From IMG/VR virus record IMGVR_UViG_3300017565_000006, positions 1 to 55,779 of that record: 55,779 nucleotides of DNA. The stretch is one strand, 5' to 3'. Shown in pieces: positions 1-55,779 of this stretch; position 1 is the first letter of the stretch, and the number at the start of each line of letters is the position of its first letter. A model generated the notes under the pieces. The model was given only the letters and a program-made list of their open reading frames with translations, made no database searches and was not told where the DNA came from. A program made the position numbers and the translations under genes. This DNA is from a virus (Duplodnaviria; Caudoviricetes).

Positions 1-123
1 AGAGAAATTGTTGCCGGTCTTTGTGGCTGGTTATGGAAGGGCGGCTACCGTGGCCCATACTGCGGTTACACCGGATCTGCAATGTTTGATAAGAATGGCG
101 ACCCGGTAACTGATCCAACACTA
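1..123. repeat. 123-bp direct terminal repeat, copy 1 (probable assembly overlap of a circular or permuted genome)
   Basis: 1-123 is identical to 55657-55779; the repeat lies inside the tail-tip L gene, whose frame is continuous across the junction. Confidence 0.95.
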
Positions 124-222
124 GACCGCTGCGGCGGTCGATTGTCAGATTGCAAAAAGCGATTTGGCGAAAATGAAGAGATTCCCTATGGTGGCTTCCC
201 TGCAGCGGATAGAACACGATGA
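1..222 (+). CDS. tail tip protein L (lambda gpL-like), 3' part wrapped from 55174
   Basis: Frame 1 reads REIVAGLCGWLWKGGYRGPYCGYTG...DRCGGRLSDCKKRFG...YGGFP*, the 4-Cys gpL C-terminus; TGA overlaps the ATG of K. Confidence 0.9.
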   Translation, partial: REIVAGLCGWLWKGGYRGPYCGYTGSAMFDKNGDPVTDPTLDRCGGRLSDCKKRFGENEEIPYGGFPAADRTR

Positions 223-998
223 GCATCCTCACCGAAAAGCTGAAAAATCATATTGAAACGCACGCCATGACAACGTTTCCTGGTGAGGCGTGCGGCCTGA
301 TTGTTTCGTGTGGCAACAAGCCGCGATACATTGCCACGAAGAACCAAGCGACAAACCATGACCAATTTATAATTTCAGCAGAAGACTATGCCGCTGCTGA
401 GATGCAAGGCGAAGTCGTGGCCGTCGTTCATTCGCACGTCAATGAAGCGGCGCGCCCCTCTGCCGCCGATCTGGTCGCGTGCGAGGCTACTGGGCTTCCC
501 TGGATCATCGTGTCGATTCATGAAGATCCCGACGCCGGCCAGCCCTACGCCTCAGAGTGGGTCGAGTTTTCACCGAGTGGATACGTGGCGCCGCTGGTTG
601 GCCGTCCTTTTCACTTCGGCTCGCTCGATTGCTATGGTCTGGTGAGAGACTTTTACGCGCGCGAGCTGGGCGTGATTCTTGAAGACTTCCCCCGCACGGA
701 TAAATTTTGGGAGCGAGGAGAAGAGCTTTATCTATCGAACTTTGAGCGCGCAGGCTTTAGACAAGTCAACGACGGGCCGAAGTACGGGGATGTGATCCTC
801 ATGCAGTACCGCTCCAATATAACCAACCACGGCGCGGTATTCCTTGGCAATGAAAAGCTCAAGGAACGGCCAGACCTGATTGCCGTACCGGACGCAATGC
901 TGCATCACGTGTCGAATCGGCTGTCAGAACGTGTAATCTATGGCGGTTTTTGGCAAAAGATCACGCGCGCAATTGTGCGCCATCATTCGAGGGTTTAA
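219..998 (+). CDS. tail tip assembly protein K (JAB/MPN + NlpC/P60)
   Basis: EACGL, VVHSH...PSAADL JAB motif; DCYGLVRDFY and NHGAVF NlpC/P60 motifs; lies between L and I. Confidence 0.92.
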   Translation: MSILTEKLKNHIETHAMTTFPGEACGLIVSCGNKPRYIATKNQATNHDQFIISAEDYAAAEMQGEVVAVVHSHVNEAARPSAADLVACEATGLPWIIVSIHEDPDAGQPYASEWVEFSPSGYVAPLVGRPFHFGSLDCYGLVRDFYARELGVILEDFPRTDKFWERGEELYLSNFERAGFRQVNDGPKYGDVILMQYRSNITNHGAVFLGNEKLKERPDLIAVPDAMLHHVSNRLSERVIYGGFWQKITRAIVRHHSRV

Positions 999-1000
999 TC

Positions 1001-1618
1001 GTGGCGGATGTCGTTCGCAAAATTCGCTTACATGGTCGACTAGGCGCGCTCTTTGGGCGCGAGCATCATTTCGTATGCGCCTCCCCCGCTGAAGCGATTC
1101 GCGCACTGTGCACAATGGTCAAGGGCTTTGAAACTGAATTGATCAGCAGCAAAGAGCGCGGAGTAGGGTATGTCTGCTTCGACGGCGCGCGTAGCGTTTC
1201 CCTGGAAATGCTTCACGCACCCGCTGAGGCGATGACCATTCACATCGCGCCGGTGATTCAAGGTTCAGGTAGTAACGGCTGGGTTAACGTGTTGCTCGGC
1301 GTAGTGATCATTGCAGCGGCTTTCTTCACCGGTGGCGCCTCGCTGAGCTTGGCGGGCGGCCTTACCTTCTCAGGTATCGGCGGCGCTATGGCTTTTGGTC
1401 TGGGCGTGACGCTTTTGGTTACTGGCGCTTCTCAATTAATGATGCCCGTCGACAAAGGGTTGACCGGCGTTGATTCAGTAGACAACGGCACTTCGTACCA
1501 TTTGAACGGAGTCACCAACACTACAGCGCAAGGAAATCCCGTGCCCGTGTTGTATGGCTCTCTGCCGATTGGTTCTGCAGTCATTTCTGCCGGCGTGTAC
1601 AGTGAGGAAAAAATGTAA
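1001..1618 (+). CDS. tail tip assembly protein I
   Basis: IRLHGRLGALFGREH, SPAEAIRALC, IHIAPVIQGSG, QGNPVPVLYG motifs of lambda gpI; GTG start at 1001 chosen. Confidence 0.9.
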   Translation: MADVVRKIRLHGRLGALFGREHHFVCASPAEAIRALCTMVKGFETELISSKERGVGYVCFDGARSVSLEMLHAPAEAMTIHIAPVIQGSGSNGWVNVLLGVVIIAAAFFTGGASLSLAGGLTFSGIGGAMAFGLGVTLLVTGASQLMMPVDKGLTGVDSVDNGTSYHLNGVTNTTAQGNPVPVLYGSLPIGSAVISAGVYSEEKM

Positions 1619-4600
1619 TGACTGCTGAAATCCAAGGTGCGGGCGGTGGTGGAAAAGGCGGAAAGCAGCCAACGCCTCCTGTCGAGCAGCCAGATTCCCT
1701 AAAAAGCCGATCTTTCGCAAAGATTGTCGACCTTCTTGGCGAGGGCGAAATGTATGGTCCAATTAACGGCATTGCTGAGCAGTGCATTTATTTGGACGGC
1801 ACGCCGCTCCAGAATGCTGACGGGACGATGAACTTTCAACAGGTCATGGTCGACCATCGGCATGGCACGCAGGACCAGTCGCACATTCCCGGCTTTCCAT
1901 CCATTGAAGCGACAACGCCGGTTGGTGTTGAGCTGACCACGACAACGCCGTGGAATCGCTCCATCACCAATACGCAGCTATCGGCCGTTCGCATCATGAT
2001 CGGTACGCCGACATTGATGCGCGTCAACACGGAGAACGGAGACCGGACGGGCGCATACGTGGCATACAGGATTGATCTGTCAACCGATGGCGGCGCATTT
2101 ACGCAGGCGGTCATCAGCGCATTTAATGGCAAGAATACGACAGGTTACGTCCGGACGCATCGCGTTGAACTGCCGCCAGCTACAACCGGGTGGACGGTTC
2201 GTGTGGTGAGATTGACGCCGGATTCAACGGATTCGGCCCTACAGAATCGAACCGTTGTCGAGTCAATCACCGAAGTGATCGACGCAAAACTGCGTTATCC
2301 CAATTCCGCATTGGTTGGTATTCAGATCAATGCCGAGCAGTTCAGCAGCATTCCCACGCGCGCGTATAAGTGGGGCGGCTTGTTCATTCGCATTCCGTCC
2401 AACTATGACCCGGTAACGCGCACCTATACCGGCACATGGGACGGTCAATTTATTCGCGGCTTCTCTAACAACCCTGCCTGGGTCCTTTATGACATGGCGA
2501 TGTCAGATCGTTATGGCCTGGGGGAGATGGTAACGCCCGCAATGCTGGATAGATACGTTTTGTATCAGATCGGGCGGTATTGTGACGAGCTTGTGCCTGA
2601 TGGAAATGGCGGCATGGAACCGCGCTTTGTGTGCAACGTGTATCTGCAGAAGGCGGCCGAAGCGCTTAAGGTTATGCAGGACTTCGCGGCGATCTTTCGC
2701 GGCATTCTCTATTGGGGATCCGGGCTTATTTACACCAGCGCGGATATGCCTACCGATCCAGTCTATATGTACACCAACGCCAAAGTCAAAGGCGGAAGGT
2801 TTGAATATACCGGCTCGCCTCGACATAACCGAAAGACCGTTGCGCTTGTTTCCTGGAACGATCCGGATGACTTCTCGCGCGCGAAAGTTGAGCCGGTAGA
2901 AAATGACGAAGGCATCCGGCGCTATGGCGTGCAGAAAATCACGGTGTCGCCGCTCGGATGTACGTCTCGCAGCCAAGCGCAGCGCGTAGGCAATTACATC
3001 TTGTTGACGAGCCTGATGGAAACGGGCGGCGTCGGCTTCACCGTGGGCCTGGACGGTGTCATTCCGCAACCGGGCAATATCATCCGCATCGCTGACAAGC
3101 ATCGCGCCGGTCGCAGCCTGGGCGGCATCGTCATTGCGTCGACCACCACTACCGTGACCATTGATCGCGACAGCGAGATTGCACCGGGCGGCCAGTTTAC
3201 CGCGACTTTGCCTGATGGAACGCTGCAGACTCGTACCGTACTGTCGCGAGCTGGCCGCGTTGTCACTGTGACTGTTCCATTTACTACGCCGCCGACTGTT
3301 CAAGGTCAATGGCTGATCGACGCTGAAGACTTGGTCGCGCAATACTTCCGAGTGATTTCCGTGCGCGAAGTGACCGGAATCGAGTTTCAGATTCAGGCGA
3401 TTGCTCATCATCCTGGAAAGTATGACGCTATCGACCACGGCACGCGCCTAGAGCCCTTGCCGGTGACTGTCATTCCTGCACGAGTTCAGGCGCCGCCGAC
3501 CAATGTCACAATCACTAGTTTTTCGATCATCTCTCAAGGCATCGCACGCACGACTGGCGTGATTGCATGGGAGGCGGCGCCGGACGCCGTACAGTATGAG
3601 ATTGAATGGAGGCGCAATAACAACGAGTGGGTGCGGTTGCCGCGAACCGGTTCACTGAACGTTGAATTGCAGGATATCTACGCTGGCGATTATGAGGCTC
3701 GCGTGCGAGCGCTGAACTCTTTTGATATTGCCAGCCCGTGGGTGTATTCGGTAGTGACGCCGCTCGATGGCATCGTGGGCGAGCCCCCGGCCCTTGCTAC
3801 GCTGACAGCCACAGGCCTAGTTATGGCCATTCGCCTCGACTGGGCCTATCCGCCTGGACGAAACATTTTTGAAAAGGTACAGCTTCGCGCCAGTCTGACG
3901 AATGACTTTGACGCCTCCTATCTGTTGACGGAGGCGTCATATCCTACCAATACATATACACTTTTCGGGCTGGGCTATTCGACTGAGATGTGGTTTTGGG
4001 GCCGGATCATTGATAAGAATGGTCTAGCTGGCCCGTGGTTTCCGCTTGAAACATCAGCTGGCGTTCATGGGCAACCTGATCAGGACCCAGACACCATTCT
4101 TGAATACCTCGAAGGTCAGATTAATGAAAGTCACCTTGCTCCCGGTTTGATCGAAGAGATCACCGGCGATGCGGCCGAAGGCATCATTGAGGAAATGCAA
4201 GGATTGCTGGCCGGCGACGGCGAGGGGACATGGTATGCCGGCGATGAAGACGGGGAAGAAACATTTGTTGGCACCGTCACATATACCAGCATGATCAACG
4301 AGGGCGACCTTCGGCAAGCGAGAAAGATTCGCTCTATAGGCGCTCAGTATGGAGAATCAATTGCCGGCATTCGTGAAGAGCAAATTGTGCAGGCCAACGC
4401 AACGTCGGCCCTTGCTCGCAATCAAGTGACGGTTGCCGCCCAAGTCCAAGATATGGAAGCGGTAGTTGAGGAAACCGCTGAAGCTGTCGTTGACTTGGAT
4501 ACAGGCTTGCGAGCTACGTATCAGATTAAAGCGGAGGTTCGCGGAGACGGTCGCGTGGTGCAAACTGGCGTCGCTCTCGGCGCCGCTATTGGTGAAGACG

Positions 4601-5178
4601 GTTCGCCGCGATCTGAAATTATCATGATGGCTGACACCATCGCCTTTGTTAACAATCTGAACGGCACGCTTCACACTCCGTTCGTTTTTGACGTGGCCAA
4701 TGATACGGCGTTCCTCCGCACAGCCTTTATTCAGGACTTGTCTGTCAACACGATCAAGATCGCCGACGGCGCAGTGACCACGATGATTGTGGCATCGCAG
4801 GCGTTGGGCGCTGTACCTAATATTCCTGGATATGATCCGGAAAATCCCGTTGGGCCATTTGAAATAACTATTTTTTCTCAAGCTATCAATTCAACCGGGA
4901 CTGTCGTTTCTCTATCATTCCTTTTGTCTGATTATAATCCGCCTATTTGGCGAGGTGATTTTAATGGCAAATTGATTCATATTTATCGGGTCGTCGGAAG
5001 CGTTGAGACAGAAGTTTTACGCTCTGGCTATGATCGAGATAACTCCAGATTTGAGTTTTTTGATAATCCCGGGGTGGGAGTGATTACCTATCGTATTAAG
5101 GTAAGCAGACCTCCTAACCCGGCGTTATCCATCGTTGCGCCAGCTGTTTACTTCAAGATTTTTCAAAACAAAAAGTAG
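1618..5178 (+). CDS. tail tip / host specificity protein J
   Basis: 1186 aa; DLLGEGEMYG, LRYPNSALVG, SNNPAW, EPRFVCN, GCTSRSQAQR motifs; FN3-like repeats. Confidence 0.93.
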   Translation: MTAEIQGAGGGGKGGKQPTPPVEQPDSLKSRSFAKIVDLLGEGEMYGPINGIAEQCIYLDGTPLQNADGTMNFQQVMVDHRHGTQDQSHIPGFPSIEATTPVGVELTTTTPWNRSITNTQLSAVRIMIGTPTLMRVNTENGDRTGAYVAYRIDLSTDGGAFTQAVISAFNGKNTTGYVRTHRVELPPATTGWTVRVVRLTPDSTDSALQNRTVVESITEVIDAKLRYPNSALVGIQINAEQFSSIPTRAYKWGGLFIRIPSNYDPVTRTYTGTWDGQFIRGFSNNPAWVLYDMAMSDRYGLGEMVTPAMLDRYVLYQIGRYCDELVPDGNGGMEPRFVCNVYLQKAAEALKVMQDFAAIFRGILYWGSGLIYTSADMPTDPVYMYTNAKVKGGRFEYTGSPRHNRKTVALVSWNDPDDFSRAKVEPVENDEGIRRYGVQKITVSPLGCTSRSQAQRVGNYILLTSLMETGGVGFTVGLDGVIPQPGNIIRIADKHRAGRSLGGIVIASTTTTVTIDRDSEIAPGGQFTATLPDGTLQTRTVLSRAGRVVTVTVPFTTPPTVQGQWLIDAEDLVAQYFRVISVREVTGIEFQIQAIAHHPGKYDAIDHGTRLEPLPVTVIPARVQAPPTNVTITSFSIISQGIARTTGVIAWEAAPDAVQYEIEWRRNNNEWVRLPRTGSLNVELQDIYAGDYEARVRALNSFDIASPWVYSVVTPLDGIVGEPPALATLTATGLVMAIRLDWAYPPGRNIFEKVQLRASLTNDFDASYLLTEASYPTNTYTLFGLGYSTEMWFWGRIIDKNGLAGPWFPLETSAGVHGQPDQDPDTILEYLEGQINESHLAPGLIEEITGDAAEGIIEEMQGLLAGDGEGTWYAGDEDGEETFVGTVTYTSMINEGDLRQARKIRSIGAQYGESIAGIREEQIVQANATSALARNQVTVAAQVQDMEAVVEETAEAVVDLDTGLRATYQIKAEVRGDGRVVQTGVALGAAIGEDGSPRSEIIMMADTIAFVNNLNGTLHTPFVFDVANDTAFLRTAFIQDLSVNTIKIADGAVTTMIVASQALGAVPNIPGYDPENPVGPFEITIFSQAINSTGTVVSLSFLLSDYNPPIWRGDFNGKLIHIYRVVGSVETEVLRSGYDRDNSRFEFFDNPGVGVITYRIKVSRPPNPALSIVAPAVYFKIFQNKK

Positions 5179-5180
5179 CC

Positions 5181-5384
5181 ATGAAACAATATCCATACAC
5201 AGTTTTCAATCCAGCGACCGGCGTGATCCGTTGCTGTGTCATTCTCTCGGATGAAGATCAGCCCAAGCCTGAAATGTTTCCTTGGGAAGCAATGATTGAA
5301 GTCGAAACGGACCCGACGAGAAATTTTATTGATGCTGATGGTGTGACTGTCAGGGTCAAACCAGAAACACCGGAAGAGGGTTAA
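5181..5384 (+). CDS. small tail-associated hypothetical protein
   Basis: 67-aa ORF packed tightly between J and the fibre gene. Confidence 0.6.
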   Translation: MKQYPYTVFNPATGVIRCCVILSDEDQPKPEMFPWEAMIEVETDPTRNFIDADGVTVRVKPETPEEG

Positions 5385-5388
5385 GAAG

Positions 5389-6192
5389 ATGGCTGATTAT
5401 GATGCATTTGTGGTTGACGTTGACACGCCACAGCCAGGAGGCAGACGCGGCGAGACTCCGCGCGCTGCTTTTCTCAAGTTCAATGGTTTGATTGAAGCGC
5501 TAGAAGACGATGTGACAACGCTTGAGGAACGCGCAGAAGGCGGGTTCATTCCTATTGTATTGACTACTTCATTTGCAATCAAACTGACGGAAGCATCGAG
5601 CAATAGCGCTAGTGTCCGTATCTATCCACCACCCACCACAACTACAACTGGCATCATTCAAATGAATGATGGCAATGGAACGCTTCGAGGTTTCTTTGGC
5701 AACGGGCAAGCGGGCGGCGTCTATGGCGCGCATGTTCAAATTGGCGGCGCGGGCGGTTGGGGCCTACTTGTTGACGGCGGCTTTTTCCAGGTTATCTGTG
5801 CGACTGGCGCCGCCATCGGCACGCCGACCGGTGGCTTGCGCGGCGGCGGCACGTTGAACGCACATGGTTTGTACATCAACAACGTCCCGCTCACAGCAAG
5901 TCCGTCCGATCCGCGCTTGAAAGAAAACATTGAAGCGTCAACGATGGATGCGGGCGCGCATATCGACGCAATGAACGTGGTCGCATTCGATTGGAAGGAC
6001 GGGAAAGGGCACGTGCCCTTTGGCTTTCTCGCGCCACAGCTGAACATGATCGCGCCGCATGCCGTCATTCAACAGCCTACTGAGGAAAACCCTGATCAGC
6101 CCTGGGCGCTCGATCCGGGCTCGCTGATTCCCATGTTGGTCAAGGAAATCCAGAATTTGCGCCGTCGAGTTGCGCTATTGGAGCAAGCGTAA
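5389..6192 (+). CDS. short tail fibre with C-terminal intramolecular chaperone (peptidase S74-like)
   Basis: N-terminal GETPRAAFLKFN anchor motif; SDPRLKENI...GFLAPQL...LIPMLVKEIQNL coiled-coil chaperone signature. Confidence 0.85.
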   Translation: MADYDAFVVDVDTPQPGGRRGETPRAAFLKFNGLIEALEDDVTTLEERAEGGFIPIVLTTSFAIKLTEASSNSASVRIYPPPTTTTTGIIQMNDGNGTLRGFFGNGQAGGVYGAHVQIGGAGGWGLLVDGGFFQVICATGAAIGTPTGGLRGGGTLNAHGLYINNVPLTASPSDPRLKENIEASTMDAGAHIDAMNVVAFDWKDGKGHVPFGFLAPQLNMIAPHAVIQQPTEENPDQPWALDPGSLIPMLVKEIQNLRRRVALLEQA

Positions 6193-6274
6193 AAATCAGT
6201 AATATGCTGGCCGGGACCCTGAACCGTGTGGCCCGCGTTGTCACTGCAACCCCAGGACGCGCGAGGATTATGTC

Positions 6275-6574
6275 ATGCGACTCAGGCAGCATTTTGTAAC
6301 ACATGATTTGACGGCGGCAAAAGTGGATAAAGCAGCTTCGACAGTTGGGTCAGGGACAACCTACGGCGGCATGCTCGCTGCTATCTACGGTTGGTTGGCG
6401 TCGGCCGATGCGGCGATCATCATCGGCGTGTTTTTCACGATTGCCGGTTTCCTGGTCAATTACTTTTTCGCGCGCCGCCGCCATTTACGTGAGACCGAAG
6501 AACACGAATGGCGGCGCCTTGAGCATCGGGCCAGGATGCGAGCGATAATGGAGGACAAAAGTGACGCAGCCTAG
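6275..6574 (+). CDS. holin
   Basis: Hydrophobic segments (GGMLAAIYGWL; IIIGVFFTIAGFLVNYFF), charged C-terminus, directly upstream of endolysin. Confidence 0.8.
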   Translation: MRLRQHFVTHDLTAAKVDKAASTVGSGTTYGGMLAAIYGWLASADAAIIIGVFFTIAGFLVNYFFARRRHLRETEEHEWRRLEHRARMRAIMEDKSDAA

Positions 6575-7091
6575 ACCCCTTGCCGGCCGGTTGGCGGCCC
6601 TCGGAGCGGTTGGCGCGGCAGGCATTGCCGCAACCGTCGTAGGATACTTTGAGGGCCGCTCGCTCGTCGCCTACGTTGACCCGATTGGAATCCCAACGAT
6701 CTGTGAGGGCTGGACACAAGGCGTCAAGCTCGGCGATATCGCCACCGATGCGGACTGCGACGCCAAGACGCTGGCCGCGATCATCGAAGCTGACGATACG
6801 TTCCAGCGTTGGGTTCCGGATCACGTCAAGGACGAAATGAGCCACGAAGCGCACGCGGCGTTCCTGAGTTTCATCTACAACGTAGGCCCCGGTGGCCCGG
6901 GCGTCAAGGATGGCTTCGTATATCTCAAGAGCGGGCGCCACAGTACCATGCTGACTCGATTACGAGCCGGCGACATCAAAGGCGCGTGCAATCAGCTTCC
7001 ATACTGGACCAAGGCGGGCGGTCGCGAGCTTCGCGGCTTGGTCATCCGTCGTCAATCGGAGCAGAGCTTGTGCTTGAACGGACTGGATTAA
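6561..7091 (+). CDS. SAR endolysin (GH24 lysozyme)
   Basis: Gly/Ala-rich N-terminal SAR helix, then FEG...YVDPIGIPTICEG (E-D-T triad), FIYNVG, GLVIRR. Confidence 0.92.
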   Translation: MTQPRPLAGRLAALGAVGAAGIAATVVGYFEGRSLVAYVDPIGIPTICEGWTQGVKLGDIATDADCDAKTLAAIIEADDTFQRWVPDHVKDEMSHEAHAAFLSFIYNVGPGGPGVKDGFVYLKSGRHSTMLTRLRAGDIKGACNQLPYWTKAGGRELRGLVIRRQSEQSLCLNGLD

Positions 7092-7564
7092 TTGCAGCGG
7101 CCTTCGGGGCGAGCGTTGTTCTCTCATGGGTCTTTGGATACAACTATGCCACCGAGAAAATAACGAAGCGCACGCAAGCCGCGCTGGTCAAACAGCTCGA
7201 ATATGTCAGAGAGGTGGAACGTGACAGCGTCGAGAGCGAAAGACAAATCAACGAGGCCGCGGCGCGCCGCGAAAGGCTACTCGAAGAACGGTATCGGAGC
7301 GCTCTGGCTGACATTGGTCCTGTCAGGGTGTGCGTCACAGCGCCCGGCAGTGTGCCCGATGCCGCCAGCGCCGCCCGCGATCATCAAGCAAGCGCCGCAG
7401 GAGACGAACTTTCTGCAGCGCCTTCGCGAGACATTGCGCCCGACCTCGTCGAAATGACCCGGATTGCCGATCGTCAGGCCGCGCAGGTCCTTGCATGCAA
7501 TGAGTATGCGGATGCGATGGAAGCGTACATTGAATCCATCGCATCCGGTCAGACGAAATTCTAA
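7070..7564 (+). CDS. Rz-like inner-membrane spanin
   Basis: GTG at 7070 with GGAG upstream; N-terminal TM, coiled coil, VRVCV, ADRQAAQVLACNEY. Confidence 0.8.
   Translation: MLERTGLIAAAFGASVVLSWVFGYNYATEKITKRTQAALVKQLEYVREVERDSVESERQINEAAARRERLLEERYRSALADIGPVRVCVTAPGSVPDAASAARDHQASAAGDELSAAPSRDIAPDLVEMTRIADRQAAQVLACNEYADAMEAYIESIASGQTKF
7203..7457 (+). CDS. Rz1-like outer-membrane spanin lipoprotein (embedded in Rz; start uncertain)
   Basis: Lipobox LVLSGC followed by Pro-rich CPMPPAPPAII, in a shifted frame within Rz. Confidence 0.8.
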   Translation: MSERWNVTASRAKDKSTRPRRAAKGYSKNGIGALWLTLVLSGCASQRPAVCPMPPAPPAIIKQAPQETNFLQRLRETLRPTSSK

Positions 7565-7743
7565 GCTAACAAAGCGGCGAGACCGACGATGATAGATAGA
7601 ATTGCGAAAAGGAAGATCATCACCGGAAAGCAATAATCAACCCAACCATGGTTGGGCTTCGCTCGCGTTTCTTTGAAAACCTTTCGGCTCAAGAAAATCA
7701 AAACAATCCCAATGATGAAAAACAACAAAGGCAAAACAGCCAT
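7561..7743 (-). CDS. small two-TM membrane protein
   Basis: MAVLPLLFFIIGIVLIFLS... and a second hydrophobic helix; GAGGAG RBS; converges on Rz. Confidence 0.6.
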   Translation of the reverse strand: MAVLPLLFFIIGIVLIFLSRKVFKETRAKPNHGWVDYCFPVMIFLFAILSIIVGLAALLA

Positions 7744-7756
7744 AATTAAATTCTCC

Positions 7757-8146
7757 TCAGAACTTCTTGCCGCCAGCCTTGACGCGATTCTCGGGCTTAT
7801 GATCGGCGCGATGTGCGTTGTAAGCAAGCTTTTCAATCAGTGCAGACGCAACGTCAAGCCCGTGACCTTTGCAATAGTCGAAGATTCGGATTACAGCGTC
7901 AGCCATTTCGACCTCTTCGGATTTACGATGTGGCAAATGGTCATCCATCGTATCTTTGCGAGCGCCTTCCAACGCTTCGCTCAGCTCCGAGTGAATCAGC
8001 GCAATCATTTCGCCTTTGTTCCGTTTGAGCGGTTCCCCGGTGATCGGATCATGCCACCAACCGCCCTTGACGGATGCGTCATGGCAAGCACTGATGGTCG
8101 TATCCAATCCTTCGAGCATCTCCATTGCCAGTCGTCCAAAATTCAT
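7757..8146 (-). CDS. MazG-like nucleoside triphosphate pyrophosphohydrolase
   Basis: IALIHSELSEALE...EEVEMADAVIRIFD...EKLAYN all-alpha NTP-PPase acidic motifs. Confidence 0.85.
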   Translation of the reverse strand: MNFGRLAMEMLEGLDTTISACHDASVKGGWWHDPITGEPLKRNKGEMIALIHSELSEALEGARKDTMDDHLPHRKSEEVEMADAVIRIFDYCKGHGLDVASALIEKLAYNAHRADHKPENRVKAGGKKF

Positions 8147-8364
8147 TCTATTTGACCTCTCTTGCGTGGATAGTATTCGCCCGGCTCGGGCGTTGTGTCG
8201 AAACGTTGGTAATTGACGGCGCTGCTTTCACACTGCCGATGTACTTTGACCTGATTGCCACCCGGCAACGTGACGAGCTTAAAAACGGGCGCTCCATTGA
8301 CATAGCAAAGCGAACGCCCGCACTGCCAGCAAAACATTTTGCGTGGCTTATTCTCCTGTCGCAT
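8143..8364 (-). CDS. small Zn-binding hypothetical protein
   Basis: MRQENKPRKMFCWQCG...VHRQC; overlaps neighbouring genes. Confidence 0.5.
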   Translation of the reverse strand: MRQENKPRKMFCWQCGRSLCYVNGAPVFKLVTLPGGNQVKVHRQCESSAVNYQRFDTTPEPGEYYPRKRGQIE

Positions 8365-8656
8365 AGAAATGCTCCAGTGCTTGCCGGCAACGAGCAATGC
8401 GTTGCTCGGCGCGCTCCAAGGCATTTTGCACAAGAACCGGGAACATGCTCAATGCTACCGCCGAAACTTCCTTAGCAAGTTCGTGGTGCCCTGGTAGTGA
8501 TGAACCGGAGCGCCAATCGACGGTAAGGGTCGGTAGTTGACCTTCTTTCAATAAATCATTTGCGCGAAGCTTCATCCATGAATATTTATCTAACTCGCGC
8601 GCCAATTGAGACATCAGCACAGATTCTCGGCTGATCTGGTCGATAACATTCGCCAT
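8348..8656 (-). CDS. hypothetical protein
   Basis: ATG with AGAAAGGAG RBS; 102 aa, helical. Confidence 0.7.
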   Translation of the reverse strand: MANVIDQISRESVLMSQLARELDKYSWMKLRANDLLKEGQLPTLTVDWRSGSSLPGHHELAKEVSAVALSMFPVLVQNALERAEQRIARCRQALEHFYATGE

Positions 8657-8678
8657 TGAAAAATCTCCTTTCTAGGTC

Positions 8679-8744
8679 GCGCGCGTACCGGGTGAAGGTG
8701 CCTTGACACCGAGGGACCGATGCTAGGCGTCCCGGTACGCGCGC
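8679..8744. ncRNA. putative structured intergenic RNA element (three-way junction)
   Basis: Perfect 14-bp inverted repeat 8679-8692/8731-8744 enclosing two sub-hairpins. Confidence 0.45.
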
Positions 8745-8757
8745 TAAATCGTATCGG

Positions 8758-9384
8758 TTACTTCTTCTGTGCCGCTTCAAATGCTCGGCGCAGATGCTCT
8801 TGCGTCACATACCGCGAATCCAGTTCGGGCGGCACAAGGGCGGCGCTGCTCGATTGCTTTTCCAGGCTCGCGCGAATCGAGGCGGCGACCTGAGCGCAAT
8901 CGACTTTTCGCTTTAGGCGTTTCAGCTGGCGCCTTACCACGTCTTTGCGCAATTCGCAAGCGGTCTCGTAATCCCCCATGCGCTCGTAATCGGTCGCGAC
9001 CACGACAGACCAGCACCGCTCCGTGGTCCAGGCCACGCCTAGCGCCGTTGCGTTGTGCGTGTTGCTGTGGCCCGCTGAGACGGCCGCGCCGCATGCCGGG
9101 GGAATGACGGCCGGAAGGTACAAAAGCCCAACCTGCGCGGCGGTATTGAGGCTGACGGCCTGATTTGAGCGGGCGTCGGCGGCGCCGCCCGTCGCATCGC
9201 CTCCGGTAGCGCTCGAATTGGACGCAGAACGGGCGCTCGCGTCCGCTGCGGCCTCGGCGGCTTGTGCCTGCTGTTGCCCCTGGAGCTGTACGGAGCGCTC
9301 TACGTACGTTGCTGGCGGGTCGGACGGGGCACCCGCGAATGCCGCGACCGATAGTAAGCTGCTCGCCAGAATTAGAATTCTCAT
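8758..9384 (-). CDS. secreted hypothetical protein
   Basis: Sec signal MRILILASSLLSVAAFA, Q/A/S-rich low-complexity linker, Cys-containing C-terminal domain. Confidence 0.7.
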   Translation of the reverse strand: MRILILASSLLSVAAFAGAPSDPPATYVERSVQLQGQQQAQAAEAAADASARSASNSSATGGDATGGAADARSNQAVSLNTAAQVGLLYLPAVIPPACGAAVSAGHSNTHNATALGVAWTTERCWSVVVATDYERMGDYETACELRKDVVRRQLKRLKRKVDCAQVAASIRASLEKQSSSAALVPPELDSRYVTQEHLRRAFEAAQKK

Positions 9385-9572
9385 AGTTCCCAACCTCGGA
9401 TAATTGCGTATGAATTTTTGAGCACATCACGCGCATACGCCGAAGCGTGAGCGCGTTTCCGATACCACATGACGAAGCCGAGTGCGGCCCCCTCGTTAAT
9501 GATTCGCGCAACGCCCCAAGAAAATTCCTTGGAAGCTGTAAAGCTGTACTCGTTGCCGTTCTGATCTTTCAT
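9381..9572 (-). CDS. hypothetical protein
   Basis: 63 aa; stop overlaps the next ATG. Confidence 0.55.
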   Translation of the reverse strand: MKDQNGNEYSFTASKEFSWGVARIINEGAALGFVMWYRKRAHASAYARDVLKNSYAIIRGWEL

Positions 9573-9586
9573 GATATCTCGAAGGT

Positions 9587-9651
9587 GGGCCCGGCCGGGG
9601 CGTCAGCGACGCTGCCCGGCAGGTCATTTCCTCCCGTGTAGGGGCGGGCCC
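9587..9651. ncRNA. putative structured intergenic RNA element (three-way junction)
   Basis: GGGCCCG/CGGGCCC closing stem with a long internal hairpin 9594-9620 and a short hairpin 9633-9643. Confidence 0.35.
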
Positions 9652-9658
9652 GTGAGAG

Positions 9659-10555
9659 TTAGAAGCCTGCCGGCGCAGCGTCTTCGCCGCGGGGCCCTTC
9701 GTACTTGACCGTTACTTCGCCGGCCACGATCTGCTGATGAAACGCCTTCGCAGCCTTGTACACCTCGGCGCCATCCAGAACGTTGCGCAGATCATCCTCA
9801 ACCTTGAAGCGCACGCCATACCATGACCCCTCGTCATTCGACTCGGGAACCGTGGTGGCGCGTACGACATTCGCGAACGTCGGCGGCATGAATTTTTTGC
9901 CTTCGCTAGTGGTGAAGCGAACATCGGCCAGCGCTGCAATCAGTTGCTTCGACTGTTTGATCTGAGTGGAGCTAAGCGAGCACAGCGCCTGAGTCCAATT
10001 GCCGGTGCCGTCGTCAACAAGAATGAAGTGATTCCGCGTATCAGAAAGACGGTCGCTACGCTCTTCGTCAACCGTGCCATCGGGCAAAGTGACGTAAAGG
10101 CGATTGCCGATCGGCTGAGCTTCGCGGCGATCAATCATCTGTTTGACGGTTTCCACGGACAATTCGCCCTTGAACCCTTCGCCGCTCGCCTCCGAACCCC
10201 AACGGATGAACACGCGACGGAATGCTGCCTGCACGAACCGAACGCCGGTCTTCCCATCGAAAAACTTCTGGCTCACGTTGTTCCAGAACATGCCGGCTTT
10301 GGCGCCGTCGACCAACGCGGCCTTGGGGTGGGTCTCGTCGACCTGCGGCGAGCCCTTCTGAATCACCGACAGGAACGGAATCGCAAAAGAATCAGCGTCC
10401 GCGTTTTCCAAGCCAATGCCGGCATCGGCTGCGAAGTCGCCGAAATCGGCGGCAGCGGCAAGCGCTGTGGTCTGACGATGCGCCAGCGCGGTGTTCTCGC
10501 TCGTCGGCTCGCCGGCTGCGGTGGTTTCTTTGGTTGTGGTCTTTGCCTTAGCCAT
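9659..10555 (-). CDS. putative ssDNA-binding/annealing protein
   Basis: FAIPFLSVIQKGSPQV...GAKAG...LSSTQIKQSKQ...ESNDEGSWYG pattern; acidic tail ending in F; in the replication module. Confidence 0.55.
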   Translation of the reverse strand: MAKAKTTTKETTAAGEPTSENTALAHRQTTALAAAADFGDFAADAGIGLENADADSFAIPFLSVIQKGSPQVDETHPKAALVDGAKAGMFWNNVSQKFFDGKTGVRFVQAAFRRVFIRWGSEASGEGFKGELSVETVKQMIDRREAQPIGNRLYVTLPDGTVDEERSDRLSDTRNHFILVDDGTGNWTQALCSLSSTQIKQSKQLIAALADVRFTTSEGKKFMPPTFANVVRATTVPESNDEGSWYGVRFKVEDDLRNVLDGAEVYKAAKAFHQQIVAGEVTVKYEGPRGEDAAPAGF

Positions 10556-10607
10556 TTCTAACAATCCTCAATTGACACAAGTTATATCGGTATCGTACCG
10601 ATGGACG

Positions 10608-11210
10608 TTAACCCTTACGTGCCCGCTTTTTCGGCGGCGGCACGTATACAGCTTTATTGAACGGATGCACGCTAAAAAGCTCGTCCGGGAATTTGTTGCC
10701 CGGCTTTGCGCGCTGCTCCTTGACAAATGCTTTAAGCGTTTGCGCATGTACGCCCTGTTTCAGCTCTACCAGCCTATCAGGGATCAGCTTTTGAGCTTTT
10801 TCTATGAACTCGTTCGCTTTCTCATGCTCGTCACGATCAAACTCGGTGACTACAGCGGTTTTGATGATTCCGCCATTGCCGGTTGTCTCCAGCCATTTGA
10901 ACGCAAGGGGCTTATTGGCTTCAGTGATCGCGCAGTGAAGGTCAGGACGCAGCTCCATTGATCCGCCATCTAGCAATTTAAATGCGAGCATGCGCGATGC
11001 AAGCATCATCGTAGGCAAATCCTCGGTCTGAGTCTTCTGCAGCTTTGCAGCCGCTTCTTTCAACTCCGCTGTAAGCCGCGCTACTTCTGCCTCTTCTGAG
11101 CGCATGCGCTCGGCCGTATCAATCATCTCGGCCAAGCTCACGGCAGACACTTCGGCAGGGGCTGCGTCCTGCGCAATCTCGTCAATAAAGTTTTCTGTAA
11201 TCTCGTTCAT
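10608..11210 (-). CDS. conserved phage replication-module protein
   Basis: Coiled coil then LPTMM...AFKWLETTGNGGIIKT...VHAQTLKAFVKE, a pattern typical of genes next to SSB/helicase in siphoviruses. Confidence 0.7.
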   Translation of the reverse strand: MNEITENFIDEIAQDAAPAEVSAVSLAEMIDTAERMRSEEAEVARLTAELKEAAAKLQKTQTEDLPTMMLASRMLAFKLLDGGSMELRPDLHCAITEANKPLAFKWLETTGNGGIIKTAVVTEFDRDEHEKANEFIEKAQKLIPDRLVELKQGVHAQTLKAFVKEQRAKPGNKFPDELFSVHPFNKAVYVPPPKKRARKG

Positions 11211-11557
11211 GGCCGCGCCTCAACCAGCATGTATGACGAGGTTTGACGATCCCAACGCAGAATTCGCATGATGCCGCCGGACTTTCGGGCCGCGATGATG
11301 CACGCCGCTGCGATGATGGACGGGTCGCCGACCGCAATCATGTAATCGCCGTCGTTAAATTCATTGTCCATACGTTCACGCAGCGCCGCCATCAACGGCG
11401 CAATGCTCATCCGCGACGCCTCGGGCGGCAAAAGCTCGATAAGCTCGCCATGTTCGCGCGCGGGCGCCATGTTGATGGTAGGCACCCACAGACCACTTCC
11501 ACGGTCAAACCGCGATGGAATCTGCGGGGCGAAGCATTTTCTCGTATGCATTTGCAT
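11207..11557 (-). CDS. hypothetical protein
   Basis: GDYMIAVGDPSIIAAAC...ILRWDRQ; coupled to neighbouring genes. Confidence 0.65.
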   Translation of the reverse strand: MQMHTRKCFAPQIPSRFDRGSGLWVPTINMAPAREHGELIELLPPEASRMSIAPLMAALRERMDNEFNDGDYMIAVGDPSIIAAACIIAARKSGGIMRILRWDRQTSSYMLVEARP

Positions 11558-13109
11558 AAGCACTCTGGTCCTTATCAGAAATCAAAGAATCAAAAATAAA
11601 CTTGTCGAGAAGGTCATCGCCGGTCACATCGACTCGATCACCCAACACCAATCCGGCATTCTGGCCCTTGCGCTGGAGCGCGGCGGCGATGGGTTCGTCG
11701 ATAGTTTCCTCGGCGACCAGATCGATATAGAACACCGTTTTGGTCTGGCCGATTCGGTGCGGCCGGTCCTCAGACTGGGCGCGCTCGCGGTAGCGGAAAG
11801 TGTTGGAAAAGTAAATGACGTTTTGCGCGCGAGTAAGCGTGATGCCGGCGCCGCCGGCCGCTGCATTGGCGACAAAGACCTGAAACGCGCCAGACTGGAA
11901 ACCGTCAATCGCTTTTTCGCGCTCTGCCGCTTTGATGTCGCCGTGGTATTCACAATAAGTCAGATTTGCCTTTTTCAATTCTCGCGTTATCGCTTCGATT
12001 TCTTCTCGAAATCGAGCCCAGATGATCGTTGAACCCTGCAGCGTTGTCAATAGCTCCATCAGCGCAGTCAATCGCGCATTTTCGCCCAGGTATTGCAGCG
12101 TCGCGGGCATGCCGACCCGCTGACTTGGCACGATGACGTAACCGCTCGTGATCTGCTGTAGCTTCGTGTAGACCGACAGGCGATGCACGGCGGTTTGCTC
12201 GCCCTCTTGCAGCTCGATTCGGGCCTGTGTGGCCATGAGGTCATACACTTTTCGCTGTGCCGGTTCCAACGTAAAGTAGTGGTTTTTGTAGACCTTCGGC
12301 GGCAGATCTAGGCAGTCCTCCTTGCGAACTCGGAATGCTTTTTTGAGCACCATGTCACGCAGCTTGTCAAGGTTGCGCCACATTTTGCAGCCGTTGTAAT
12401 CCGTCTTCACGATCTGCGCGTGAACCATACGCGGATTTTTCTTGATCAGTCCTTGCATCTGGCGACTGTTCATGTCCTCCAGATGCGCGAATTCAGCAAC
12501 GAATGCGCGATAGCTGTTTGTCCCTAGGCAACCTTCCTCCAGGAACTGCATCTGTTGAAAGATATCGACCGGGACATCCATCGGCGTGCCCGTGGCAATG
12601 CGCGCGTACGCGGCCAGCTTGCGCAGCTCCATTACAGCTTTGGTCGTTTTGCTGGTTGGATTTTTGATGCGCTCGCTTTCATCCAAAATAAAAACGGCGC
12701 GTGTTAGCTGCAGAAACTTCTGAGCGAATGCAAATCCGTCTTTGGTGAGTAGCGCTTCAAAGTTCATGGTGAGAATACGAAGCGGCGCAGGCATCCCATA
12801 ACCGCGCGCAGCGAAAATCTGTTCAACCTTGCGCATGTTCTTTACTGTCTTACTGCCTGATGGCCATGCTCGCGCTATGTGCGCGACCTCAAGGTGCGTC
12901 GGAATCTCGCGGCGTACCCAATTGGTATGCACGCCTTTGAGGGTCAAAACAAACATGGCGTCGATCAGGCCGGCGTTATACATTTCCTCCGCATCGGCCA
13001 GCAGGCACCATGTCTTACCAGTGCCTTGCTCCATGAATAGCGCATAGCCTTTTTCGCCTCGCATCTTTTTACGCGCGGTGCGTTGTTGGCTCATCGGTTC
13101 AGTTTTCAT
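11505..13109 (-). CDS. SNF2-family (SF2) helicase
   Basis: MEQGTGKT, ILDESERIKN, ATGTP, GGAGITLT, QSEDRPHRIGQ motifs. Confidence 0.93.
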   Translation of the reverse strand: MKTEPMSQQRTARKKMRGEKGYALFMEQGTGKTWCLLADAEEMYNAGLIDAMFVLTLKGVHTNWVRREIPTHLEVAHIARAWPSGSKTVKNMRKVEQIFAARGYGMPAPLRILTMNFEALLTKDGFAFAQKFLQLTRAVFILDESERIKNPTSKTTKAVMELRKLAAYARIATGTPMDVPVDIFQQMQFLEEGCLGTNSYRAFVAEFAHLEDMNSRQMQGLIKKNPRMVHAQIVKTDYNGCKMWRNLDKLRDMVLKKAFRVRKEDCLDLPPKVYKNHYFTLEPAQRKVYDLMATQARIELQEGEQTAVHRLSVYTKLQQITSGYVIVPSQRVGMPATLQYLGENARLTALMELLTTLQGSTIIWARFREEIEAITRELKKANLTYCEYHGDIKAAEREKAIDGFQSGAFQVFVANAAAGGAGITLTRAQNVIYFSNTFRYRERAQSEDRPHRIGQTKTVFYIDLVAEETIDEPIAAALQRKGQNAGLVLGDRVDVTGDDLLDKFIFDSLISDKDQSAYANAYEKMLRPADSIAV

Positions 13110-13515
13110 CAAATTCCCTCAGATACTTAGAAATCGAAGACCAGCCATGACACAAGCTGTACTCTTGAAAGCCGTAAAATGTAAATTCATTGATTTGGTC
13201 GTGCGTGCGACCGTGAAAAAGAAAAGTGTCTAAATTAACACCGACAAGAATAAAGCTTGTTCCACCGCGCTGGTTGTAGTCCAGATGCCAGTTCTTTTGA
13301 TCCTGATTTAAGCCTTCATTGCCAAGGACGCGCGTAGTGATGCGCGTTGGCCATTTCTCAACCTGTTTTAACTCGACCGGATGCAAGCGGCCCGTGCGAT
13401 CCGAGAGCAGGAAAACGTCAGGCGTCCCCACGCCGGCAATGTTTTCTATGCGTTCCATTCGCATGGATATATTCCGCCTCATGCGATCCCACAGCCTTTG
13501 CTCTTTCTTTCTCAT
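13099..13515 (-). CDS. VRR-NUC / Holliday-junction resolvase-like PD-(D/E)xK nuclease
   Basis: RIEN...GTPDV...VELK...QKNWH motif; adjacent to the SNF2 helicase. Confidence 0.8.
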   Translation of the reverse strand: MRKKEQRLWDRMRRNISMRMERIENIAGVGTPDVFLLSDRTGRLHPVELKQVEKWPTRITTRVLGNEGLNQDQKNWHLDYNQRGGTSFILVGVNLDTFLFHGRTHDQINEFTFYGFQEYSLCHGWSSISKYLREFDEN

Positions 13516-16307
13516 AACGCCTCTGGGTTATTCAAACATTTTACGCGAATGACTTTCACCATATTGAAATTGGGGATTCGCTCGCCGCGAATCATGAGAA
13601 CGTCATCGGTCTGCAGATTGCTGAAAGCCTTTCGGCCAAAAAGGTCAAACGCATCACGATCAATTCGGCACAGCAGCGGCCCGCCGGTGTCATCCACAAC
13701 GGTCAAATCTACAAAGATCGATTGACCGCGCACCATGCGCCCGCGCTTCTGCACTCGAAAGGCGTCGTTTAGGTCGCCCAGCTTCTTTTTCACAAGCTTG
13801 GCAATCAGCAACACACTGCCGCTATCGGGCAATTGCTCAATAAAGCAAACCTCCGAACCGGGGCGGCAACCGTGCAACTCCGGATTGCGAATGATATCGC
13901 CATAAGCCGCTTGAATCGGGCGCAATTGCGCATAACGAATTTCTGCTTTATTGATTCGCTCAAGCATCTTTGGCGGAATCTTCCCTGCGTCGCGAGCCTC
14001 TACCGCTGCAGCTGACTTTGCAGGACCGAAGCCCACGAGATTTTGAAAGCCTCCGACTAGCTTACCGTCCGTCGACACCGACCAATGCAGTTGCGAGCGC
14101 TCCAGATCGAACGCGGTGTATTCAACGCCTTCGGCGGCCAGCTCACGAAGGATTGAGTATGTCTGATCCTCGTCTTTCGCAGATCTCAAGCACGCGGCGG
14201 CGTACTCAAGATGATGGTAGCGCTTCATCCAGGCACACCAATAACTGATAACGGCATAAGCGCAAGTGTGCGATTTATTCATGCCGTATACGCCGAACGA
14301 TTGCAGGTCTTCAAACATCTGGCGCGCTACCTTGCGGTCGATGTCATGAGCTGCGGCGCCTTCAATGAATTTATCGATAACCTTGGAGAAAAACTCGGCG
14401 CCCTTGCGCAGTGAGATAGCTTTGCGAATTGCTGACGTTTCTTCCCAACTGAAATTCCCTATCTCTCGAACGATGCGCATGACCTGCTCTTGATACAGAA
14501 CAAGCCCCAAGGTATCGCCTAGAATTGGTTTCAATGCTGGATGTGCGTATGACGGTCTTTCGCGCCCGTTCTTGCGCTCGATGTATCGTTGATCAGCGCC
14601 AGCGCCTAACGGACCTGGGCGCGCAAGCGCGGTAAGGTGATCCAACATCCCGAAGTCTTTAACGTCGACGGCTTTGGTAATTGTGCGTTGGGTGCTGCCT
14701 TCAAATTGGAAGATGCCGCTGAACTTGCCTTCATTAAAGATACGGAATACTTCAGAGTCGTCCAATTTGAGCGCATAAAGTTCCTCTCCTGTCACTACTC
14801 CAGAATCTTCAATGATGCCTAGGGTTCGCAAGCCCAGCGCATCAATCTTAAGCAGATTCAAATATTCCGCGTCTGGCTTGTCAATTTGCGCGATGCCTTC
14901 GCCGGTGACGGTGCAATACTCTGTCACCGGATCATTACAAACGAGCACGCCGGCAGCGTGGACGCCCGTGTGCCATGTATGGTTCTCGACGCGCGGCAGG
15001 ATGCCAGCGGCCACCGGATAAGAGTCAGTGAACGCGCGCCCAGGCTCTGAGTTCTCTAACGCATCTTTGATCACGTTGCCGAAAAGACTGTCACCCGATC
15101 CGACGAACGTATCGCCCACAACGTTGGCGATTGAATGTTTCGCGTGGTCGGGGATCTGGAATCGCTTGCAGACTTCGGCCAGCGCTGACTTTGGCTTGAG
15201 CGTATTGATATTTCCAAGGCGCGCAACGTTTTGCTTATTGTATTTATCGGCGAGATATTCAAAAACCTGCTCACGCTTCGTATCGCTGAAATCGATGTCA
15301 ATGTCAGGCAAGTCGGCGCGAGTCACGTCAATAAAGCGCTCGAACAAAAGCCCGTGCGGGATCGGATCAACCTCCGTGATTCCGATGCAATAGCACAGCA
15401 ACGAACCGGCCGACGATCCGCGGCCAGGACCAACGAGCATGCGCTGTTTTGCCCAATTGATCAGGTCAGCCACCACAATGAAATAACTACTGAAGTTCTT
15501 TTGCTCGATCAACTGCAGTTCGCGCTCTAAGCGCTCTTCGTATTGAACCGTCCATGACTTCAGATGACCAAGGCGCAAACGACGGTCGCGGCCCGCGTAG
15601 GCCAGTGTCTGCAAATCGCCTTCGACGGAAATCAGCGGCGCCTTACGCAGCGAGGTGGCGCAATGCTTGGCCACCTCGCAAGTGTTGCGGATCGCTTCCG
15701 CGTACTGGTCATCGCTCAGGATTTTGAATTGAGCGCGGAACTCCTCCGGCGCGAGGATGTGCTGTGGCGTCGTCTTCTCACGGCCGCAGATGCCCATGTA
15801 TGCATCGTAATCACTCGGCGCCGCGTAGGCGTTGTCGCCGGTCAGCACGATAGGCTTTCCGGTTCGCGCGGCCAGCTTCAGGCGTTGCCGCTGCTCGAAC
15901 GGGCTCGCGGGCTGCAGGTCAACGTAATCGAACGTTTCCGGGTCCGTGAGGGCCGCGCCAGCGAATCGAATCAAAACGCCTTCGCATTCCGCCGCCAAAG
16001 CTTCCACGTCGGCGCCAGGGCGCCGCGCGGCGCTGCTGAATCGGTAGAACGTCGGCAGGTCGTTCGCCAGAAACCACGCGAGCGGCTTTCGGCCGTCCGG
16101 TTTCTCTACGGCCAGCTCTGTACCGAAGTACGGTTGCATGCCCGCTTTTTCCATCGCCTTCGCGAACCGGACGTGGCCCCACGTGCCGCCGTCGACGATG
16201 CCGGCGCCGGGGGCGCCGATCTGCTTCAGGCGTTCAACAACTCGATTGACGGGCGCGAATGTTTCGCGGAAGGAAAATTCAGTGCGTATTCTCAGTTGTG
16301 GAAGCAT
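13512..16307 (-). CDS. dnaE: DNA polymerase III alpha subunit (family C)
   Basis: GPGRGSSAGSL, LLFERF, PDIDIDF, HAAGV, LLKIDALGL, GIFQFE, LYQEQVM, YGMNKSH motifs; C-terminal OB fold; degenerate PHP domain. Confidence 0.95.
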   Translation of the reverse strand: MLPQLRIRTEFSFRETFAPVNRVVERLKQIGAPGAGIVDGGTWGHVRFAKAMEKAGMQPYFGTELAVEKPDGRKPLAWFLANDLPTFYRFSSAARRPGADVEALAAECEGVLIRFAGAALTDPETFDYVDLQPASPFEQRQRLKLAARTGKPIVLTGDNAYAAPSDYDAYMGICGREKTTPQHILAPEEFRAQFKILSDDQYAEAIRNTCEVAKHCATSLRKAPLISVEGDLQTLAYAGRDRRLRLGHLKSWTVQYEERLERELQLIEQKNFSSYFIVVADLINWAKQRMLVGPGRGSSAGSLLCYCIGITEVDPIPHGLLFERFIDVTRADLPDIDIDFSDTKREQVFEYLADKYNKQNVARLGNINTLKPKSALAEVCKRFQIPDHAKHSIANVVGDTFVGSGDSLFGNVIKDALENSEPGRAFTDSYPVAAGILPRVENHTWHTGVHAAGVLVCNDPVTEYCTVTGEGIAQIDKPDAEYLNLLKIDALGLRTLGIIEDSGVVTGEELYALKLDDSEVFRIFNEGKFSGIFQFEGSTQRTITKAVDVKDFGMLDHLTALARPGPLGAGADQRYIERKNGRERPSYAHPALKPILGDTLGLVLYQEQVMRIVREIGNFSWEETSAIRKAISLRKGAEFFSKVIDKFIEGAAAHDIDRKVARQMFEDLQSFGVYGMNKSHTCAYAVISYWCAWMKRYHHLEYAAACLRSAKDEDQTYSILRELAAEGVEYTAFDLERSQLHWSVSTDGKLVGGFQNLVGFGPAKSAAAVEARDAGKIPPKMLERINKAEIRYAQLRPIQAAYGDIIRNPELHGCRPGSEVCFIEQLPDSGSVLLIAKLVKKKLGDLNDAFRVQKRGRMVRGQSIFVDLTVVDDTGGPLLCRIDRDAFDLFGRKAFSNLQTDDVLMIRGERIPNFNMVKVIRVKCLNNPEAL

Positions 16308-16521
16308 TCCAACACTCACAGTAGGCAAGGTAACGGAGGCAGACCGAGCAATTCTTTGGATCTGATGAGACTAGCTGCGCGTACTTTGATGGCGGCAGAT
16401 TGATTATTAATTCAAGAGGAAATAGCCACAGCGGCCAGTGTATGAAACGATCAGGCCGTCGCGTGTTCTTCAGCCACGCCCCATGCGACTCGATCCAACG
16501 GTAACGGGGTTTATGTTTCAT
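16279..16521 (-). CDS. small KPRYRW / Cys-cluster protein (paralogue B)
   Basis: MKHKPRYRW... and C-terminal CSVC-x5-YCEC. Confidence 0.55.
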   Translation of the reverse strand: MKHKPRYRWIESHGAWLKNTRRPDRFIHWPLWLFPLELIINLPPSKYAQLVSSDPKNCSVCLRYLAYCECWNASTTENTH

Positions 16522-16813
16522 CGCAGATACAGTACATGTCATAGTCTTCGCACTTTTCGCAGAAGCCTGCTTTTGCTTTATACCTTGGTGAAGACTGGTA
16601 AGGTATATAGGGGAAGCTAGACGGGCGAATCTTTATAGGTCTAGGGTCGGCAGGGAACAAAACCGCCGGAAACTTTCGGTGCTGCATTTTACTGAACAAG
16701 CCAACCCAACTGTATCTATCCTCTACCCACCGGTAACGATGCTTTTTACTGAACAAGCCAACCCAACTGTATCTAGCTTGTACCCACCGGTAACGCGGCT
16801 TATCTTTCTTCAT
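16511..16813 (-). CDS. small KPRYRW / Cys-cluster protein (paralogue A) with internal repeat
   Basis: RYRWVxxRYSWVGLFSK occurs twice; C-terminal CEKC-x5-YCIC. Confidence 0.6.
   Translation of the reverse strand: MKKDKPRYRWVQARYSWVGLFSKKHRYRWVEDRYSWVGLFSKMQHRKFPAVLFPADPRPIKIRPSSFPYIPYQSSPRYKAKAGFCEKCEDYDMYCICDET
16687..16795. repeat. 57-bp-period tandem duplication
   Basis: TTTTACTGAACAAGCCAACCCAACTGTATCTA-N5-TACCCACCGGTAACG at 16687-16738 and 16744-16795. Confidence 0.9.
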
Positions 16814-17049
16814 TGCACGCCACTCGTAAACAAGTCATGAAAAAAGATCACGACATAGATAAAGATGCTTGCGCAAAAGATCATCAGCGGAATAGCGCAG
16901 TAAGCAATGATGATTGTGCCAAGGTTGAAGAAAAGTCTTACTTCTTCGTGGATCAACACATAGATTGAAGCTAGCAAGCTAACGCTAACGCCGCTAACGA
17001 TGGATGCTCCAAGTATGTAATCGAGAAGAACAATCATGGCATCAATCAA
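16810..17049 (-). CDS. small two-TM membrane protein
   Basis: Almost entirely hydrophobic, 79 aa; overlaps neighbouring genes. Confidence 0.6.
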   Translation of the reverse strand: MIDAMIVLLDYILGASIVSGVSVSLLASIYVLIHEEVRLFFNLGTIIIAYCAIPLMIFCASIFIYVVIFFHDLFTSGVQ

Positions 17050-17486
17050 GATTCGTCAAAACCTTCCCACACTTCATCTCTGACAACGCGCGCATGCTCC
17101 ATGCTGCGGCCCAGTTCACCGTTTTCCCAAGGCTCAGACTGCGCCGCGAGATTAGCTAACATTTTGTCGTCAATCGATTCGAGTTCGTCAAAAACAATGA
17201 ATTTCGCATGGCCCGGCCGATCCCATGTCCGCGACCACAGCCCAACGCGGCCTTCGGCCTGACTACGTGAACGGTCGCGCGTGAACTCCGAGCGCTTAAA
17301 CCGATGCCACCCGAAGCAATAAAAAGCAATCAAGCGATCGCGCTCTGCGATGTCCCAATGATTAGTTAACAATTTCAGATTGAACTGAGCAAAAACATGT
17401 CGACGACTGCGAGGGTCACGACACAAGAGTGCCTTGCGTCCGCGCAGCTCAGGTCGCGTACCAATATATTTAGCGTATTTCATCAT
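17046..17486 (-). CDS. hypothetical protein
   Basis: Coupled ORF in the - strand operon. Confidence 0.55.
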   Translation of the reverse strand: MMKYAKYIGTRPELRGRKALLCRDPRSRRHVFAQFNLKLLTNHWDIAERDRLIAFYCFGWHRFKRSEFTRDRSRSQAEGRVGLWSRTWDRPGHAKFIVFDELESIDDKMLANLAAQSEPWENGELGRSMEHARVVRDEVWEGFDES

Positions 17487-17746
17487 GCCCACTCCTCGGT
17501 GGCTTCATAGATAGCGCGCTTCGACGTAGGACAACCGAGACCAACGCCAGGGCGCGATGAAACGCGCTCAACCCACCACCAATTAGACATATAGGAAACA
17601 TGCAAAGCGAAATGCGGTTTAGGCGCGGGCTGCGGCTGACCAAGGCGCAAGGAATATTTCTCCCTTAGCGCTTTATCCACTCGCGTCAAAATCTCGCTAC
17701 GCCGCGCCTCGTTGCTGCGCTTTCCACTCGATGACTGATAACTCAT
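17483..17746 (-). CDS. hypothetical protein
   Basis: Coupled ORF in the - strand operon. Confidence 0.5.
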   Translation of the reverse strand: MSYQSSSGKRSNEARRSEILTRVDKALREKYSLRLGQPQPAPKPHFALHVSYMSNWWWVERVSSRPGVGLGCPTSKRAIYEATEEWA

Positions 17747-17969
17747 ATTCTCGCCTTTCTCGTGCTTTACAATATCCAGCTCTGTGCGGCTGCCACTCTA
17801 CCACACTACAATAGCAGTTTGACTTTCTGCTTTCTCGCTTCGACGTGCGATAACGATCAAGCGTCATTCGATTTTTGCAGCAATAGCAGCGCGGCGGGAG
17901 TTTCTCCTTTGTGGATTTTCTCCAGCCGCGCCGCTTGCATGCCCGACGCCAGCATCGCCACCGATACAC
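17697..17969 (-). CDS. basic Cys-rich hypothetical protein
   Basis: CWRRAC, CYCC, CYC...H...C putative Zn ligands. Confidence 0.5.
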   Translation of the reverse strand: MYRWRCWRRACKRRGWRKSTKEKLPPRCYCCKNRMTLDRYRTSKRESRKSNCYCSVVEWQPHRAGYCKARERREYELSVIEWKAQQRGAA

Positions 17970-18123
17970 TAGACCGCCTCAATTGCCTTTTTGCTTTGGC
18001 GCATCCGCCCGCAAATCGAGCAATATTCAACGTTTGGCTCTAGTGGCTCGAATTCGCAGCGATGCTCGTCAAACGGCTGGCACGCCTCTATTGCGTCTAG
18101 CTTTTCAGTGTATCGGCTCATGA

Positions 18124-18378
18124 CTAGACGCCAATCGCCGCCAGCGCTTCCGCTGCTTTAATCACTTTGTAAGGCGTGCCGCTGATCTTGATCGCGGCCC
18201 GTTGACTCTCTTCGGCGATGATCAGCGTATCGCTTTCCAAGTCTTCAGGCGCGGCCAGCGCGCGCTGAATCGACATCACTCGTTTGCATTTGTAGAACCG
18301 GCGCAGCTCCTCGGAGTGCTCGATTGCGCCGCTGTTCTCTGGTCCGAAAACGATCACGATATTGCTATGTAGTTGCAT
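18124..18378 (-). CDS. hypothetical protein
   Basis: GGAG RBS; IVIVFGPENSG resembles a degenerate P-loop. Confidence 0.55.
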   Translation of the reverse strand: MQLHSNIVIVFGPENSGAIEHSEELRRFYKCKRVMSIQRALAAPEDLESDTLIIAEESQRAAIKISGTPYKVIKAAEALAAIGV

Positions 18379-18406
18379 TCTGCTTTCTCCGTTAGTAGAT
18401 CGACAC

Positions 18407-18988
18407 TCAAAAAATCAAATCACCGAACACGCCTTCGTGCGTCAATACTTCACACAATGCGTTAACGTCGTCAAGGGCTCTGTGCGTTTGCGCAAGAGGC
18501 TTTCCCAAGGACCACTCGTAAAGCTCTACCAATCTAGGCCGCCGCCCCCAATGGCTCTGAAACATGCCGGCCGAACATATCTCGCCCTCTTCGGGCCAAT
18601 GGTCGAATGAATCGATTGCTTCGTCAACGGTCAACAGCTCGCCGCGAGCCAATGCAAAACGCATAAACTCAAATGCGAGCATCGATCTATCAAAAGGAAG
18701 ATTGTGCGCAATTGCGTATTTGACGCCCTCGAAATGAGGCGCGATCTCCGGCCACACTTCGCCGAACGTTGGCGCAGTGGCCAGCTGCTCATTCGTGATG
18801 CCAGTTATTTTTGTGATCTCTGGCCCGATTTGCATTTTCGGATTCACCAGCGTGTTGAATTCGCGCAAACGCTTTCCGCTAGAATCCAAAACCGCACAAC
18901 CAAATTCAATGATGCGCGGTTGCTGGTCGACGTGTACTTTGGGATGCTTCGGCAATCCGGTAGTTTCTGTGTCAAAGACAATAATCAT
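18407..18988 (-). CDS. DnaQ-like DEDDh 3'-5' exonuclease (Pol III epsilon family)
   Basis: FDTETTGL (ExoI), AHNLPFD (ExoII), HRALDDV (ExoIII). Confidence 0.92.
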   Translation of the reverse strand: MIIVFDTETTGLPKHPKVHVDQQPRIIEFGCAVLDSSGKRLREFNTLVNPKMQIGPEITKITGITNEQLATAPTFGEVWPEIAPHFEGVKYAIAHNLPFDRSMLAFEFMRFALARGELLTVDEAIDSFDHWPEEGEICSAGMFQSHWGRRPRLVELYEWSLGKPLAQTHRALDDVNALCEVLTHEGVFGDLIF

Positions 18989-19221
18989 TAAGAAAGATCC
19001 TTTATCCGTTGTAGCAGTCTGGTGATTTCCGTGGCGCAAATCTTCCGCGCGTTGGTCTCACGATTCAGGCTTGCGCGCAGATCCCATATGTATCGAGACA
19101 AGACGACTAGCGCGTTGTCGCTTTCTGACCGTTGCGCTGATTTGGAAAGACCGTGGGCAATGGCCATCGCCCTATCAACGTCGACGCCGTCAACGTTGAT
19201 TGTTGCATCTGGATCTAGCAT
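18988..19221 (-). CDS. hypothetical protein
   Basis: Stop overlaps the exonuclease ATG. Confidence 0.55.
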   Translation of the reverse strand: MLDPDATINVDGVDVDRAMAIAHGLSKSAQRSESDNALVVLSRYIWDLRASLNRETNARKICATEITRLLQRIKDLS

Positions 19222-19402
19222 CGGGATCGGCTTGGATCTTGTCCAGGATAGTGCCCATTGGTTCAGGGCACCGAAAAGACGTGTTGTCGTACATGCGTAC
19301 GATCACGCAGTCGGAAGCTTGCTCAAGCTCACAGATTGAGCCTATTGGAAGCTCTGCGACGTATTTGTACCCGTCATCGAGAATCGCCGGTAATTGAATC
19401 AT
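19190..19402 (-). CDS. hypothetical protein
   Basis: 70-aa ORF in the operon. Confidence 0.5.
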   Translation of the reverse strand: MIQLPAILDDGYKYVAELPIGSICELEQASDCVIVRMYDNTSFRCPEPMGTILDKIQADPDARSRCNNQR

Positions 19403-19418
19403 GACCGGCGCTCGAAAT

Positions 19419-19442
19419 GCCCCGGCATGGACGCGCCGGGGC
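19419..19442 (-). terminator. GC-rich hairpin, possible intrinsic terminator
   Basis: GCCCCGGC-N8-GCCGGGGC followed by ATTTC on the - strand, intergenic. Confidence 0.5.
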
Positions 19443-19462
19443 GAATTGGATTGCGATTACTG

Positions 19463-20032
19463 TCAGCTGCCATGATCTACCTCGCGTGGCCTCTCTAGTG
19501 TGATGCCTACGTGATTCTTTTCGGAAAGCTTCTGTACAAAGCCGTTGGCACGATAACCCAGCTCAGCAGAAAGGTCATCCATCAAAACGCCTTCCGTACC
19601 ATGGGCAATGATCGCGTCTAGCACTTCCTTGGTTATCGATTGCTTGTGCAGCTTACTCAATTTCTTGGTGTGTGGAAGGTACGTCACCCGCTTAACGCGG
19701 CTTGAGCGAATTTCGGCGCGATGCGTCCCGGCGAAAGGCTTATGAGGCGCTTCGGGGATCTGCTCATTGGCCCGCCGCGACAGCTCGGCAACCAAGGTTC
19801 CCTCTGGATAGGTGAACGTTAGCCGGATCTTATCGACGGTCTCTTCGCGCTCCACCCGCACGAGCGCGCTTGAACTCTTCGACGCCGCGCGCACCTTGCG
19901 CAGCGCTACCTTTCGGTCGGGGAACTTGCTTACCTGCTTTTCGACCGGCACCAAGTTATTGAATGCTTCGATCAATTGCTTGGTGGTCATCTTGTCGAAT
20001 TTGTCATGCCCAAGCTTGTTTTTCGTAGCCAT
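19463..20032 (-). CDS. putative DNA-binding protein (C-terminal winged HTH-like)
   Basis: Basic protein; C-terminal EVLDAII...GVLMDDLSAELG...VQKLSEKNHV resembles a wHTH; GGAG RBS. Confidence 0.5.
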   Translation of the reverse strand: MATKNKLGHDKFDKMTTKQLIEAFNNLVPVEKQVSKFPDRKVALRKVRAASKSSSALVRVEREETVDKIRLTFTYPEGTLVAELSRRANEQIPEAPHKPFAGTHRAEIRSSRVKRVTYLPHTKKLSKLHKQSITKEVLDAIIAHGTEGVLMDDLSAELGYRANGFVQKLSEKNHVGITLERPREVDHGS

Positions 20033-20034
20033 GG

Positions 20035-20316
20035 TCAGATGCTCCTGTAAATTTGGAAAATTATGTACCAAAACGGAATCACTAGAACCAAGCCAACCAA
20101 AATCCCCTTTGCAAAGCTTCGCGCGTCTTCCATGTCGCTACACGATCCCTTGTCACGTGAGCAGTTCCACAGATCCGGCGCCGAACGCGCCCGGAAATGT
20201 GCGCTCCCTCCGTATTGATGCCAGCGCCAAAGCCAAGCCTCGCGGCGTCGACCGTTCCTTAGCGCCATGTAGTCCGGAATCTTCGTTTCAGTCTCTTGCG
20301 CATCGTCAATCAGCAT
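20035..20316 (-). CDS. hypothetical protein with C-terminal TM helix
   Basis: GILVGLVLVIPFWYIIF; start uncertain. Confidence 0.5.
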   Translation of the reverse strand: MLIDDAQETETKIPDYMALRNGRRREAWLWRWHQYGGSAHFRARSAPDLWNCSRDKGSCSDMEDARSFAKGILVGLVLVIPFWYIIFQIYRSI

Positions 20317-21011
20317 TCTTCAAGTCCTTTCGTCGTTACGTTTGCCTTTCGACCAAGGGAAAAGCCCTGCAAAAATGTGGCCTCGTCCCTCACTGATATC
20401 TTCGGCGAAAGCGTCTTACTCGCCGTTTCACCCAACTGGCGCGTCAACGCCTCACGCTTTGCGATCACTAGCGACGTACCGCTAGCGGCGGCGCTACTCA
20501 TTGCTCGCTTTCTGTATTCGAGTGCTTCGTAAACCCTGCGGCATACCCCTAATGCATACCCCTTCATAAAATCGTTGACGGCAACCCGCCCTCGGCAATT
20601 CTCAGCGGCCCGATGGGCCAACGCATAGACCGTTACCAAAGTTTGCGCCGCGCACTGCCGATCACCGTTGAATCCATAGATACGCAGCGCTTCCTGATTC
20701 TTGCCTACCGCGACCCGAACAACACAATCATTCAATTCTGCAATCGCGCAGGCCATCCATTGAACCCATTTAGGCACCTTGCGAGCGATACCGCCGCCGG
20801 CAAGGCGACAAAAGAAATGCTCTGCGTCAATCTCCCGGCCAGACTCGATCTCTGCCCTAATCAAGTCAGCGTGCGTCAGGTTGTACTTTTCCATAGTCCG
20901 CTGAGCCATGCGCGCGGCCGTCGCGGCTTCGTGCTCGGTCGCACCGTTGCATTCGGCCAGCGCAAGCATCTTGCGAATACGCTCAATCGTCGCTTGCAGG
21001 TCATCAGACAT
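20310..21011 (-). CDS. DUF2786-domain protein
   Basis: N-terminal IERIRKMLALA...EHEAATAARMAQRTMEKYNL signature. Confidence 0.85.
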   Translation of the reverse strand: MSDDLQATIERIRKMLALAECNGATEHEAATAARMAQRTMEKYNLTHADLIRAEIESGREIDAEHFFCRLAGGGIARKVPKWVQWMACAIAELNDCVVRVAVGKNQEALRIYGFNGDRQCAAQTLVTVYALAHRAAENCRGRVAVNDFMKGYALGVCRRVYEALEYRKRAMSSAAASGTSLVIAKREALTRQLGETASKTLSPKISVRDEATFLQGFSLGRKANVTTKGLEEC

Positions 21012-21300
21012 TTGCGCGGGCCTCTTTGCGAACTCTGGCGGCAAGCGCGGTAAGCACCCGGCTGTCAGTGCGGTACATTGACGCGGCAAGCTTCTCGGTC
21101 GTTTTGTCGTGACCGATTTCGCAGGCTTCATTGGCCAGCTCGGTCAGCGCCTGCGCTACCTCCTCGGAGGCGGCAATCGTTACACCGTCGACCGCGGCCC
21201 GAACCTTGATTAATTCGTCGGAATCAAACTCGGAAACGTCACAGATACCGGCTGCTACCAGGGATGCGAGCTGCCTATCTGAGATACGAACTTTTGACAT
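21004..21300 (-). CDS. hypothetical protein
   Basis: First gene after promoter cassette 1; AGAAAGGA RBS. Confidence 0.7.
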   Translation of the reverse strand: MSKVRISDRQLASLVAAGICDVSEFDSDELIKVRAAVDGVTIAASEEVAQALTELANEACEIGHDKTTEKLAASMYRTDSRVLTALAARVRKEARANV

Positions 21301-21310
21301 AAAGCACTTT

Positions 21311-21376
21311 TCCTTTCTGGGCCCGGTTCAGCCACCGGGCATGTGCGTACTCTACGCCAATGGAGCAGAAAAGCAA
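21311..21376 (-). promoter_or_regulatory. sigma70-like promoter + stem-loop + SD cassette 1
   Basis: TTGCTT-16-TAGAGT, hairpin 21321-21340, CAGAAAGGA. Confidence 0.55.
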
Positions 21377-21378
21377 AT

Positions 21379-21585
21379 TTATTTTGCGCCAGCCTCCCAC
21401 CGCTCGCGCCGAGCTACTTCCTCCTTGTGCTTCGGGCACAAAGACTGGTCAGCTTTTACTGGCCAATTGCATCTGACCGCCCCTGTCTTTATCCGGGTGA
21501 CATGCTCGCAGCGTTTGCGCTTTGCCTTCATCGAAAATCTCCAGGTCATCGCCGTACTCAATCGCGCAGGTCGGACATATGACAC
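21379..21585 (-). CDS. small Zn-finger-like protein (start uncertain)
   Basis: RCEH...RCNW...LCPKH. Confidence 0.45.
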   Translation of the reverse strand: MSYVRPARLSTAMTWRFSMKAKRKRCEHVTRIKTGAVRCNWPVKADQSLCPKHKEEVARRERWEAGAK

Positions 21586-21651
21586 ATGGAGGCCCGAACA
21601 CGCCGTTGCAGTTTAAACAACGGCGGGCCCCGTTTCCAATTGGCCATGAAA

Positions 21652-22749
21652 TCATTTAAACCGCCACCCTGAAGCTTGTTGCAAAATCAATTTGAAGGTG
21701 ACGATAGCATCCTTTCGCATCTCGCCGCGATGGGCGCTGAACCATTGACGCAAAAGGCTCTCGGGTGAGGTCGCAACAGCGGGCGCCTTCGCAACGTAGT
21801 CGGCATGACTGCGAACAATCGAGCCGTAGGGCGAGCCGCAGTAAACCGTATTGGTCATGCCCTTTTCAACGTACGCCTCCAATTCCTTTTGATCCTTGAC
21901 GATGATTCCCTCGGGATGCTTGCGGCGGAAGAGCCGATAGCACGCTTCCTTGACCATCTGCGGCGCGCCATACTCGGCGTATGAAAGGTCCGGAGTTTCA
22001 GCTTCCATCAACGTGGCTATCTCTTCCCACCGCTCAGAATCGAACCACATATCTTTGGTGAGCATCTGCAAGTCGAACGTAGAAACGGTCTGGCGGTCGC
22101 GCTCCAGCGTCAAGAATTCGGGCTTAACGTCGTAGCCAAACATCAGTTGAGTATTGCAGATGAAGAGTGAGCCGACGTACAGCTTGCCGCGGCGATCACG
22201 CAGGATCTTGCCGAACGCTGTTTCGATGATCGGGCCGACATTGTCTTGCATGTACAAGCAACTATTCTTTATTCCCGCAATCTCTTCCGGCGTCAGATTG
22301 CCAATGATAAAGCTCAGGCCCTCATTGCGTCGCGGCGCTGGGGAATCCTCGATGCACAACACGTCAGTTTTGAACGTGTTGCTATACCTGAAACAGGGCC
22401 GCCAGATGCGATCACCGTTCAGAACGTCCACGTCATAGCCTTCGCGCGCCAAAACTAGCAAGGCGATTTTGTAGCCTTCACCAAAAGACCCAATGCTGTC
22501 TTTGTCGTCGGCCTTGCTCGTTTTGCCTAACAACAACGTCTCGGGCGCAAGGTGAGAGTTTCGGCTGTGAATGCGCAGTTCTGAGCCTTCAAATTCATAT
22601 TCAAAGGGCGACTCGCTATCTAGCGCGTTTTGGATAATCTCTCGAACGGCTTCCTGCATTCCCCAATGGCGCACGTAGGTACGTGCGATAGGAAGCTCGT
22701 AGGTGTTGCTGAAGTTCAGAATGTTTCTTATTGCGTTCATTTTATGCAA
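21652..22749 (-). CDS. GHKL (HATPase_c-like) ATPase-domain protein
   Basis: WGMQEAVREIIQNALDS N-box; LLLGKTSK; IGSFGEGYKIALLVL G2 box. Confidence 0.8.
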   Translation of the reverse strand: MHKMNAIRNILNFSNTYELPIARTYVRHWGMQEAVREIIQNALDSESPFEYEFEGSELRIHSRNSHLAPETLLLGKTSKADDKDSIGSFGEGYKIALLVLAREGYDVDVLNGDRIWRPCFRYSNTFKTDVLCIEDSPAPRRNEGLSFIIGNLTPEEIAGIKNSCLYMQDNVGPIIETAFGKILRDRRGKLYVGSLFICNTQLMFGYDVKPEFLTLERDRQTVSTFDLQMLTKDMWFDSERWEEIATLMEAETPDLSYAEYGAPQMVKEACYRLFRRKHPEGIIVKDQKELEAYVEKGMTNTVYCGSPYGSIVRSHADYVAKAPAVATSPESLLRQWFSAHRGEMRKDAIVTFKLILQQASGWRFK

Positions 22750-22761
22750 CTGGCGTGAAAG

Positions 22762-22959
22762 TTAAGGCAACAAACCCTTGCCGCAGTCAAAACAAACCAT
22801 CTCCGGGCTACCGTGGTGGCTAACGTCGACCTCATCGATATGCGGGCAAAGCTCCTGTAATGCGTTTATGGCGTTCGTATACTGGGCAACGCGGTCCATC
22901 AGCTTGCGGCGCTGATCCCATAGATTCCTGACGACAGGGTCTTTAGGTTTGCTGCTCAT
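22762..22959 (-). CDS. small Zn-ribbon hypothetical protein
   Basis: LCPH...CFDCG. Confidence 0.5.
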   Translation of the reverse strand: MSSKPKDPVVRNLWDQRRKLMDRVAQYTNAINALQELCPHIDEVDVSHHGSPEMVCFDCGKGLLP

Positions 22960-23264
22960 TGTATCCAGCACTCCGGGTCGGAGCAGGATGGTAGGCCATG
23001 ATAGCCGTTACACTTGGCGCGCAATCGGTTGACGGCAATTGCCGGATCTTTGAGCGCTTGAATGGCAAGCAACAGCTTGCAGCGTTGTGTTGCAAGCATT
23101 TGGATGCGCTCAGCCGTAGCGCCATGACTGCGGCCAAGAAACGAGGCAAGCTCGCCGACGTTATCGGTGGCAACTACAACTGAATGCTCACGAACAAATT
23201 TCATAATGGCTAAATCATCCTCGGCGGTCCAGCTGGCGCCGTGGTTATCGGGCTTTTTATTCAT
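22956..23264 (-). CDS. hypothetical protein with Myb/SANT-like HTH
   Basis: WTAEDDLAI...ELASFLGRSHGATAERI. Confidence 0.6.
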   Translation of the reverse strand: MNKKPDNHGASWTAEDDLAIMKFVREHSVVVATDNVGELASFLGRSHGATAERIQMLATQRCKLLLAIQALKDPAIAVNRLRAKCNGYHGLPSCSDPECWIQ

Positions 23265-23509
23265 TGCTTTTTAACCTCCTGCGGCATTCGATCACGAAGC
23301 GCGACAACGTTTATCTCTGGCCGCATGCGAAGGGTAGCGACCACGCGCCACCCAAAATGATTCACGCGTCGCGCCGTATCATGCGGGTAGATCAGGTGAT
23401 ATCGATTATCCGGGCGCATGAGCACATCTAAGTTAACGTTGTACTTTGTAAGCTCCGCAATAGCTTCATTGAAATCGGCTGTAGAGCCGTCGCTTGCGAA
23501 AGGCATCAA
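23261..23509 (-). CDS. hypothetical protein
   Basis: AGGAG RBS; coupled ORF. Confidence 0.55.
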   Translation of the reverse strand: MMPFASDGSTADFNEAIAELTKYNVNLDVLMRPDNRYHLIYPHDTARRVNHFGWRVVATLRMRPEINVVALRDRMPQEVKKQ

Positions 23510-23530
23510 AGCACTCCTGTTTGCTGAAAG

Positions 23531-23755
23531 TCATACATGGTTGCGCGCTACTCGATGCCACGTGAAGTTATCGCCGCGCACGCCCTTGTACAGCTTCACA
23601 TCTAGCCCGGTAACGGTGCGAATGTTCTTTATCGCAGCGGCGCGGTTTTTGTAGCCTTCGCTCGCGGCACCCAAAATCCGGCCATTGCTGGCTTTCATCC
23701 TCCAGCGCCATTCATTCCGATTGTATCGGAAAAGCGTTACGGTAAATTTCTGCAT
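23531..23755 (-). CDS. YegP/DUF1508 family protein
   Basis: EWRWRMKASNGRILG-SEGYKNRAAAIKNI signature. Confidence 0.85.
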   Translation of the reverse strand: MQKFTVTLFRYNRNEWRWRMKASNGRILGAASEGYKNRAAAIKNIRTVTGLDVKLYKGVRGDNFTWHRVARNHV

Positions 23756-23757
23756 TG

Positions 23758-24057
23758 TCAGGTCCTCTCGAATTGCTTTAAAGCTGCTCTCAAGCGAGAC
23801 AGCACCACACCACCATTAACGCCCGGGCTGCACCCGGATATCCATAGAACCGCGTCGCGGGCAGCGCTCTTCAAATCTTCGGCGCCGTTCAACGTTTGGG
23901 CTATCTTTTCAGCGTCCTTTAAATCGAAGCATTCACAAAGCCAATACGGCCGATCTGGCCCATAGGCAGGATGCGGCGTCTCATTGTCCACCACAGTGCC
24001 CTCAAAACAGCAGTGCGCGGACTCTGAGCCCTTTAATACTTTATATCTGGCATTCAT
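23758..24057 (-). CDS. hypothetical protein
   Basis: SESAHCCFEGTVVD...LCECF...AEKIAQTLN. Confidence 0.6.
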   Translation of the reverse strand: MNARYKVLKGSESAHCCFEGTVVDNETPHPAYGPDRPYWLCECFDLKDAEKIAQTLNGAEDLKSAARDAVLWISGCSPGVNGGVVLSRLRAALKQFERT

Positions 24058-24389
24058 TTTAGCCCCAGCTCCAGTTGATGAGGATTGAAGTGATTTGACT
24101 TGGCTATGTTAGATTTTTGCGGAATGATCTGTAGATTCCACGGCACATTCAGGCCGCAGACCATTGGATGCGTCAACGGAACAACATGATCCAGCACATG
24201 GCGGACGCCTGTTTCCTGAGTGACCCGTAGCTTTTCCTTCTGAAGTTCCATCATCTCCTTGTGACTGACCCACGGAGGCGTCGCGAGAATCTTTTGCTCT
24301 ACATAACGACGGCGCGAATGCTTATAAAGCCACAGCGGCGGCAAGCCCGCTAAGACCAACTCGCGAAGTCGTTTGCTGTAGAGCCTCAT
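24054..24389 (-). CDS. HNH endonuclease-like protein
   Basis: ATPPW...HVLDHVVPL...VCGLNVPWNLQII...NIAKSN. Confidence 0.8.
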   Translation of the reverse strand: MRLYSKRLRELVLAGLPPLWLYKHSRRRYVEQKILATPPWVSHKEMMELQKEKLRVTQETGVRHVLDHVVPLTHPMVCGLNVPWNLQIIPQKSNIAKSNHFNPHQLELGLK

Positions 24390-24392
24390 GGA

Positions 24393-24773
24393 TCACAGTG
24401 CCAGTTGATCAATGAACTTTATTTCGCGAAGGATCATATCTAATACGCGGCTTCTGTCAGGCGACTCTGGCAGCTTGCTAATAAAGCCATGTGCGGTCCA
24501 CAGCGTTGTGTCGATCCGTTCCCAAGCGCCGCCCTTGCCAAGCTCTTTGTCCTGATCCCATCGGCGCTCTCGCTTTTCCTTGATCTCATGACCGTCTTCA
24601 TAGTGCTGCACGACTTCGGACGGCAAATGATTCGGGTTAACGATCAACTCGACACCGTTGTAATCGGCGTATAGCTGAACGCCCAAGCGTGCCGCGAGCT
24701 GACACAGCTCGCTGGCGGCGGTCTCGATGGGTGTCCCCCATAGAATTTCGATCTTGATAGAAACGTTTGTCAT
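24393..24773 (-). CDS. hypothetical protein
   Basis: Coupled ORF, 126 aa. Confidence 0.6.
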   Translation of the reverse strand: MTNVSIKIEILWGTPIETAASELCQLAARLGVQLYADYNGVELIVNPNHLPSEVVQHYEDGHEIKEKRERRWDQDKELGKGGAWERIDTTLWTAHGFISKLPESPDRSRVLDMILREIKFIDQLAL

Positions 24774-24994
24774 GACAACGCTACCTGTTTGTATAGATTC
24801 GCAACCCTGCGCGCGGCTTCCCGCTCTTCGTCGATGGCTCGGCTCACGTATGATTCGTACACCTCGTACCGTTCATGCGCTTCCTCACACATATATCGAT
24901 AACATTGAGCTTCCATCAGGCGTTTTTCAGCGCGTCGAAGCAACCATTTCCTAATCAAATTAATCACTGCTAGTTCTCCTTTCTTGTTGAACAA
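24770..24994 (-). CDS. hypothetical protein
   Basis: Coupled ORF; the start may be the GTG after AAAGGAG. Confidence 0.5.
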   Translation of the reverse strand: MFNKKGELAVINLIRKWLLRRAEKRLMEAQCYRYMCEEAHERYEVYESYVSRAIDEEREAARRVANLYKQVALS

Positions 24995-25193
24995 CGAGCG
25001 GTAAGCGGGTCTCTCGAACCTTTTTCGCCAGCTCTAAATAACTCTCGGCGCAATGGCCCAATGCGTCCCTGAAGTGAATCAAAGTCCTTGCTGCCTTGGC
25101 CACGTCTTCCGGTGTCTTGATAGTGGCGGCAAGCTCAATCGCCTGTCGTTCCTGATCTACCGTCAACAGATAATCGTGAAGCTTCGGCACCAT
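24960..25193 (-). CDS. hypothetical protein
   Basis: AGAAAGGA RBS. Confidence 0.6.
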   Translation of the reverse strand: MVPKLHDYLLTVDQERQAIELAATIKTPEDVAKAARTLIHFRDALGHCAESYLELAKKVRETRLPLVVQQERRTSSD

Positions 25194-25224
25194 GGTTATT
25201 TTCCTTTCTAAAGTGTGAAATGGA

Positions 25225-25983
25225 TCAACGCCAAAGTCCGGACAACTCTTCAGTCATTCGCCACAGTTGGACGTTGAAGTGTATGTCAACACGAATCGAC
25301 TTGATCGGGCGGGACTTAAATCTCATTCCGCTTGGGGACACTCCTTTCTGGCCGCCCTTGGTTGCATTCTCATGCACCCGTTGAAAGACCGTCAATAGGT
25401 TGACCGCGTCTTCCTCCTCTCGGCGAGACTTCAGAAGGTCAGCACTCTTATAAAAACCGCAGTCAGGGAACCGAAGCGCGGACGCAAGGCGCGCATATTC
25501 CAACCGATGATCAATGCTCAATTTCAGCTTATTCCAGCGCTCTAGGGTTTTTCTATGCTTATCGAAGCCCTCCGCTAGCTTAAGCGTGCTCACAACAAAG
25601 TCATGCCCGTTCACTTTGGAATGTCTGGTGACGAGCTGGGCGGACAAATCGCCGATGACCATGCCCGTTGCGCTGACCGGTCGAAAGAACCCTGCGGCGG
25701 CGAAGGCGTTGCAACTGCCGTCATGGGAATTCATCACCAGCAAGCGCGGCACCATGCCGAAAGACTCGGGCGCGTTGTTCTGCCGGAAATCAAGGGCATG
25801 TCTCGCAAAAAGCGGGTCGCGCGTGCGGGTCTTAGAAGCCTTTGCAGCGGCCAACGTCCAGCCCTGCCGTTCCATCTGCCTAATCACTTCCACCGAGCTA
25901 ACGTGCACGTATCGCGGGCTCATGCCCGGTTTTGCGTGCTCCTGCAGGATCGTCTTGGGGATGTCGTAAAAGTCGTCTCTCAT
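25225..25983 (-). CDS. DUF932/DUF945 family protein
   Basis: SPRYVHVSS, VMNSHDGS, GFFRPVSATGMVIG, VFQRVHENATKGG, FNVQLW. Confidence 0.8.
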   Translation of the reverse strand: MRDDFYDIPKTILQEHAKPGMSPRYVHVSSVEVIRQMERQGWTLAAAKASKTRTRDPLFARHALDFRQNNAPESFGMVPRLLVMNSHDGSCNAFAAAGFFRPVSATGMVIGDLSAQLVTRHSKVNGHDFVVSTLKLAEGFDKHRKTLERWNKLKLSIDHRLEYARLASALRFPDCGFYKSADLLKSRREEEDAVNLLTVFQRVHENATKGGQKGVSPSGMRFKSRPIKSIRVDIHFNVQLWRMTEELSGLWR

Positions 25984-26738
25984 GGCTTTCTGGATCCATC
26001 GCGAAGGAAGAAAAGAGATAGGAGTGCCAGCCCAAGGCGAGGGTCAAAGGCGCCACCACCACCGCCAGACGAGGCAGGCTCGGCGCGCGGCGCCGCTTGC
26101 GCCATGACCTTGCAGCCGGGGAATTCTGTGATCTGGTTCACAGTCTGTTCGCTACGGACTGTGCTTTCACTGTAAGGGGACATCAGATAGGCGCTCGGAT
26201 CTTCGTCATGGGTGACGCCAATCGTGTGTAACAGCTCATGCGCGATCATTTCGACCGTGGGCCATGACACCGCGACGGCGTATTGCGAGCACGCGCTGTC
26301 AATCATGGCGTAGCCGGCATAGACCCGTGCGCCAGGAAGCGCCTCGCCGCCCTCCACGGTCAGCGCCCGCGAGCTGATCAGCAACGACACATCGCCGCTC
26401 TGACTCTTACGCGCAACCTGCATTGCTTCGAGAATGTCATCGGAGTCGGATACACCGGGCGCAGGGTCTGCAACGGCATACTCGATGACCTGGAAATCGA
26501 CGCCCGCGATATCCGAGGCATCGCGGACCAGCTGTCGGACGTAAGGCTCATTGAATGAGCTGTCGTCGACTGCCACGGATACCGTGACCTGGAGCGCGTG
26601 CGCTGACTTCGGAATCAACGCAGCGGCGACAATGCAGGCCAGCGACAAAATAAGCAGCAACGGCTTACGTTTGATTCCGACGCGGAACATAGCGCCGAAA
26701 ATCATCCCGCTAATGGCGATCAAGATATAACGCAACAT
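25980..26738 (-). CDS. exported metzincin Zn-metalloprotease with GlyGly-CTERM-like sorting tail
   Basis: Hydrophobic N-terminus ending in AHA; HELLHTIGVTH (HExxHxxGxxH) and Met-turn YLMSP; C-terminal SSGGGGGAFDPRLGLALLSLFFLRDGSRKP. Confidence 0.8.
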   Translation of the reverse strand: MLRYILIAISGMIFGAMFRVGIKRKPLLLILSLACIVAAALIPKSAHALQVTVSVAVDDSSFNEPYVRQLVRDASDIAGVDFQVIEYAVADPAPGVSDSDDILEAMQVARKSQSGDVSLLISSRALTVEGGEALPGARVYAGYAMIDSACSQYAVAVSWPTVEMIAHELLHTIGVTHDEDPSAYLMSPYSESTVRSEQTVNQITEFPGCKVMAQAAPRAEPASSGGGGGAFDPRLGLALLSLFFLRDGSRKP

Positions 26739-26740
26739 GT

Positions 26741-26968
26741 TTAGCCCCACAAAGGATTGTTGTAATCACGTTCGCCGCGCTTGAGCTTGCGAATCTCTTG
26801 TTCGATCTCAAGCGCTGGCAGAAGCGCAGCGGTCTTGCGACCAACCCGGCGCCCGAGGTAATCATGTCCGCGCTTAATCATCGCAATCGAGTTTGCAAGA
26901 TGGCTGTCGGCCATTTCGCTGACCAACATGCGGCGGCCATCGGCACAACGCCAGCGAGCTATGCGCAT
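26741..26968 (-). CDS. hypothetical protein
   Basis: WRCADGRRMLVSEMADSHLANSIAMI. Confidence 0.6.
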   Translation of the reverse strand: MRIARWRCADGRRMLVSEMADSHLANSIAMIKRGHDYLGRRVGRKTAALLPALEIEQEIRKLKRGERDYNNPLWG

Positions 26969-26969
26969 G

Positions 26970-27200
26970 TTACTTCCCCGTGAACGGCGCGGGATTCGGC
27001 GCCTTTACAAGGTCCGTCGGCCGGCACATTTCCCGCTGCTCCCATGCGCAGCCGTTAAAAACCCGGTACCACAGATTTACTCGTTCATATTCATCGCCAC
27101 GCGGGCGCCCCTCGCTGACACGATCTGCGCGCTTGCGGCGAATGAAATTCAGCGCGGCCAAGTCTTCCGAAGTGATGGCGGGGTCAGTATCACGACGCAT
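26970..27200 (-). CDS. hypothetical protein
   Basis: AGAAAGGAG RBS. Confidence 0.6.
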   Translation of the reverse strand: MRRDTDPAITSEDLAALNFIRRKRADRVSEGRPRGDEYERVNLWYRVFNGCAWEQREMCRPTDLVKAPNPAPFTGK

Positions 27201-27215
27201 GTAGTTCTCCTTTCT

Positions 27216-27440
27216 TTACGACAGATAAAAGGCGCGGGTCTGAGCACGGATGCGCTTTGCTTCCGGTCGGTTGTGCCAGAAGGCATCCCGCATCAACAAG
27301 TGACCGCTATGGAAATTCGCGACGCAGCCCGCCGTTTCCTTACCGCTCGAATCACGATCGCGGGCCGGTTGATCGGCACGACGGCAACAAGTCGGGCAAA
27401 TGTCGGATGCGTTTTCAGCGGGAGAGATTGCGCGGATCAT
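27216..27440 (-). CDS. hypothetical protein (CPTC motif)
   Basis: First gene after cassette 2. Confidence 0.6.
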   Translation of the reverse strand: MIRAISPAENASDICPTCCRRADQPARDRDSSGKETAGCVANFHSGHLLMRDAFWHNRPEAKRIRAQTRAFYLS

Positions 27441-27447
27441 GTCGGTT

Positions 27448-27517
27448 TCCTTTCTGCCGGCCCGAGCCAATTCCCGAGCCGTGTGCGCAGTATGCCGAAA
27501 TGCTTTATAGGTGTCAA
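27448..27517 (-). promoter_or_regulatory. sigma70-like promoter + stem-loop + SD cassette 2
   Basis: TTGACA-17-CATACT, CACGG, hairpin 27458-27481, CAGAAAGGA. Confidence 0.7.
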
Positions 27518-27521
27518 CGGG

Positions 27522-27737
27522 TCAAGCGCTTAATCTAGTTGAGCCCTTTTTGGCTTTTGGCCTGAACGTAAGACGCGCCGTCCGCAAGCGACCATCCATA
27601 TGCGCCCGGTTGAGCCATTTGCGCAGCTGGCGCGCCTCGCTCGGTGCGTAGCTGCGCGACGGCGCATACGCCCCGAGGTTATCGCGCACGTACCATTTGT
27701 CGCCCACGGTGCGAATGCTGAAGCGATTACGCATCAT
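27522..27737 (-). CDS. basic hypothetical protein
   Basis: GGAGG RBS; coupled ORF. Confidence 0.55.
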   Translation of the reverse strand: MMRNRFSIRTVGDKWYVRDNLGAYAPSRSYAPSEARQLRKWLNRAHMDGRLRTARLTFRPKAKKGSTRLSA

Positions 27738-28003
27738 TCCTCCAGAACAAACACGTGATAGACAAATTCCGTTTCCTCTTGAATGGTGGCAAGGAATTTA
27801 TAGCGCGGATCGTCAGGCGGCGGCGCGTCTGTCATCACTGTATAGAATGAACGTGCAACCTGCGGCGCATTTGGATCAACGATCGCCCAAACGGAAACCG
27901 GCGAGCTGTACTGCCATTGCGCGCTCAAAATCTGAGCCCCTTGCGGCATGAGAATGTTTGTCATGCCTAGGGACTTGATTTTATATTTGTATATCTTTCT
28001 CAT
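27734..28003 (-). CDS. conserved phage hypothetical protein
   Basis: IYKY...MPQGAQILSAQWQ...VWAIVDP...VYHVF pattern. Confidence 0.65.
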   Translation of the reverse strand: MRKIYKYKIKSLGMTNILMPQGAQILSAQWQYSSPVSVWAIVDPNAPQVARSFYTVMTDAPPPDDPRYKFLATIQEETEFVYHVFVLEE

Positions 28004-28410
28004 GACGTGATCGCCTTTGGTTTTACGCCGGGCACCAATTTACCGTCACACCTCACGAAATTTTCAATATAGTCGGCGGCTTGCCCAGCGAAGCGCGCAT
28101 CACCGCAGCCGTAGGTAGAAAACAACTCATATGCTTGTTCGGTTGTGATGCCAAAGTGATTGAGTACATACGGGTCAGCAAACCACAGGCCCTTTCTGCC
28201 GCCGCGCTTACGCAACGAACCGTCTTTTCCTAGGCTGAATGCATCTTGCAGGTCGCGCCGATGCGCGTAATTGCCAAGGACGCACATCGGCGATCCGCAG
28301 GGATGGTCGGTTTGCTTGCCGTAAGCCCCCATAGAAAAATCGTGAAAGTTTTCCATTTCTCGTGTTGCTTTTGCAGCGTTTAGCAAACGCTTCTTTTTAA
28401 TTCTGGCCAT
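28000..28410 (-). CDS. hypothetical protein
   Basis: FSMGAY...CGSPMCVLG...HFGITTEQAYELF; GGAG RBS. Confidence 0.6.
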   Translation of the reverse strand: MARIKKKRLLNAAKATREMENFHDFSMGAYGKQTDHPCGSPMCVLGNYAHRRDLQDAFSLGKDGSLRKRGGRKGLWFADPYVLNHFGITTEQAYELFSTYGCGDARFAGQAADYIENFVRCDGKLVPGVKPKAITS

Positions 28411-28414
28411 GAGA

Positions 28415-28624
28415 TCACTCCCGAAATTGCACCACGTCTTCACGTGGAATGGTAAAGAACGGCTCGCCGCTCTGGTTGTAAGAAACTGCAATCACATCGA
28501 ATCCAAGGATGCGGCTGTCGTCACTCGCGATCCCGTACAGGTCGCGGCCGGGGAACAATGTCTCGCCAGCCTTGGCTGGCATGCTGGAGCGCCCAGACCG
28601 AAGGACTTTGTATTTCGTTTGCAT
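28415..28624 (-). CDS. hypothetical protein
   Basis: DLYGIASDDSRILG...GEPFFTIP. Confidence 0.6.
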   Translation of the reverse strand: MQTKYKVLRSGRSSMPAKAGETLFPGRDLYGIASDDSRILGFDVIAVSYNQSGEPFFTIPREDVVQFRE

Positions 28625-28938
28625 CAGCCGTAAGCCTCATGAGCAAAAATCCGGAGCGTCACGGCAGCATCGTCTTTATTGAAGTGACAAAGGCGCAGCG
28701 CGGTGCCCAGCGCGTATAACTCGCCCTCACGAAAACCGAGCGTCTCAGCAACCTCTTTGCACGTCTTACCATGCATGCCAAGGTGAAATCCAACCCAAGC
28801 CCACATGCACATTGGTTCGTTGTCACTCGTTTGTTGGACGTGCACGCCCCAAAAGCTATAAGAACCATTCAGCACAGAATCGGCGGCTTTGTAGAAAGCC
28901 TCCCGGATGTCTGCCTGAGTCAATCTTTTGCGTTTCAT
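28624..28938 (-). CDS. hypothetical protein
   Basis: Coupled ORF with RBS. Confidence 0.55.
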   Translation of the reverse strand: MKRKRLTQADIREAFYKAADSVLNGSYSFWGVHVQQTSDNEPMCMWAWVGFHLGMHGKTCKEVAETLGFREGELYALGTALRLCHFNKDDAAVTLRIFAHEAYG

Positions 28939-28950
28939 CCTTTCTTACTC

Positions 28951-29148
28951 CTAGTAACATTTGCCAGTCGACTTGAGCCAGCGCCGGGCCCAAGTTCGAT
29001 TGACGTTCGCCAATGCAATACGATGGACTTCAGATTTGACGTTGAACTCAATCGTCTGCAGCTCCTTGCGCGACGGCAAGGGCGGCTGCGTTGGTTTGAC
29101 GTTGGTTTTGATGCGCGCGCCTTTATGAAACATTGGTGCTCCTATCAA
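28951..29148 (-). CDS. basic hypothetical protein
   Basis: AGGAG precedes an internal ATG (MFHKG). Confidence 0.45.
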   Translation of the reverse strand: MIGAPMFHKGARIKTNVKPTQPPLPSRKELQTIEFNVKSEVHRIALANVNRTWARRWLKSTGKCY

Positions 29149-29439
29149 TTAACCGGCTTGTAAGGTGTCTGTAATGGCGGCGGAGATGCCTTTCACAGCC
29201 TGCACTCGTCGAACGATGCTCAACGCTTGCTCAGGCGTTGCGCCGTAAATCGAAATCCAAGGAATGCGCCCTTCTTTTTTGTCGCGAATCGCGGTCACAA
29301 CGACAGCGCGACCACGGCGAGACTTGCGACGAGTGAAACCAAAAGCGCCCCATTGACGACAACCGAAACATGCGCCGCGATCATATTTGCCGGTGCCGTT
29401 GCAGCGGTGGCAAAGCGTGATGTATGTCTCGGTTTTCAT
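29149..29439 (-). CDS. hypothetical protein with DnaJ-type Zn-finger motif
   Basis: CHRCNGTG...ACFGC; first gene after cassette 3. Confidence 0.65.
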   Translation of the reverse strand: MKTETYITLCHRCNGTGKYDRGACFGCRQWGAFGFTRRKSRRGRAVVVTAIRDKKEGRIPWISIYGATPEQALSIVRRVQAVKGISAAITDTLQAG

Positions 29440-29449
29440 CTGGCCGTTT

Positions 29450-29524
29450 TCCTTTCTGGCGGTTCACGTTGAACCGTGACGCGATAATGCGTCATTGGCG
29501 CAAACGAGTCAAGCATTAAAGCGA
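29450..29524 (-). promoter_or_regulatory. sigma70-like promoter + stem-loop + SD cassette 3
   Basis: TTGACT-17-CATTAT, CACGG, hairpin 29460-29476, CAGAAAGGA; 19-bp block 29506-29524 identical to 32252-32270. Confidence 0.72.
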
Positions 29525-29715
29525 TTATTTGTCGGGTTGCTGGAATGCCTCGGTGGCCTTGCAGGCTTCGCACGTTACCCATGGCTTATACGTGGTAAGG
29601 GCTGTAGTAAGCTGGCCGCTCGGATTGCAGGCCGCGTACGAGTGGAACGGCTGGTGATCGCGATTCGACCATACTGGGCCGTAGTGGAGTTCCGCGCTCG
29701 TTGAAAAGATGAGGT

Positions 29716-29919
29716 TCATTTCCATTCGCAGCTCAACGCGCCTTTGTAATGTCCAACCAATGCAACGCATCTCGTACCGTCAGGCATCACAACGCTCGTC
29801 AGAATCGCAGCGCCGTTGGCGCCAGAAATCAAAACGTTGCCCTTTTCTGTCGTTGCTGGTGGTTTGTCACCGCAACCGGCAAGCATCAAAAAGCTAACAA
29901 TTGCAATAGCGGTTTTCAT
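29716..29919 (-). CDS. small lipoprotein
   Basis: MKTAIAIVSFLMLAGC lipobox; C-terminal DGTRCV...LSCEWK. Confidence 0.75.
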   Translation of the reverse strand: MKTAIAIVSFLMLAGCGDKPPATTEKGNVLISGANGAAILTSVVMPDGTRCVALVGHYKGALSCEWK

Positions 29920-29946
29920 TTGCTTCTCATTCTCGCGTTATAAGAT

Positions 29947-29978
29947 GGCTGCGCCGGCATGGGGGAACCGGCGCAGCC
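29947..29978. terminator. 11-bp intergenic hairpin (terminator or processing site)
   Basis: GGCTGCGCCGG-N10-CCGGCGCAGCC. Confidence 0.5.
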
Positions 29979-30047
29979 TGGAGTCAGCACACTTTTTGTT
30001 TGTTGGTTAGCGCATGTTTGCAAACCTCCATGCACGTTATTAGGCTT

Positions 30048-30317
30048 TCACTTGGCCTGATCAGATTCGCACGTTCGCGTTATTGGATCAAGAGGCGTCT
30101 GGAAAAGCTTTTTAGACAAAGCTACCCATTGCGTCATGTCCTGAAGATTGCCCCTGGAAACAACCAAGCTTAATACAATCTTGCTTAGCGCTTGGTTGAT
30201 ATCGGCGCCAGAAAGATGTACGACATAATCGCCTTCAGTCAAGCTCGTTGAAAACCTAACAGCTTTTCCGGAAAGTCGTTTTGTTTGTCCGCGCTTCATT
30301 TTCTTAACAATCATCAT
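30048..30317 (-). CDS. hypothetical protein
   Basis: GAGG RBS; coupled ORF. Confidence 0.55.
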   Translation of the reverse strand: MMIVKKMKRGQTKRLSGKAVRFSTSLTEGDYVVHLSGADINQALSKIVLSLVVSRGNLQDMTQWVALSKKLFQTPLDPITRTCESDQAK

Positions 30318-30517
30318 GATCGAACTACCTCATCCGGAAGACGGACAATGTGTGCATTGGCCAGTCCTGCGTGATCGCTGCGATAGGTCGAAACTTCGAT
30401 GATTGATAGCTGCGCGGCGTTTTCGATATCGTCGCAAAACGCAGGCCCATCCTTATAGTGATAGTCGCCAGTCCAATAGCGGTTATTGATCATTAGTGCA
30501 TAGCGTGGCGGTTTCAT
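30314..30517 (-). CDS. hypothetical protein
   Basis: AGGAG RBS. Confidence 0.6.
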   Translation of the reverse strand: MKPPRYALMINNRYWTGDYHYKDGPAFCDDIENAAQLSIIEVSTYRSDHAGLANAHIVRLPDEVVRS

Positions 30518-30543
30518 GGGTTTGCTCCTGGTTTGTGCGCGGA

Positions 30544-30708
30544 CTATCGCGCCACGCGGAGCTTGCCGAGGCCGCGACCGCCGTTCTTCAGCTGCCAGTT
30601 CAGCGACCAGCGCTTCGCCTCGCTGATCGACTTGAATTCCTGCACCGATCCGTCACGGGCCTGAATGAATCGGCCAGTGCGTACGTATTCAACTTTTTCG
30701 TTGTGCAT
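30544..30708 (-). CDS. 54-aa hypothetical protein (below the ORF-track cut-off)
   Basis: AGGAG RBS; MHNEKVEYVRTGRFIQARDGSVQEFKSISEAKRWS... Confidence 0.6.
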   Translation of the reverse strand: MHNEKVEYVRTGRFIQARDGSVQEFKSISEAKRWSLNWQLKNGGRGLGKLRVAR

Positions 30709-30910
30709 GTTTGCTCCTACTCAGGGTTTGATCATTTCGCGCGACGGGCGCGCAGGGTTTGTAACATCTCGCAGACGGTCGCAATGCAGTCCACATGCCA
30801 GCCGAGCATGCGGCAAAGCCTGCGGCGCTGGTGAAGGTGCAAGCGGCGGCGCTTTTCGCTGTTTTGCCATTGGCGGTAATGCTTTTCATCCTGCACGGTG
30901 TTGGCGCGCC

Positions 30911-31087
30911 TCATGACACGAACCCCAAGCGCGCCAGGGCGGCGCGAGCTTCGGCATGCGTCGCATACTCTTGAACGAAGCCAGCGCCATCGTTCCACGT
31001 GAATTCGATCAGCGCGTCGCCGGCCTGAAATTCCGTCAGCTTGGCGGAATCAGCGGAGCCCCAATAACGACCAATTGCATTATTCAT
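30911..31087 (-). CDS. hypothetical protein
   Basis: First gene after cassette 4. Confidence 0.6.
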   Translation of the reverse strand: MNNAIGRYWGSADSAKLTEFQAGDALIEFTWNDGAGFVQEYATHAEARAALARLGFVS

Positions 31088-31094
31088 CACGTTT

Positions 31095-31162
31095 TCCTTT
31101 CTGTCGGGCCACACTGCGCGGCCCGTGATTGGAATATTGCCCTTTTGCTTTTCTGATGTCAA
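31095..31162 (-). promoter_or_regulatory. sigma70-like promoter + stem-loop + SD cassette 4
   Basis: TTGACA-17-CAATAT, CACGG, hairpin 31105-31125, CAGAAAGGA. Confidence 0.7.
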
Positions 31163-31167
31163 TCGGG

Positions 31168-31791
31168 TTAAAAGCCAAAGTTTTTGAGGGCAGACGTGAA
31201 CGCGGCACGGTCTGTCTGGGCGCGCATGGGCATCACAAGCCCTACGGCAGTCGGGTCTGCGCCGACCGCGAGCGCAGCGCCGTGGCCGTTGTGGTAGAGC
31301 GAGGGCTTGTTTTTAACGCCTCCGATCAGCACAAACGCGGCTTGCAGCGGCGCCGTGAATTCCGCGTCAAATTGCACGGCTTCGGCGGAGAAAGTTTTCG
31401 GAACAACCCGTCTCCATTGAGGATAAGTACCAGATTCTTCAGGCCCGCCAACCCTAGACCCGTCATGACGGATCAAGTTTATGGAGCGGTCTGTGCGTGT
31501 GCCTGCGTCGATGCATACAACGACTGCAGAGTTCTTTCCTTTGTAAAACTTAAGAAGTTGTTCAATCATAATACGCGGCACAATGAACGGGCGAACGTTT
31601 TTAGGCATCTTAGGCAGCTCATGTTTGACAAAAAGCATTTTGTGGCCATCAGTCGCCACAAGCGCGTCGTGTTCGGTGTCGAAATAGACGCCATTCAGAT
31701 AAAAACGAACGTCGTTCTTACCTGCGATCAACAACAAAGCCTTAAGAACGTTTGTTTCAACGGCGGTGACATTAATCATTTGTTTGCTCAC
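31168..31791 (-). CDS. DNA polymerase III beta clamp-like protein (two-domain, truncated)
   Basis: DVRFYLNGVYF, VATDGHK, GTYPQWRRVVP, GLVMPMR match DnaN domains II-III. Confidence 0.8.
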   Translation of the reverse strand: MSKQMINVTAVETNVLKALLLIAGKNDVRFYLNGVYFDTEHDALVATDGHKMLFVKHELPKMPKNVRPFIVPRIMIEQLLKFYKGKNSAVVVCIDAGTRTDRSINLIRHDGSRVGGPEESGTYPQWRRVVPKTFSAEAVQFDAEFTAPLQAAFVLIGGVKNKPSLYHNGHGAALAVGADPTAVGLVMPMRAQTDRAAFTSALKNFGF

Positions 31792-31815
31792 AAAAATAAC
31801 GAGTCGGAAGGATGG

Positions 31816-32010
31816 TTACTGCGCGTCCTGCCAAGCCTTGTCTGCGGCAAGCTTCTCCTCACGGGCGCGAATCAAAGCGGCGTCAGTGAACTTGCTCGGC
31901 TGATAACGCATGTCACCAGCTTGCTTGCCGTACACGCGGACGAGTTCAGTGTGATATGCCTCATCAGCGTTGTATGCGTTCATCTGCAATTCGTATTTGT
32001 CCATCGTCAT
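31816..32010 (-). CDS. hypothetical protein
   Basis: AGAAAGGAG RBS. Confidence 0.65.
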   Translation of the reverse strand: MTMDKYELQMNAYNADEAYHTELVRVYGKQAGDMRYQPSKFTDAALIRAREEKLAADKAWQDAQ

Positions 32011-32025
32011 TCTCCTTTCTATCGA

Positions 32026-32199
32026 TCAACCAAGCTGGCGGAAAAACTCGATGCGCTCGGCGTCATTCAGACCGTAATCATCAGCGGCCTCGCACGCCAG
32101 CTCCAGCCATGTGCGCCCAGGACCTTCATTACTGCGCTTACGAAAAATTTCCGCTTTTGCGGACTCGATGCGAAGCTGTGAATCATTGTCCATCATCAT
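32026..32199 (-). CDS. hypothetical protein
   Basis: First gene after cassette 5. Confidence 0.6.
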   Translation of the reverse strand: MMMDNDSQLRIESAKAEIFRKRSNEGPGRTWLELACEAADDYGLNDAERIEFFRQLG

Positions 32200-32201
32200 T
32201 C

Positions 32202-32270
32202 TCCTTTCTGCCGGGCGAACCGTGAGTGAATAGTGCGCCGTTGGGCGCAATGAGTCAAGCATTAAAGCGA
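32202..32270 (-). promoter_or_regulatory. sigma70-like promoter + SD cassette 5 at the strand-divergence point
   Basis: TTGACT-17-CACTAT, CACGG, weak hairpin, CAGAAAGGA. Confidence 0.7.
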
Positions 32271-32347
32271 AAAAGTTTCGCCTGATGGACAAACTGCTGA
32301 TTTACGGCAATGCTTCCGGTCCCTTTGGGTGAAGTGATGGTGAGAAA

Positions 32348-33316
32348 ATGGCACGGCGAGAATGGCCAGCCGAGGCGCGAGCCTTTTTGAGCGCTTTAAG
32401 CGCAAATCTTGATGAAAAAGAAAGATTAATTACTTGCGGTGTGCTAGGCGATCCAGGCAAAGCCGCGTCGTCGCAATGGCGGCCGCGTCCCTGGACAGGC
32501 GATGCCGCATGGTGCTACCCCACCGGATGGAATGCGTATGTGACCGTTGGCGCGTTTTCTGTATCTCCCGATGGGAGCTACAGACGACGGGCCGCGAACT
32601 GCACCGGCGGCGTCGCGTTCATGGTCGACGACGTAGGGACGAAGGTCTCGCGCTCGCGCGTCGAACACACCCCACCCTCCGCAATCGTTGAAACATCACG
32701 CGGCAACGAGCAATGGTGGTACTTCCTTGACAAAGTAGAGCGGGACACCGAGCGCTTTGACGCACTGATTCGCGCTTTCATCGATACGGTACTCGGCGGC
32801 GAGGACCCGGGCATGGCCAGCGTAACGCGCGTCGGGCGCATTCCTGGATTCAGCAACAACAAAGCCGCGTATGGCCCGGTCGGTGTCGATGTGAAGCTCT
32901 TATCACTGAGTGACAAGCGCTTCAGCGTCGAAGAGCTGCTGTCTTTGTATGGCCTGTCGCTCGTTGGTCGGCGGCGCGTACTGCCTCGCATCCTGCCAGA
33001 CGATGCGGAAGAACGAATCAAGGCGCACTACCTTGTGCGCAAGTTTCTGCGTCTTAGCGGCATGCTCAAGCGCTCAACGCCAGATCCATCCGGATGGCTG
33101 GAAATACAATGCCCTTGGGTGGACGGGCACACCGCAGGCGTCGACAACGGCGCCGCGATCCGTGAACCGGATCAAGAAAATGGATTCTATGGCGGGTTCC
33201 GTTGTCATCATGGCTCATGCGCTAAGCGAGGGTGGCGCGAGCTTACAGATTGGATTGCTGACGAAGCTTCCGAGAGATTAGAACAAGCAAACGCGGGGAC
33301 TATTGACCGTGGCTGA
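32348..33316 (+). CDS. RepB'-like (AEP superfamily) DNA primase with C-terminal Zn domain
   Basis: FMVDDVG, PSAIVETSRGNEQWWY, RVGRIPG; CPW..H...FRCHHGSC. Confidence 0.82.
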   Translation: MARREWPAEARAFLSALSANLDEKERLITCGVLGDPGKAASSQWRPRPWTGDAAWCYPTGWNAYVTVGAFSVSPDGSYRRRAANCTGGVAFMVDDVGTKVSRSRVEHTPPSAIVETSRGNEQWWYFLDKVERDTERFDALIRAFIDTVLGGEDPGMASVTRVGRIPGFSNNKAAYGPVGVDVKLLSLSDKRFSVEELLSLYGLSLVGRRRVLPRILPDDAEERIKAHYLVRKFLRLSGMLKRSTPDPSGWLEIQCPWVDGHTAGVDNGAAIREPDQENGFYGGFRCHHGSCAKRGWRELTDWIADEASERLEQANAGTIDRG

Positions 33317-34844
33317 AGAAGTACAGATGGATAGCGAGCTGTCGCCCGAAGAGGCGCAAGCGCTTAAAGCATTACGTCGACTCGCCGAACTGCAACAAAC
33401 AACCAGCACTCGGCGTACCTACCGACACAACGATTTTCTTTATGACATTTCGCAGGATGCTTTTTGGTGTAGACCATTAAGCGCCATGATTTCAGCGAAA
33501 GGCGTCAACTCTATGGTGCCGATTGAACATTGGAGATTGCCCAAGCTGACCTCCGAAGGTCGGCAACCACCGCCCGTGCCGCCAGCCAAAGACCTGATGC
33601 GAATCGAAGCGGGAACGGTTGTTGAAGGGTCAACATGGCTGCCGGGGCAAGGCGAGTTGATAGAGGATCTATATGCGTCGAAAGATGGATTCTTCCCAAT
33701 TGAAGGGGTGCAAATGTTTAATACGTTTCGACCAGGACCAGTTGCCGATGTATCGCTCGCGCCCCAAGCAATGCCTTGGGTGGAGCACATCAAGCGACTG
33801 TGGCCAGAAACAATTGAGCATGAGTATTTTTTCGACTACTGCGCCCACATGATTCAGAAGCCTGAAGAGAAGGCGAACGGCGCCATTGTCGTCAGCGGAA
33901 AACAGGGCATTGGCAAGGATGCGGCGCTATTGCCCGTTCGCATGGCAGTAGGTGAATGGAACACAAGAAATATTTCCCCTGATCATCTGTTCCAGCAATT
34001 CAACCCCTGGGTCGAGTGCGTCATGCTCACGATTGACGAAGTGAGACCAATGTCAGATGACCATAAGGCAACGTCGCTATATGACATCCTCAAATCATTG
34101 ACCGTCACGCCACCGAACACCATCGCGCTGAATGATAAGCGGGACAAATTGCGATACATCGCAAACGTGTTGCGATTGTTCCTAACAACCAATGACCGGT
34201 TAGCGCTCTACATCCCTCCAGAAGATCGGCGCTTGATGATGATGCACAGCGAATTGCCGCAGCGCTGGCATCGCGAGACTGATCCTGACTACTTCGTCAA
34301 GCTCTTCAATTGGCTGACCGCAGGGGGCTATGCCGCTGTTGCTGGATGGCTCGCGGCCCGCGATATCTCGAAATTCAATCCAAAGGGTGAGGTGCCGAAA
34401 ACATCGACATGGGCAGAAATCTCGCAGCGCTGGGACGCGCCCGAGGATGAATTGACGGCGGCGCTCGATTCGCTCGGCAATCCTGACTGTCTGTTCTCCA
34501 CCGAACTGATAGAAAACCAATTCGATGGCGTCGAAGAGCTGCGAAAGCTCATGAAGGGTCGCGGCTTCGTATTCCGCATGCAGCAAGCTGGTTACAAAGT
34601 CGTGCCATTGCCCGAGGGCAAAACGCGATGGCGCAAAGGTGTTAACGGATGGGAGTTCAAATCCTTCAAAGCGTACATTAAAGAAAATTTATGTTTGGGC
34701 GCCGCGCAAGCGCTCGAAAGGGTCGAAGAGCGGCTGCAATTGCGGGTTGATGCCGGGCCCAAGGGCAAGGTACCGAAAGGGCCGCGCCTAAGCGTGGTAG
34801 GCGAAAGCATTAACGCAGTTGCGGGAAAAGATGAAGGCTTCTAA
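33303..34844 (+). CDS. SF3 / D5-like (DUF5906) replicative helicase
   Basis: Walker A GKQGIGKD, Walker B LTIDE, motif C FLTTN, EDRR. Confidence 0.85.
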   Translation: MTVAEEVQMDSELSPEEAQALKALRRLAELQQTTSTRRTYRHNDFLYDISQDAFWCRPLSAMISAKGVNSMVPIEHWRLPKLTSEGRQPPPVPPAKDLMRIEAGTVVEGSTWLPGQGELIEDLYASKDGFFPIEGVQMFNTFRPGPVADVSLAPQAMPWVEHIKRLWPETIEHEYFFDYCAHMIQKPEEKANGAIVVSGKQGIGKDAALLPVRMAVGEWNTRNISPDHLFQQFNPWVECVMLTIDEVRPMSDDHKATSLYDILKSLTVTPPNTIALNDKRDKLRYIANVLRLFLTTNDRLALYIPPEDRRLMMMHSELPQRWHRETDPDYFVKLFNWLTAGGYAAVAGWLAARDISKFNPKGEVPKTSTWAEISQRWDAPEDELTAALDSLGNPDCLFSTELIENQFDGVEELRKLMKGRGFVFRMQQAGYKVVPLPEGKTRWRKGVNGWEFKSFKAYIKENLCLGAAQALERVEERLQLRVDAGPKGKVPKGPRLSVVGESINAVAGKDEGF

Positions 34845-34879
34845 GGGAATTCCTTAGCGCTTTATTGAGGAAATGGATT

Positions 34880-35210
34880 AAAGAGAGGCCAACACGGCCT
34901 CTCGACGCCCGACAGGCGCCCAAGAGTTGGGCGGCGCGCAAGTTATTGAAGGTAAAAGAAAAAAGAGGGCCGCGGGGGTCGAAAGCGCCCGACGCCCGAC
35001 TATCTCCGTATTACCAGCTTTTTCTTTCCCCTTACTCCCATATTTACCCTATATATATTTTCTTACTTACTTATATTAGTTAGGCGAGTTAGGCGATATA
35101 TATAAAAGAGGGTTAGAAATAGAGTGAAAATCAATGACTTGCGAGAGCGCCCAACTGGGCGCCTGACATGGGATCTAGTTGGGCGCATGTCGGCGAGTTA
35201 GGCGCAGCCA
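34880..35210. other. putative replication origin or packaging region (iterated 9-mers, AT-rich core, IHF site)
   Basis: AGTT(A/G)GGCG repeats in both orientations; AT-rich tract ~35010-35130; AATCAATGACTTG (35129-35141) fits WATCAANNNNTTR. Confidence 0.55.
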
Positions 35211-35315
35211 TTTCGCGGCTTTGCCGAGGTGCGTTTTTGACTCGCGGCGTCCGCGCTGACATGATCGCGGCGTTGGAAACTGAAGATATCTCTTGACAAA
35301 CGGTCGACAATCGTG

Positions 35316-35687
35316 ATGGACCAAGCAGACAAACCAGCCAAGCGCCCACGTCGAGGGGGACGAGCAAAGGGCACCCCCAATAAAACCACGCGCGAGGTGC
35401 GTGCGCTGGCGCAGGAATACGGGCCGTCGGCAATCAAGGTGCTTGCGGAGTTGATGCTGGATGACGAGCAGCTCGGTGCCACCCGCCGAGCAGCGGCCGT
35501 CGATTTGCTGGATCGCGGTTATGGGAAGCCGGCCAGCGTGCTGCAGGTCGATGACGGAGAAGGCGGCACAGCGCTTCCGTCCTTCATTGGGCTGGTAGGT
35601 ATGACCGCCGAAGATGTACGCCAGGAACGCGAGAGGCGCGCCCTGACGGCGAATTCGGACGCAGACGCAGCCGAAGATGCAACTTAG
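35316..35687 (+). CDS. terminase small subunit
   Basis: GGRAKGTPNK, AAVDLLDRGYGKP; immediately upstream of TerL. Confidence 0.8.
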   Translation: MDQADKPAKRPRRGGRAKGTPNKTTREVRALAQEYGPSAIKVLAELMLDDEQLGATRRAAAVDLLDRGYGKPASVLQVDDGEGGTALPSFIGLVGMTAEDVRQERERRALTANSDADAAEDAT

Positions 35688-37005
35688 ACCGGTTGACGCC
35701 TACGGGCGGCGTACGCTTCCGTCGCCCGATCACGCGATTCCCTTGCCCGATAAGCTGGTCCCGGCATTCTTGCCCCCGGCGCGCTATCGGTGTAGCCACG
35801 GCGGCCGCGGCAGTGCCAAAACTCGATCATTTGCGCTTATGACGGCGGTGCGCGCCGCCATGTTTGCCGAGATGGGTGTGTCTGGCGTCGTACTCTGCGG
35901 CCGCGAGTACATGAATTCCCTCGAAGAGTCATCCATGGAGGAAGTGAAACAGGCGATCCGCTCGTTGCCGTGGCTCAATAGATATTTCGATATCGGCGAG
36001 AAATACATCAGAACAAAGAATCGCCGAGTCTCGTACGTCTTTGCTGGTTTGCGTAAATCACTCGACTCGATCAAGTCAAAGGCCCGCATTCTCATTGCGT
36101 GGATTGACGAAGCGGAAAGCGTGAGTGAAGCGGGCCTGATCAAATTGTTCCCAACCGTGCGCGAGGAAGGCATGGTAAATGGCGTGCCATGGAATTCAGA
36201 GATCTGGCTCACATGGAACCCTGAGTTAGAGGGCTCGCCCGTCGATAAACGTTTCAGGCAAAACTGTCCGCATAATGCAATCGTTGTAGAAATGAACTAC
36301 ACCGATAACCCGTGGTTCCCGCAGGTTTTGGACGAAGAGCGGTTGAATGATCGCGAGGTAATGGATGACGCGACGTATGCATGGGTGTGGGAAGGCGCCT
36401 ATCGTAAGAACAGCGACGCTCAAATCCTGAATGGCAAATATCGCGTCATGGACTTTGACCGCGATGCATTGGAAGGCGACGGACCATACTTCGGCGTTGA
36501 CTGGGGCTTTTCTCAGGATCCGACTGCAGGACTCAAGCTGCGTATCAATGACCTACGTTTGTATGTTTGCTATGAGGCGGGCAAGGTCGGCCTGGAGTTG
36601 GATGATATTGCTGGCTATCTAATCGACCGCATTCCAGGCATTGAGAATGCCGTTGTCCGAGCAGACAACGCGCGCCCCGAAACAATCTCTCACGTCAAGA
36701 GCAAAGGCTTTCCACCGAACAGGCGCAATCTTCCTCGCATCATTGCCGCGAACAAGTGGCCCGGATCTGTGGAAGACGGTATTGCACATCTGCGCTCATA
36801 CAAAGAAATCATTGTGCATCCGGAATGCACTAAGTTTTTGTTCGAGGCGCGACGATACAGTTACAAGGTCGATAGGCTGACGGGTGAAGTCACAACCGAC
36901 ATTATCGACAAGCATAACCACTACATTGACGCCAGCCGATATGCGCTCGATCCGCTCGTGAAACGCAAATCGCCCGGTGGCATTCTGCTTCCAAATCGAA
37001 GGTAA
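35677..37005 (+). CDS. terL: terminase large subunit (PBSX/SPP1-like)
   Basis: HGGRGSAKT, WIDEAE, TWNP, NYTDNPWFP, GVDWGFSQDP, NHYIDASRYA. Confidence 0.95.
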   Translation: MQLRPVDAYGRRTLPSPDHAIPLPDKLVPAFLPPARYRCSHGGRGSAKTRSFALMTAVRAAMFAEMGVSGVVLCGREYMNSLEESSMEEVKQAIRSLPWLNRYFDIGEKYIRTKNRRVSYVFAGLRKSLDSIKSKARILIAWIDEAESVSEAGLIKLFPTVREEGMVNGVPWNSEIWLTWNPELEGSPVDKRFRQNCPHNAIVVEMNYTDNPWFPQVLDEERLNDREVMDDATYAWVWEGAYRKNSDAQILNGKYRVMDFDRDALEGDGPYFGVDWGFSQDPTAGLKLRINDLRLYVCYEAGKVGLELDDIAGYLIDRIPGIENAVVRADNARPETISHVKSKGFPPNRRNLPRIIAANKWPGSVEDGIAHLRSYKEIIVHPECTKFLFEARRYSYKVDRLTGEVTTDIIDKHNHYIDASRYALDPLVKRKSPGGILLPNRR

Positions 37006-37011
37006 ACCGCT

Positions 37012-38376
37012 ATGACAAAACCATCAAAGTTACAACTGGCGGTGAATCACGCCGTACAGGACTATAACAATCGCTATCGTGCATGGGCCGCCGCTAACCG
37101 TGACTTTGGCACGGGTGGCTTAGACGGCAAGCGCCCGCGCGCGTGGTGTGAGTACGGGTTCAAAGAGCACTTAGAGTTTGCAGACTTTTACAACGCCTAT
37201 CGTCGACGCGGAATTGCATTCGGCGCAGTCGATAAGCTGGTCAACGCATGCTGGTCGACGTTCCCGTGGTTGATTGAAGGCGATCCCGATGAAGAGTCGG
37301 ACACGGAAAGCGCATGGGAAAAGCAAGCCTCGAAAATGTTTCGTCCGCTCTTCTGGAGTGCATTCGAGACGGCCGACCGATACAGGCTCGCCGCTCGATA
37401 CTCGGCGCTTATCCTTCACTTCGCCGATAACCTGAATTGGGATCAGCCTGTCAGGCGCAATTCCAAGCTGATCAAAATGACGCCCGTGTGGCAAAGCGCT
37501 CTGAAGCCAACGAAGTTCAACGAGGAACGCAGCTCGATTGATTTCGGTGAGCCCACAGAATGGCATTACACCGAGTCAGCCAAGGAAGGGTCTACGCAGG
37601 CGCTTACGGTTCACGCGGATCGCGTTTTCATCCTGGGCGATTGGCGCGCCGGTGCGCTCGGCTTCCTTGAGCCCGTGTTCAACAATCTGGTGAGCATGGA
37701 AAAGGTAGAAGGCGGAAGCGGTGAATCATTCCTGAAAAACGCAGCTCGGCAATTATCCGTTTCCTTCGATAAAGAAATCGATTTGTCAAGCCTCGCGCAG
37801 ATGTATGGAGTTTCTCTAAACGAGCTTCACGAAAAATTTAACGAAGCGACGCGAGAGCTGAATCGCGGTAATGACGTGATGCTCATCAACCAGGGCGCCA
37901 CCGTCAATCCGCTCGTGTCCGATGTGCCCGACCCAACACCCACATTCAACGTCAATTTGCAAGTCGTGGCGTGCGGCCTTGACATTCCTAGCAAGATCCT
38001 GGTCGGCATGCAGACCGGCGAACGTGCATCGAGCGAGGATCAGAAATACTTCGACAAACGCTGTCAGGCGCGCCGGGTCAAGCAATTGTCGTTCGAGGTC
38101 GAGAACCTCATGCGCCGATTGATGCGGCTCGGGACGCTTACGCCGAAGGACGAAATCAGCGTCATGTGGACTGACCTGACGGAACAGACGGGCGCCGATA
38201 AGCTGGCCAATGCAAAGGTCATGAGCGAAATCAACAGCGCAAATCAGGCGAGCGGCGTTGAAATCTTCGATGGGAATGAAATCCGAGTTGCCGCGGGCTT
38301 TGAGCCGACAACGCTGAAGCCGCTTCCGGACGATGAACCTGTCGACGACAACATCACCGGGGGCGACGAGGAATAA
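37012..38376 (+). CDS. portal protein (DUF1073-like)
   Basis: Follows TerL; AWCEYG, KVEGGSGESFLKNAARQL, IPSKILVGMQTGERAS. Confidence 0.85.
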   Translation: MTKPSKLQLAVNHAVQDYNNRYRAWAAANRDFGTGGLDGKRPRAWCEYGFKEHLEFADFYNAYRRRGIAFGAVDKLVNACWSTFPWLIEGDPDEESDTESAWEKQASKMFRPLFWSAFETADRYRLAARYSALILHFADNLNWDQPVRRNSKLIKMTPVWQSALKPTKFNEERSSIDFGEPTEWHYTESAKEGSTQALTVHADRVFILGDWRAGALGFLEPVFNNLVSMEKVEGGSGESFLKNAARQLSVSFDKEIDLSSLAQMYGVSLNELHEKFNEATRELNRGNDVMLINQGATVNPLVSDVPDPTPTFNVNLQVVACGLDIPSKILVGMQTGERASSEDQKYFDKRCQARRVKQLSFEVENLMRRLMRLGTLTPKDEISVMWTDLTEQTGADKLANAKVMSEINSANQASGVEIFDGNEIRVAAGFEPTTLKPLPDDEPVDDNITGGDEE

Positions 38377-38378
38377 TC

Positions 38379-39278
38379 ATGGCTCGCATGGCGATCATTC
38401 CGGGCACGGCTGAAGACCCGACTGCGCTCGATGCAAAGGTCAGGCTTGCCGCCAAGGATTTCGCTCGTCGCTTCCGGGAGATCGGGCGCCGATACCGGAA
38501 GCGGCTCGAAATGATCCCCGCTTATCCCGTGGTCAACGCCCGCTACACGTTCCTGCTCGATTCGGTCTCGATGCCGGCGCTGCTCGAAGATCTGGGACGG
38601 ATCGTTGACAGCATCCTCTTGGAAGGGGGCGATCAAAATCTGTGGCTTTACGAGGTGCATGTGGCCGTGGCCGAGCGGCGCGGGGTGGCGCAGGCGTTCG
38701 CCAACCTCTCCGCTCAATCACCAGCCTACAAGGCGGAAAAGCGGACACTGGAAAACGTACTGCGCTCGGATCCCGTCCGCCGGAGGATGGCCCTCACAAA
38801 GACGCGCGTTTTCGAGGAAATGAAAGGGCTGGTCGGGGAAGCAAAGACCGATTTGGCCCGGGTACTGACCGAGGGCATCGGCCGTGGCAAAAATCCATTG
38901 GAGATCGGACGCGAAATTGCCGAAAGGCTTCCCGTGAATGTTTCACGTGGAACAAAAATCGCTCGAACTGAAATGACGATGGCGCTAAAACGCGCAAAAT
39001 GGGATGAAGCAGAAGAGGCAAAAGAGCAATTTGGACTGCGGTCGATGGAAATGCACCTATCAGCGCTGTCCCCGACCACGCGCCCGACACACGCAGAACG
39101 GCACGCAAAACTCTATACCGTGGCTCAGGTTCGGGATTGGTGGAGCAAGGATGCGAACGCGATCAACTGCAAATGCAGCACCACGACAGTGCTCGTCGAT
39201 GCCAAGGGCAAACCCCTAGTGCCAGCGATTGTCGACCGTGCAAAACGCGCATTGCGCAATAAAGCAAAACGTGCTTAG
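38379..39278 (+). CDS. head morphogenesis protein (SPP1 gp7 / Mu F-like)
   Basis: KIARTE, TTRPTHAERH, INCKC. Confidence 0.88.
   Translation: MARMAIIPGTAEDPTALDAKVRLAAKDFARRFREIGRRYRKRLEMIPAYPVVNARYTFLLDSVSMPALLEDLGRIVDSILLEGGDQNLWLYEVHVAVAERRGVAQAFANLSAQSPAYKAEKRTLENVLRSDPVRRRMALTKTRVFEEMKGLVGEAKTDLARVLTEGIGRGKNPLEIGREIAERLPVNVSRGTKIARTEMTMALKRAKWDEAEEAKEQFGLRSMEMHLSALSPTTRPTHAERHAKLYTVAQVRDWWSKDANAINCKCSTTTVLVDAKGKPLVPAIVDRAKRALRNKAKRA
38939..38954. promoter_or_regulatory. parS: chromosomal-type parS site
   Basis: TGTTTCACGTGGAACA; the reverse complement TGTTCCACGTGAAACA matches the TGTTNCACGTGAAACA consensus exactly. Confidence 0.75.
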
Positions 39279-39356
39279 CCTGGATCATTCAAATTTTTGA
39301 ATTTGCTTTTTAGAAAAAGTCAATAAATAATCCACCCCGCTCGCCTCGGAGGGATA

Positions 39357-40637
39357 ATGCCTATCCACGTTAATGTAACTGCCAAAGTCAATAGCAAATC
39401 GATCCGACGCGAGATCCACAACGGTCGCTCTCACTGGGTCATCCCCTCCTATACCTTGCCTTTTGACGTTGTGATGAACGGCGTCATGTACCCCAAGGCT
39501 GAAGTCGAAAAGCATTTCAGCGGATTGGAGGGCACCTTGGCGCCCTTCGGTCATCCGACCGTGAACGGCCAACACGTTTCCGCTTTTTCGCCTGAAGGCA
39601 TCAACGCTTTCCACGTGGGCGCCTGGAATCGAAACGTGAAGCTTGCCGGCACGCGCGTGTACGCGGAAAAGTGGCTTGACGTGGACGTGGCCAACCGCAC
39701 CGAAAACGGCAAACGCCTGATTGAGCGCCTTGAAGCGCTGGAGCGTGGTGACGATGTACCGCCGATTCATAGCAGTGTGGCGCTTTTCATTGAACGCATG
39801 GAAGTTGCGGACAAGGATCGCGAAAAGCTTGGATATGAAGCTGTCGCCAAGATTCATCAAATGGACCATGATGCTATTTTGCTTGATGAAGTGGGGGCGG
39901 CTACTCCTGAGCAGGGCGTTGGATTGATGGTCAACGCGGATGACGCGCAAAACATCAAGGTGAATTCCGGCGCGCTCGTTGGCGAGTCTTTCCGTGAACG
40001 CGAGAAACGTTTGTCTCAAGCCGTTTATGAAACATTCGGCAAGGGCGAGGATAACTATGCGTGGGTCGCGGACTTCACAACCGATCAAGTCGTTGTCGTG
40101 TCAAAGGACGGCACAAAGGTATATGGATATGCTGTCGACAATGGCATCGTAAGTTTCGACGGCGAAGGCGTGCCGGTCGAACGACAGGAAACATGGGTGG
40201 CACGTCTTCCCGTGGTCAATAAGATTGTTTCTTTTTTCAAAAACCGTCAGGCGCGGCCTGATTTTTCGGAGGTATCCACTATGGACGAGAAAGAGAAGGC
40301 CGCATTGGTCGAAGCGGTCAACGCAAGTGTCGCCAGCACGCTGCAAGGTGTTTTGGCACCCATCACCGAGCGCTTGAGCGCGCTTGAAACCAACCAGAAG
40401 ACGATCACTGAATCCGTGACCGCCAATGCTCGCGCCGTCGAAGCGGAAAAGCGTGCCGTTGTCGCAGCGAAGCTCGGTGAAGTCGTCGCCAATGCGCTGA
40501 GCGGCGAAGCGCTCGATAAGGCCCATGAACAGTGTCTGACTGCGAAGGGCATCGGCCAGGGCAGCACCGCGCAGGAAAAGCCCGCGCTGGCGCCGAACGC
40601 CGATGAAGTCGCGAACTATTTCGGGAGCAACAAGTAA
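39357..40637 (+). CDS. capsid maturation protease/scaffold
   Basis: Position; VMNG..YP, APFGHP, DHDAILLDEVGAATPEQGVG; helical C-terminal scaffold region. Confidence 0.8.
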   Translation: MPIHVNVTAKVNSKSIRREIHNGRSHWVIPSYTLPFDVVMNGVMYPKAEVEKHFSGLEGTLAPFGHPTVNGQHVSAFSPEGINAFHVGAWNRNVKLAGTRVYAEKWLDVDVANRTENGKRLIERLEALERGDDVPPIHSSVALFIERMEVADKDREKLGYEAVAKIHQMDHDAILLDEVGAATPEQGVGLMVNADDAQNIKVNSGALVGESFREREKRLSQAVYETFGKGEDNYAWVADFTTDQVVVVSKDGTKVYGYAVDNGIVSFDGEGVPVERQETWVARLPVVNKIVSFFKNRQARPDFSEVSTMDEKEKAALVEAVNASVASTLQGVLAPITERLSALETNQKTITESVTANARAVEAEKRAVVAAKLGEVVANALSGEALDKAHEQCLTAKGIGQGSTAQEKPALAPNADEVANYFGSNK

Positions 40638-41095
40638 TGAGCCGTTATCGTCGCGTCAATATTGACGGCAAGTCGCTCTACAAAACTGAGACTCGCCGCA
40701 TGGCCGCCGCACTTCTGCCCGGCACCTTCATTGTGATCAATGGCAATGACCAGTTTGCGCAGGCAACCGCGCTCACCGGTCGCATTTACGTGCTCGATGC
40801 CGCGCTGTCGCAGGGGCTCACCATTCGGGACGCCGTTCCCCAAGGTGATTCCGGCGAAGGCAATTATGTGGAAGAGGGTCGCGAGCTGGCCATTCTTTGC
40901 CCGGCTGGCACGTATGCCAAAGACACCCCCATCAAGCTGGGCACGCAGGGACGCGGCGCTATCGCTGCGAACGATGGCGACTCGGTCATTGGCTATTCGC
41001 AGGATGACGCTGTGATTCCGAACGGTGAGACGGATTTCATCCGCGTGCGTATGCGCGTGGGCACCGTCGTGCACCCTGAAGCGGAAGCGGGCTAA
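40637..41095 (+). CDS. head decoration protein
   Basis: 152 aa between scaffold and MCP; RYRRVNIDG. Confidence 0.7.
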   Translation: MSRYRRVNIDGKSLYKTETRRMAAALLPGTFIVINGNDQFAQATALTGRIYVLDAALSQGLTIRDAVPQGDSGEGNYVEEGRELAILCPAGTYAKDTPIKLGTQGRGAIAANDGDSVIGYSQDDAVIPNGETDFIRVRMRVGTVVHPEAEAG

Positions 41096-41119
41096 CCGGC
41101 GGGCACTAGGAGAAAACAA

Positions 41120-42223
41120 ATGTATTTCACTGCAAATTCACTTCAGCACCGCACTGTTCGCCAACACTGGGATCATCTGTGGGCTCAGCGTAACCTGTTC
41201 AACGTGAATCACTCGGCGATGGTGGAGCGCATGCGCTCTCACATGACGCCGGAAATGCTCGCAGCAAACGCTGCGGCAGGGTTCACTCGTGATTTCTGGA
41301 TGGACATCGACCGGAGCATCATCGCTTCGCGTGAAACGGTCGAAGGCATGGAGATCGTTGACGATCTGATGGGCATTCAGACCACGTTGCCCATCGGCAA
41401 GACCGCCAAGCTTTATAACTTGGCCAATGCCGATATCGCCGATGACGTTTCCATCAGCATCGACGGTCAGGCGCCGTACAGCTTCGATCACACCGAGTTC
41501 GATTCGGACGGTGATCCGATTCCGGTATTCACTGCCGGCTTCGGCGCGAACTGGCGCGATGTGCAGGGTTTCAACACGGTGGGTATCGATATCATTGCGG
41601 ATTCGCAGAACGCGAAAATGCGCAAATTCAATACGCGCCTCGTTGATTACATCCTGAACGGCAGTGACCGCATTCAGGTCGCAACGTTCCCGGGCCAGGG
41701 TCTGAAGAATCACCGCAACACGGTCAAGATGGACCTGGGCGCGGGCGGCGCAAACATCGATCTGACAACGGCCAGCTTCCCCGAGCTGCTCGCTTTCTTC
41801 ACGACTGGCCTGTTTGGTCAGACGCTGCGCGCGAACCGTGTCACGGCATACGATGTCATGTGGGTGTCGCATGAAATCGCCGCGAATCTGGCGCAGCCGT
41901 ATCTGATCACGCTGAACCAGGGCACGAACGCCGCCATCGGTGGCACGGTGCAGGATGCACTCGCACGCTATCTGAACGTCAAGAGCATTCGCCCGACGTA
42001 CGCGCTGACCGGCAATGAGTTCTTGGCATACGAGCGCCGCCGCGACGTTCTGTCGCCGCTCGTTGGCATGACAACGGGTGTGGTTCCTCTGCCGCGCTTC
42101 ATGCCGCAGGAAAACTACAATTTCCAAATCATGGCTGCTATCGGTCTGCAGGTGAAACGTAACGACAACGGGCGCGGTGGCGTCCTGTATGCGTCCGAAA
42201 TCACCGAAGTGGACGAGGAATAA
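41120..42223 (+). CDS. major capsid protein
   Basis: 367 aa, AGGAG RBS, strong codon bias; DGDPIPVF, GLKNHRNT, PLVGMTTG. Confidence 0.85.
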   Translation: MYFTANSLQHRTVRQHWDHLWAQRNLFNVNHSAMVERMRSHMTPEMLAANAAAGFTRDFWMDIDRSIIASRETVEGMEIVDDLMGIQTTLPIGKTAKLYNLANADIADDVSISIDGQAPYSFDHTEFDSDGDPIPVFTAGFGANWRDVQGFNTVGIDIIADSQNAKMRKFNTRLVDYILNGSDRIQVATFPGQGLKNHRNTVKMDLGAGGANIDLTTASFPELLAFFTTGLFGQTLRANRVTAYDVMWVSHEIAANLAQPYLITLNQGTNAAIGGTVQDALARYLNVKSIRPTYALTGNEFLAYERRRDVLSPLVGMTTGVVPLPRFMPQENYNFQIMAAIGLQVKRNDNGRGGVLYASEITEVDEE

Positions 42224-42225
42224 TC

Positions 42226-42474
42226 ATGGCCAAGTATCGAGTCCTTCGCCCCTGGGTGGGCGTGAAGAAGCACGACATTGTCGAGCTGTCGAAACTCAAC
42301 CCCGCGATCAAGGCGCAGGTTGAGCTGGTCGGCGATGACGAGGAAGTGACGAAGCAAGCCGAGCCGGCAAAGCGTCGTGGGCGCCCTCCGGGCAGTGGCA
42401 AAAAGCTGACTGTCAATCCCGCTAGTGGGGAAGGCAGCAAGGAAGATGGCGACGGCGATAACACCGAAGCCTAA
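42226..42474 (+). CDS. small capsid-associated protein with AT-hook-like motif
   Basis: YRVLRPWVGVK; KRRGRPP. Confidence 0.65.
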   Translation: MAKYRVLRPWVGVKKHDIVELSKLNPAIKAQVELVGDDEEVTKQAEPAKRRGRPPGSGKKLTVNPASGEGSKEDGDGDNTEA

Positions 42475-42490
42475 CAAATAGTCATAAGTC

Positions 42491-42512
42491 GCGCGCCCAA
42501 GGACGGGCGCGT
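42491..42512 (+). promoter_or_regulatory. hairpin with C-AAGGAC-G loop (CsrA/RsmA-type site or terminator)
   Basis: CGCGCCC-AAGGAC-GGGCGCG. Confidence 0.5.
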
Positions 42513-42535
42513 GCAACCTCCTGGGAGCGTCCGAT

Positions 42536-44212
42536 ATGTCTAGTCTTACTGCACGCCGACAGGCGGCCAATACAAGTTTTGATCCTGCCGGCACGTCGCT
42601 CTCTGCGACCAACGTGCAAGGCGCAATCGAAGAAATCCTACAGTCAGGAATCGCCCCCGCTGTTGTTCGCGCAACGAACGTAATTCGCGGCGGCTTGAAC
42701 GGCATTCAATCTGGTGTGCTTGATGACATCGCCGCCGATGCAAATCGGCAGGCAATCCAGGCTCAAATTGACAATGCCGTCACTTTCGGAAAGATCGTAG
42801 AGGGCGATACGAGCAACGGCGGCGAGTTCCAGATTGCCGGCGGGCCTATCACCGTTCCAGGGTCGGCGACCGCTTTCACGTGGCGCGCGCGGCCGACTTT
42901 CACATTCCGCCAGCGCTCTAACAATATGCCAGTGCTGCAACTAGGTGTTGTTGGCTCAGGCACAACCGCGCTCATGTTCGATTGGGACGGCTGTACGCTG
43001 CACTACCAGAACGATCAGCCCGTAGCTGAGAACCCCAATTCGGCAGCGCTCGTATTCGGCAATGCATGGCTATCGCGCTTTGCAAACATTCGTGTATGCA
43101 ACACCATTTCCAGCACTCGGCCCGCCGATTGCGTGAAGGTCGCACAAGGCGCGGCCTTCTTTTCCAACAAGGTCAGCAATCTGTTTTGTTTCCAGCCGTA
43201 TCGATACGCGCTCAACATCGCGAACTTCGGCACGGAAAACCAATGGGACAATATCTATCTCTCAGGCGTCGGCCCGTCCGGTTCTGCGCAATCGCTTTCC
43301 GCGCTTCTCATGTGGGAAGTCGGAAGCGGTCAACAGACGCATGGAACGGTGTTCAACGGCGTTAATTTCGAGTGGGCGATTACCAACAACATCATGCGTA
43401 TCAACAATGCGCGCGGTGTCGTTTTCAATTCGCCGCACATTGAGCAGTGCCGCTTGTCCGGCGCCAACGCGGCAGTCATTCGCAACACCATTTCGCAATT
43501 GTTGTTCAATGGCGGTTGCATCCTTGATATTCACATTCTCAGCTCTTTGGTCGCGGACAATAACCCGTCTATCGTGCGTCATTTCAACAATGGACGAACG
43601 CAATGGAACGCTTTTTGGTGGTTGTCGAATCAGGCGAGCTATGTCAATCGTCCGTTCTACATGCATTTTCAGGCGGGCAACGAAGGGTTCAACACGCAGC
43701 CGGGCAAGCTGTTGCTGTTCCATCCCCAGTGGATCGACGGCGGCAGTTCAACGTCATTGCGCGACAATCTTCGCATTGATCGCACCATGGGCGGAGTTGA
43801 TATGTATGGTGGCGACTGGGGGACGATGTACACCCAAGCCGCTACCGAAGTTCATTCAGGCGCCGGCATGACTCGCGTTATTGAGGGCGATCTGCGTGTC
43901 GATGTGAACAAAACGCTTTATGGCTCTCAGATTGAGTCCGCGCGCGTCACCATTCCCGGCACGCTGAGCGCCAATATCGCAATCACGCTCTCTGATCGCA
44001 TGGGCCCACCCGATTCACGGTGGGGCAATGCCATTGTTCCCGATGGTGCGATTGTGACCGTGTTGCGCGGTGGCACGACTGTCATGAATTCGGAAATCAA
44101 GAACCATGACGGGACCACGATCACAACTATCGGCGCCGGTCTCGAAAGTCGCCAATTGAACTTTCAAAAGGTCGATGGCGACTGGACTCTGCTTTCTACT
44201 TCTACAGGCTAA
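42536..44212 (+). CDS. fibre/spike protein with parallel beta-helix (pectate-lyase-like)
   Basis: N-terminal SATNVQGAIEEI fibre motif; ANRQAIQAQID start of a pectate-lyase-3-like domain; Asn-rich beta repeats. Confidence 0.65.
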   Translation: MSSLTARRQAANTSFDPAGTSLSATNVQGAIEEILQSGIAPAVVRATNVIRGGLNGIQSGVLDDIAADANRQAIQAQIDNAVTFGKIVEGDTSNGGEFQIAGGPITVPGSATAFTWRARPTFTFRQRSNNMPVLQLGVVGSGTTALMFDWDGCTLHYQNDQPVAENPNSAALVFGNAWLSRFANIRVCNTISSTRPADCVKVAQGAAFFSNKVSNLFCFQPYRYALNIANFGTENQWDNIYLSGVGPSGSAQSLSALLMWEVGSGQQTHGTVFNGVNFEWAITNNIMRINNARGVVFNSPHIEQCRLSGANAAVIRNTISQLLFNGGCILDIHILSSLVADNNPSIVRHFNNGRTQWNAFWWLSNQASYVNRPFYMHFQAGNEGFNTQPGKLLLFHPQWIDGGSSTSLRDNLRIDRTMGGVDMYGGDWGTMYTQAATEVHSGAGMTRVIEGDLRVDVNKTLYGSQIESARVTIPGTLSANIAITLSDRMGPPDSRWGNAIVPDGAIVTVLRGGTTVMNSEIKNHDGTTITTIGAGLESRQLNFQKVDGDWTLLSTSTG

Positions 44213-44222
44213 GGAAACAAAC

Positions 44223-44468
44223 ATGCACCCCGATGCAATTGACGCAAGCTTTTTGTCACCGACGCGCAAGCGACAGGCCGTTGAAGCGGGTTCCATCATC
44301 AAATATCCGTGGGCAGGCAACGCCAAAACGTTGGCCATGAACGCGAGCGATATCATGGGTGAATCTTCGACGCCGTACGTTGCCGAGCTGGAATTGAGCC
44401 CGGATGCGGAAACGGATGTAGACGCCGTTCACACCGCGTACATCGTGCCCGTCACTCTGGCCGATTAA
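44223..44468 (+). CDS. hypothetical structural protein
   Basis: AAGGA RBS; 81 aa. Confidence 0.6.
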   Translation: MHPDAIDASFLSPTRKRQAVEAGSIIKYPWAGNAKTLAMNASDIMGESSTPYVAELELSPDAETDVDAVHTAYIVPVTLAD

Positions 44469-44483
44469 TCGGAGGATACAAAC

Positions 44484-45926
44484 ATGCCTTTGATTCTAGT
44501 CGGTCGATCTGTGCCGCCCCCGGGCCCCGATCCGGATCCAGATCCGGAGTTGCCGCCGACAACTCATTGGGTGACTGCCGATGCAACCGGATCCGGCGAC
44601 GGTTCGCAGGCGTCGCCCTTTACGCTATTGCAGGCGTGCGCAGCTGCTCAGCCCGATTGGGTGGTGGAAATTGGCCCCGGTGTTCACATTGGGCCTAATC
44701 GCGGCAGTCGTTTTGAACCGACATTCAGGATTGCTGCGCAAGGCTCCGAGGAGCATCCGATTATTTTCTTCGCGCGTAATTACGCTGCGTTGAATGAGTC
44801 GGGGCGCACGATCCTGCAGCACACTGGCACGGTTCAGGGTAGCGGGTGCCCGGTTCTTGGCTTAAGTACCGGTCATCGTTGGTACGGCCCGTACATCAAT
44901 GAAGACAACGCACCGAGCACCCCCGACACCGGGCCCGTTGTGATTAGTGGCCAACACACCCGCCTAGGTTACGCGAAAATCTTGCGCGGAACGGAATCAT
45001 GGCCGCAATCAGAGAACAACCACGCGGCAATTCGTTATGAAGGCGTGGCATGTCGCCACCACATTGTTCATGACTGTTGGATTGAAGGGTACAACGGCGT
45101 CGGCGCGAGCGGATCGCAACAGGCTATTCAGTTGTTCAGCGTGAACAACAACCCAGCGGAAACCACCGGGCTTGTCACGGTTGAAAATTGCTACTTCTAC
45201 GACAACCAATTTGCGTTGACGGTCAAGGGCGCTGGCGCCGCGCGTCCGATCAATGGCGGCATAATTTTCCGCCGCAACATTGTTCGCACAACCTCGCGCG
45301 GAAACTCCGGCGGCGTCGCATTCATGGACACGAGCGCAGAGCTTGGTCGCAATCAGGTGTATCAAAACATTTTTGTTGGCGGTAACGCTGCCGTGCGCAC
45401 GATGAATCAGGCTGGCCATCCGGTTACAGACATCGACATCATCAACAATACCGCGATCAACCTTGCTCCCGAGGGCGATGATTTTTACGGCTTCCATTCG
45501 GATCGCTACGAAATGGATATTGGTTCGGGCTGGCGCATCCACAACAACGTGAATGTCGGGACTGCGGTGCCGTTCTTCCGTTCGCCTTTCGGCGTGGATA
45601 GCGACGCAGCGGTCACTTCGCGCTCTCACAACATCAGCCAGTCTTCTACCTGGGGCTATGTCGAAGGGCTTGGGGGCGGCGTTCAAACGCTTGCGCAGTG
45701 GGTCTCACGCGGTAAGGATGGCAACAGTCTAGTAGCGAACGCAATGTTGCAGTCCACGACTTGGGGCAACGCGAACCTGGGCAAGCTGCAGGCCGGTTCC
45801 CCTGCGCTGAATTCTGGTGTCGATATTCTGAACTTGCTGGGCAATGGCACTAGTGCGTCGATCCATAGGGGCGCGTTCATCCTGCCCGATCAAACAGACG
45901 TAATTGGCATCAGGCCGCTCGCTTAA
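44484..45926 (+). CDS. right-handed beta-helix protein (putative polysaccharide lyase or binding protein)
   Basis: PD-repeat linker; GSGDGSQASPF-T-QA DUF1565-like start; ENCYFYDN, RRNIV, NNT, HNNV repeats; LQAGSPALNSG...GAF terminal motif. Confidence 0.75.
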   Translation: MPLILVGRSVPPPGPDPDPDPELPPTTHWVTADATGSGDGSQASPFTLLQACAAAQPDWVVEIGPGVHIGPNRGSRFEPTFRIAAQGSEEHPIIFFARNYAALNESGRTILQHTGTVQGSGCPVLGLSTGHRWYGPYINEDNAPSTPDTGPVVISGQHTRLGYAKILRGTESWPQSENNHAAIRYEGVACRHHIVHDCWIEGYNGVGASGSQQAIQLFSVNNNPAETTGLVTVENCYFYDNQFALTVKGAGAARPINGGIIFRRNIVRTTSRGNSGGVAFMDTSAELGRNQVYQNIFVGGNAAVRTMNQAGHPVTDIDIINNTAINLAPEGDDFYGFHSDRYEMDIGSGWRIHNNVNVGTAVPFFRSPFGVDSDAAVTSRSHNISQSSTWGYVEGLGGGVQTLAQWVSRGKDGNSLVANAMLQSTTWGNANLGKLQAGSPALNSGVDILNLLGNGTSASIHRGAFILPDQTDVIGIRPLA

Positions 45927-45938
45927 AGGAAAAGAGAT

Positions 45939-46925
45939 ATGGCACTCGCCTCCAGCACATTTTCCATTGATTTTTCGGGGTTGCCAAACACAAACCCCTA
46001 TACCAATGCAAACATCACCAACGTAAACGGAACCGCTCAAATTGCTGGCGGTATTTTTCGTCCTAACACGTTGGCAGGAAACACGACGCCGCAGCGTTTT
46101 GTATATAACGGCGAAACGAGTGGCGATAATTGGCGCGTGAGCATGCGCCTTGGCGCAAGCGGTAACTACAACGCGAACGGCGTCGGCTTCATTGATCCTG
46201 CAACGGGCAACGGCTACGGCGTACAGCTGACCTGGAATAGCCACGTCAATATCAATCGATATGACGGTAATACTATCGTCGCAATTTCTGCGGGCGCAAT
46301 CGAGATCAATCCGGAAGGCTTGAGCGACGATGCAATCATCCATCTCGATTTTAATCGGGCGACGGGCGCATTGCTGGTCCTGTACGAAGATCCCAACGCA
46401 ACTGTCCCGGTAACTACGCCGACAGCAACCGAGTGTGACGCTACAGATACGACGTACGCCGCTACGCTGAAGCCTGCAATGATCTTTCTTTGCGAGGATC
46501 AGTCGGCAGGCGCCTTTGTTATCGATCAATGGGGCGCTGACGCAGGCGGTGGCGGTGGTGGCGGCACAGCTACAAAGCTCGGCATTGCTAGCCAACCGGG
46601 AAACACGGTAGTCGGCGAGCAAATGAGTTCACTAGTTATTTCGGCGCTGACCGATGATGACGAAGTCGACGCAAGTTTTATTGGCAATGCGACCGTCGCG
46701 ATTCAGACGGGCACCGGCACGCTGACCGGCACGCTTACGCGCCCCTTCGTGAGCGGATATGCGTTATTCGGTGACTTGGCGGTCAATACCCTGAATACTG
46801 GCTTAGTGTTGCGCGCTTCGTCGGACGGATTAACATCGATTGACACCGCGCCTTTCGATATCATCGCAGGCGGCGGAAGCGGTGGAAGTGGCGGACGTTC
46901 GCCGATTGGCAGCCTGATCGTTTAA
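45939..46925 (+). CDS. beta-sandwich (lectin-like) + Ig-like structural protein
   Basis: Beta-rich N-domain, poly-Gly linker, ATKLGIASQP...GYALFGDL..N..G.VLRAS Ig-like domain. Confidence 0.6.
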   Translation: MALASSTFSIDFSGLPNTNPYTNANITNVNGTAQIAGGIFRPNTLAGNTTPQRFVYNGETSGDNWRVSMRLGASGNYNANGVGFIDPATGNGYGVQLTWNSHVNINRYDGNTIVAISAGAIEINPEGLSDDAIIHLDFNRATGALLVLYEDPNATVPVTTPTATECDATDTTYAATLKPAMIFLCEDQSAGAFVIDQWGADAGGGGGGGTATKLGIASQPGNTVVGEQMSSLVISALTDDDEVDASFIGNATVAIQTGTGTLTGTLTRPFVSGYALFGDLAVNTLNTGLVLRASSDGLTSIDTAPFDIIAGGGSGGSGGRSPIGSLIV

Positions 46926-46937
46926 GGAAAATCAGAC

Positions 46938-48551
46938 ATGAAATACATTGGCGATGTGCGGCCCGGTCAAACTGTCCGGATTCCGTTCAACACGATCCAC
47001 CCCGACACCGGCGCGCCGATCAACCTTGTCGGAGGCGCCGCGCAGGTTATCCGAAACGGCAATACGGCAAATGCGTTCGCTGTCACGCTCGCAACCAACG
47101 TGGGCGGCGTCACGGGCTCGCATTTGGCGAGCATCGACACCAGCAACGCAGGCAATTTTCCCGATTTGGCTGACTTCCAAGTTCGCCTGACGGCGGGCAC
47201 AGTCAACGGGATTTCGGTTGCTGGCGCATGGCTCGGTACGTTCACCATCAATGAGCTGTATCACCGCAATCAGAACGTTCCCGCGAACGTGGTTAGCTGG
47301 GATGGCGCGGAGATCACCGAAGGCTTGCAGACGGCCGCTGACGTGGTTGTTGCGCTTTATGCCGAAGCCGCAGATACGCCGCTCCCGGCGAATACCGTGG
47401 AGTGGGGTGATGAAGCAGTTGGACCGATGCCCGGCGCAGGCGGTGGCGGAGACGCTCCGAGCGTGGCGGATATCGTGGCCGGCATTCGCTCGTCCGCGAG
47501 CGCTGACCCGCTTCCGGTTGACGTGCAGGAATGGAACGGCGTCGAAGTAACCGAAGGCTTGCAGACCGCCGACGATGTGGTCAATGCGCTCTATACCGAA
47601 GCGGAGGAAACGCCGCTCCAGGTCGATGTGCGCGGTTGGAATGGCGCGGCGGTCGATCCGCTGGAATCGGCAGACGAAATCGCGGACGTGATTCTCAGCA
47701 CGCCAAACTCGGATTACGTCGAAGCTGGCACCATTGGTGCGAACATCGCAGCGGGCGCCGCTGGCGGCGGTAGCGGTGGCAATACGGCGGCAGAGATTCG
47801 CGCCGCGCTCGGCATGGCCAATGCCAACCTCGATGCACAGCTCGGAACGCTGGCAACTACGTCTGGTATGAACGCCCGCACGTTGCCGGCCGGTAACTAT
47901 GCCACTGCATCGTCGATTACAGCCCTTGGCGAGGCGGTGGCCGACCTCAACGATATGGACGCTACTGACGTGGGCAACGCCACGCTCGCCGCTCTGGCGT
48001 CCTATCAGGCAGCCACAGCGCCGGCCGTGGCTGACATCAGCTCGGCGCTTACCCCGATTGGCGGCACTGTCGCGAAGCTCGAAAGCATGATCGGTCAAAG
48101 CTCCGGGCACTATCGCTTCCTCGGCAGCGCGCTGGAGCTTGCGCCGACCGGTTCCGGTGGTGGCGGTGGCATCACCCTGGAGCAGCTGGAGGCGCGCACG
48201 TTGCCGACTGCTGACTACGCGCGGCAGGCCACGCTCGCGAGCGCTGCGGCCGTCAACGTGAAGCTGGACACGATGCTGACTCAGAGCGGCTCGGTCTATA
48301 AATTCACCGTTTCCGCGCTGGAGAATGCGCCGGCCGGTGGTGGCGGGGGTGGACATCTGCCCGCCGATGACATTGCCGCGATCCGGGAAGGTTTGGCGAT
48401 GGAAAGCACGCTGGCCACGGTCAAGGAAAAGACGGACGCGCTACAATTTGACTCGGGCAGTAGCGGCACCCTGGTCCGTAGCTCGATCAAGCAAATCGGC
48501 ACCACCGTACTGAAGCAGAACGGCACGGGCGGCCAGCGCTACGGAGGCTAA
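46938..48551 (+). CDS. repeat-rich fibre-like structural protein
   Basis: Internal repeats (W.G.E.TEGLQTA.DVV.ALY.EA..TPL twice; ARTLP...KL..M..QS...Y.F..SALE.AP.G twice) and poly-Gly hinges. Confidence 0.65.
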   Translation: MKYIGDVRPGQTVRIPFNTIHPDTGAPINLVGGAAQVIRNGNTANAFAVTLATNVGGVTGSHLASIDTSNAGNFPDLADFQVRLTAGTVNGISVAGAWLGTFTINELYHRNQNVPANVVSWDGAEITEGLQTAADVVVALYAEAADTPLPANTVEWGDEAVGPMPGAGGGGDAPSVADIVAGIRSSASADPLPVDVQEWNGVEVTEGLQTADDVVNALYTEAEETPLQVDVRGWNGAAVDPLESADEIADVILSTPNSDYVEAGTIGANIAAGAAGGGSGGNTAAEIRAALGMANANLDAQLGTLATTSGMNARTLPAGNYATASSITALGEAVADLNDMDATDVGNATLAALASYQAATAPAVADISSALTPIGGTVAKLESMIGQSSGHYRFLGSALELAPTGSGGGGGITLEQLEARTLPTADYARQATLASAAAVNVKLDTMLTQSGSVYKFTVSALENAPAGGGGGGHLPADDIAAIREGLAMESTLATVKEKTDALQFDSGSSGTLVRSSIKQIGTTVLKQNGTGGQRYGG

Positions 48552-48553
48552 CC

Positions 48554-49027
48554 ATGTTCGCAGAGGGCTTATTCACGGATGGCTTTTGGGCGGCTGACTT
48601 ATGGTCCGATGAGGCAAGCTCTGGAACGTGCTTAGATCCGGCCGAGGCGATGCAGTACCTTGCATCGCTCGGCATTAGCGCGCCCCCGTTCATGGTCTCG
48701 CTGTACATCGAAACGATTTGCAGCATTCAGCCATGTCTGGAGGAACATTATCCGCCGCACGTTCAAAAGCTGATCAAGTTTAATTTGCTCGGTATTTTGG
48801 CTTTCTCGGCGTCGGATAAGTACGTCAGCAGCGAGAGCGCGCCCAATGGCGCCTCGCGCTCGTATCGTTATCGAAACGATGGGCAGGACCGGTACGCCGG
48901 TCTTGTTTCGTCGCTCAAGTTGCTGGACCCATACGGTTGCACAACGGCGTTGATTCCTCCTGATCCGACAAACAGCAAGCCGTCTTTTGCTGGTCTTTGG
49001 ATTGGTAAGGGCGGCTGCGGGTGCTGA
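48554..49027 (+). CDS. head-tail connector protein
   Basis: EAMQYLASLGI, YVSSESAPNGASRSYRY, LDPYGCTTALIP. Confidence 0.75.
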   Translation: MFAEGLFTDGFWAADLWSDEASSGTCLDPAEAMQYLASLGISAPPFMVSLYIETICSIQPCLEEHYPPHVQKLIKFNLLGILAFSASDKYVSSESAPNGASRSYRYRNDGQDRYAGLVSSLKLLDPYGCTTALIPPDPTNSKPSFAGLWIGKGGCGC

Positions 49028-49028
49028 T

Positions 49029-49352
49029 ATGAGTGAGCTTTCTCGTTGGACTTACACCAGCATCGTGCGCGTAAAGCCTTTCATTGCCATGAATATGGCA
49101 ACGGGCGTTACAGATTACGGCGAAGAGTTTGATATTGCTTGTTGCTGGATAGCGGAAAGCGCCCAAATGCGAACGCCCGACGGCGCGGAATTCGTCAGCA
49201 AATATTTGATTTTCACGGAAGACGCACGGCCCAAATATTTAGATATGGTTCTTTTGCCTGATGAATCGGATTGGCAAGAGATTCGTGCGCGAACGAAATG
49301 GGACATGAGCATGTTCGCAGATACGCCTGATTACAGACTCGCTACCGGGTGA
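49029..49352 (+). CDS. head closure / head-tail adaptor
   Basis: MSELSRWTYT...GAEFVSK...PDYRLAT; position. Confidence 0.7.
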   Translation: MSELSRWTYTSIVRVKPFIAMNMATGVTDYGEEFDIACCWIAESAQMRTPDGAEFVSKYLIFTEDARPKYLDMVLLPDESDWQEIRARTKWDMSMFADTPDYRLATG

Positions 49353-49355
49353 CGT

Positions 49356-49796
49356 ATGCCGCTAAAAGGCATTGAAAGAGTAAAACGGCGATACCGCGAA
49401 AAGGTGCGCTCAATCAGCGAAGAGAAAACGGAGGCGGCAATCTGGGCAATTCTAAGCCAGGGCGCCGCCATCGCTGACACTATGACGCCAATTGATACCG
49501 GCAACCTGATCAACAGTCGGTATCAACCGCGAATCTATGACACTCCTGCAGGCAAGGCAGGGAACGTCGGTTATACCGCAGAGTATGCGAAATGGGTTCA
49601 TGAGATGTCGGGCAAGTTGAAAGGTCAACCGCGAGCGCATTTCGGCGAGACAGGCGCCGGCATTGAATTCGGCGGCGGCACGCAGGTCGGTAATTATTGG
49701 GATCCGGATGCGGAACCGCAGTTCTTGAAAAAGGGCTTTGACCAAGTCAAGGGCAGTGTAAAGAACATTTTGCGGGCGGTTTACAATCGTGATTGA
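49356..49796 (+). CDS. neck/tail completion protein (HK97 gp10-like)
   Basis: TPIDTGNLINS, VGYTAEYAKWVHE, EPQFLKKG. Confidence 0.8.
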   Translation: MPLKGIERVKRRYREKVRSISEEKTEAAIWAILSQGAAIADTMTPIDTGNLINSRYQPRIYDTPAGKAGNVGYTAEYAKWVHEMSGKLKGQPRAHFGETGAGIEFGGGTQVGNYWDPDAEPQFLKKGFDQVKGSVKNILRAVYNRD

Positions 49797-50157
49797 TCGA
49801 ATCATTTTATGGGTCGATGAAAATACCGCGCTTGCTTACGCTTTTAGCGTTGGTATGTGGATCGATGCTCCCGCATTTTTTGACAAGAATATCTGCGCCA
49901 TTCGCCACGCTGGCGGCTCGCCAACCGTGGTTGATGATCGTCGCCAGCGCTTTCAAATCATTTTGCTTGGTCCTAGAAATAAGCGAGAATCCGCGCTCGC
50001 TTTATTGGATGACGCAAACAAGCTAATCACAGCAGCGATTTCGGGGATAGTGCCGTGTGCAGCGGCCAATATTCGCGCTATGTCTGAAGTGATTGGACCA
50101 GGGTATACGGCTGAAAACCGTGCATGGGTTCAGGTCGATTTTGAAGTTGTAACGTAA
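49789..50157 (+). CDS. tail terminator protein
   Basis: Directly before the major tail gene; PGYTAENR. Confidence 0.7.
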   Translation: MIDRIILWVDENTALAYAFSVGMWIDAPAFFDKNICAIRHAGGSPTVVDDRRQRFQIILLGPRNKRESALALLDDANKLITAAISGIVPCAAANIRAMSEVIGPGYTAENRAWVQVDFEVVT

Positions 50158-50170
50158 GGAGGCCACCAAC

Positions 50171-51163
50171 ATGGCTTGCAAATCACAGAAAATTGTCGGC
50201 CGCACAGTGGCCATTGAGTTTCATATCGGCTGCGGCAACGTGCTCCCGCTCGAATCTGAGTGGAAGCGACTCGGGCCGATGCGCGCGAAGGAGTTCAACA
50301 CCGAATGGGATACGGTCGACGCGACCGCTGACGATTCGCAGGGCAGCTTTCGCGAAGAGATTGCCTCGTATCAGAGCGCGTCCATCTCTGGCGATGGCGT
50401 GTTGAAGCTGTCGGGCGAAGGCGCCGCGAATATGGCTGAACTGTTCAAACACGTGTTGCGTCCGGATGCAACCGAAGGTCAGCCGGTGGCCTGGGTCCGT
50501 ATCACGTTCCCGGATCTGACTTTCACGTTCTTCGCGATCATCTCGAACATGAGCCGCTCGGCGCCTCACGATGATCTGGTGACTTTCTCGCTTGAAGCGA
50601 GCGCCACGTCTAGCGACTTCGGTGTGATCGTCGAAGATACGCCGGATGCGAATTCGCCGGATGTCACCAGCATCGAGGCTTTGCCGTCGACGCTTCAGAT
50701 CGCAATGGGTGATAGCTTTGCGCTCAAGGCGATTGCGAATCCGCCGCAGGCAGATCAGCGCGTCCGCTGGAGCAGCGCCAACCCGCTTATTGCCAGCGTC
50801 AACCAGCTCACCGGAACCGTGGTGGGTGTTGGCCTGGGCAATGTCAACGTGACTGCGGAGTCTGTTGACGATCCGGGCATGACTGACGTTGTCGCGGTGA
50901 CGATTGTGTCGCCCGCACAGAGCGTACAGGTTGCGCCGGCATCCGTGACCGTGGCAGTCGGCGACGATGAGCAGCTGACGGCTGGCGTTCTGCCGGGCAC
51001 CGCGCCGCAGGGCGTGACCTATGTGTCGAGCGATTCGGCCGTTGCTACTGTGAGCAATACGGGCCTTATTGAAGGCGTTGCCGTGGGCTCGGCGGTTGTG
51101 ACTGTTCGCAGCACGTTCAATCCGGCCACGTTCTATAACGTTCCCGTAACCGTTACGGCATAA
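50171..51163 (+). CDS. major tail tube protein with two Big_2 Ig-like domains
   Basis: WDTVDATADDS, SRSAPHDDLVTFSLE; VRWSSANPLIASV and VTYVSSDSAVATVS. Confidence 0.9.
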   Translation: MACKSQKIVGRTVAIEFHIGCGNVLPLESEWKRLGPMRAKEFNTEWDTVDATADDSQGSFREEIASYQSASISGDGVLKLSGEGAANMAELFKHVLRPDATEGQPVAWVRITFPDLTFTFFAIISNMSRSAPHDDLVTFSLEASATSSDFGVIVEDTPDANSPDVTSIEALPSTLQIAMGDSFALKAIANPPQADQRVRWSSANPLIASVNQLTGTVVGVGLGNVNVTAESVDDPGMTDVVAVTIVSPAQSVQVAPASVTVAVGDDEQLTAGVLPGTAPQGVTYVSSDSAVATVSNTGLIEGVAVGSAVVTVRSTFNPATFYNVPVTVTA

Positions 51164-51173
51164 TTCGCCGACT

Positions 51174-51210
51174 GGGTTCCGCGCAAGGACGCGCGGGCCC
51201 TTCTTCATTT
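51174..51210 (+). terminator. hairpin with C-AAGGAC-G loop followed by a pyrimidine tract
   Basis: CCGCGC-AAGGAC-GCGCGG extended by GGG/CCC, then TTCTTCATTT. Confidence 0.55.
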
Positions 51211-51224
51211 CATGAGGTGCGGCG

Positions 51225-51908
51225 ATGATTCTTTGCGACGTTGGTGAGGTAGGTATTCATTGGGAAGACAACACCTATCTACTCAGGCCCTCCTTTTACG
51301 CTATGTCGCGGCTCGGAAACCCAAAAACGGTGGTTTCCATTCTATCCCTCGTATTCGATAATTCAGTTGAGCTGATTGCGCGCTTCATCCCTGATGAACT
51401 CCCCAACACAATCAGCTTCCGCGCGGCATTAGATGTGCTTCGTAATTGCTGGGCGTCCGATATCAAAGATCGCGATTGGGTCTTAGGCAGCATTCGAGGC
51501 GATAGATACATTCCCGGAATCATTCCGCTTGATCACGTTTTCCCTTTGGCGCGTTGCTTATTAAAGCACGGGCTGCTAGGTGACATGGCTTGGAAGGATG
51601 AAAAGAAAGAGTCCGAAACCGAAGAGCCTGCGAAGGAAAACGATGACGAATATACGTCGCAATTTGTTGCTCGCGATCATGTTGCATTCGCAATGGCTCA
51701 TCTAGGTGTAAGCGAGCGCGATGCATGGTCAATGACCATGACGAGTTTGTTATTGGCGGTGCGCGCGAAATATCCGCAGGAAGCCGCGAAGGGCGAACCG
51801 AAAGGGGAAGGCACGCCAATAACCCTGAAGGAACACGACGCAACTATGGAATGGTTGGACAAGGTCAACCAGAAGCGGAACAAGCGCAGGAACAAACGAA
51901 ATGGCTGA
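51225..51908 (+). CDS. tail assembly chaperone
   Basis: Between MTP and TMP; LRPSFYAMSRLG, ARCLLKHG, AWSMTMT. Confidence 0.75.
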   Translation: MILCDVGEVGIHWEDNTYLLRPSFYAMSRLGNPKTVVSILSLVFDNSVELIARFIPDELPNTISFRAALDVLRNCWASDIKDRDWVLGSIRGDRYIPGIIPLDHVFPLARCLLKHGLLGDMAWKDEKKESETEEPAKENDDEYTSQFVARDHVAFAMAHLGVSERDAWSMTMTSLLLAVRAKYPQEAAKGEPKGEGTPITLKEHDATMEWLDKVNQKRNKRRNKRNG

Positions 51909-54822
51909 AACTGATAACGTAGGCACGATTTATTACACCGTCGAAGCTGAAACCGATGGAGTATTGAATAGCACCCGCAATTTTGACCAAGGCTTGGATA
52001 GCCTGGAAAAGACAGTCAAAAAGGTAGACGGTACTGTCGATAAGACCAACCGCACCATGAAAGGTCTGTCCACTACGGTGCAAAAGACTGCGCGCGAGGC
52101 GGATGCCGCTAAAACGTCGTTTACTGGTCTGTCTCGGATCATCGGCGGACTTCTCACTGTTCAGGGCGTTGGTAGCCTTATACAGATGGCGGAAGGCTAC
52201 AACGAGATGGCAGAGCGTGTGCGAATGGCGACGAGCAGCCAAGAGGAATTTGAGCGCGTCCAAGGTCGCCTATTGCAGACAGCCAACGGCACTTATCGCG
52301 CATTGTCAGAAGCGCAGGAAGTGTACATCAGGACAGCTGACTCTTTGCGCTCTTTGGGGTATAGCACAGATCAGGTGCTAGACATCACGGACTCGATGTC
52401 TTACGCATTCGTTAAAAACGCTGCATCTACCGCGCGCGCGGAAAATGCCTTGAATGCCTATTCCAAGGCGATCAACAAGGGCAAGGTTGACGTTGACGCA
52501 TGGGAATCGATCATCGCGGCGGCGCCCTCTCTCATTCAAGATATTGCCGACGCAGCCGGCAAGACATCGCAGGAAATTAGAACATTAGGCGCGAGCGGCA
52601 AGCTTACCGCGCAAATGCTTAATGAAGGCCTGCGGCAGTCGTTTGAGAGCAACCGACAAGCCGCTGCTGACATGGCCACCACGGTTAGAGATGCGTTTCA
52701 GTCGTTTAGGAACAGCCTGTCCGCTTACCTTGGTCAATCATCTGATGTATTGAATTCGACGCAGGCTATTTCGGCGGTCATTGTTACGCTGGGTCAGAAT
52801 ATCGATACGCTCGCTAATGGCTTCCTCGCGCTCGGCGCGGGCGCTGTTGCGAAGTACATCACAGCCACGGGTGCGTCGATCATTGCAAGCGCCCGCGCAG
52901 GCCTTGCTGCTCGGGCGCTTGCCGTTGAAGAGCTGAATCTAGCCAAAGCAGAAGCGGCAGCCACAGCGGCAAAGCTTGCGCACGCGCGCGCGAATACAAA
53001 CCTTTCTTACACGATGGGACAGGTAACGGCTGCAGCTACGGCGAATGCGGCGGCAGTAACACGCCTCACGGCGGCGCAAGGTGCGCTGGCCACGGTTGGC
53101 GGTACCGTTCTGCGTTTATTTGGCGGCCCGGTTGGCTTAGTTGCAACGATTGCAACCGTTGCATCTGGTTATCTGCTGATGAAGAACAGCGGAGACAGGG
53201 CCGCTCAGGGAACAGAGGAGGTAACTAAAAGTCTGGAGGAATTGATTGCGGTTCGCGAACAAATGCGCAACGGCGGGCCGATCATTTCAGACGAAGAACA
53301 AAAGAGCATTAAGGCCGCTGAAATCCAGATCAAGGAATATGAAGCTGCGATTTTGCAACTTGTTGCTGCTCGCGCTCGGCTGGCCGATGTCGGCGATACG
53401 GTTGGAGCGAACAAAGTCAACGAAGAAATTGACAAGATGCTCGCGCGCATTGCCTCTTTGCGTGAGCAGATTGCAAAACTAAACAACGAGATTGCAGAGA
53501 CGCCAGATGTAACAACGGAAGGCGGAAAGGAAACCGATTCTCAGAAGCGACTTAAGGCTATGCGAGATGAACTCGCGTTAGCTAAGCTGACTGGAGATGA
53601 AAAGTTACGGCTGCAGGCAATTCAGAAACTTGGCAATGAGGCAACGGCAGAGGAACGCTCTGAAGCTGCCCGGCTTGCTGTAGAAATTGACAAGCTCAAC
53701 AAGGCACAGAAAAAACAAGAAGAGGCAAACGCCGAGGCGCGAAAGGCGGCAGAACAAAACATTCAAGTCATTTCTGAATTGGGTCAACAACTAGGGTTAG
53801 CCGCGCTTAAGGGCGAAGAATTGGCGGTAGCTAAAGCAAAGCTAAAGCTGAACCCCGCGGCCACACCAGAAGAAATTGACCAAGTCGAAAAGATGGCGCG
53901 CGCGCTATGGAGCGCGGAGGAAGCCGCTCGTAAGCGTGCGGAGTTCAAAGATGACCCACTAAAGGCGATTCGCGGCGACGTTGAACCGCTGCGCGGCGGC
54001 CCATTCGATGATCAGATGGCGCGATTCCGCGAAGAGGAAAAGCTTGAAGCAGAACGTTATCAGGCGCAGCTGGATCGTCTGAAAAATGCAAAGGAACTTG
54101 AGTTAGAAATCAAGGGCGGTTATCTCGCGTTGGAAGAGAAATTGCAAAAGGAACATGCGGATAGAATCGCGCAGATTGAAGAGGCTAAAAATATGGCCAT
54201 TCTTCAGTCGAGTGAACAAGCCTTTGGTGCGCTGGCGGATGTCATTAAGAACAGCGCAGGTAAGACTAGCGGCGCGTTCAAAACTTTGTTTGCTATCAGC
54301 AAGGGCTTTGCCGTGGCGCAAGCTTTCCTAAATCTCAATCAGGCGGTTATGCAGGCTATGGCTGACCCTTCTGCGTTGACGCCGCAACAAAAATTTGCCA
54401 ACGCCGCTATGGTTGCAGCATCTGCCGGAAATTTCTTAAGCGCTATTCAAGGCGCCTCATTCGGTGGTGGCCGTCGCCATGGCGGTGGTGTGAACCCTGG
54501 CAAGTTCTATCGCGTCAACGAGGAAGGAACGCCGGAAATGTTGAGCGTAGGCGGTCGTGATTACCTGATGATGGGCAATCAGCGCGGCCACGTAACGCCA
54601 ATGAATAAGGCGGGCGGCGCGGGCCCAGGCGGCGGGAATAGGATCGAGGTGAATGTGCACATCGACTCGGGCGGCGGCGCGCCGGATTCAAGCGCTTCGC
54701 CAGGATACGAGCAATTCGGCCGCGAAATCGGGCAATATATCGACCGCAGATTCAACGAACTGCAGGCGAAATCAATGCGCCCTGGTGGCCAATTGTGGAA
54801 CGCGCAACAGCGCGGAGGTTGA
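51901..54822 (+). CDS. tape measure protein
   Basis: 973 aa, Ala-rich and helical; VGTIYYTVEA; GGRRHGGGV.PG..YRVNE.G.PE. Confidence 0.92.
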   Translation: MAETDNVGTIYYTVEAETDGVLNSTRNFDQGLDSLEKTVKKVDGTVDKTNRTMKGLSTTVQKTAREADAAKTSFTGLSRIIGGLLTVQGVGSLIQMAEGYNEMAERVRMATSSQEEFERVQGRLLQTANGTYRALSEAQEVYIRTADSLRSLGYSTDQVLDITDSMSYAFVKNAASTARAENALNAYSKAINKGKVDVDAWESIIAAAPSLIQDIADAAGKTSQEIRTLGASGKLTAQMLNEGLRQSFESNRQAAADMATTVRDAFQSFRNSLSAYLGQSSDVLNSTQAISAVIVTLGQNIDTLANGFLALGAGAVAKYITATGASIIASARAGLAARALAVEELNLAKAEAAATAAKLAHARANTNLSYTMGQVTAAATANAAAVTRLTAAQGALATVGGTVLRLFGGPVGLVATIATVASGYLLMKNSGDRAAQGTEEVTKSLEELIAVREQMRNGGPIISDEEQKSIKAAEIQIKEYEAAILQLVAARARLADVGDTVGANKVNEEIDKMLARIASLREQIAKLNNEIAETPDVTTEGGKETDSQKRLKAMRDELALAKLTGDEKLRLQAIQKLGNEATAEERSEAARLAVEIDKLNKAQKKQEEANAEARKAAEQNIQVISELGQQLGLAALKGEELAVAKAKLKLNPAATPEEIDQVEKMARALWSAEEAARKRAEFKDDPLKAIRGDVEPLRGGPFDDQMARFREEEKLEAERYQAQLDRLKNAKELELEIKGGYLALEEKLQKEHADRIAQIEEAKNMAILQSSEQAFGALADVIKNSAGKTSGAFKTLFAISKGFAVAQAFLNLNQAVMQAMADPSALTPQQKFANAAMVAASAGNFLSAIQGASFGGGRRHGGGVNPGKFYRVNEEGTPEMLSVGGRDYLMMGNQRGHVTPMNKAGGAGPGGGNRIEVNVHIDSGGGAPDSSASPGYEQFGREIGQYIDRRFNELQAKSMRPGGQLWNAQQRGG

Positions 54823-54826
54823 GTAA

Positions 54827-55171
54827 ATGGCGGATACGTTCACATGGCGTCCTAAATACGAGGTCGAGGCAGCGCATCGATTGCGAACGCTCTCGGTTCA
54901 ATTCGGTGACGGCTACAAACAAGCGGTAGGGGACGGCGTCAATAATGAAACGCAAGCGTGGCGCCTAACCTTCATCGGCAAGAAAGCCAAGATTGATGCC
55001 ATTCGCGATTTTCTGCGCGCTCAAGGTGGTTACACGCCTTTTTGGTGGCGTCCTACTGGAGAAACTGCGCCGTTGCTTTTTGAATGCTCAGAATTCAACT
55101 TAAATTTTTTAGGCAACAACATTTGGACCTTGACCGCAACCTTTTCGCAACGGTTTGACCCTGAGAGCTAG
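54827..55171 (+). CDS. distal tail protein M (lambda gpM-like)
   Basis: TFTWRP, QFGDGYKQ..DGVN, FLRAQGG..PFWW. Confidence 0.9.
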   Translation: MADTFTWRPKYEVEAAHRLRTLSVQFGDGYKQAVGDGVNNETQAWRLTFIGKKAKIDAIRDFLRAQGGYTPFWWRPTGETAPLLFECSEFNLNFLGNNIWTLTATFSQRFDPES

Positions 55172-55173
55172 CA

Positions 55174-55779
55174 ATGACAATCAGAGAGGATGTGCAGAAG
55201 TTCGCGCCGGGCAATCTCGTAACACTGTACGAGATTGACTTAACCGTGTTTGGCGGCGATGTGCAGCGGTACCACGCGCACAATACAAATGTGATTGTAT
55301 GGCGAGGCAACGAGTATTTCCCGTGGCCGATTGAGGCGGCGGAATTTGAGCGCAGCGGGCAAGGCTCGCAGCCTAATCCGGCCCTACGTATTGGAAACAT
55401 TGGCGTCGATGGAGAAGGCAATCACATTGAAGGCGTTGTCTCGGCGCTTTGTTTGCAGTTCGATGATTTGGTGGGGGCGAAAATCACTCGCATTCGCACA
55501 TTTGAAAAGTATTTAGACGGGCAACCGGGCGCAGATCCTAACCAAGAGTTTCCGCGTGAAATTTGGCTGATCGAGCAGAAGACCACCGAGACGCCTGAGA
55601 CCGTCAGTTTTCTTTTGGCATCGCCCTTGCAGTTCGATAACGTACAGCTGCCAAGCAGAGAAATTGTTGCCGGTCTTTGTGGCTGGTTATGGAAGGGCGG
55701 CTACCGTGGCCCATACTGCGGTTACACCGGATCTGCAATGTTTGATAAGAATGGCGACCCGGTAACTGATCCAACACTA
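55174..55779 (+). CDS. tail tip protein L, 5' part (continues at 124-222 across the junction)
   Basis: PGNLVTLYEID, WRGNEY.PWP, DDLVGAKITRIRTFEKYLDG, WLIEQK; absent from the ORF track because there is no stop within the window. Confidence 0.9.
   Translation, partial: MTIREDVQKFAPGNLVTLYEIDLTVFGGDVQRYHAHNTNVIVWRGNEYFPWPIEAAEFERSGQGSQPNPALRIGNIGVDGEGNHIEGVVSALCLQFDDLVGAKITRIRTFEKYLDGQPGADPNQEFPREIWLIEQKTTETPETVSFLLASPLQFDNVQLPSREIVAGLCGWLWKGGYRGPYCGYTGSAMFDKNGDPVTDPTL
55657..55779. repeat. 123-bp direct terminal repeat, copy 2
   Basis: Identical to 1-123. Confidence 0.95.

What the first reader, a model, noticed from the sequence alone, without database searches (positions are those of the whole stretch)
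38939..38954. Perfect chromosomal parS site inside the head morphogenesis gene of a phage with no parAB
Seen: TGTTTCACGTGGAACA (reverse complement TGTTCCACGTGAAACA) matches all 15 fixed positions of TGTTNCACGTGAAACA. With equal base frequencies a chance hit in this genome is about 1e-4. The site is read as (AA)T GTT TCA CGT GGA ACA, with A/T-ending codons in a gene that often uses GC-ending codons. I found no ParA, ParB, integrase or repressor. Known: this palindrome is bound by chromosomal ParB/Spo0J, which loads SMC, and Bacillus phage phi29 uses parS sites for host-driven partitioning. Inference: this Gram-negative phage may recruit host ParB to position or segregate its DNA (carrier state or pseudolysogeny), or to titrate ParB.
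Basis: partly seen in the sequence, partly recalled or inferred. Interest (0 to 1): 0.8.

Follow-up and report, generated by a model that had tools for sequence, protein, structure and literature searches.

The report
Host-type parS site inside phage gene
A soil phage that has no partition genes of its own carries one exact copy of the bacterial chromosome "centromere" sequence inside a head gene, and it is more likely a selected docking site for the host's ParB protein than a coincidence, though this is not proven.

Summary
The 16-mer is real. TGTTTCACGTGGAACA lies at 38939-38954, and its reverse complement fits all 15 fixed parS positions. It is read N-V-S-R-G-T-K inside a Mu-F/SPP1-gp7-like head gene of a complete 55.8-kb soil phage. 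The phage has no ParA, ParB, integrase, HTH_3 or S24 hit.

Chance expectation is about 1e-4 per genome. All five codons are minor ones (P about 4e-5 given the peptide).

Against a function here:
- The site is alone, with no excess of half-sites or degenerate sites.
- None of 119 gp7 relatives could encode it.
- 0 of 8 distant relatives' genomes hold a parS.

For a function:
- In IMG/VR this exact 16-mer occurs in at least 118 stretches (scan cut off), against 2 and 10 for two composition-matched palindromic controls.
- Most near-complete carriers lack ParA, ParB and integrase.
- In one uncultured phage lineage the site sits in a virion gene at the same spot in 31 of 32 homologues. All 15 fixed bases are invariant there while neighbouring synonymous positions vary.

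Phage-borne host parS is therefore a real, selected class that reaches beyond phi29.

Verdict: selected host-ParB recruitment site 0.55, coincidence 0.35, other 0.1. It is a new variant of the phi29 strategy. Interest 0.6.

The parts
38939..38954 (.). Exact chromosomal-type parS 16-mer, TGTTTCACGTGGAACA (reverse complement TGTTCCACGTGAAACA). It is a hybrid of a TGTTTCAC half-site and a GTGGAACA half-site. Flanks are A..A.
   Evidence: The half-site types are seen in real chromosomes: (Cupriavidus, Oxalobacteraceae, Lysobacter) and the PMC4368675 passages read (P. aeruginosa).
38379..39278 (+). Mu-F / SPP1-gp7-like head morphogenesis gene (299 aa) that contains the site at codons 187-193. This is the variable stretch just before the conserved IARTE motif.
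   Evidence: PF04233, residues 159-268; phrog_758, E 2.7e-104; alignment; only R190 is invariant in the stretch.
41196..41211 (+). Weak parS-like 16-mer, TGTTCAACGTGAATCA, with 2 mismatches (one in each arm), inside the major capsid gene. Probably chance.
   Evidence: with up to 3 mismatches to TGTTYCACGTGRAACA there are 2 matches in all against a mean of 0.55 in shuffles, and 10 of 100 shuffles reach 2.

Best explanation
The 16-mer is a working binding site for the host's chromosomal ParB, written into a tolerant stretch of a head gene by selection on the DNA rather than on the protein.

Inferred mechanism: after injection, host ParB dimers recognise the site, load as CTP-dependent clamps and spread over neighbouring phage DNA. 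This ties the non-integrated phage genome to the host's ParA/ParB (and possibly SMC) origin-handling machinery. The most likely pay-off is positioning and inheritance of the phage genome in slow-growing or starving soil cells, a carrier or pseudolysogenic state analogous to phi29's Spo0J-dependent capture into spores. A second possibility is titration of ParB away from the host origin once the phage has replicated.

Shown: the sequence, its rarity, its unusual codons, the absence of phage par genes, the strong excess of such sites in other ParB-less viral genomes, and their DNA-level conservation in one other lineage.

Inferred: ParB binding in this host, and every downstream effect.
For: 1. 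The site matches 15 of 15 fixed positions and has a pyrimidine at N. Expectation is 7e-5 to 1.2e-4 per genome.

2. It is built from five minor A/T-ending codons in a GC3-rich gene (P = 4e-5 given the peptide). It lies in the least conserved stretch of the Mu-F domain, where only R190 is invariant.

3. Both half-site types occur as the 1-2 exact parS of genomes whose prophage tail proteins are closest to this phage's J protein: 4 of 6 genomes hold exact sites. P. aeruginosa ParB binds sites with one mismatch nearly as well as perfect ones, and one parS suffices for segregation there (PMC4368675 title and passages).

4. IMG/VR census. For the N-pattern the figures are at least 118 against 20. 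In the first, unbiased 118 stretches, C-variant: T-variant: R-variants = 32: 83: 5. Flanks extend the palindrome (A..T) in 86 of 270 sites.

5. The carriers are mostly ParB-less. ParB_N was found in 2 of 50 records and in 1 (weak) of 36 records. Among 25 records at least 80% complete, integrase was found in 2 and ParA in 1.

6. The excess survives collapse to lineages: 69 C-variant lineages, 53 of them singletons. Seven singletons are at least 90% complete with GC >= 0.5, and five of these lack integrase, ParA and ParB. None of the 10 reversed-C and everted-C control records whose completeness was looked up (11 control loci in all; one was not held) is near-complete.

7. Proof of principle for selection. 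Homologues of an SLT-domain giant virion protein were fetched through peptides unrelated to the site. They carry an exact parS in 36 of 47 loci, and at the same spot in 31 of 32 loci that cover the LPPSLPPM motif. Across 26 distinct sequences the 15 fixed bases are 100% conserved, while third positions of the adjacent conserved LPPSLPPM codons are only 0.42-0.92 conserved.

8. Known precedent: phi29 has five parS, and Spo0J helps move its genome into the prespore (PMC2731898 passages).
Against: - The site is single. Up to 3 mismatches adds only one weak 2-mismatch site (2 matches against 0.55 expected). Half-sites are at chance level: GTTTCAC 7 against 7.2, GTTCCAC 7 against 5.4.
- It is not conserved. 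0 of 21 aligned and 0 of 119 listed gp7 relatives could encode a parS anywhere in the gene, and the closest relative (71% identity) reads NTARGAR at this spot.
- 0 of 3 IMG/VR relatives and 0 of 5 cultured phages sharing the DnaE-type polymerase hold a parS with up to 1 mismatch. These share only 45-53% protein identity with this phage, and some have other lifestyles.
- A second soil sample carries the region with 0 differences, so population data say nothing about selection on the site.
- The host is unknown, and there is no evidence of a carrier state.
Short, low-completeness 'viral' contigs may include host DNA.
- Chance hits concentrate among sites that relatives lack, which is this site's situation.
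Confidence: 0.55

Rival explanations
1. Coincidence. The 16-mer arose by drift in a variable loop of the head gene and has no selected role. Host ParB might still bind it, with negligible consequence for a lytic infection.
For: - It is a lone site with no excess of half-sites or degenerate sites.
- It is absent from all 119 gp7 relatives and from 8 of 8 distant relatives' genomes.
- The control 16-mers show that 2-10 chance hits per variant do exist in IMG/VR. All chance hits fall in the class 'relatives lack it', to which this site belongs.
- About 20 imperfect 16-bp palindromes are expected by chance in 56 kb (own arithmetic).
Against: - Per-genome expectation is about 1e-4, and lower under a codon-aware view: the peptide occurs once in 26 ORFs and the codon choice has P = 4e-5.
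- Within IMG/VR the same 16-mer outnumbers its controls by at least 12- to 59-fold overall. Among singleton lineages with GC >= 0.5 there are 27, against 2-3 control hits in that GC range.
- Among near-complete high-GC phage genomes there are at least 7, against 0 of the 10 reversed-C and everted-C control records looked up.
Confidence: 0.35
2. The palindrome is selected for something other than host ParB. Candidates are a site for a phage-encoded or other host DNA-binding protein, an RNA or DNA hairpin, or a target or decoy in a defence or counter-defence interaction.
For: - The sequence is a near-perfect palindrome with a CACGTG core.
- Four large ORFs (42536-48551) and many early ORFs have no family assignment, so an unrecognised DNA-binding protein cannot be excluded.
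Against: - The match is to the full 16-bp parS, not merely to a palindrome.
- No promoter-like or terminator-like site is found at the spot and there is no Rfam match.
- As RNA it would form only a 6-bp stem (own reading of the sequence).
- The database-wide excess is specific to the Y-variants of parS and extends as the parS-type A..T palindrome.
Confidence: 0.1

Closest known systems
parS sites of Bacillus phage phi29 and relatives (host Spo0J/ParB sites on a virulent phage genome)
   Same: A phage without its own ParA or ParB carries host-type parS inside its genes. The proposed use is hitching the phage genome to the host segregation machinery during a non-lytic interlude (PMC2731898 passages). 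phi29-like genes (DNA_pol_B_2, connector, gp16, gp9) are among the IMG/VR carriers.
   Different: phi29 has five sites and a protein-primed ~19-kb genome. It infects a spore-former, and the pay-off is entrapment in the spore, helped by Spo0A boxes. Here there is one site in a 55.8-kb siphovirus-type genome whose relatives infect Gram-negative hosts, no spore is expected, and there are no experimental data.
Chromosomal parS of Proteobacteria (for example P. aeruginosa parS1-4; Burkholderiales and Xanthomonadales origin-proximal sites)
   Same: The same 16-bp sequence class. The window's two half-sites are the two types found in these chromosomes. One site can be sufficient for ParB complex formation (PMC4368675).
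   Different: Chromosomal sites lie near oriC beside parAB, at 1-2 exact copies per 2.4-5.8 Mb. This one lies in a phage late gene with no par genes nearby.
Partition cassettes of plasmid-prophages (P1, N15 and mycobacteriophage parABS; recalled, not examined here)
   Same: A centromere-like site promotes inheritance of an extrachromosomal phage genome.
   Different: Those elements encode their own ParA and ParB and use their own parS sequences. This phage encodes neither and uses the host's consensus.
Uncultured ~60-kb phage lineage with a parS in its SLT-domain giant virion protein gene
   Same: Host-type parS inside a structural gene, in the V-S/P-R-E-T reading frame, in records without ParB_N.
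   Different: There the site is conserved at the same spot in 31 of 32 homologues down to about 32% protein identity. In the window's family it is unique to one genome.

Membership tests
Chromosomal-type parS (ParB/Spo0J site, TGTTNCACGTGAAACA) | 16-bp match to the consensus | tested here: met
   0 mismatches on the minus strand. N = C, one of the two variants that dominate natural and viral sites.
Chromosomal-type parS (ParB/Spo0J site, TGTTNCACGTGAAACA) | Specific binding and CTP-dependent loading of ParB | not testable with these tools
   No binding assay is possible. Binding is inferred from sequence identity and from the P. aeruginosa data on one-mismatch sites (PMC4368675).
Chromosomal-type parS (ParB/Spo0J site, TGTTNCACGTGAAACA) | Origin-proximal position beside parAB on a chromosome | tested here: not met
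   The site lies in a complete phage genome with no ParB_N, CbiA or AAA_31 hit.
phi29-type hijack of host ParB by a virulent phage | The phage lacks its own ParA and ParB and has no integrase | tested here: met
   also no HTH_3 or Peptidase_S24 hit.
phi29-type hijack of host ParB by a virulent phage | Several parS sites per genome (phi29: five) | tested here: not met
   One exact site, plus one weak site with 2 mismatches.
phi29-type hijack of host ParB by a virulent phage | parS present in related phages | tested here: not met
   0 of 119 gp7 relatives can encode one in that gene. 0 of 3 and 0 of 5 distant relatives' genomes hold one. No close relative's DNA could be obtained, so the test is weak.
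phi29-type hijack of host ParB by a virulent phage | The host has ParB, and ParB is needed for phage genome inheritance or entrapment | not testable with these tools
   The host is unknown. Relatives of the tail J protein lie in Xanthomonadales and Burkholderiales genomes, 4 of 6 of which hold exact parS.
Plasmid-prophage ParABS cassette (P1/N15 type) | Own parA-parB operon next to its own parS | tested here: not met
   No ParA or ParB family hit in the complete genome.

The most novel reading that the evidence does not exclude
Host-type parS is a widespread, DNA-level-selected feature of phages that encode no ParB, and the window's site is one instance. In the held IMG/VR sample there are at least 99 protein-level lineages. 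They include phi29-like phages, microvirus-sized genomes, an uncultured ~60-kb lineage with a perfectly conserved in-gene site, and several complete high-GC tailed phages. Phages of ParB-bearing hosts, Gram-negative ones included, would then routinely borrow the host's ParB-CTP clamp (and perhaps SMC loading) to position, segregate or shelter their unintegrated genomes. This would give a sequence-level marker for carrier-state or pseudolysogenic capacity in 'virulent' phages.
Probability: 0.45. Interest if true: 0.85.

Novelty: new variant of a known kind. Interest (0 to 1): 0.6.

Why it matters
If the site works, an apparently virulent soil phage with Gram-negative-type relatives uses the phi29 trick without spores. 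That would point to a simple, recognisable DNA signature for phage persistence in non-growing hosts. Such a signature bears on how 'lytic' phages survive in soil, on phage-therapy safety calls, and on ParB biology, since extra parS copies can perturb origin segregation.

The census made here suggests the phenomenon is much broader than the one published family, and it is cheap to test (EMSA, ParB ChIP-seq in infected cells, plasmid-stabilisation assays). If the site is a coincidence, the window is an ordinary novel siphovirus, and the broader census result stands on its own.

Tried and rejected
1. Synonymous-site conservation at the site could not be run. No DNA relative exists in the phage collection (megablast of 30000-50000 found none; all 341 protein-level phage hits are below 60%). 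IMG/VR holds only 47-51% relatives.

2. Microdiversity gave nothing. Two soil samples hold the phage, and the contigs of the second sample cover the site with 0 differences, as they do across the rest of this gene, so the result is uninformative.

3. A protein-motif explanation for the database excess is rejected. Sites fall in three reading frames (74, 29 and 7 of 110) and in intergenic DNA, in at least 99 lineages. In the SLT lineage the synonymous positions inside parS are invariant while neighbouring ones vary.

4. Host-DNA contamination as the source of the excess is judged insufficient. Candidate-host genomes hold only 1-2 exact sites per 2.4-5.8 Mb. Covering ORFs with a Pfam match are mostly phage genes. 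Near-complete records show the excess too. Contamination may still contribute among short fragments.

5. The idea that Mu-F genes attract parS at one fixed spot is rejected. Two other Mu-F genes (L150, L211) carry a VSRGT-frame parS, but after the domain and near the N-terminus respectively. An HMM of the window's family did not match them.

6. No parS-bearing complete phage is a relative of the window by polymerase. 2 of 24 match, at 36-38% identity.

7. No promoter or terminator lies at the site, there is no Rfam hit, and no longer inverted repeat is reported.

8. Literature searches (passages read) found the phi29 work and ParB-only staphylococcal phages, but no report of host-type parS in virulent phages of Gram-negative hosts. 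Livny et al. 2007 is not held. Supplements were not consulted. Absence from print therefore rests only on these four searches.

9. The census is incomplete. Any extrapolation to 'thousands' rests on the assumption that all scans read the collection in the same order.

Full report
**Observation.** The window reads ...gtgaaTGTTTCACGTGGAACAaaaatc... at 38939-38954. The reverse complement, TGTTCCACGTGAAACA, matches TGTTNCACGTGAAACA with no mismatch. Allowing up to 2 mismatches gives three matches, two of which are this site read on both strands. Shuffles give a mean of 0.12, and none of 100 shuffles reaches three.

The site lies in the ORF 38379-39278 (+), which is a Phage_Mu_F protein (residues 159-268, E 5.6e-10) and phrog_758 'head morphogenesis' (E 2.7e-104). 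It sits between a portal gene and the capsid genes. It is read AAT GTT TCA CGT GGA ACA AAA = N187 V S R G T K193. All five internal codons are minority codons (0.27, 0.12, 0.15, 0.12, 0.16). The genome has GC3 0.625 and the gene 0.645, and P(codons | peptide) = 4e-5.

**What the genome is.** The window is a complete 55,779-bp IMG/VR record with direct terminal repeats. It encodes:
- a lambda-like tail: J-type central fibre 1618-5178, tape measure 51901-54822, major tail protein 50171-51163;
- a terminase and a portal;
- its own replication set: a DnaE-type Pol III alpha (13512-16328, minus strand), a helicase, an RNase_T-type exonuclease, a RepB-type primase and a DUF5906 helicase.

It has no ParB_N, CbiA, AAA_31, Phage_integrase, HTH_3 or Peptidase_S24 match at E <= 0.1. 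It has no DNA-level relative among 50,697 phage records. Protein relatives reach 53% (gp7; Pseudomonas JBD44-like, ES18, CobraSix) and 46-47% (polymerase; Luteibacter, Xanthomonas, Serratia phages).

It occurs in soil metagenomes of two samples from two studies. Its J protein is 42-48% identical to prophage proteins in Stenotrophomonas, Lysobacter, Xanthomonas, Cupriavidus and Oxalobacteraceae assemblies. The host is therefore probably a soil beta- or gamma-proteobacterium; this is an inference. Four of six of those genomes hold 1-2 exact parS: TGTTTCACGTGAAACA in the Burkholderiales and TGTTCCACGTGGAACA in Lysobacter. The window's site combines one half of each type and is one mismatch from either palindrome. 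In P. aeruginosa, one-mismatch sites are bound only slightly less well than perfect ones, and a single parS suffices for segregation (PMC4368675, title and passages).

**Evidence at the locus against a role.**
- The site stands alone. With up to 3 mismatches to TGTTYCACGTGRAACA only one more match appears (41196-41211, 2 mismatches, one per arm); that makes 2 matches against 0.55 expected, and 10 of 100 shuffles reach two.
- Half-sites are at expectation: GTTTCAC 7 against 7.2, GTTCCAC 7 against 5.4.
- In an alignment of 22 family members, only R190 is invariant in residues 187-193. The closest relatives read NTARGAR (71% identity) and SANRGVR (64%).
- Among the best 120 homologues, only the window's own protein contains any peptide that could encode a parS (V[SP]R[EG]T, FHV[KE], CFTWN), so 0 of 119 relatives could.
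It is not, so that test is not applicable. What can be said is that the site is lineage-specific.
- Whole genomes of the three IMG/VR relatives found through gp7 (0 of 3) and of five cultured phages sharing the polymerase (0 of 5: Pluto, XcP1, MATE2, JSF39, WTB) hold no parS with up to 1 mismatch.
- The second soil sample carries 38639-39729 with no difference at all, which gives no information on constraint.

**Evidence from a census of viral contigs.** I scanned IMG/VR for exact matches. The results were:

| Pattern | Stretches found |
|---|---|
| Same pattern read backwards | 20 in the whole collection |
| Reversed control of that variant | 2 |
| Everted control (same two 8-mers, order swapped) | 10, one an artefact of two abutting parS |

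All three controls keep base composition and near-palindromy.

In the first, unbiased 118 stretches the N position is T in 83, C in 32, and A or G in 5. Flanking bases extend the palindrome to A...T in 86 of 270 sites; the window's A...A is second with 31.

The carriers rarely encode a ParB. ParB_N appears in 2 of 50 records and in 1 (below cut-off) of 36 high-GC or SLT-lineage records, against 1 of 12 control records. Of the 25 carriers that are at least 80% complete, 2 have an integrase and 1 has a ParA. ORFs covering the sites (110 cluster representatives) that match Pfam are mostly phage genes: phi29-type polymerase, connector, gp16 and gp9, then terminases, portals, tail proteins and two Mu-F proteins.

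Collapsing 199 loci by shared proteins within +/-2 kb gives 99 lineages. There are two large ones (39 and 37 members; the latter is phi29-like to judge from the Pfam families), a microvirus-sized one (5) and 80 singletons. For the C variant there are 69 lineages with 53 singletons, and at GC >= 0.5 there are 34 lineages with 27 singletons. The controls have 2-3 hits in that GC range. Seven C-variant singletons are at least 90% complete with GC >= 0.5 (G036, G052, G053, G057, G058, G064, G084). Five of these lack integrase, ParA and ParB. None of the 10 reversed-C and everted-C control records whose completeness was looked up is near-complete; one control locus (L124) was not held.

**A direct conservation test in another lineage.** Two carriers (L110, L148) have the site at the same aligned place in a giant virion protein with an N-terminal SLT domain, although the region is only about 32% identical. 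I fetched homologues through two peptides unrelated to the site ([EN]PQQP[QV]M and AAMRDVN), which returned 47 loci. An exact parS is present in 36 of 47. It lies within 120 nt upstream of the LPPSLPPM motif in 31 of the 32 loci where my pattern found that motif; the 32nd was a spurious motif hit.

In 26 distinct sequences the 15 fixed bases are 100% conserved and only N varies (T or C). Third positions of the strongly conserved LPPSLPPM codons are 0.42-0.92 conserved, and upstream bases 0.35-0.92 with a single invariant position. That is selection on the DNA, in a structural gene, in records without ParB_N. No cultured phage matches this protein beyond the SLT domain.

**Weighing.** The census shows that exact host-type parS in ParB-less viral genomes is a real, selected class wider than phi29, whose five sites and Spo0J dependence are documented (PMC2731898 passages). 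For a member of the sub-class 'complete phage, GC >= 0.5, C variant', chance hits should number roughly 0.2-2 in the whole collection. That figure is the control counts multiplied by the roughly 10-20% share of records that are complete. At least eight members of this sub-class are seen, counting the window. That puts the chance share at or below about a quarter.

Against this, all chance hits fall among sites that relatives lack, which is the window's case. Functional sites are not always positionally stable, however: in the phi29-like lineage they lie in many different genes. I therefore put a selected host-ParB site at 0.55, coincidence at 0.35 and another selected role at 0.10.

The mechanism beyond binding is inference from established ParB biology and the phi29 precedent. 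It runs: clamp loading and spreading, coupling to ParA or SMC, persistence in starved cells, or ParB titration. None of it is shown here.

**Limits.**
- Three scans were truncated and the controls are few.
- CheckV completeness and the label 'viral' are taken as given.
- The host is unknown and no close relative's DNA was available.
- The claim that this has not been described for phages of Gram-negative hosts rests on four full-text searches and my recall. Livny et al. 2007 could not be read.

Noticed in passing
L110, L148, L360-L405 (IMG/VR loci; for example L360:2031-2046): An uncultured phage lineage with genomes of about 60 kb (records of 61.5-62.2 kb) carries an exact host-type parS inside its SLT-domain giant virion protein gene. 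The site sits at the same spot in 31 of 32 homologues. All 15 fixed bases are invariant while neighbouring synonymous sites vary. No ParB_N is found in the two records checked, and there is no cultured relative.
   Followed up: yes
L163 (record G064, 116,662 bases), 8906-12906 of the locus: An array of 12 parS sites (11 of them the exact C-variant) lies within about 4 kb. The record also has a ParA (AAA_31, E 6e-63) and an integrase, but no ParB_N above cut-off. It looks like a plasmid-like or integrative element with a centromere array that has been filed as viral.
   Followed up: partly
L015, L053, L161, L198, L222 (records of 4.5-6 kb, three checked and rated 99-100% complete): A lineage of microvirus-sized genomes carries an exact parS, mostly outside convincing ORFs. 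Host-parS use by small ssDNA phages would be unexpected.
   Followed up: no
L150:2374-3267 (-) and L211:4280-5203 (+): Two other Phage_Mu_F head genes carry the same VSRGT-frame parS variant as the window, but at non-homologous places: after the domain, and near the N-terminus.
   Followed up: partly
window 41196-41211: A parS-like 16-mer, TGTTCAACGTGAATCA (2 mismatches, one in each arm), lies in the major capsid gene 2.2 kb downstream of the exact site. Its presence is compatible with chance.
   Followed up: yes
window 10223-10321 (-): ARAGORN calls a 99-nt tRNA-Ser(GGA) inside the ORF 9659-10564 (phrog_2402). Rfam finds no tRNA at gathering threshold anywhere in the window, so the call is doubtful.
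   Followed up: partly
window 42536-48551 (+): Four consecutive large ORFs (558, 480, 328 and 537 aa) between the capsid and tail genes match no PHROG family. Their function is unknown.
   Followed up: no
window 11505-19039 (-) and 32348-34844 (+): The replication set is unusual for a lambda-tailed siphovirus: a DnaE-type Pol III alpha with a separate DEDDh exonuclease, a helicase, a RepB-type primase and a DUF5906 helicase. With no DNA-level relative in the phage collection, this suggests a new genus or higher taxon.
   Followed up: partly
window 25225-26750 (-): A DUF932 protein lies next to a weak reprolysin-like metallopeptidase match (below Pfam cut-offs) in the early region.
   Followed up: no
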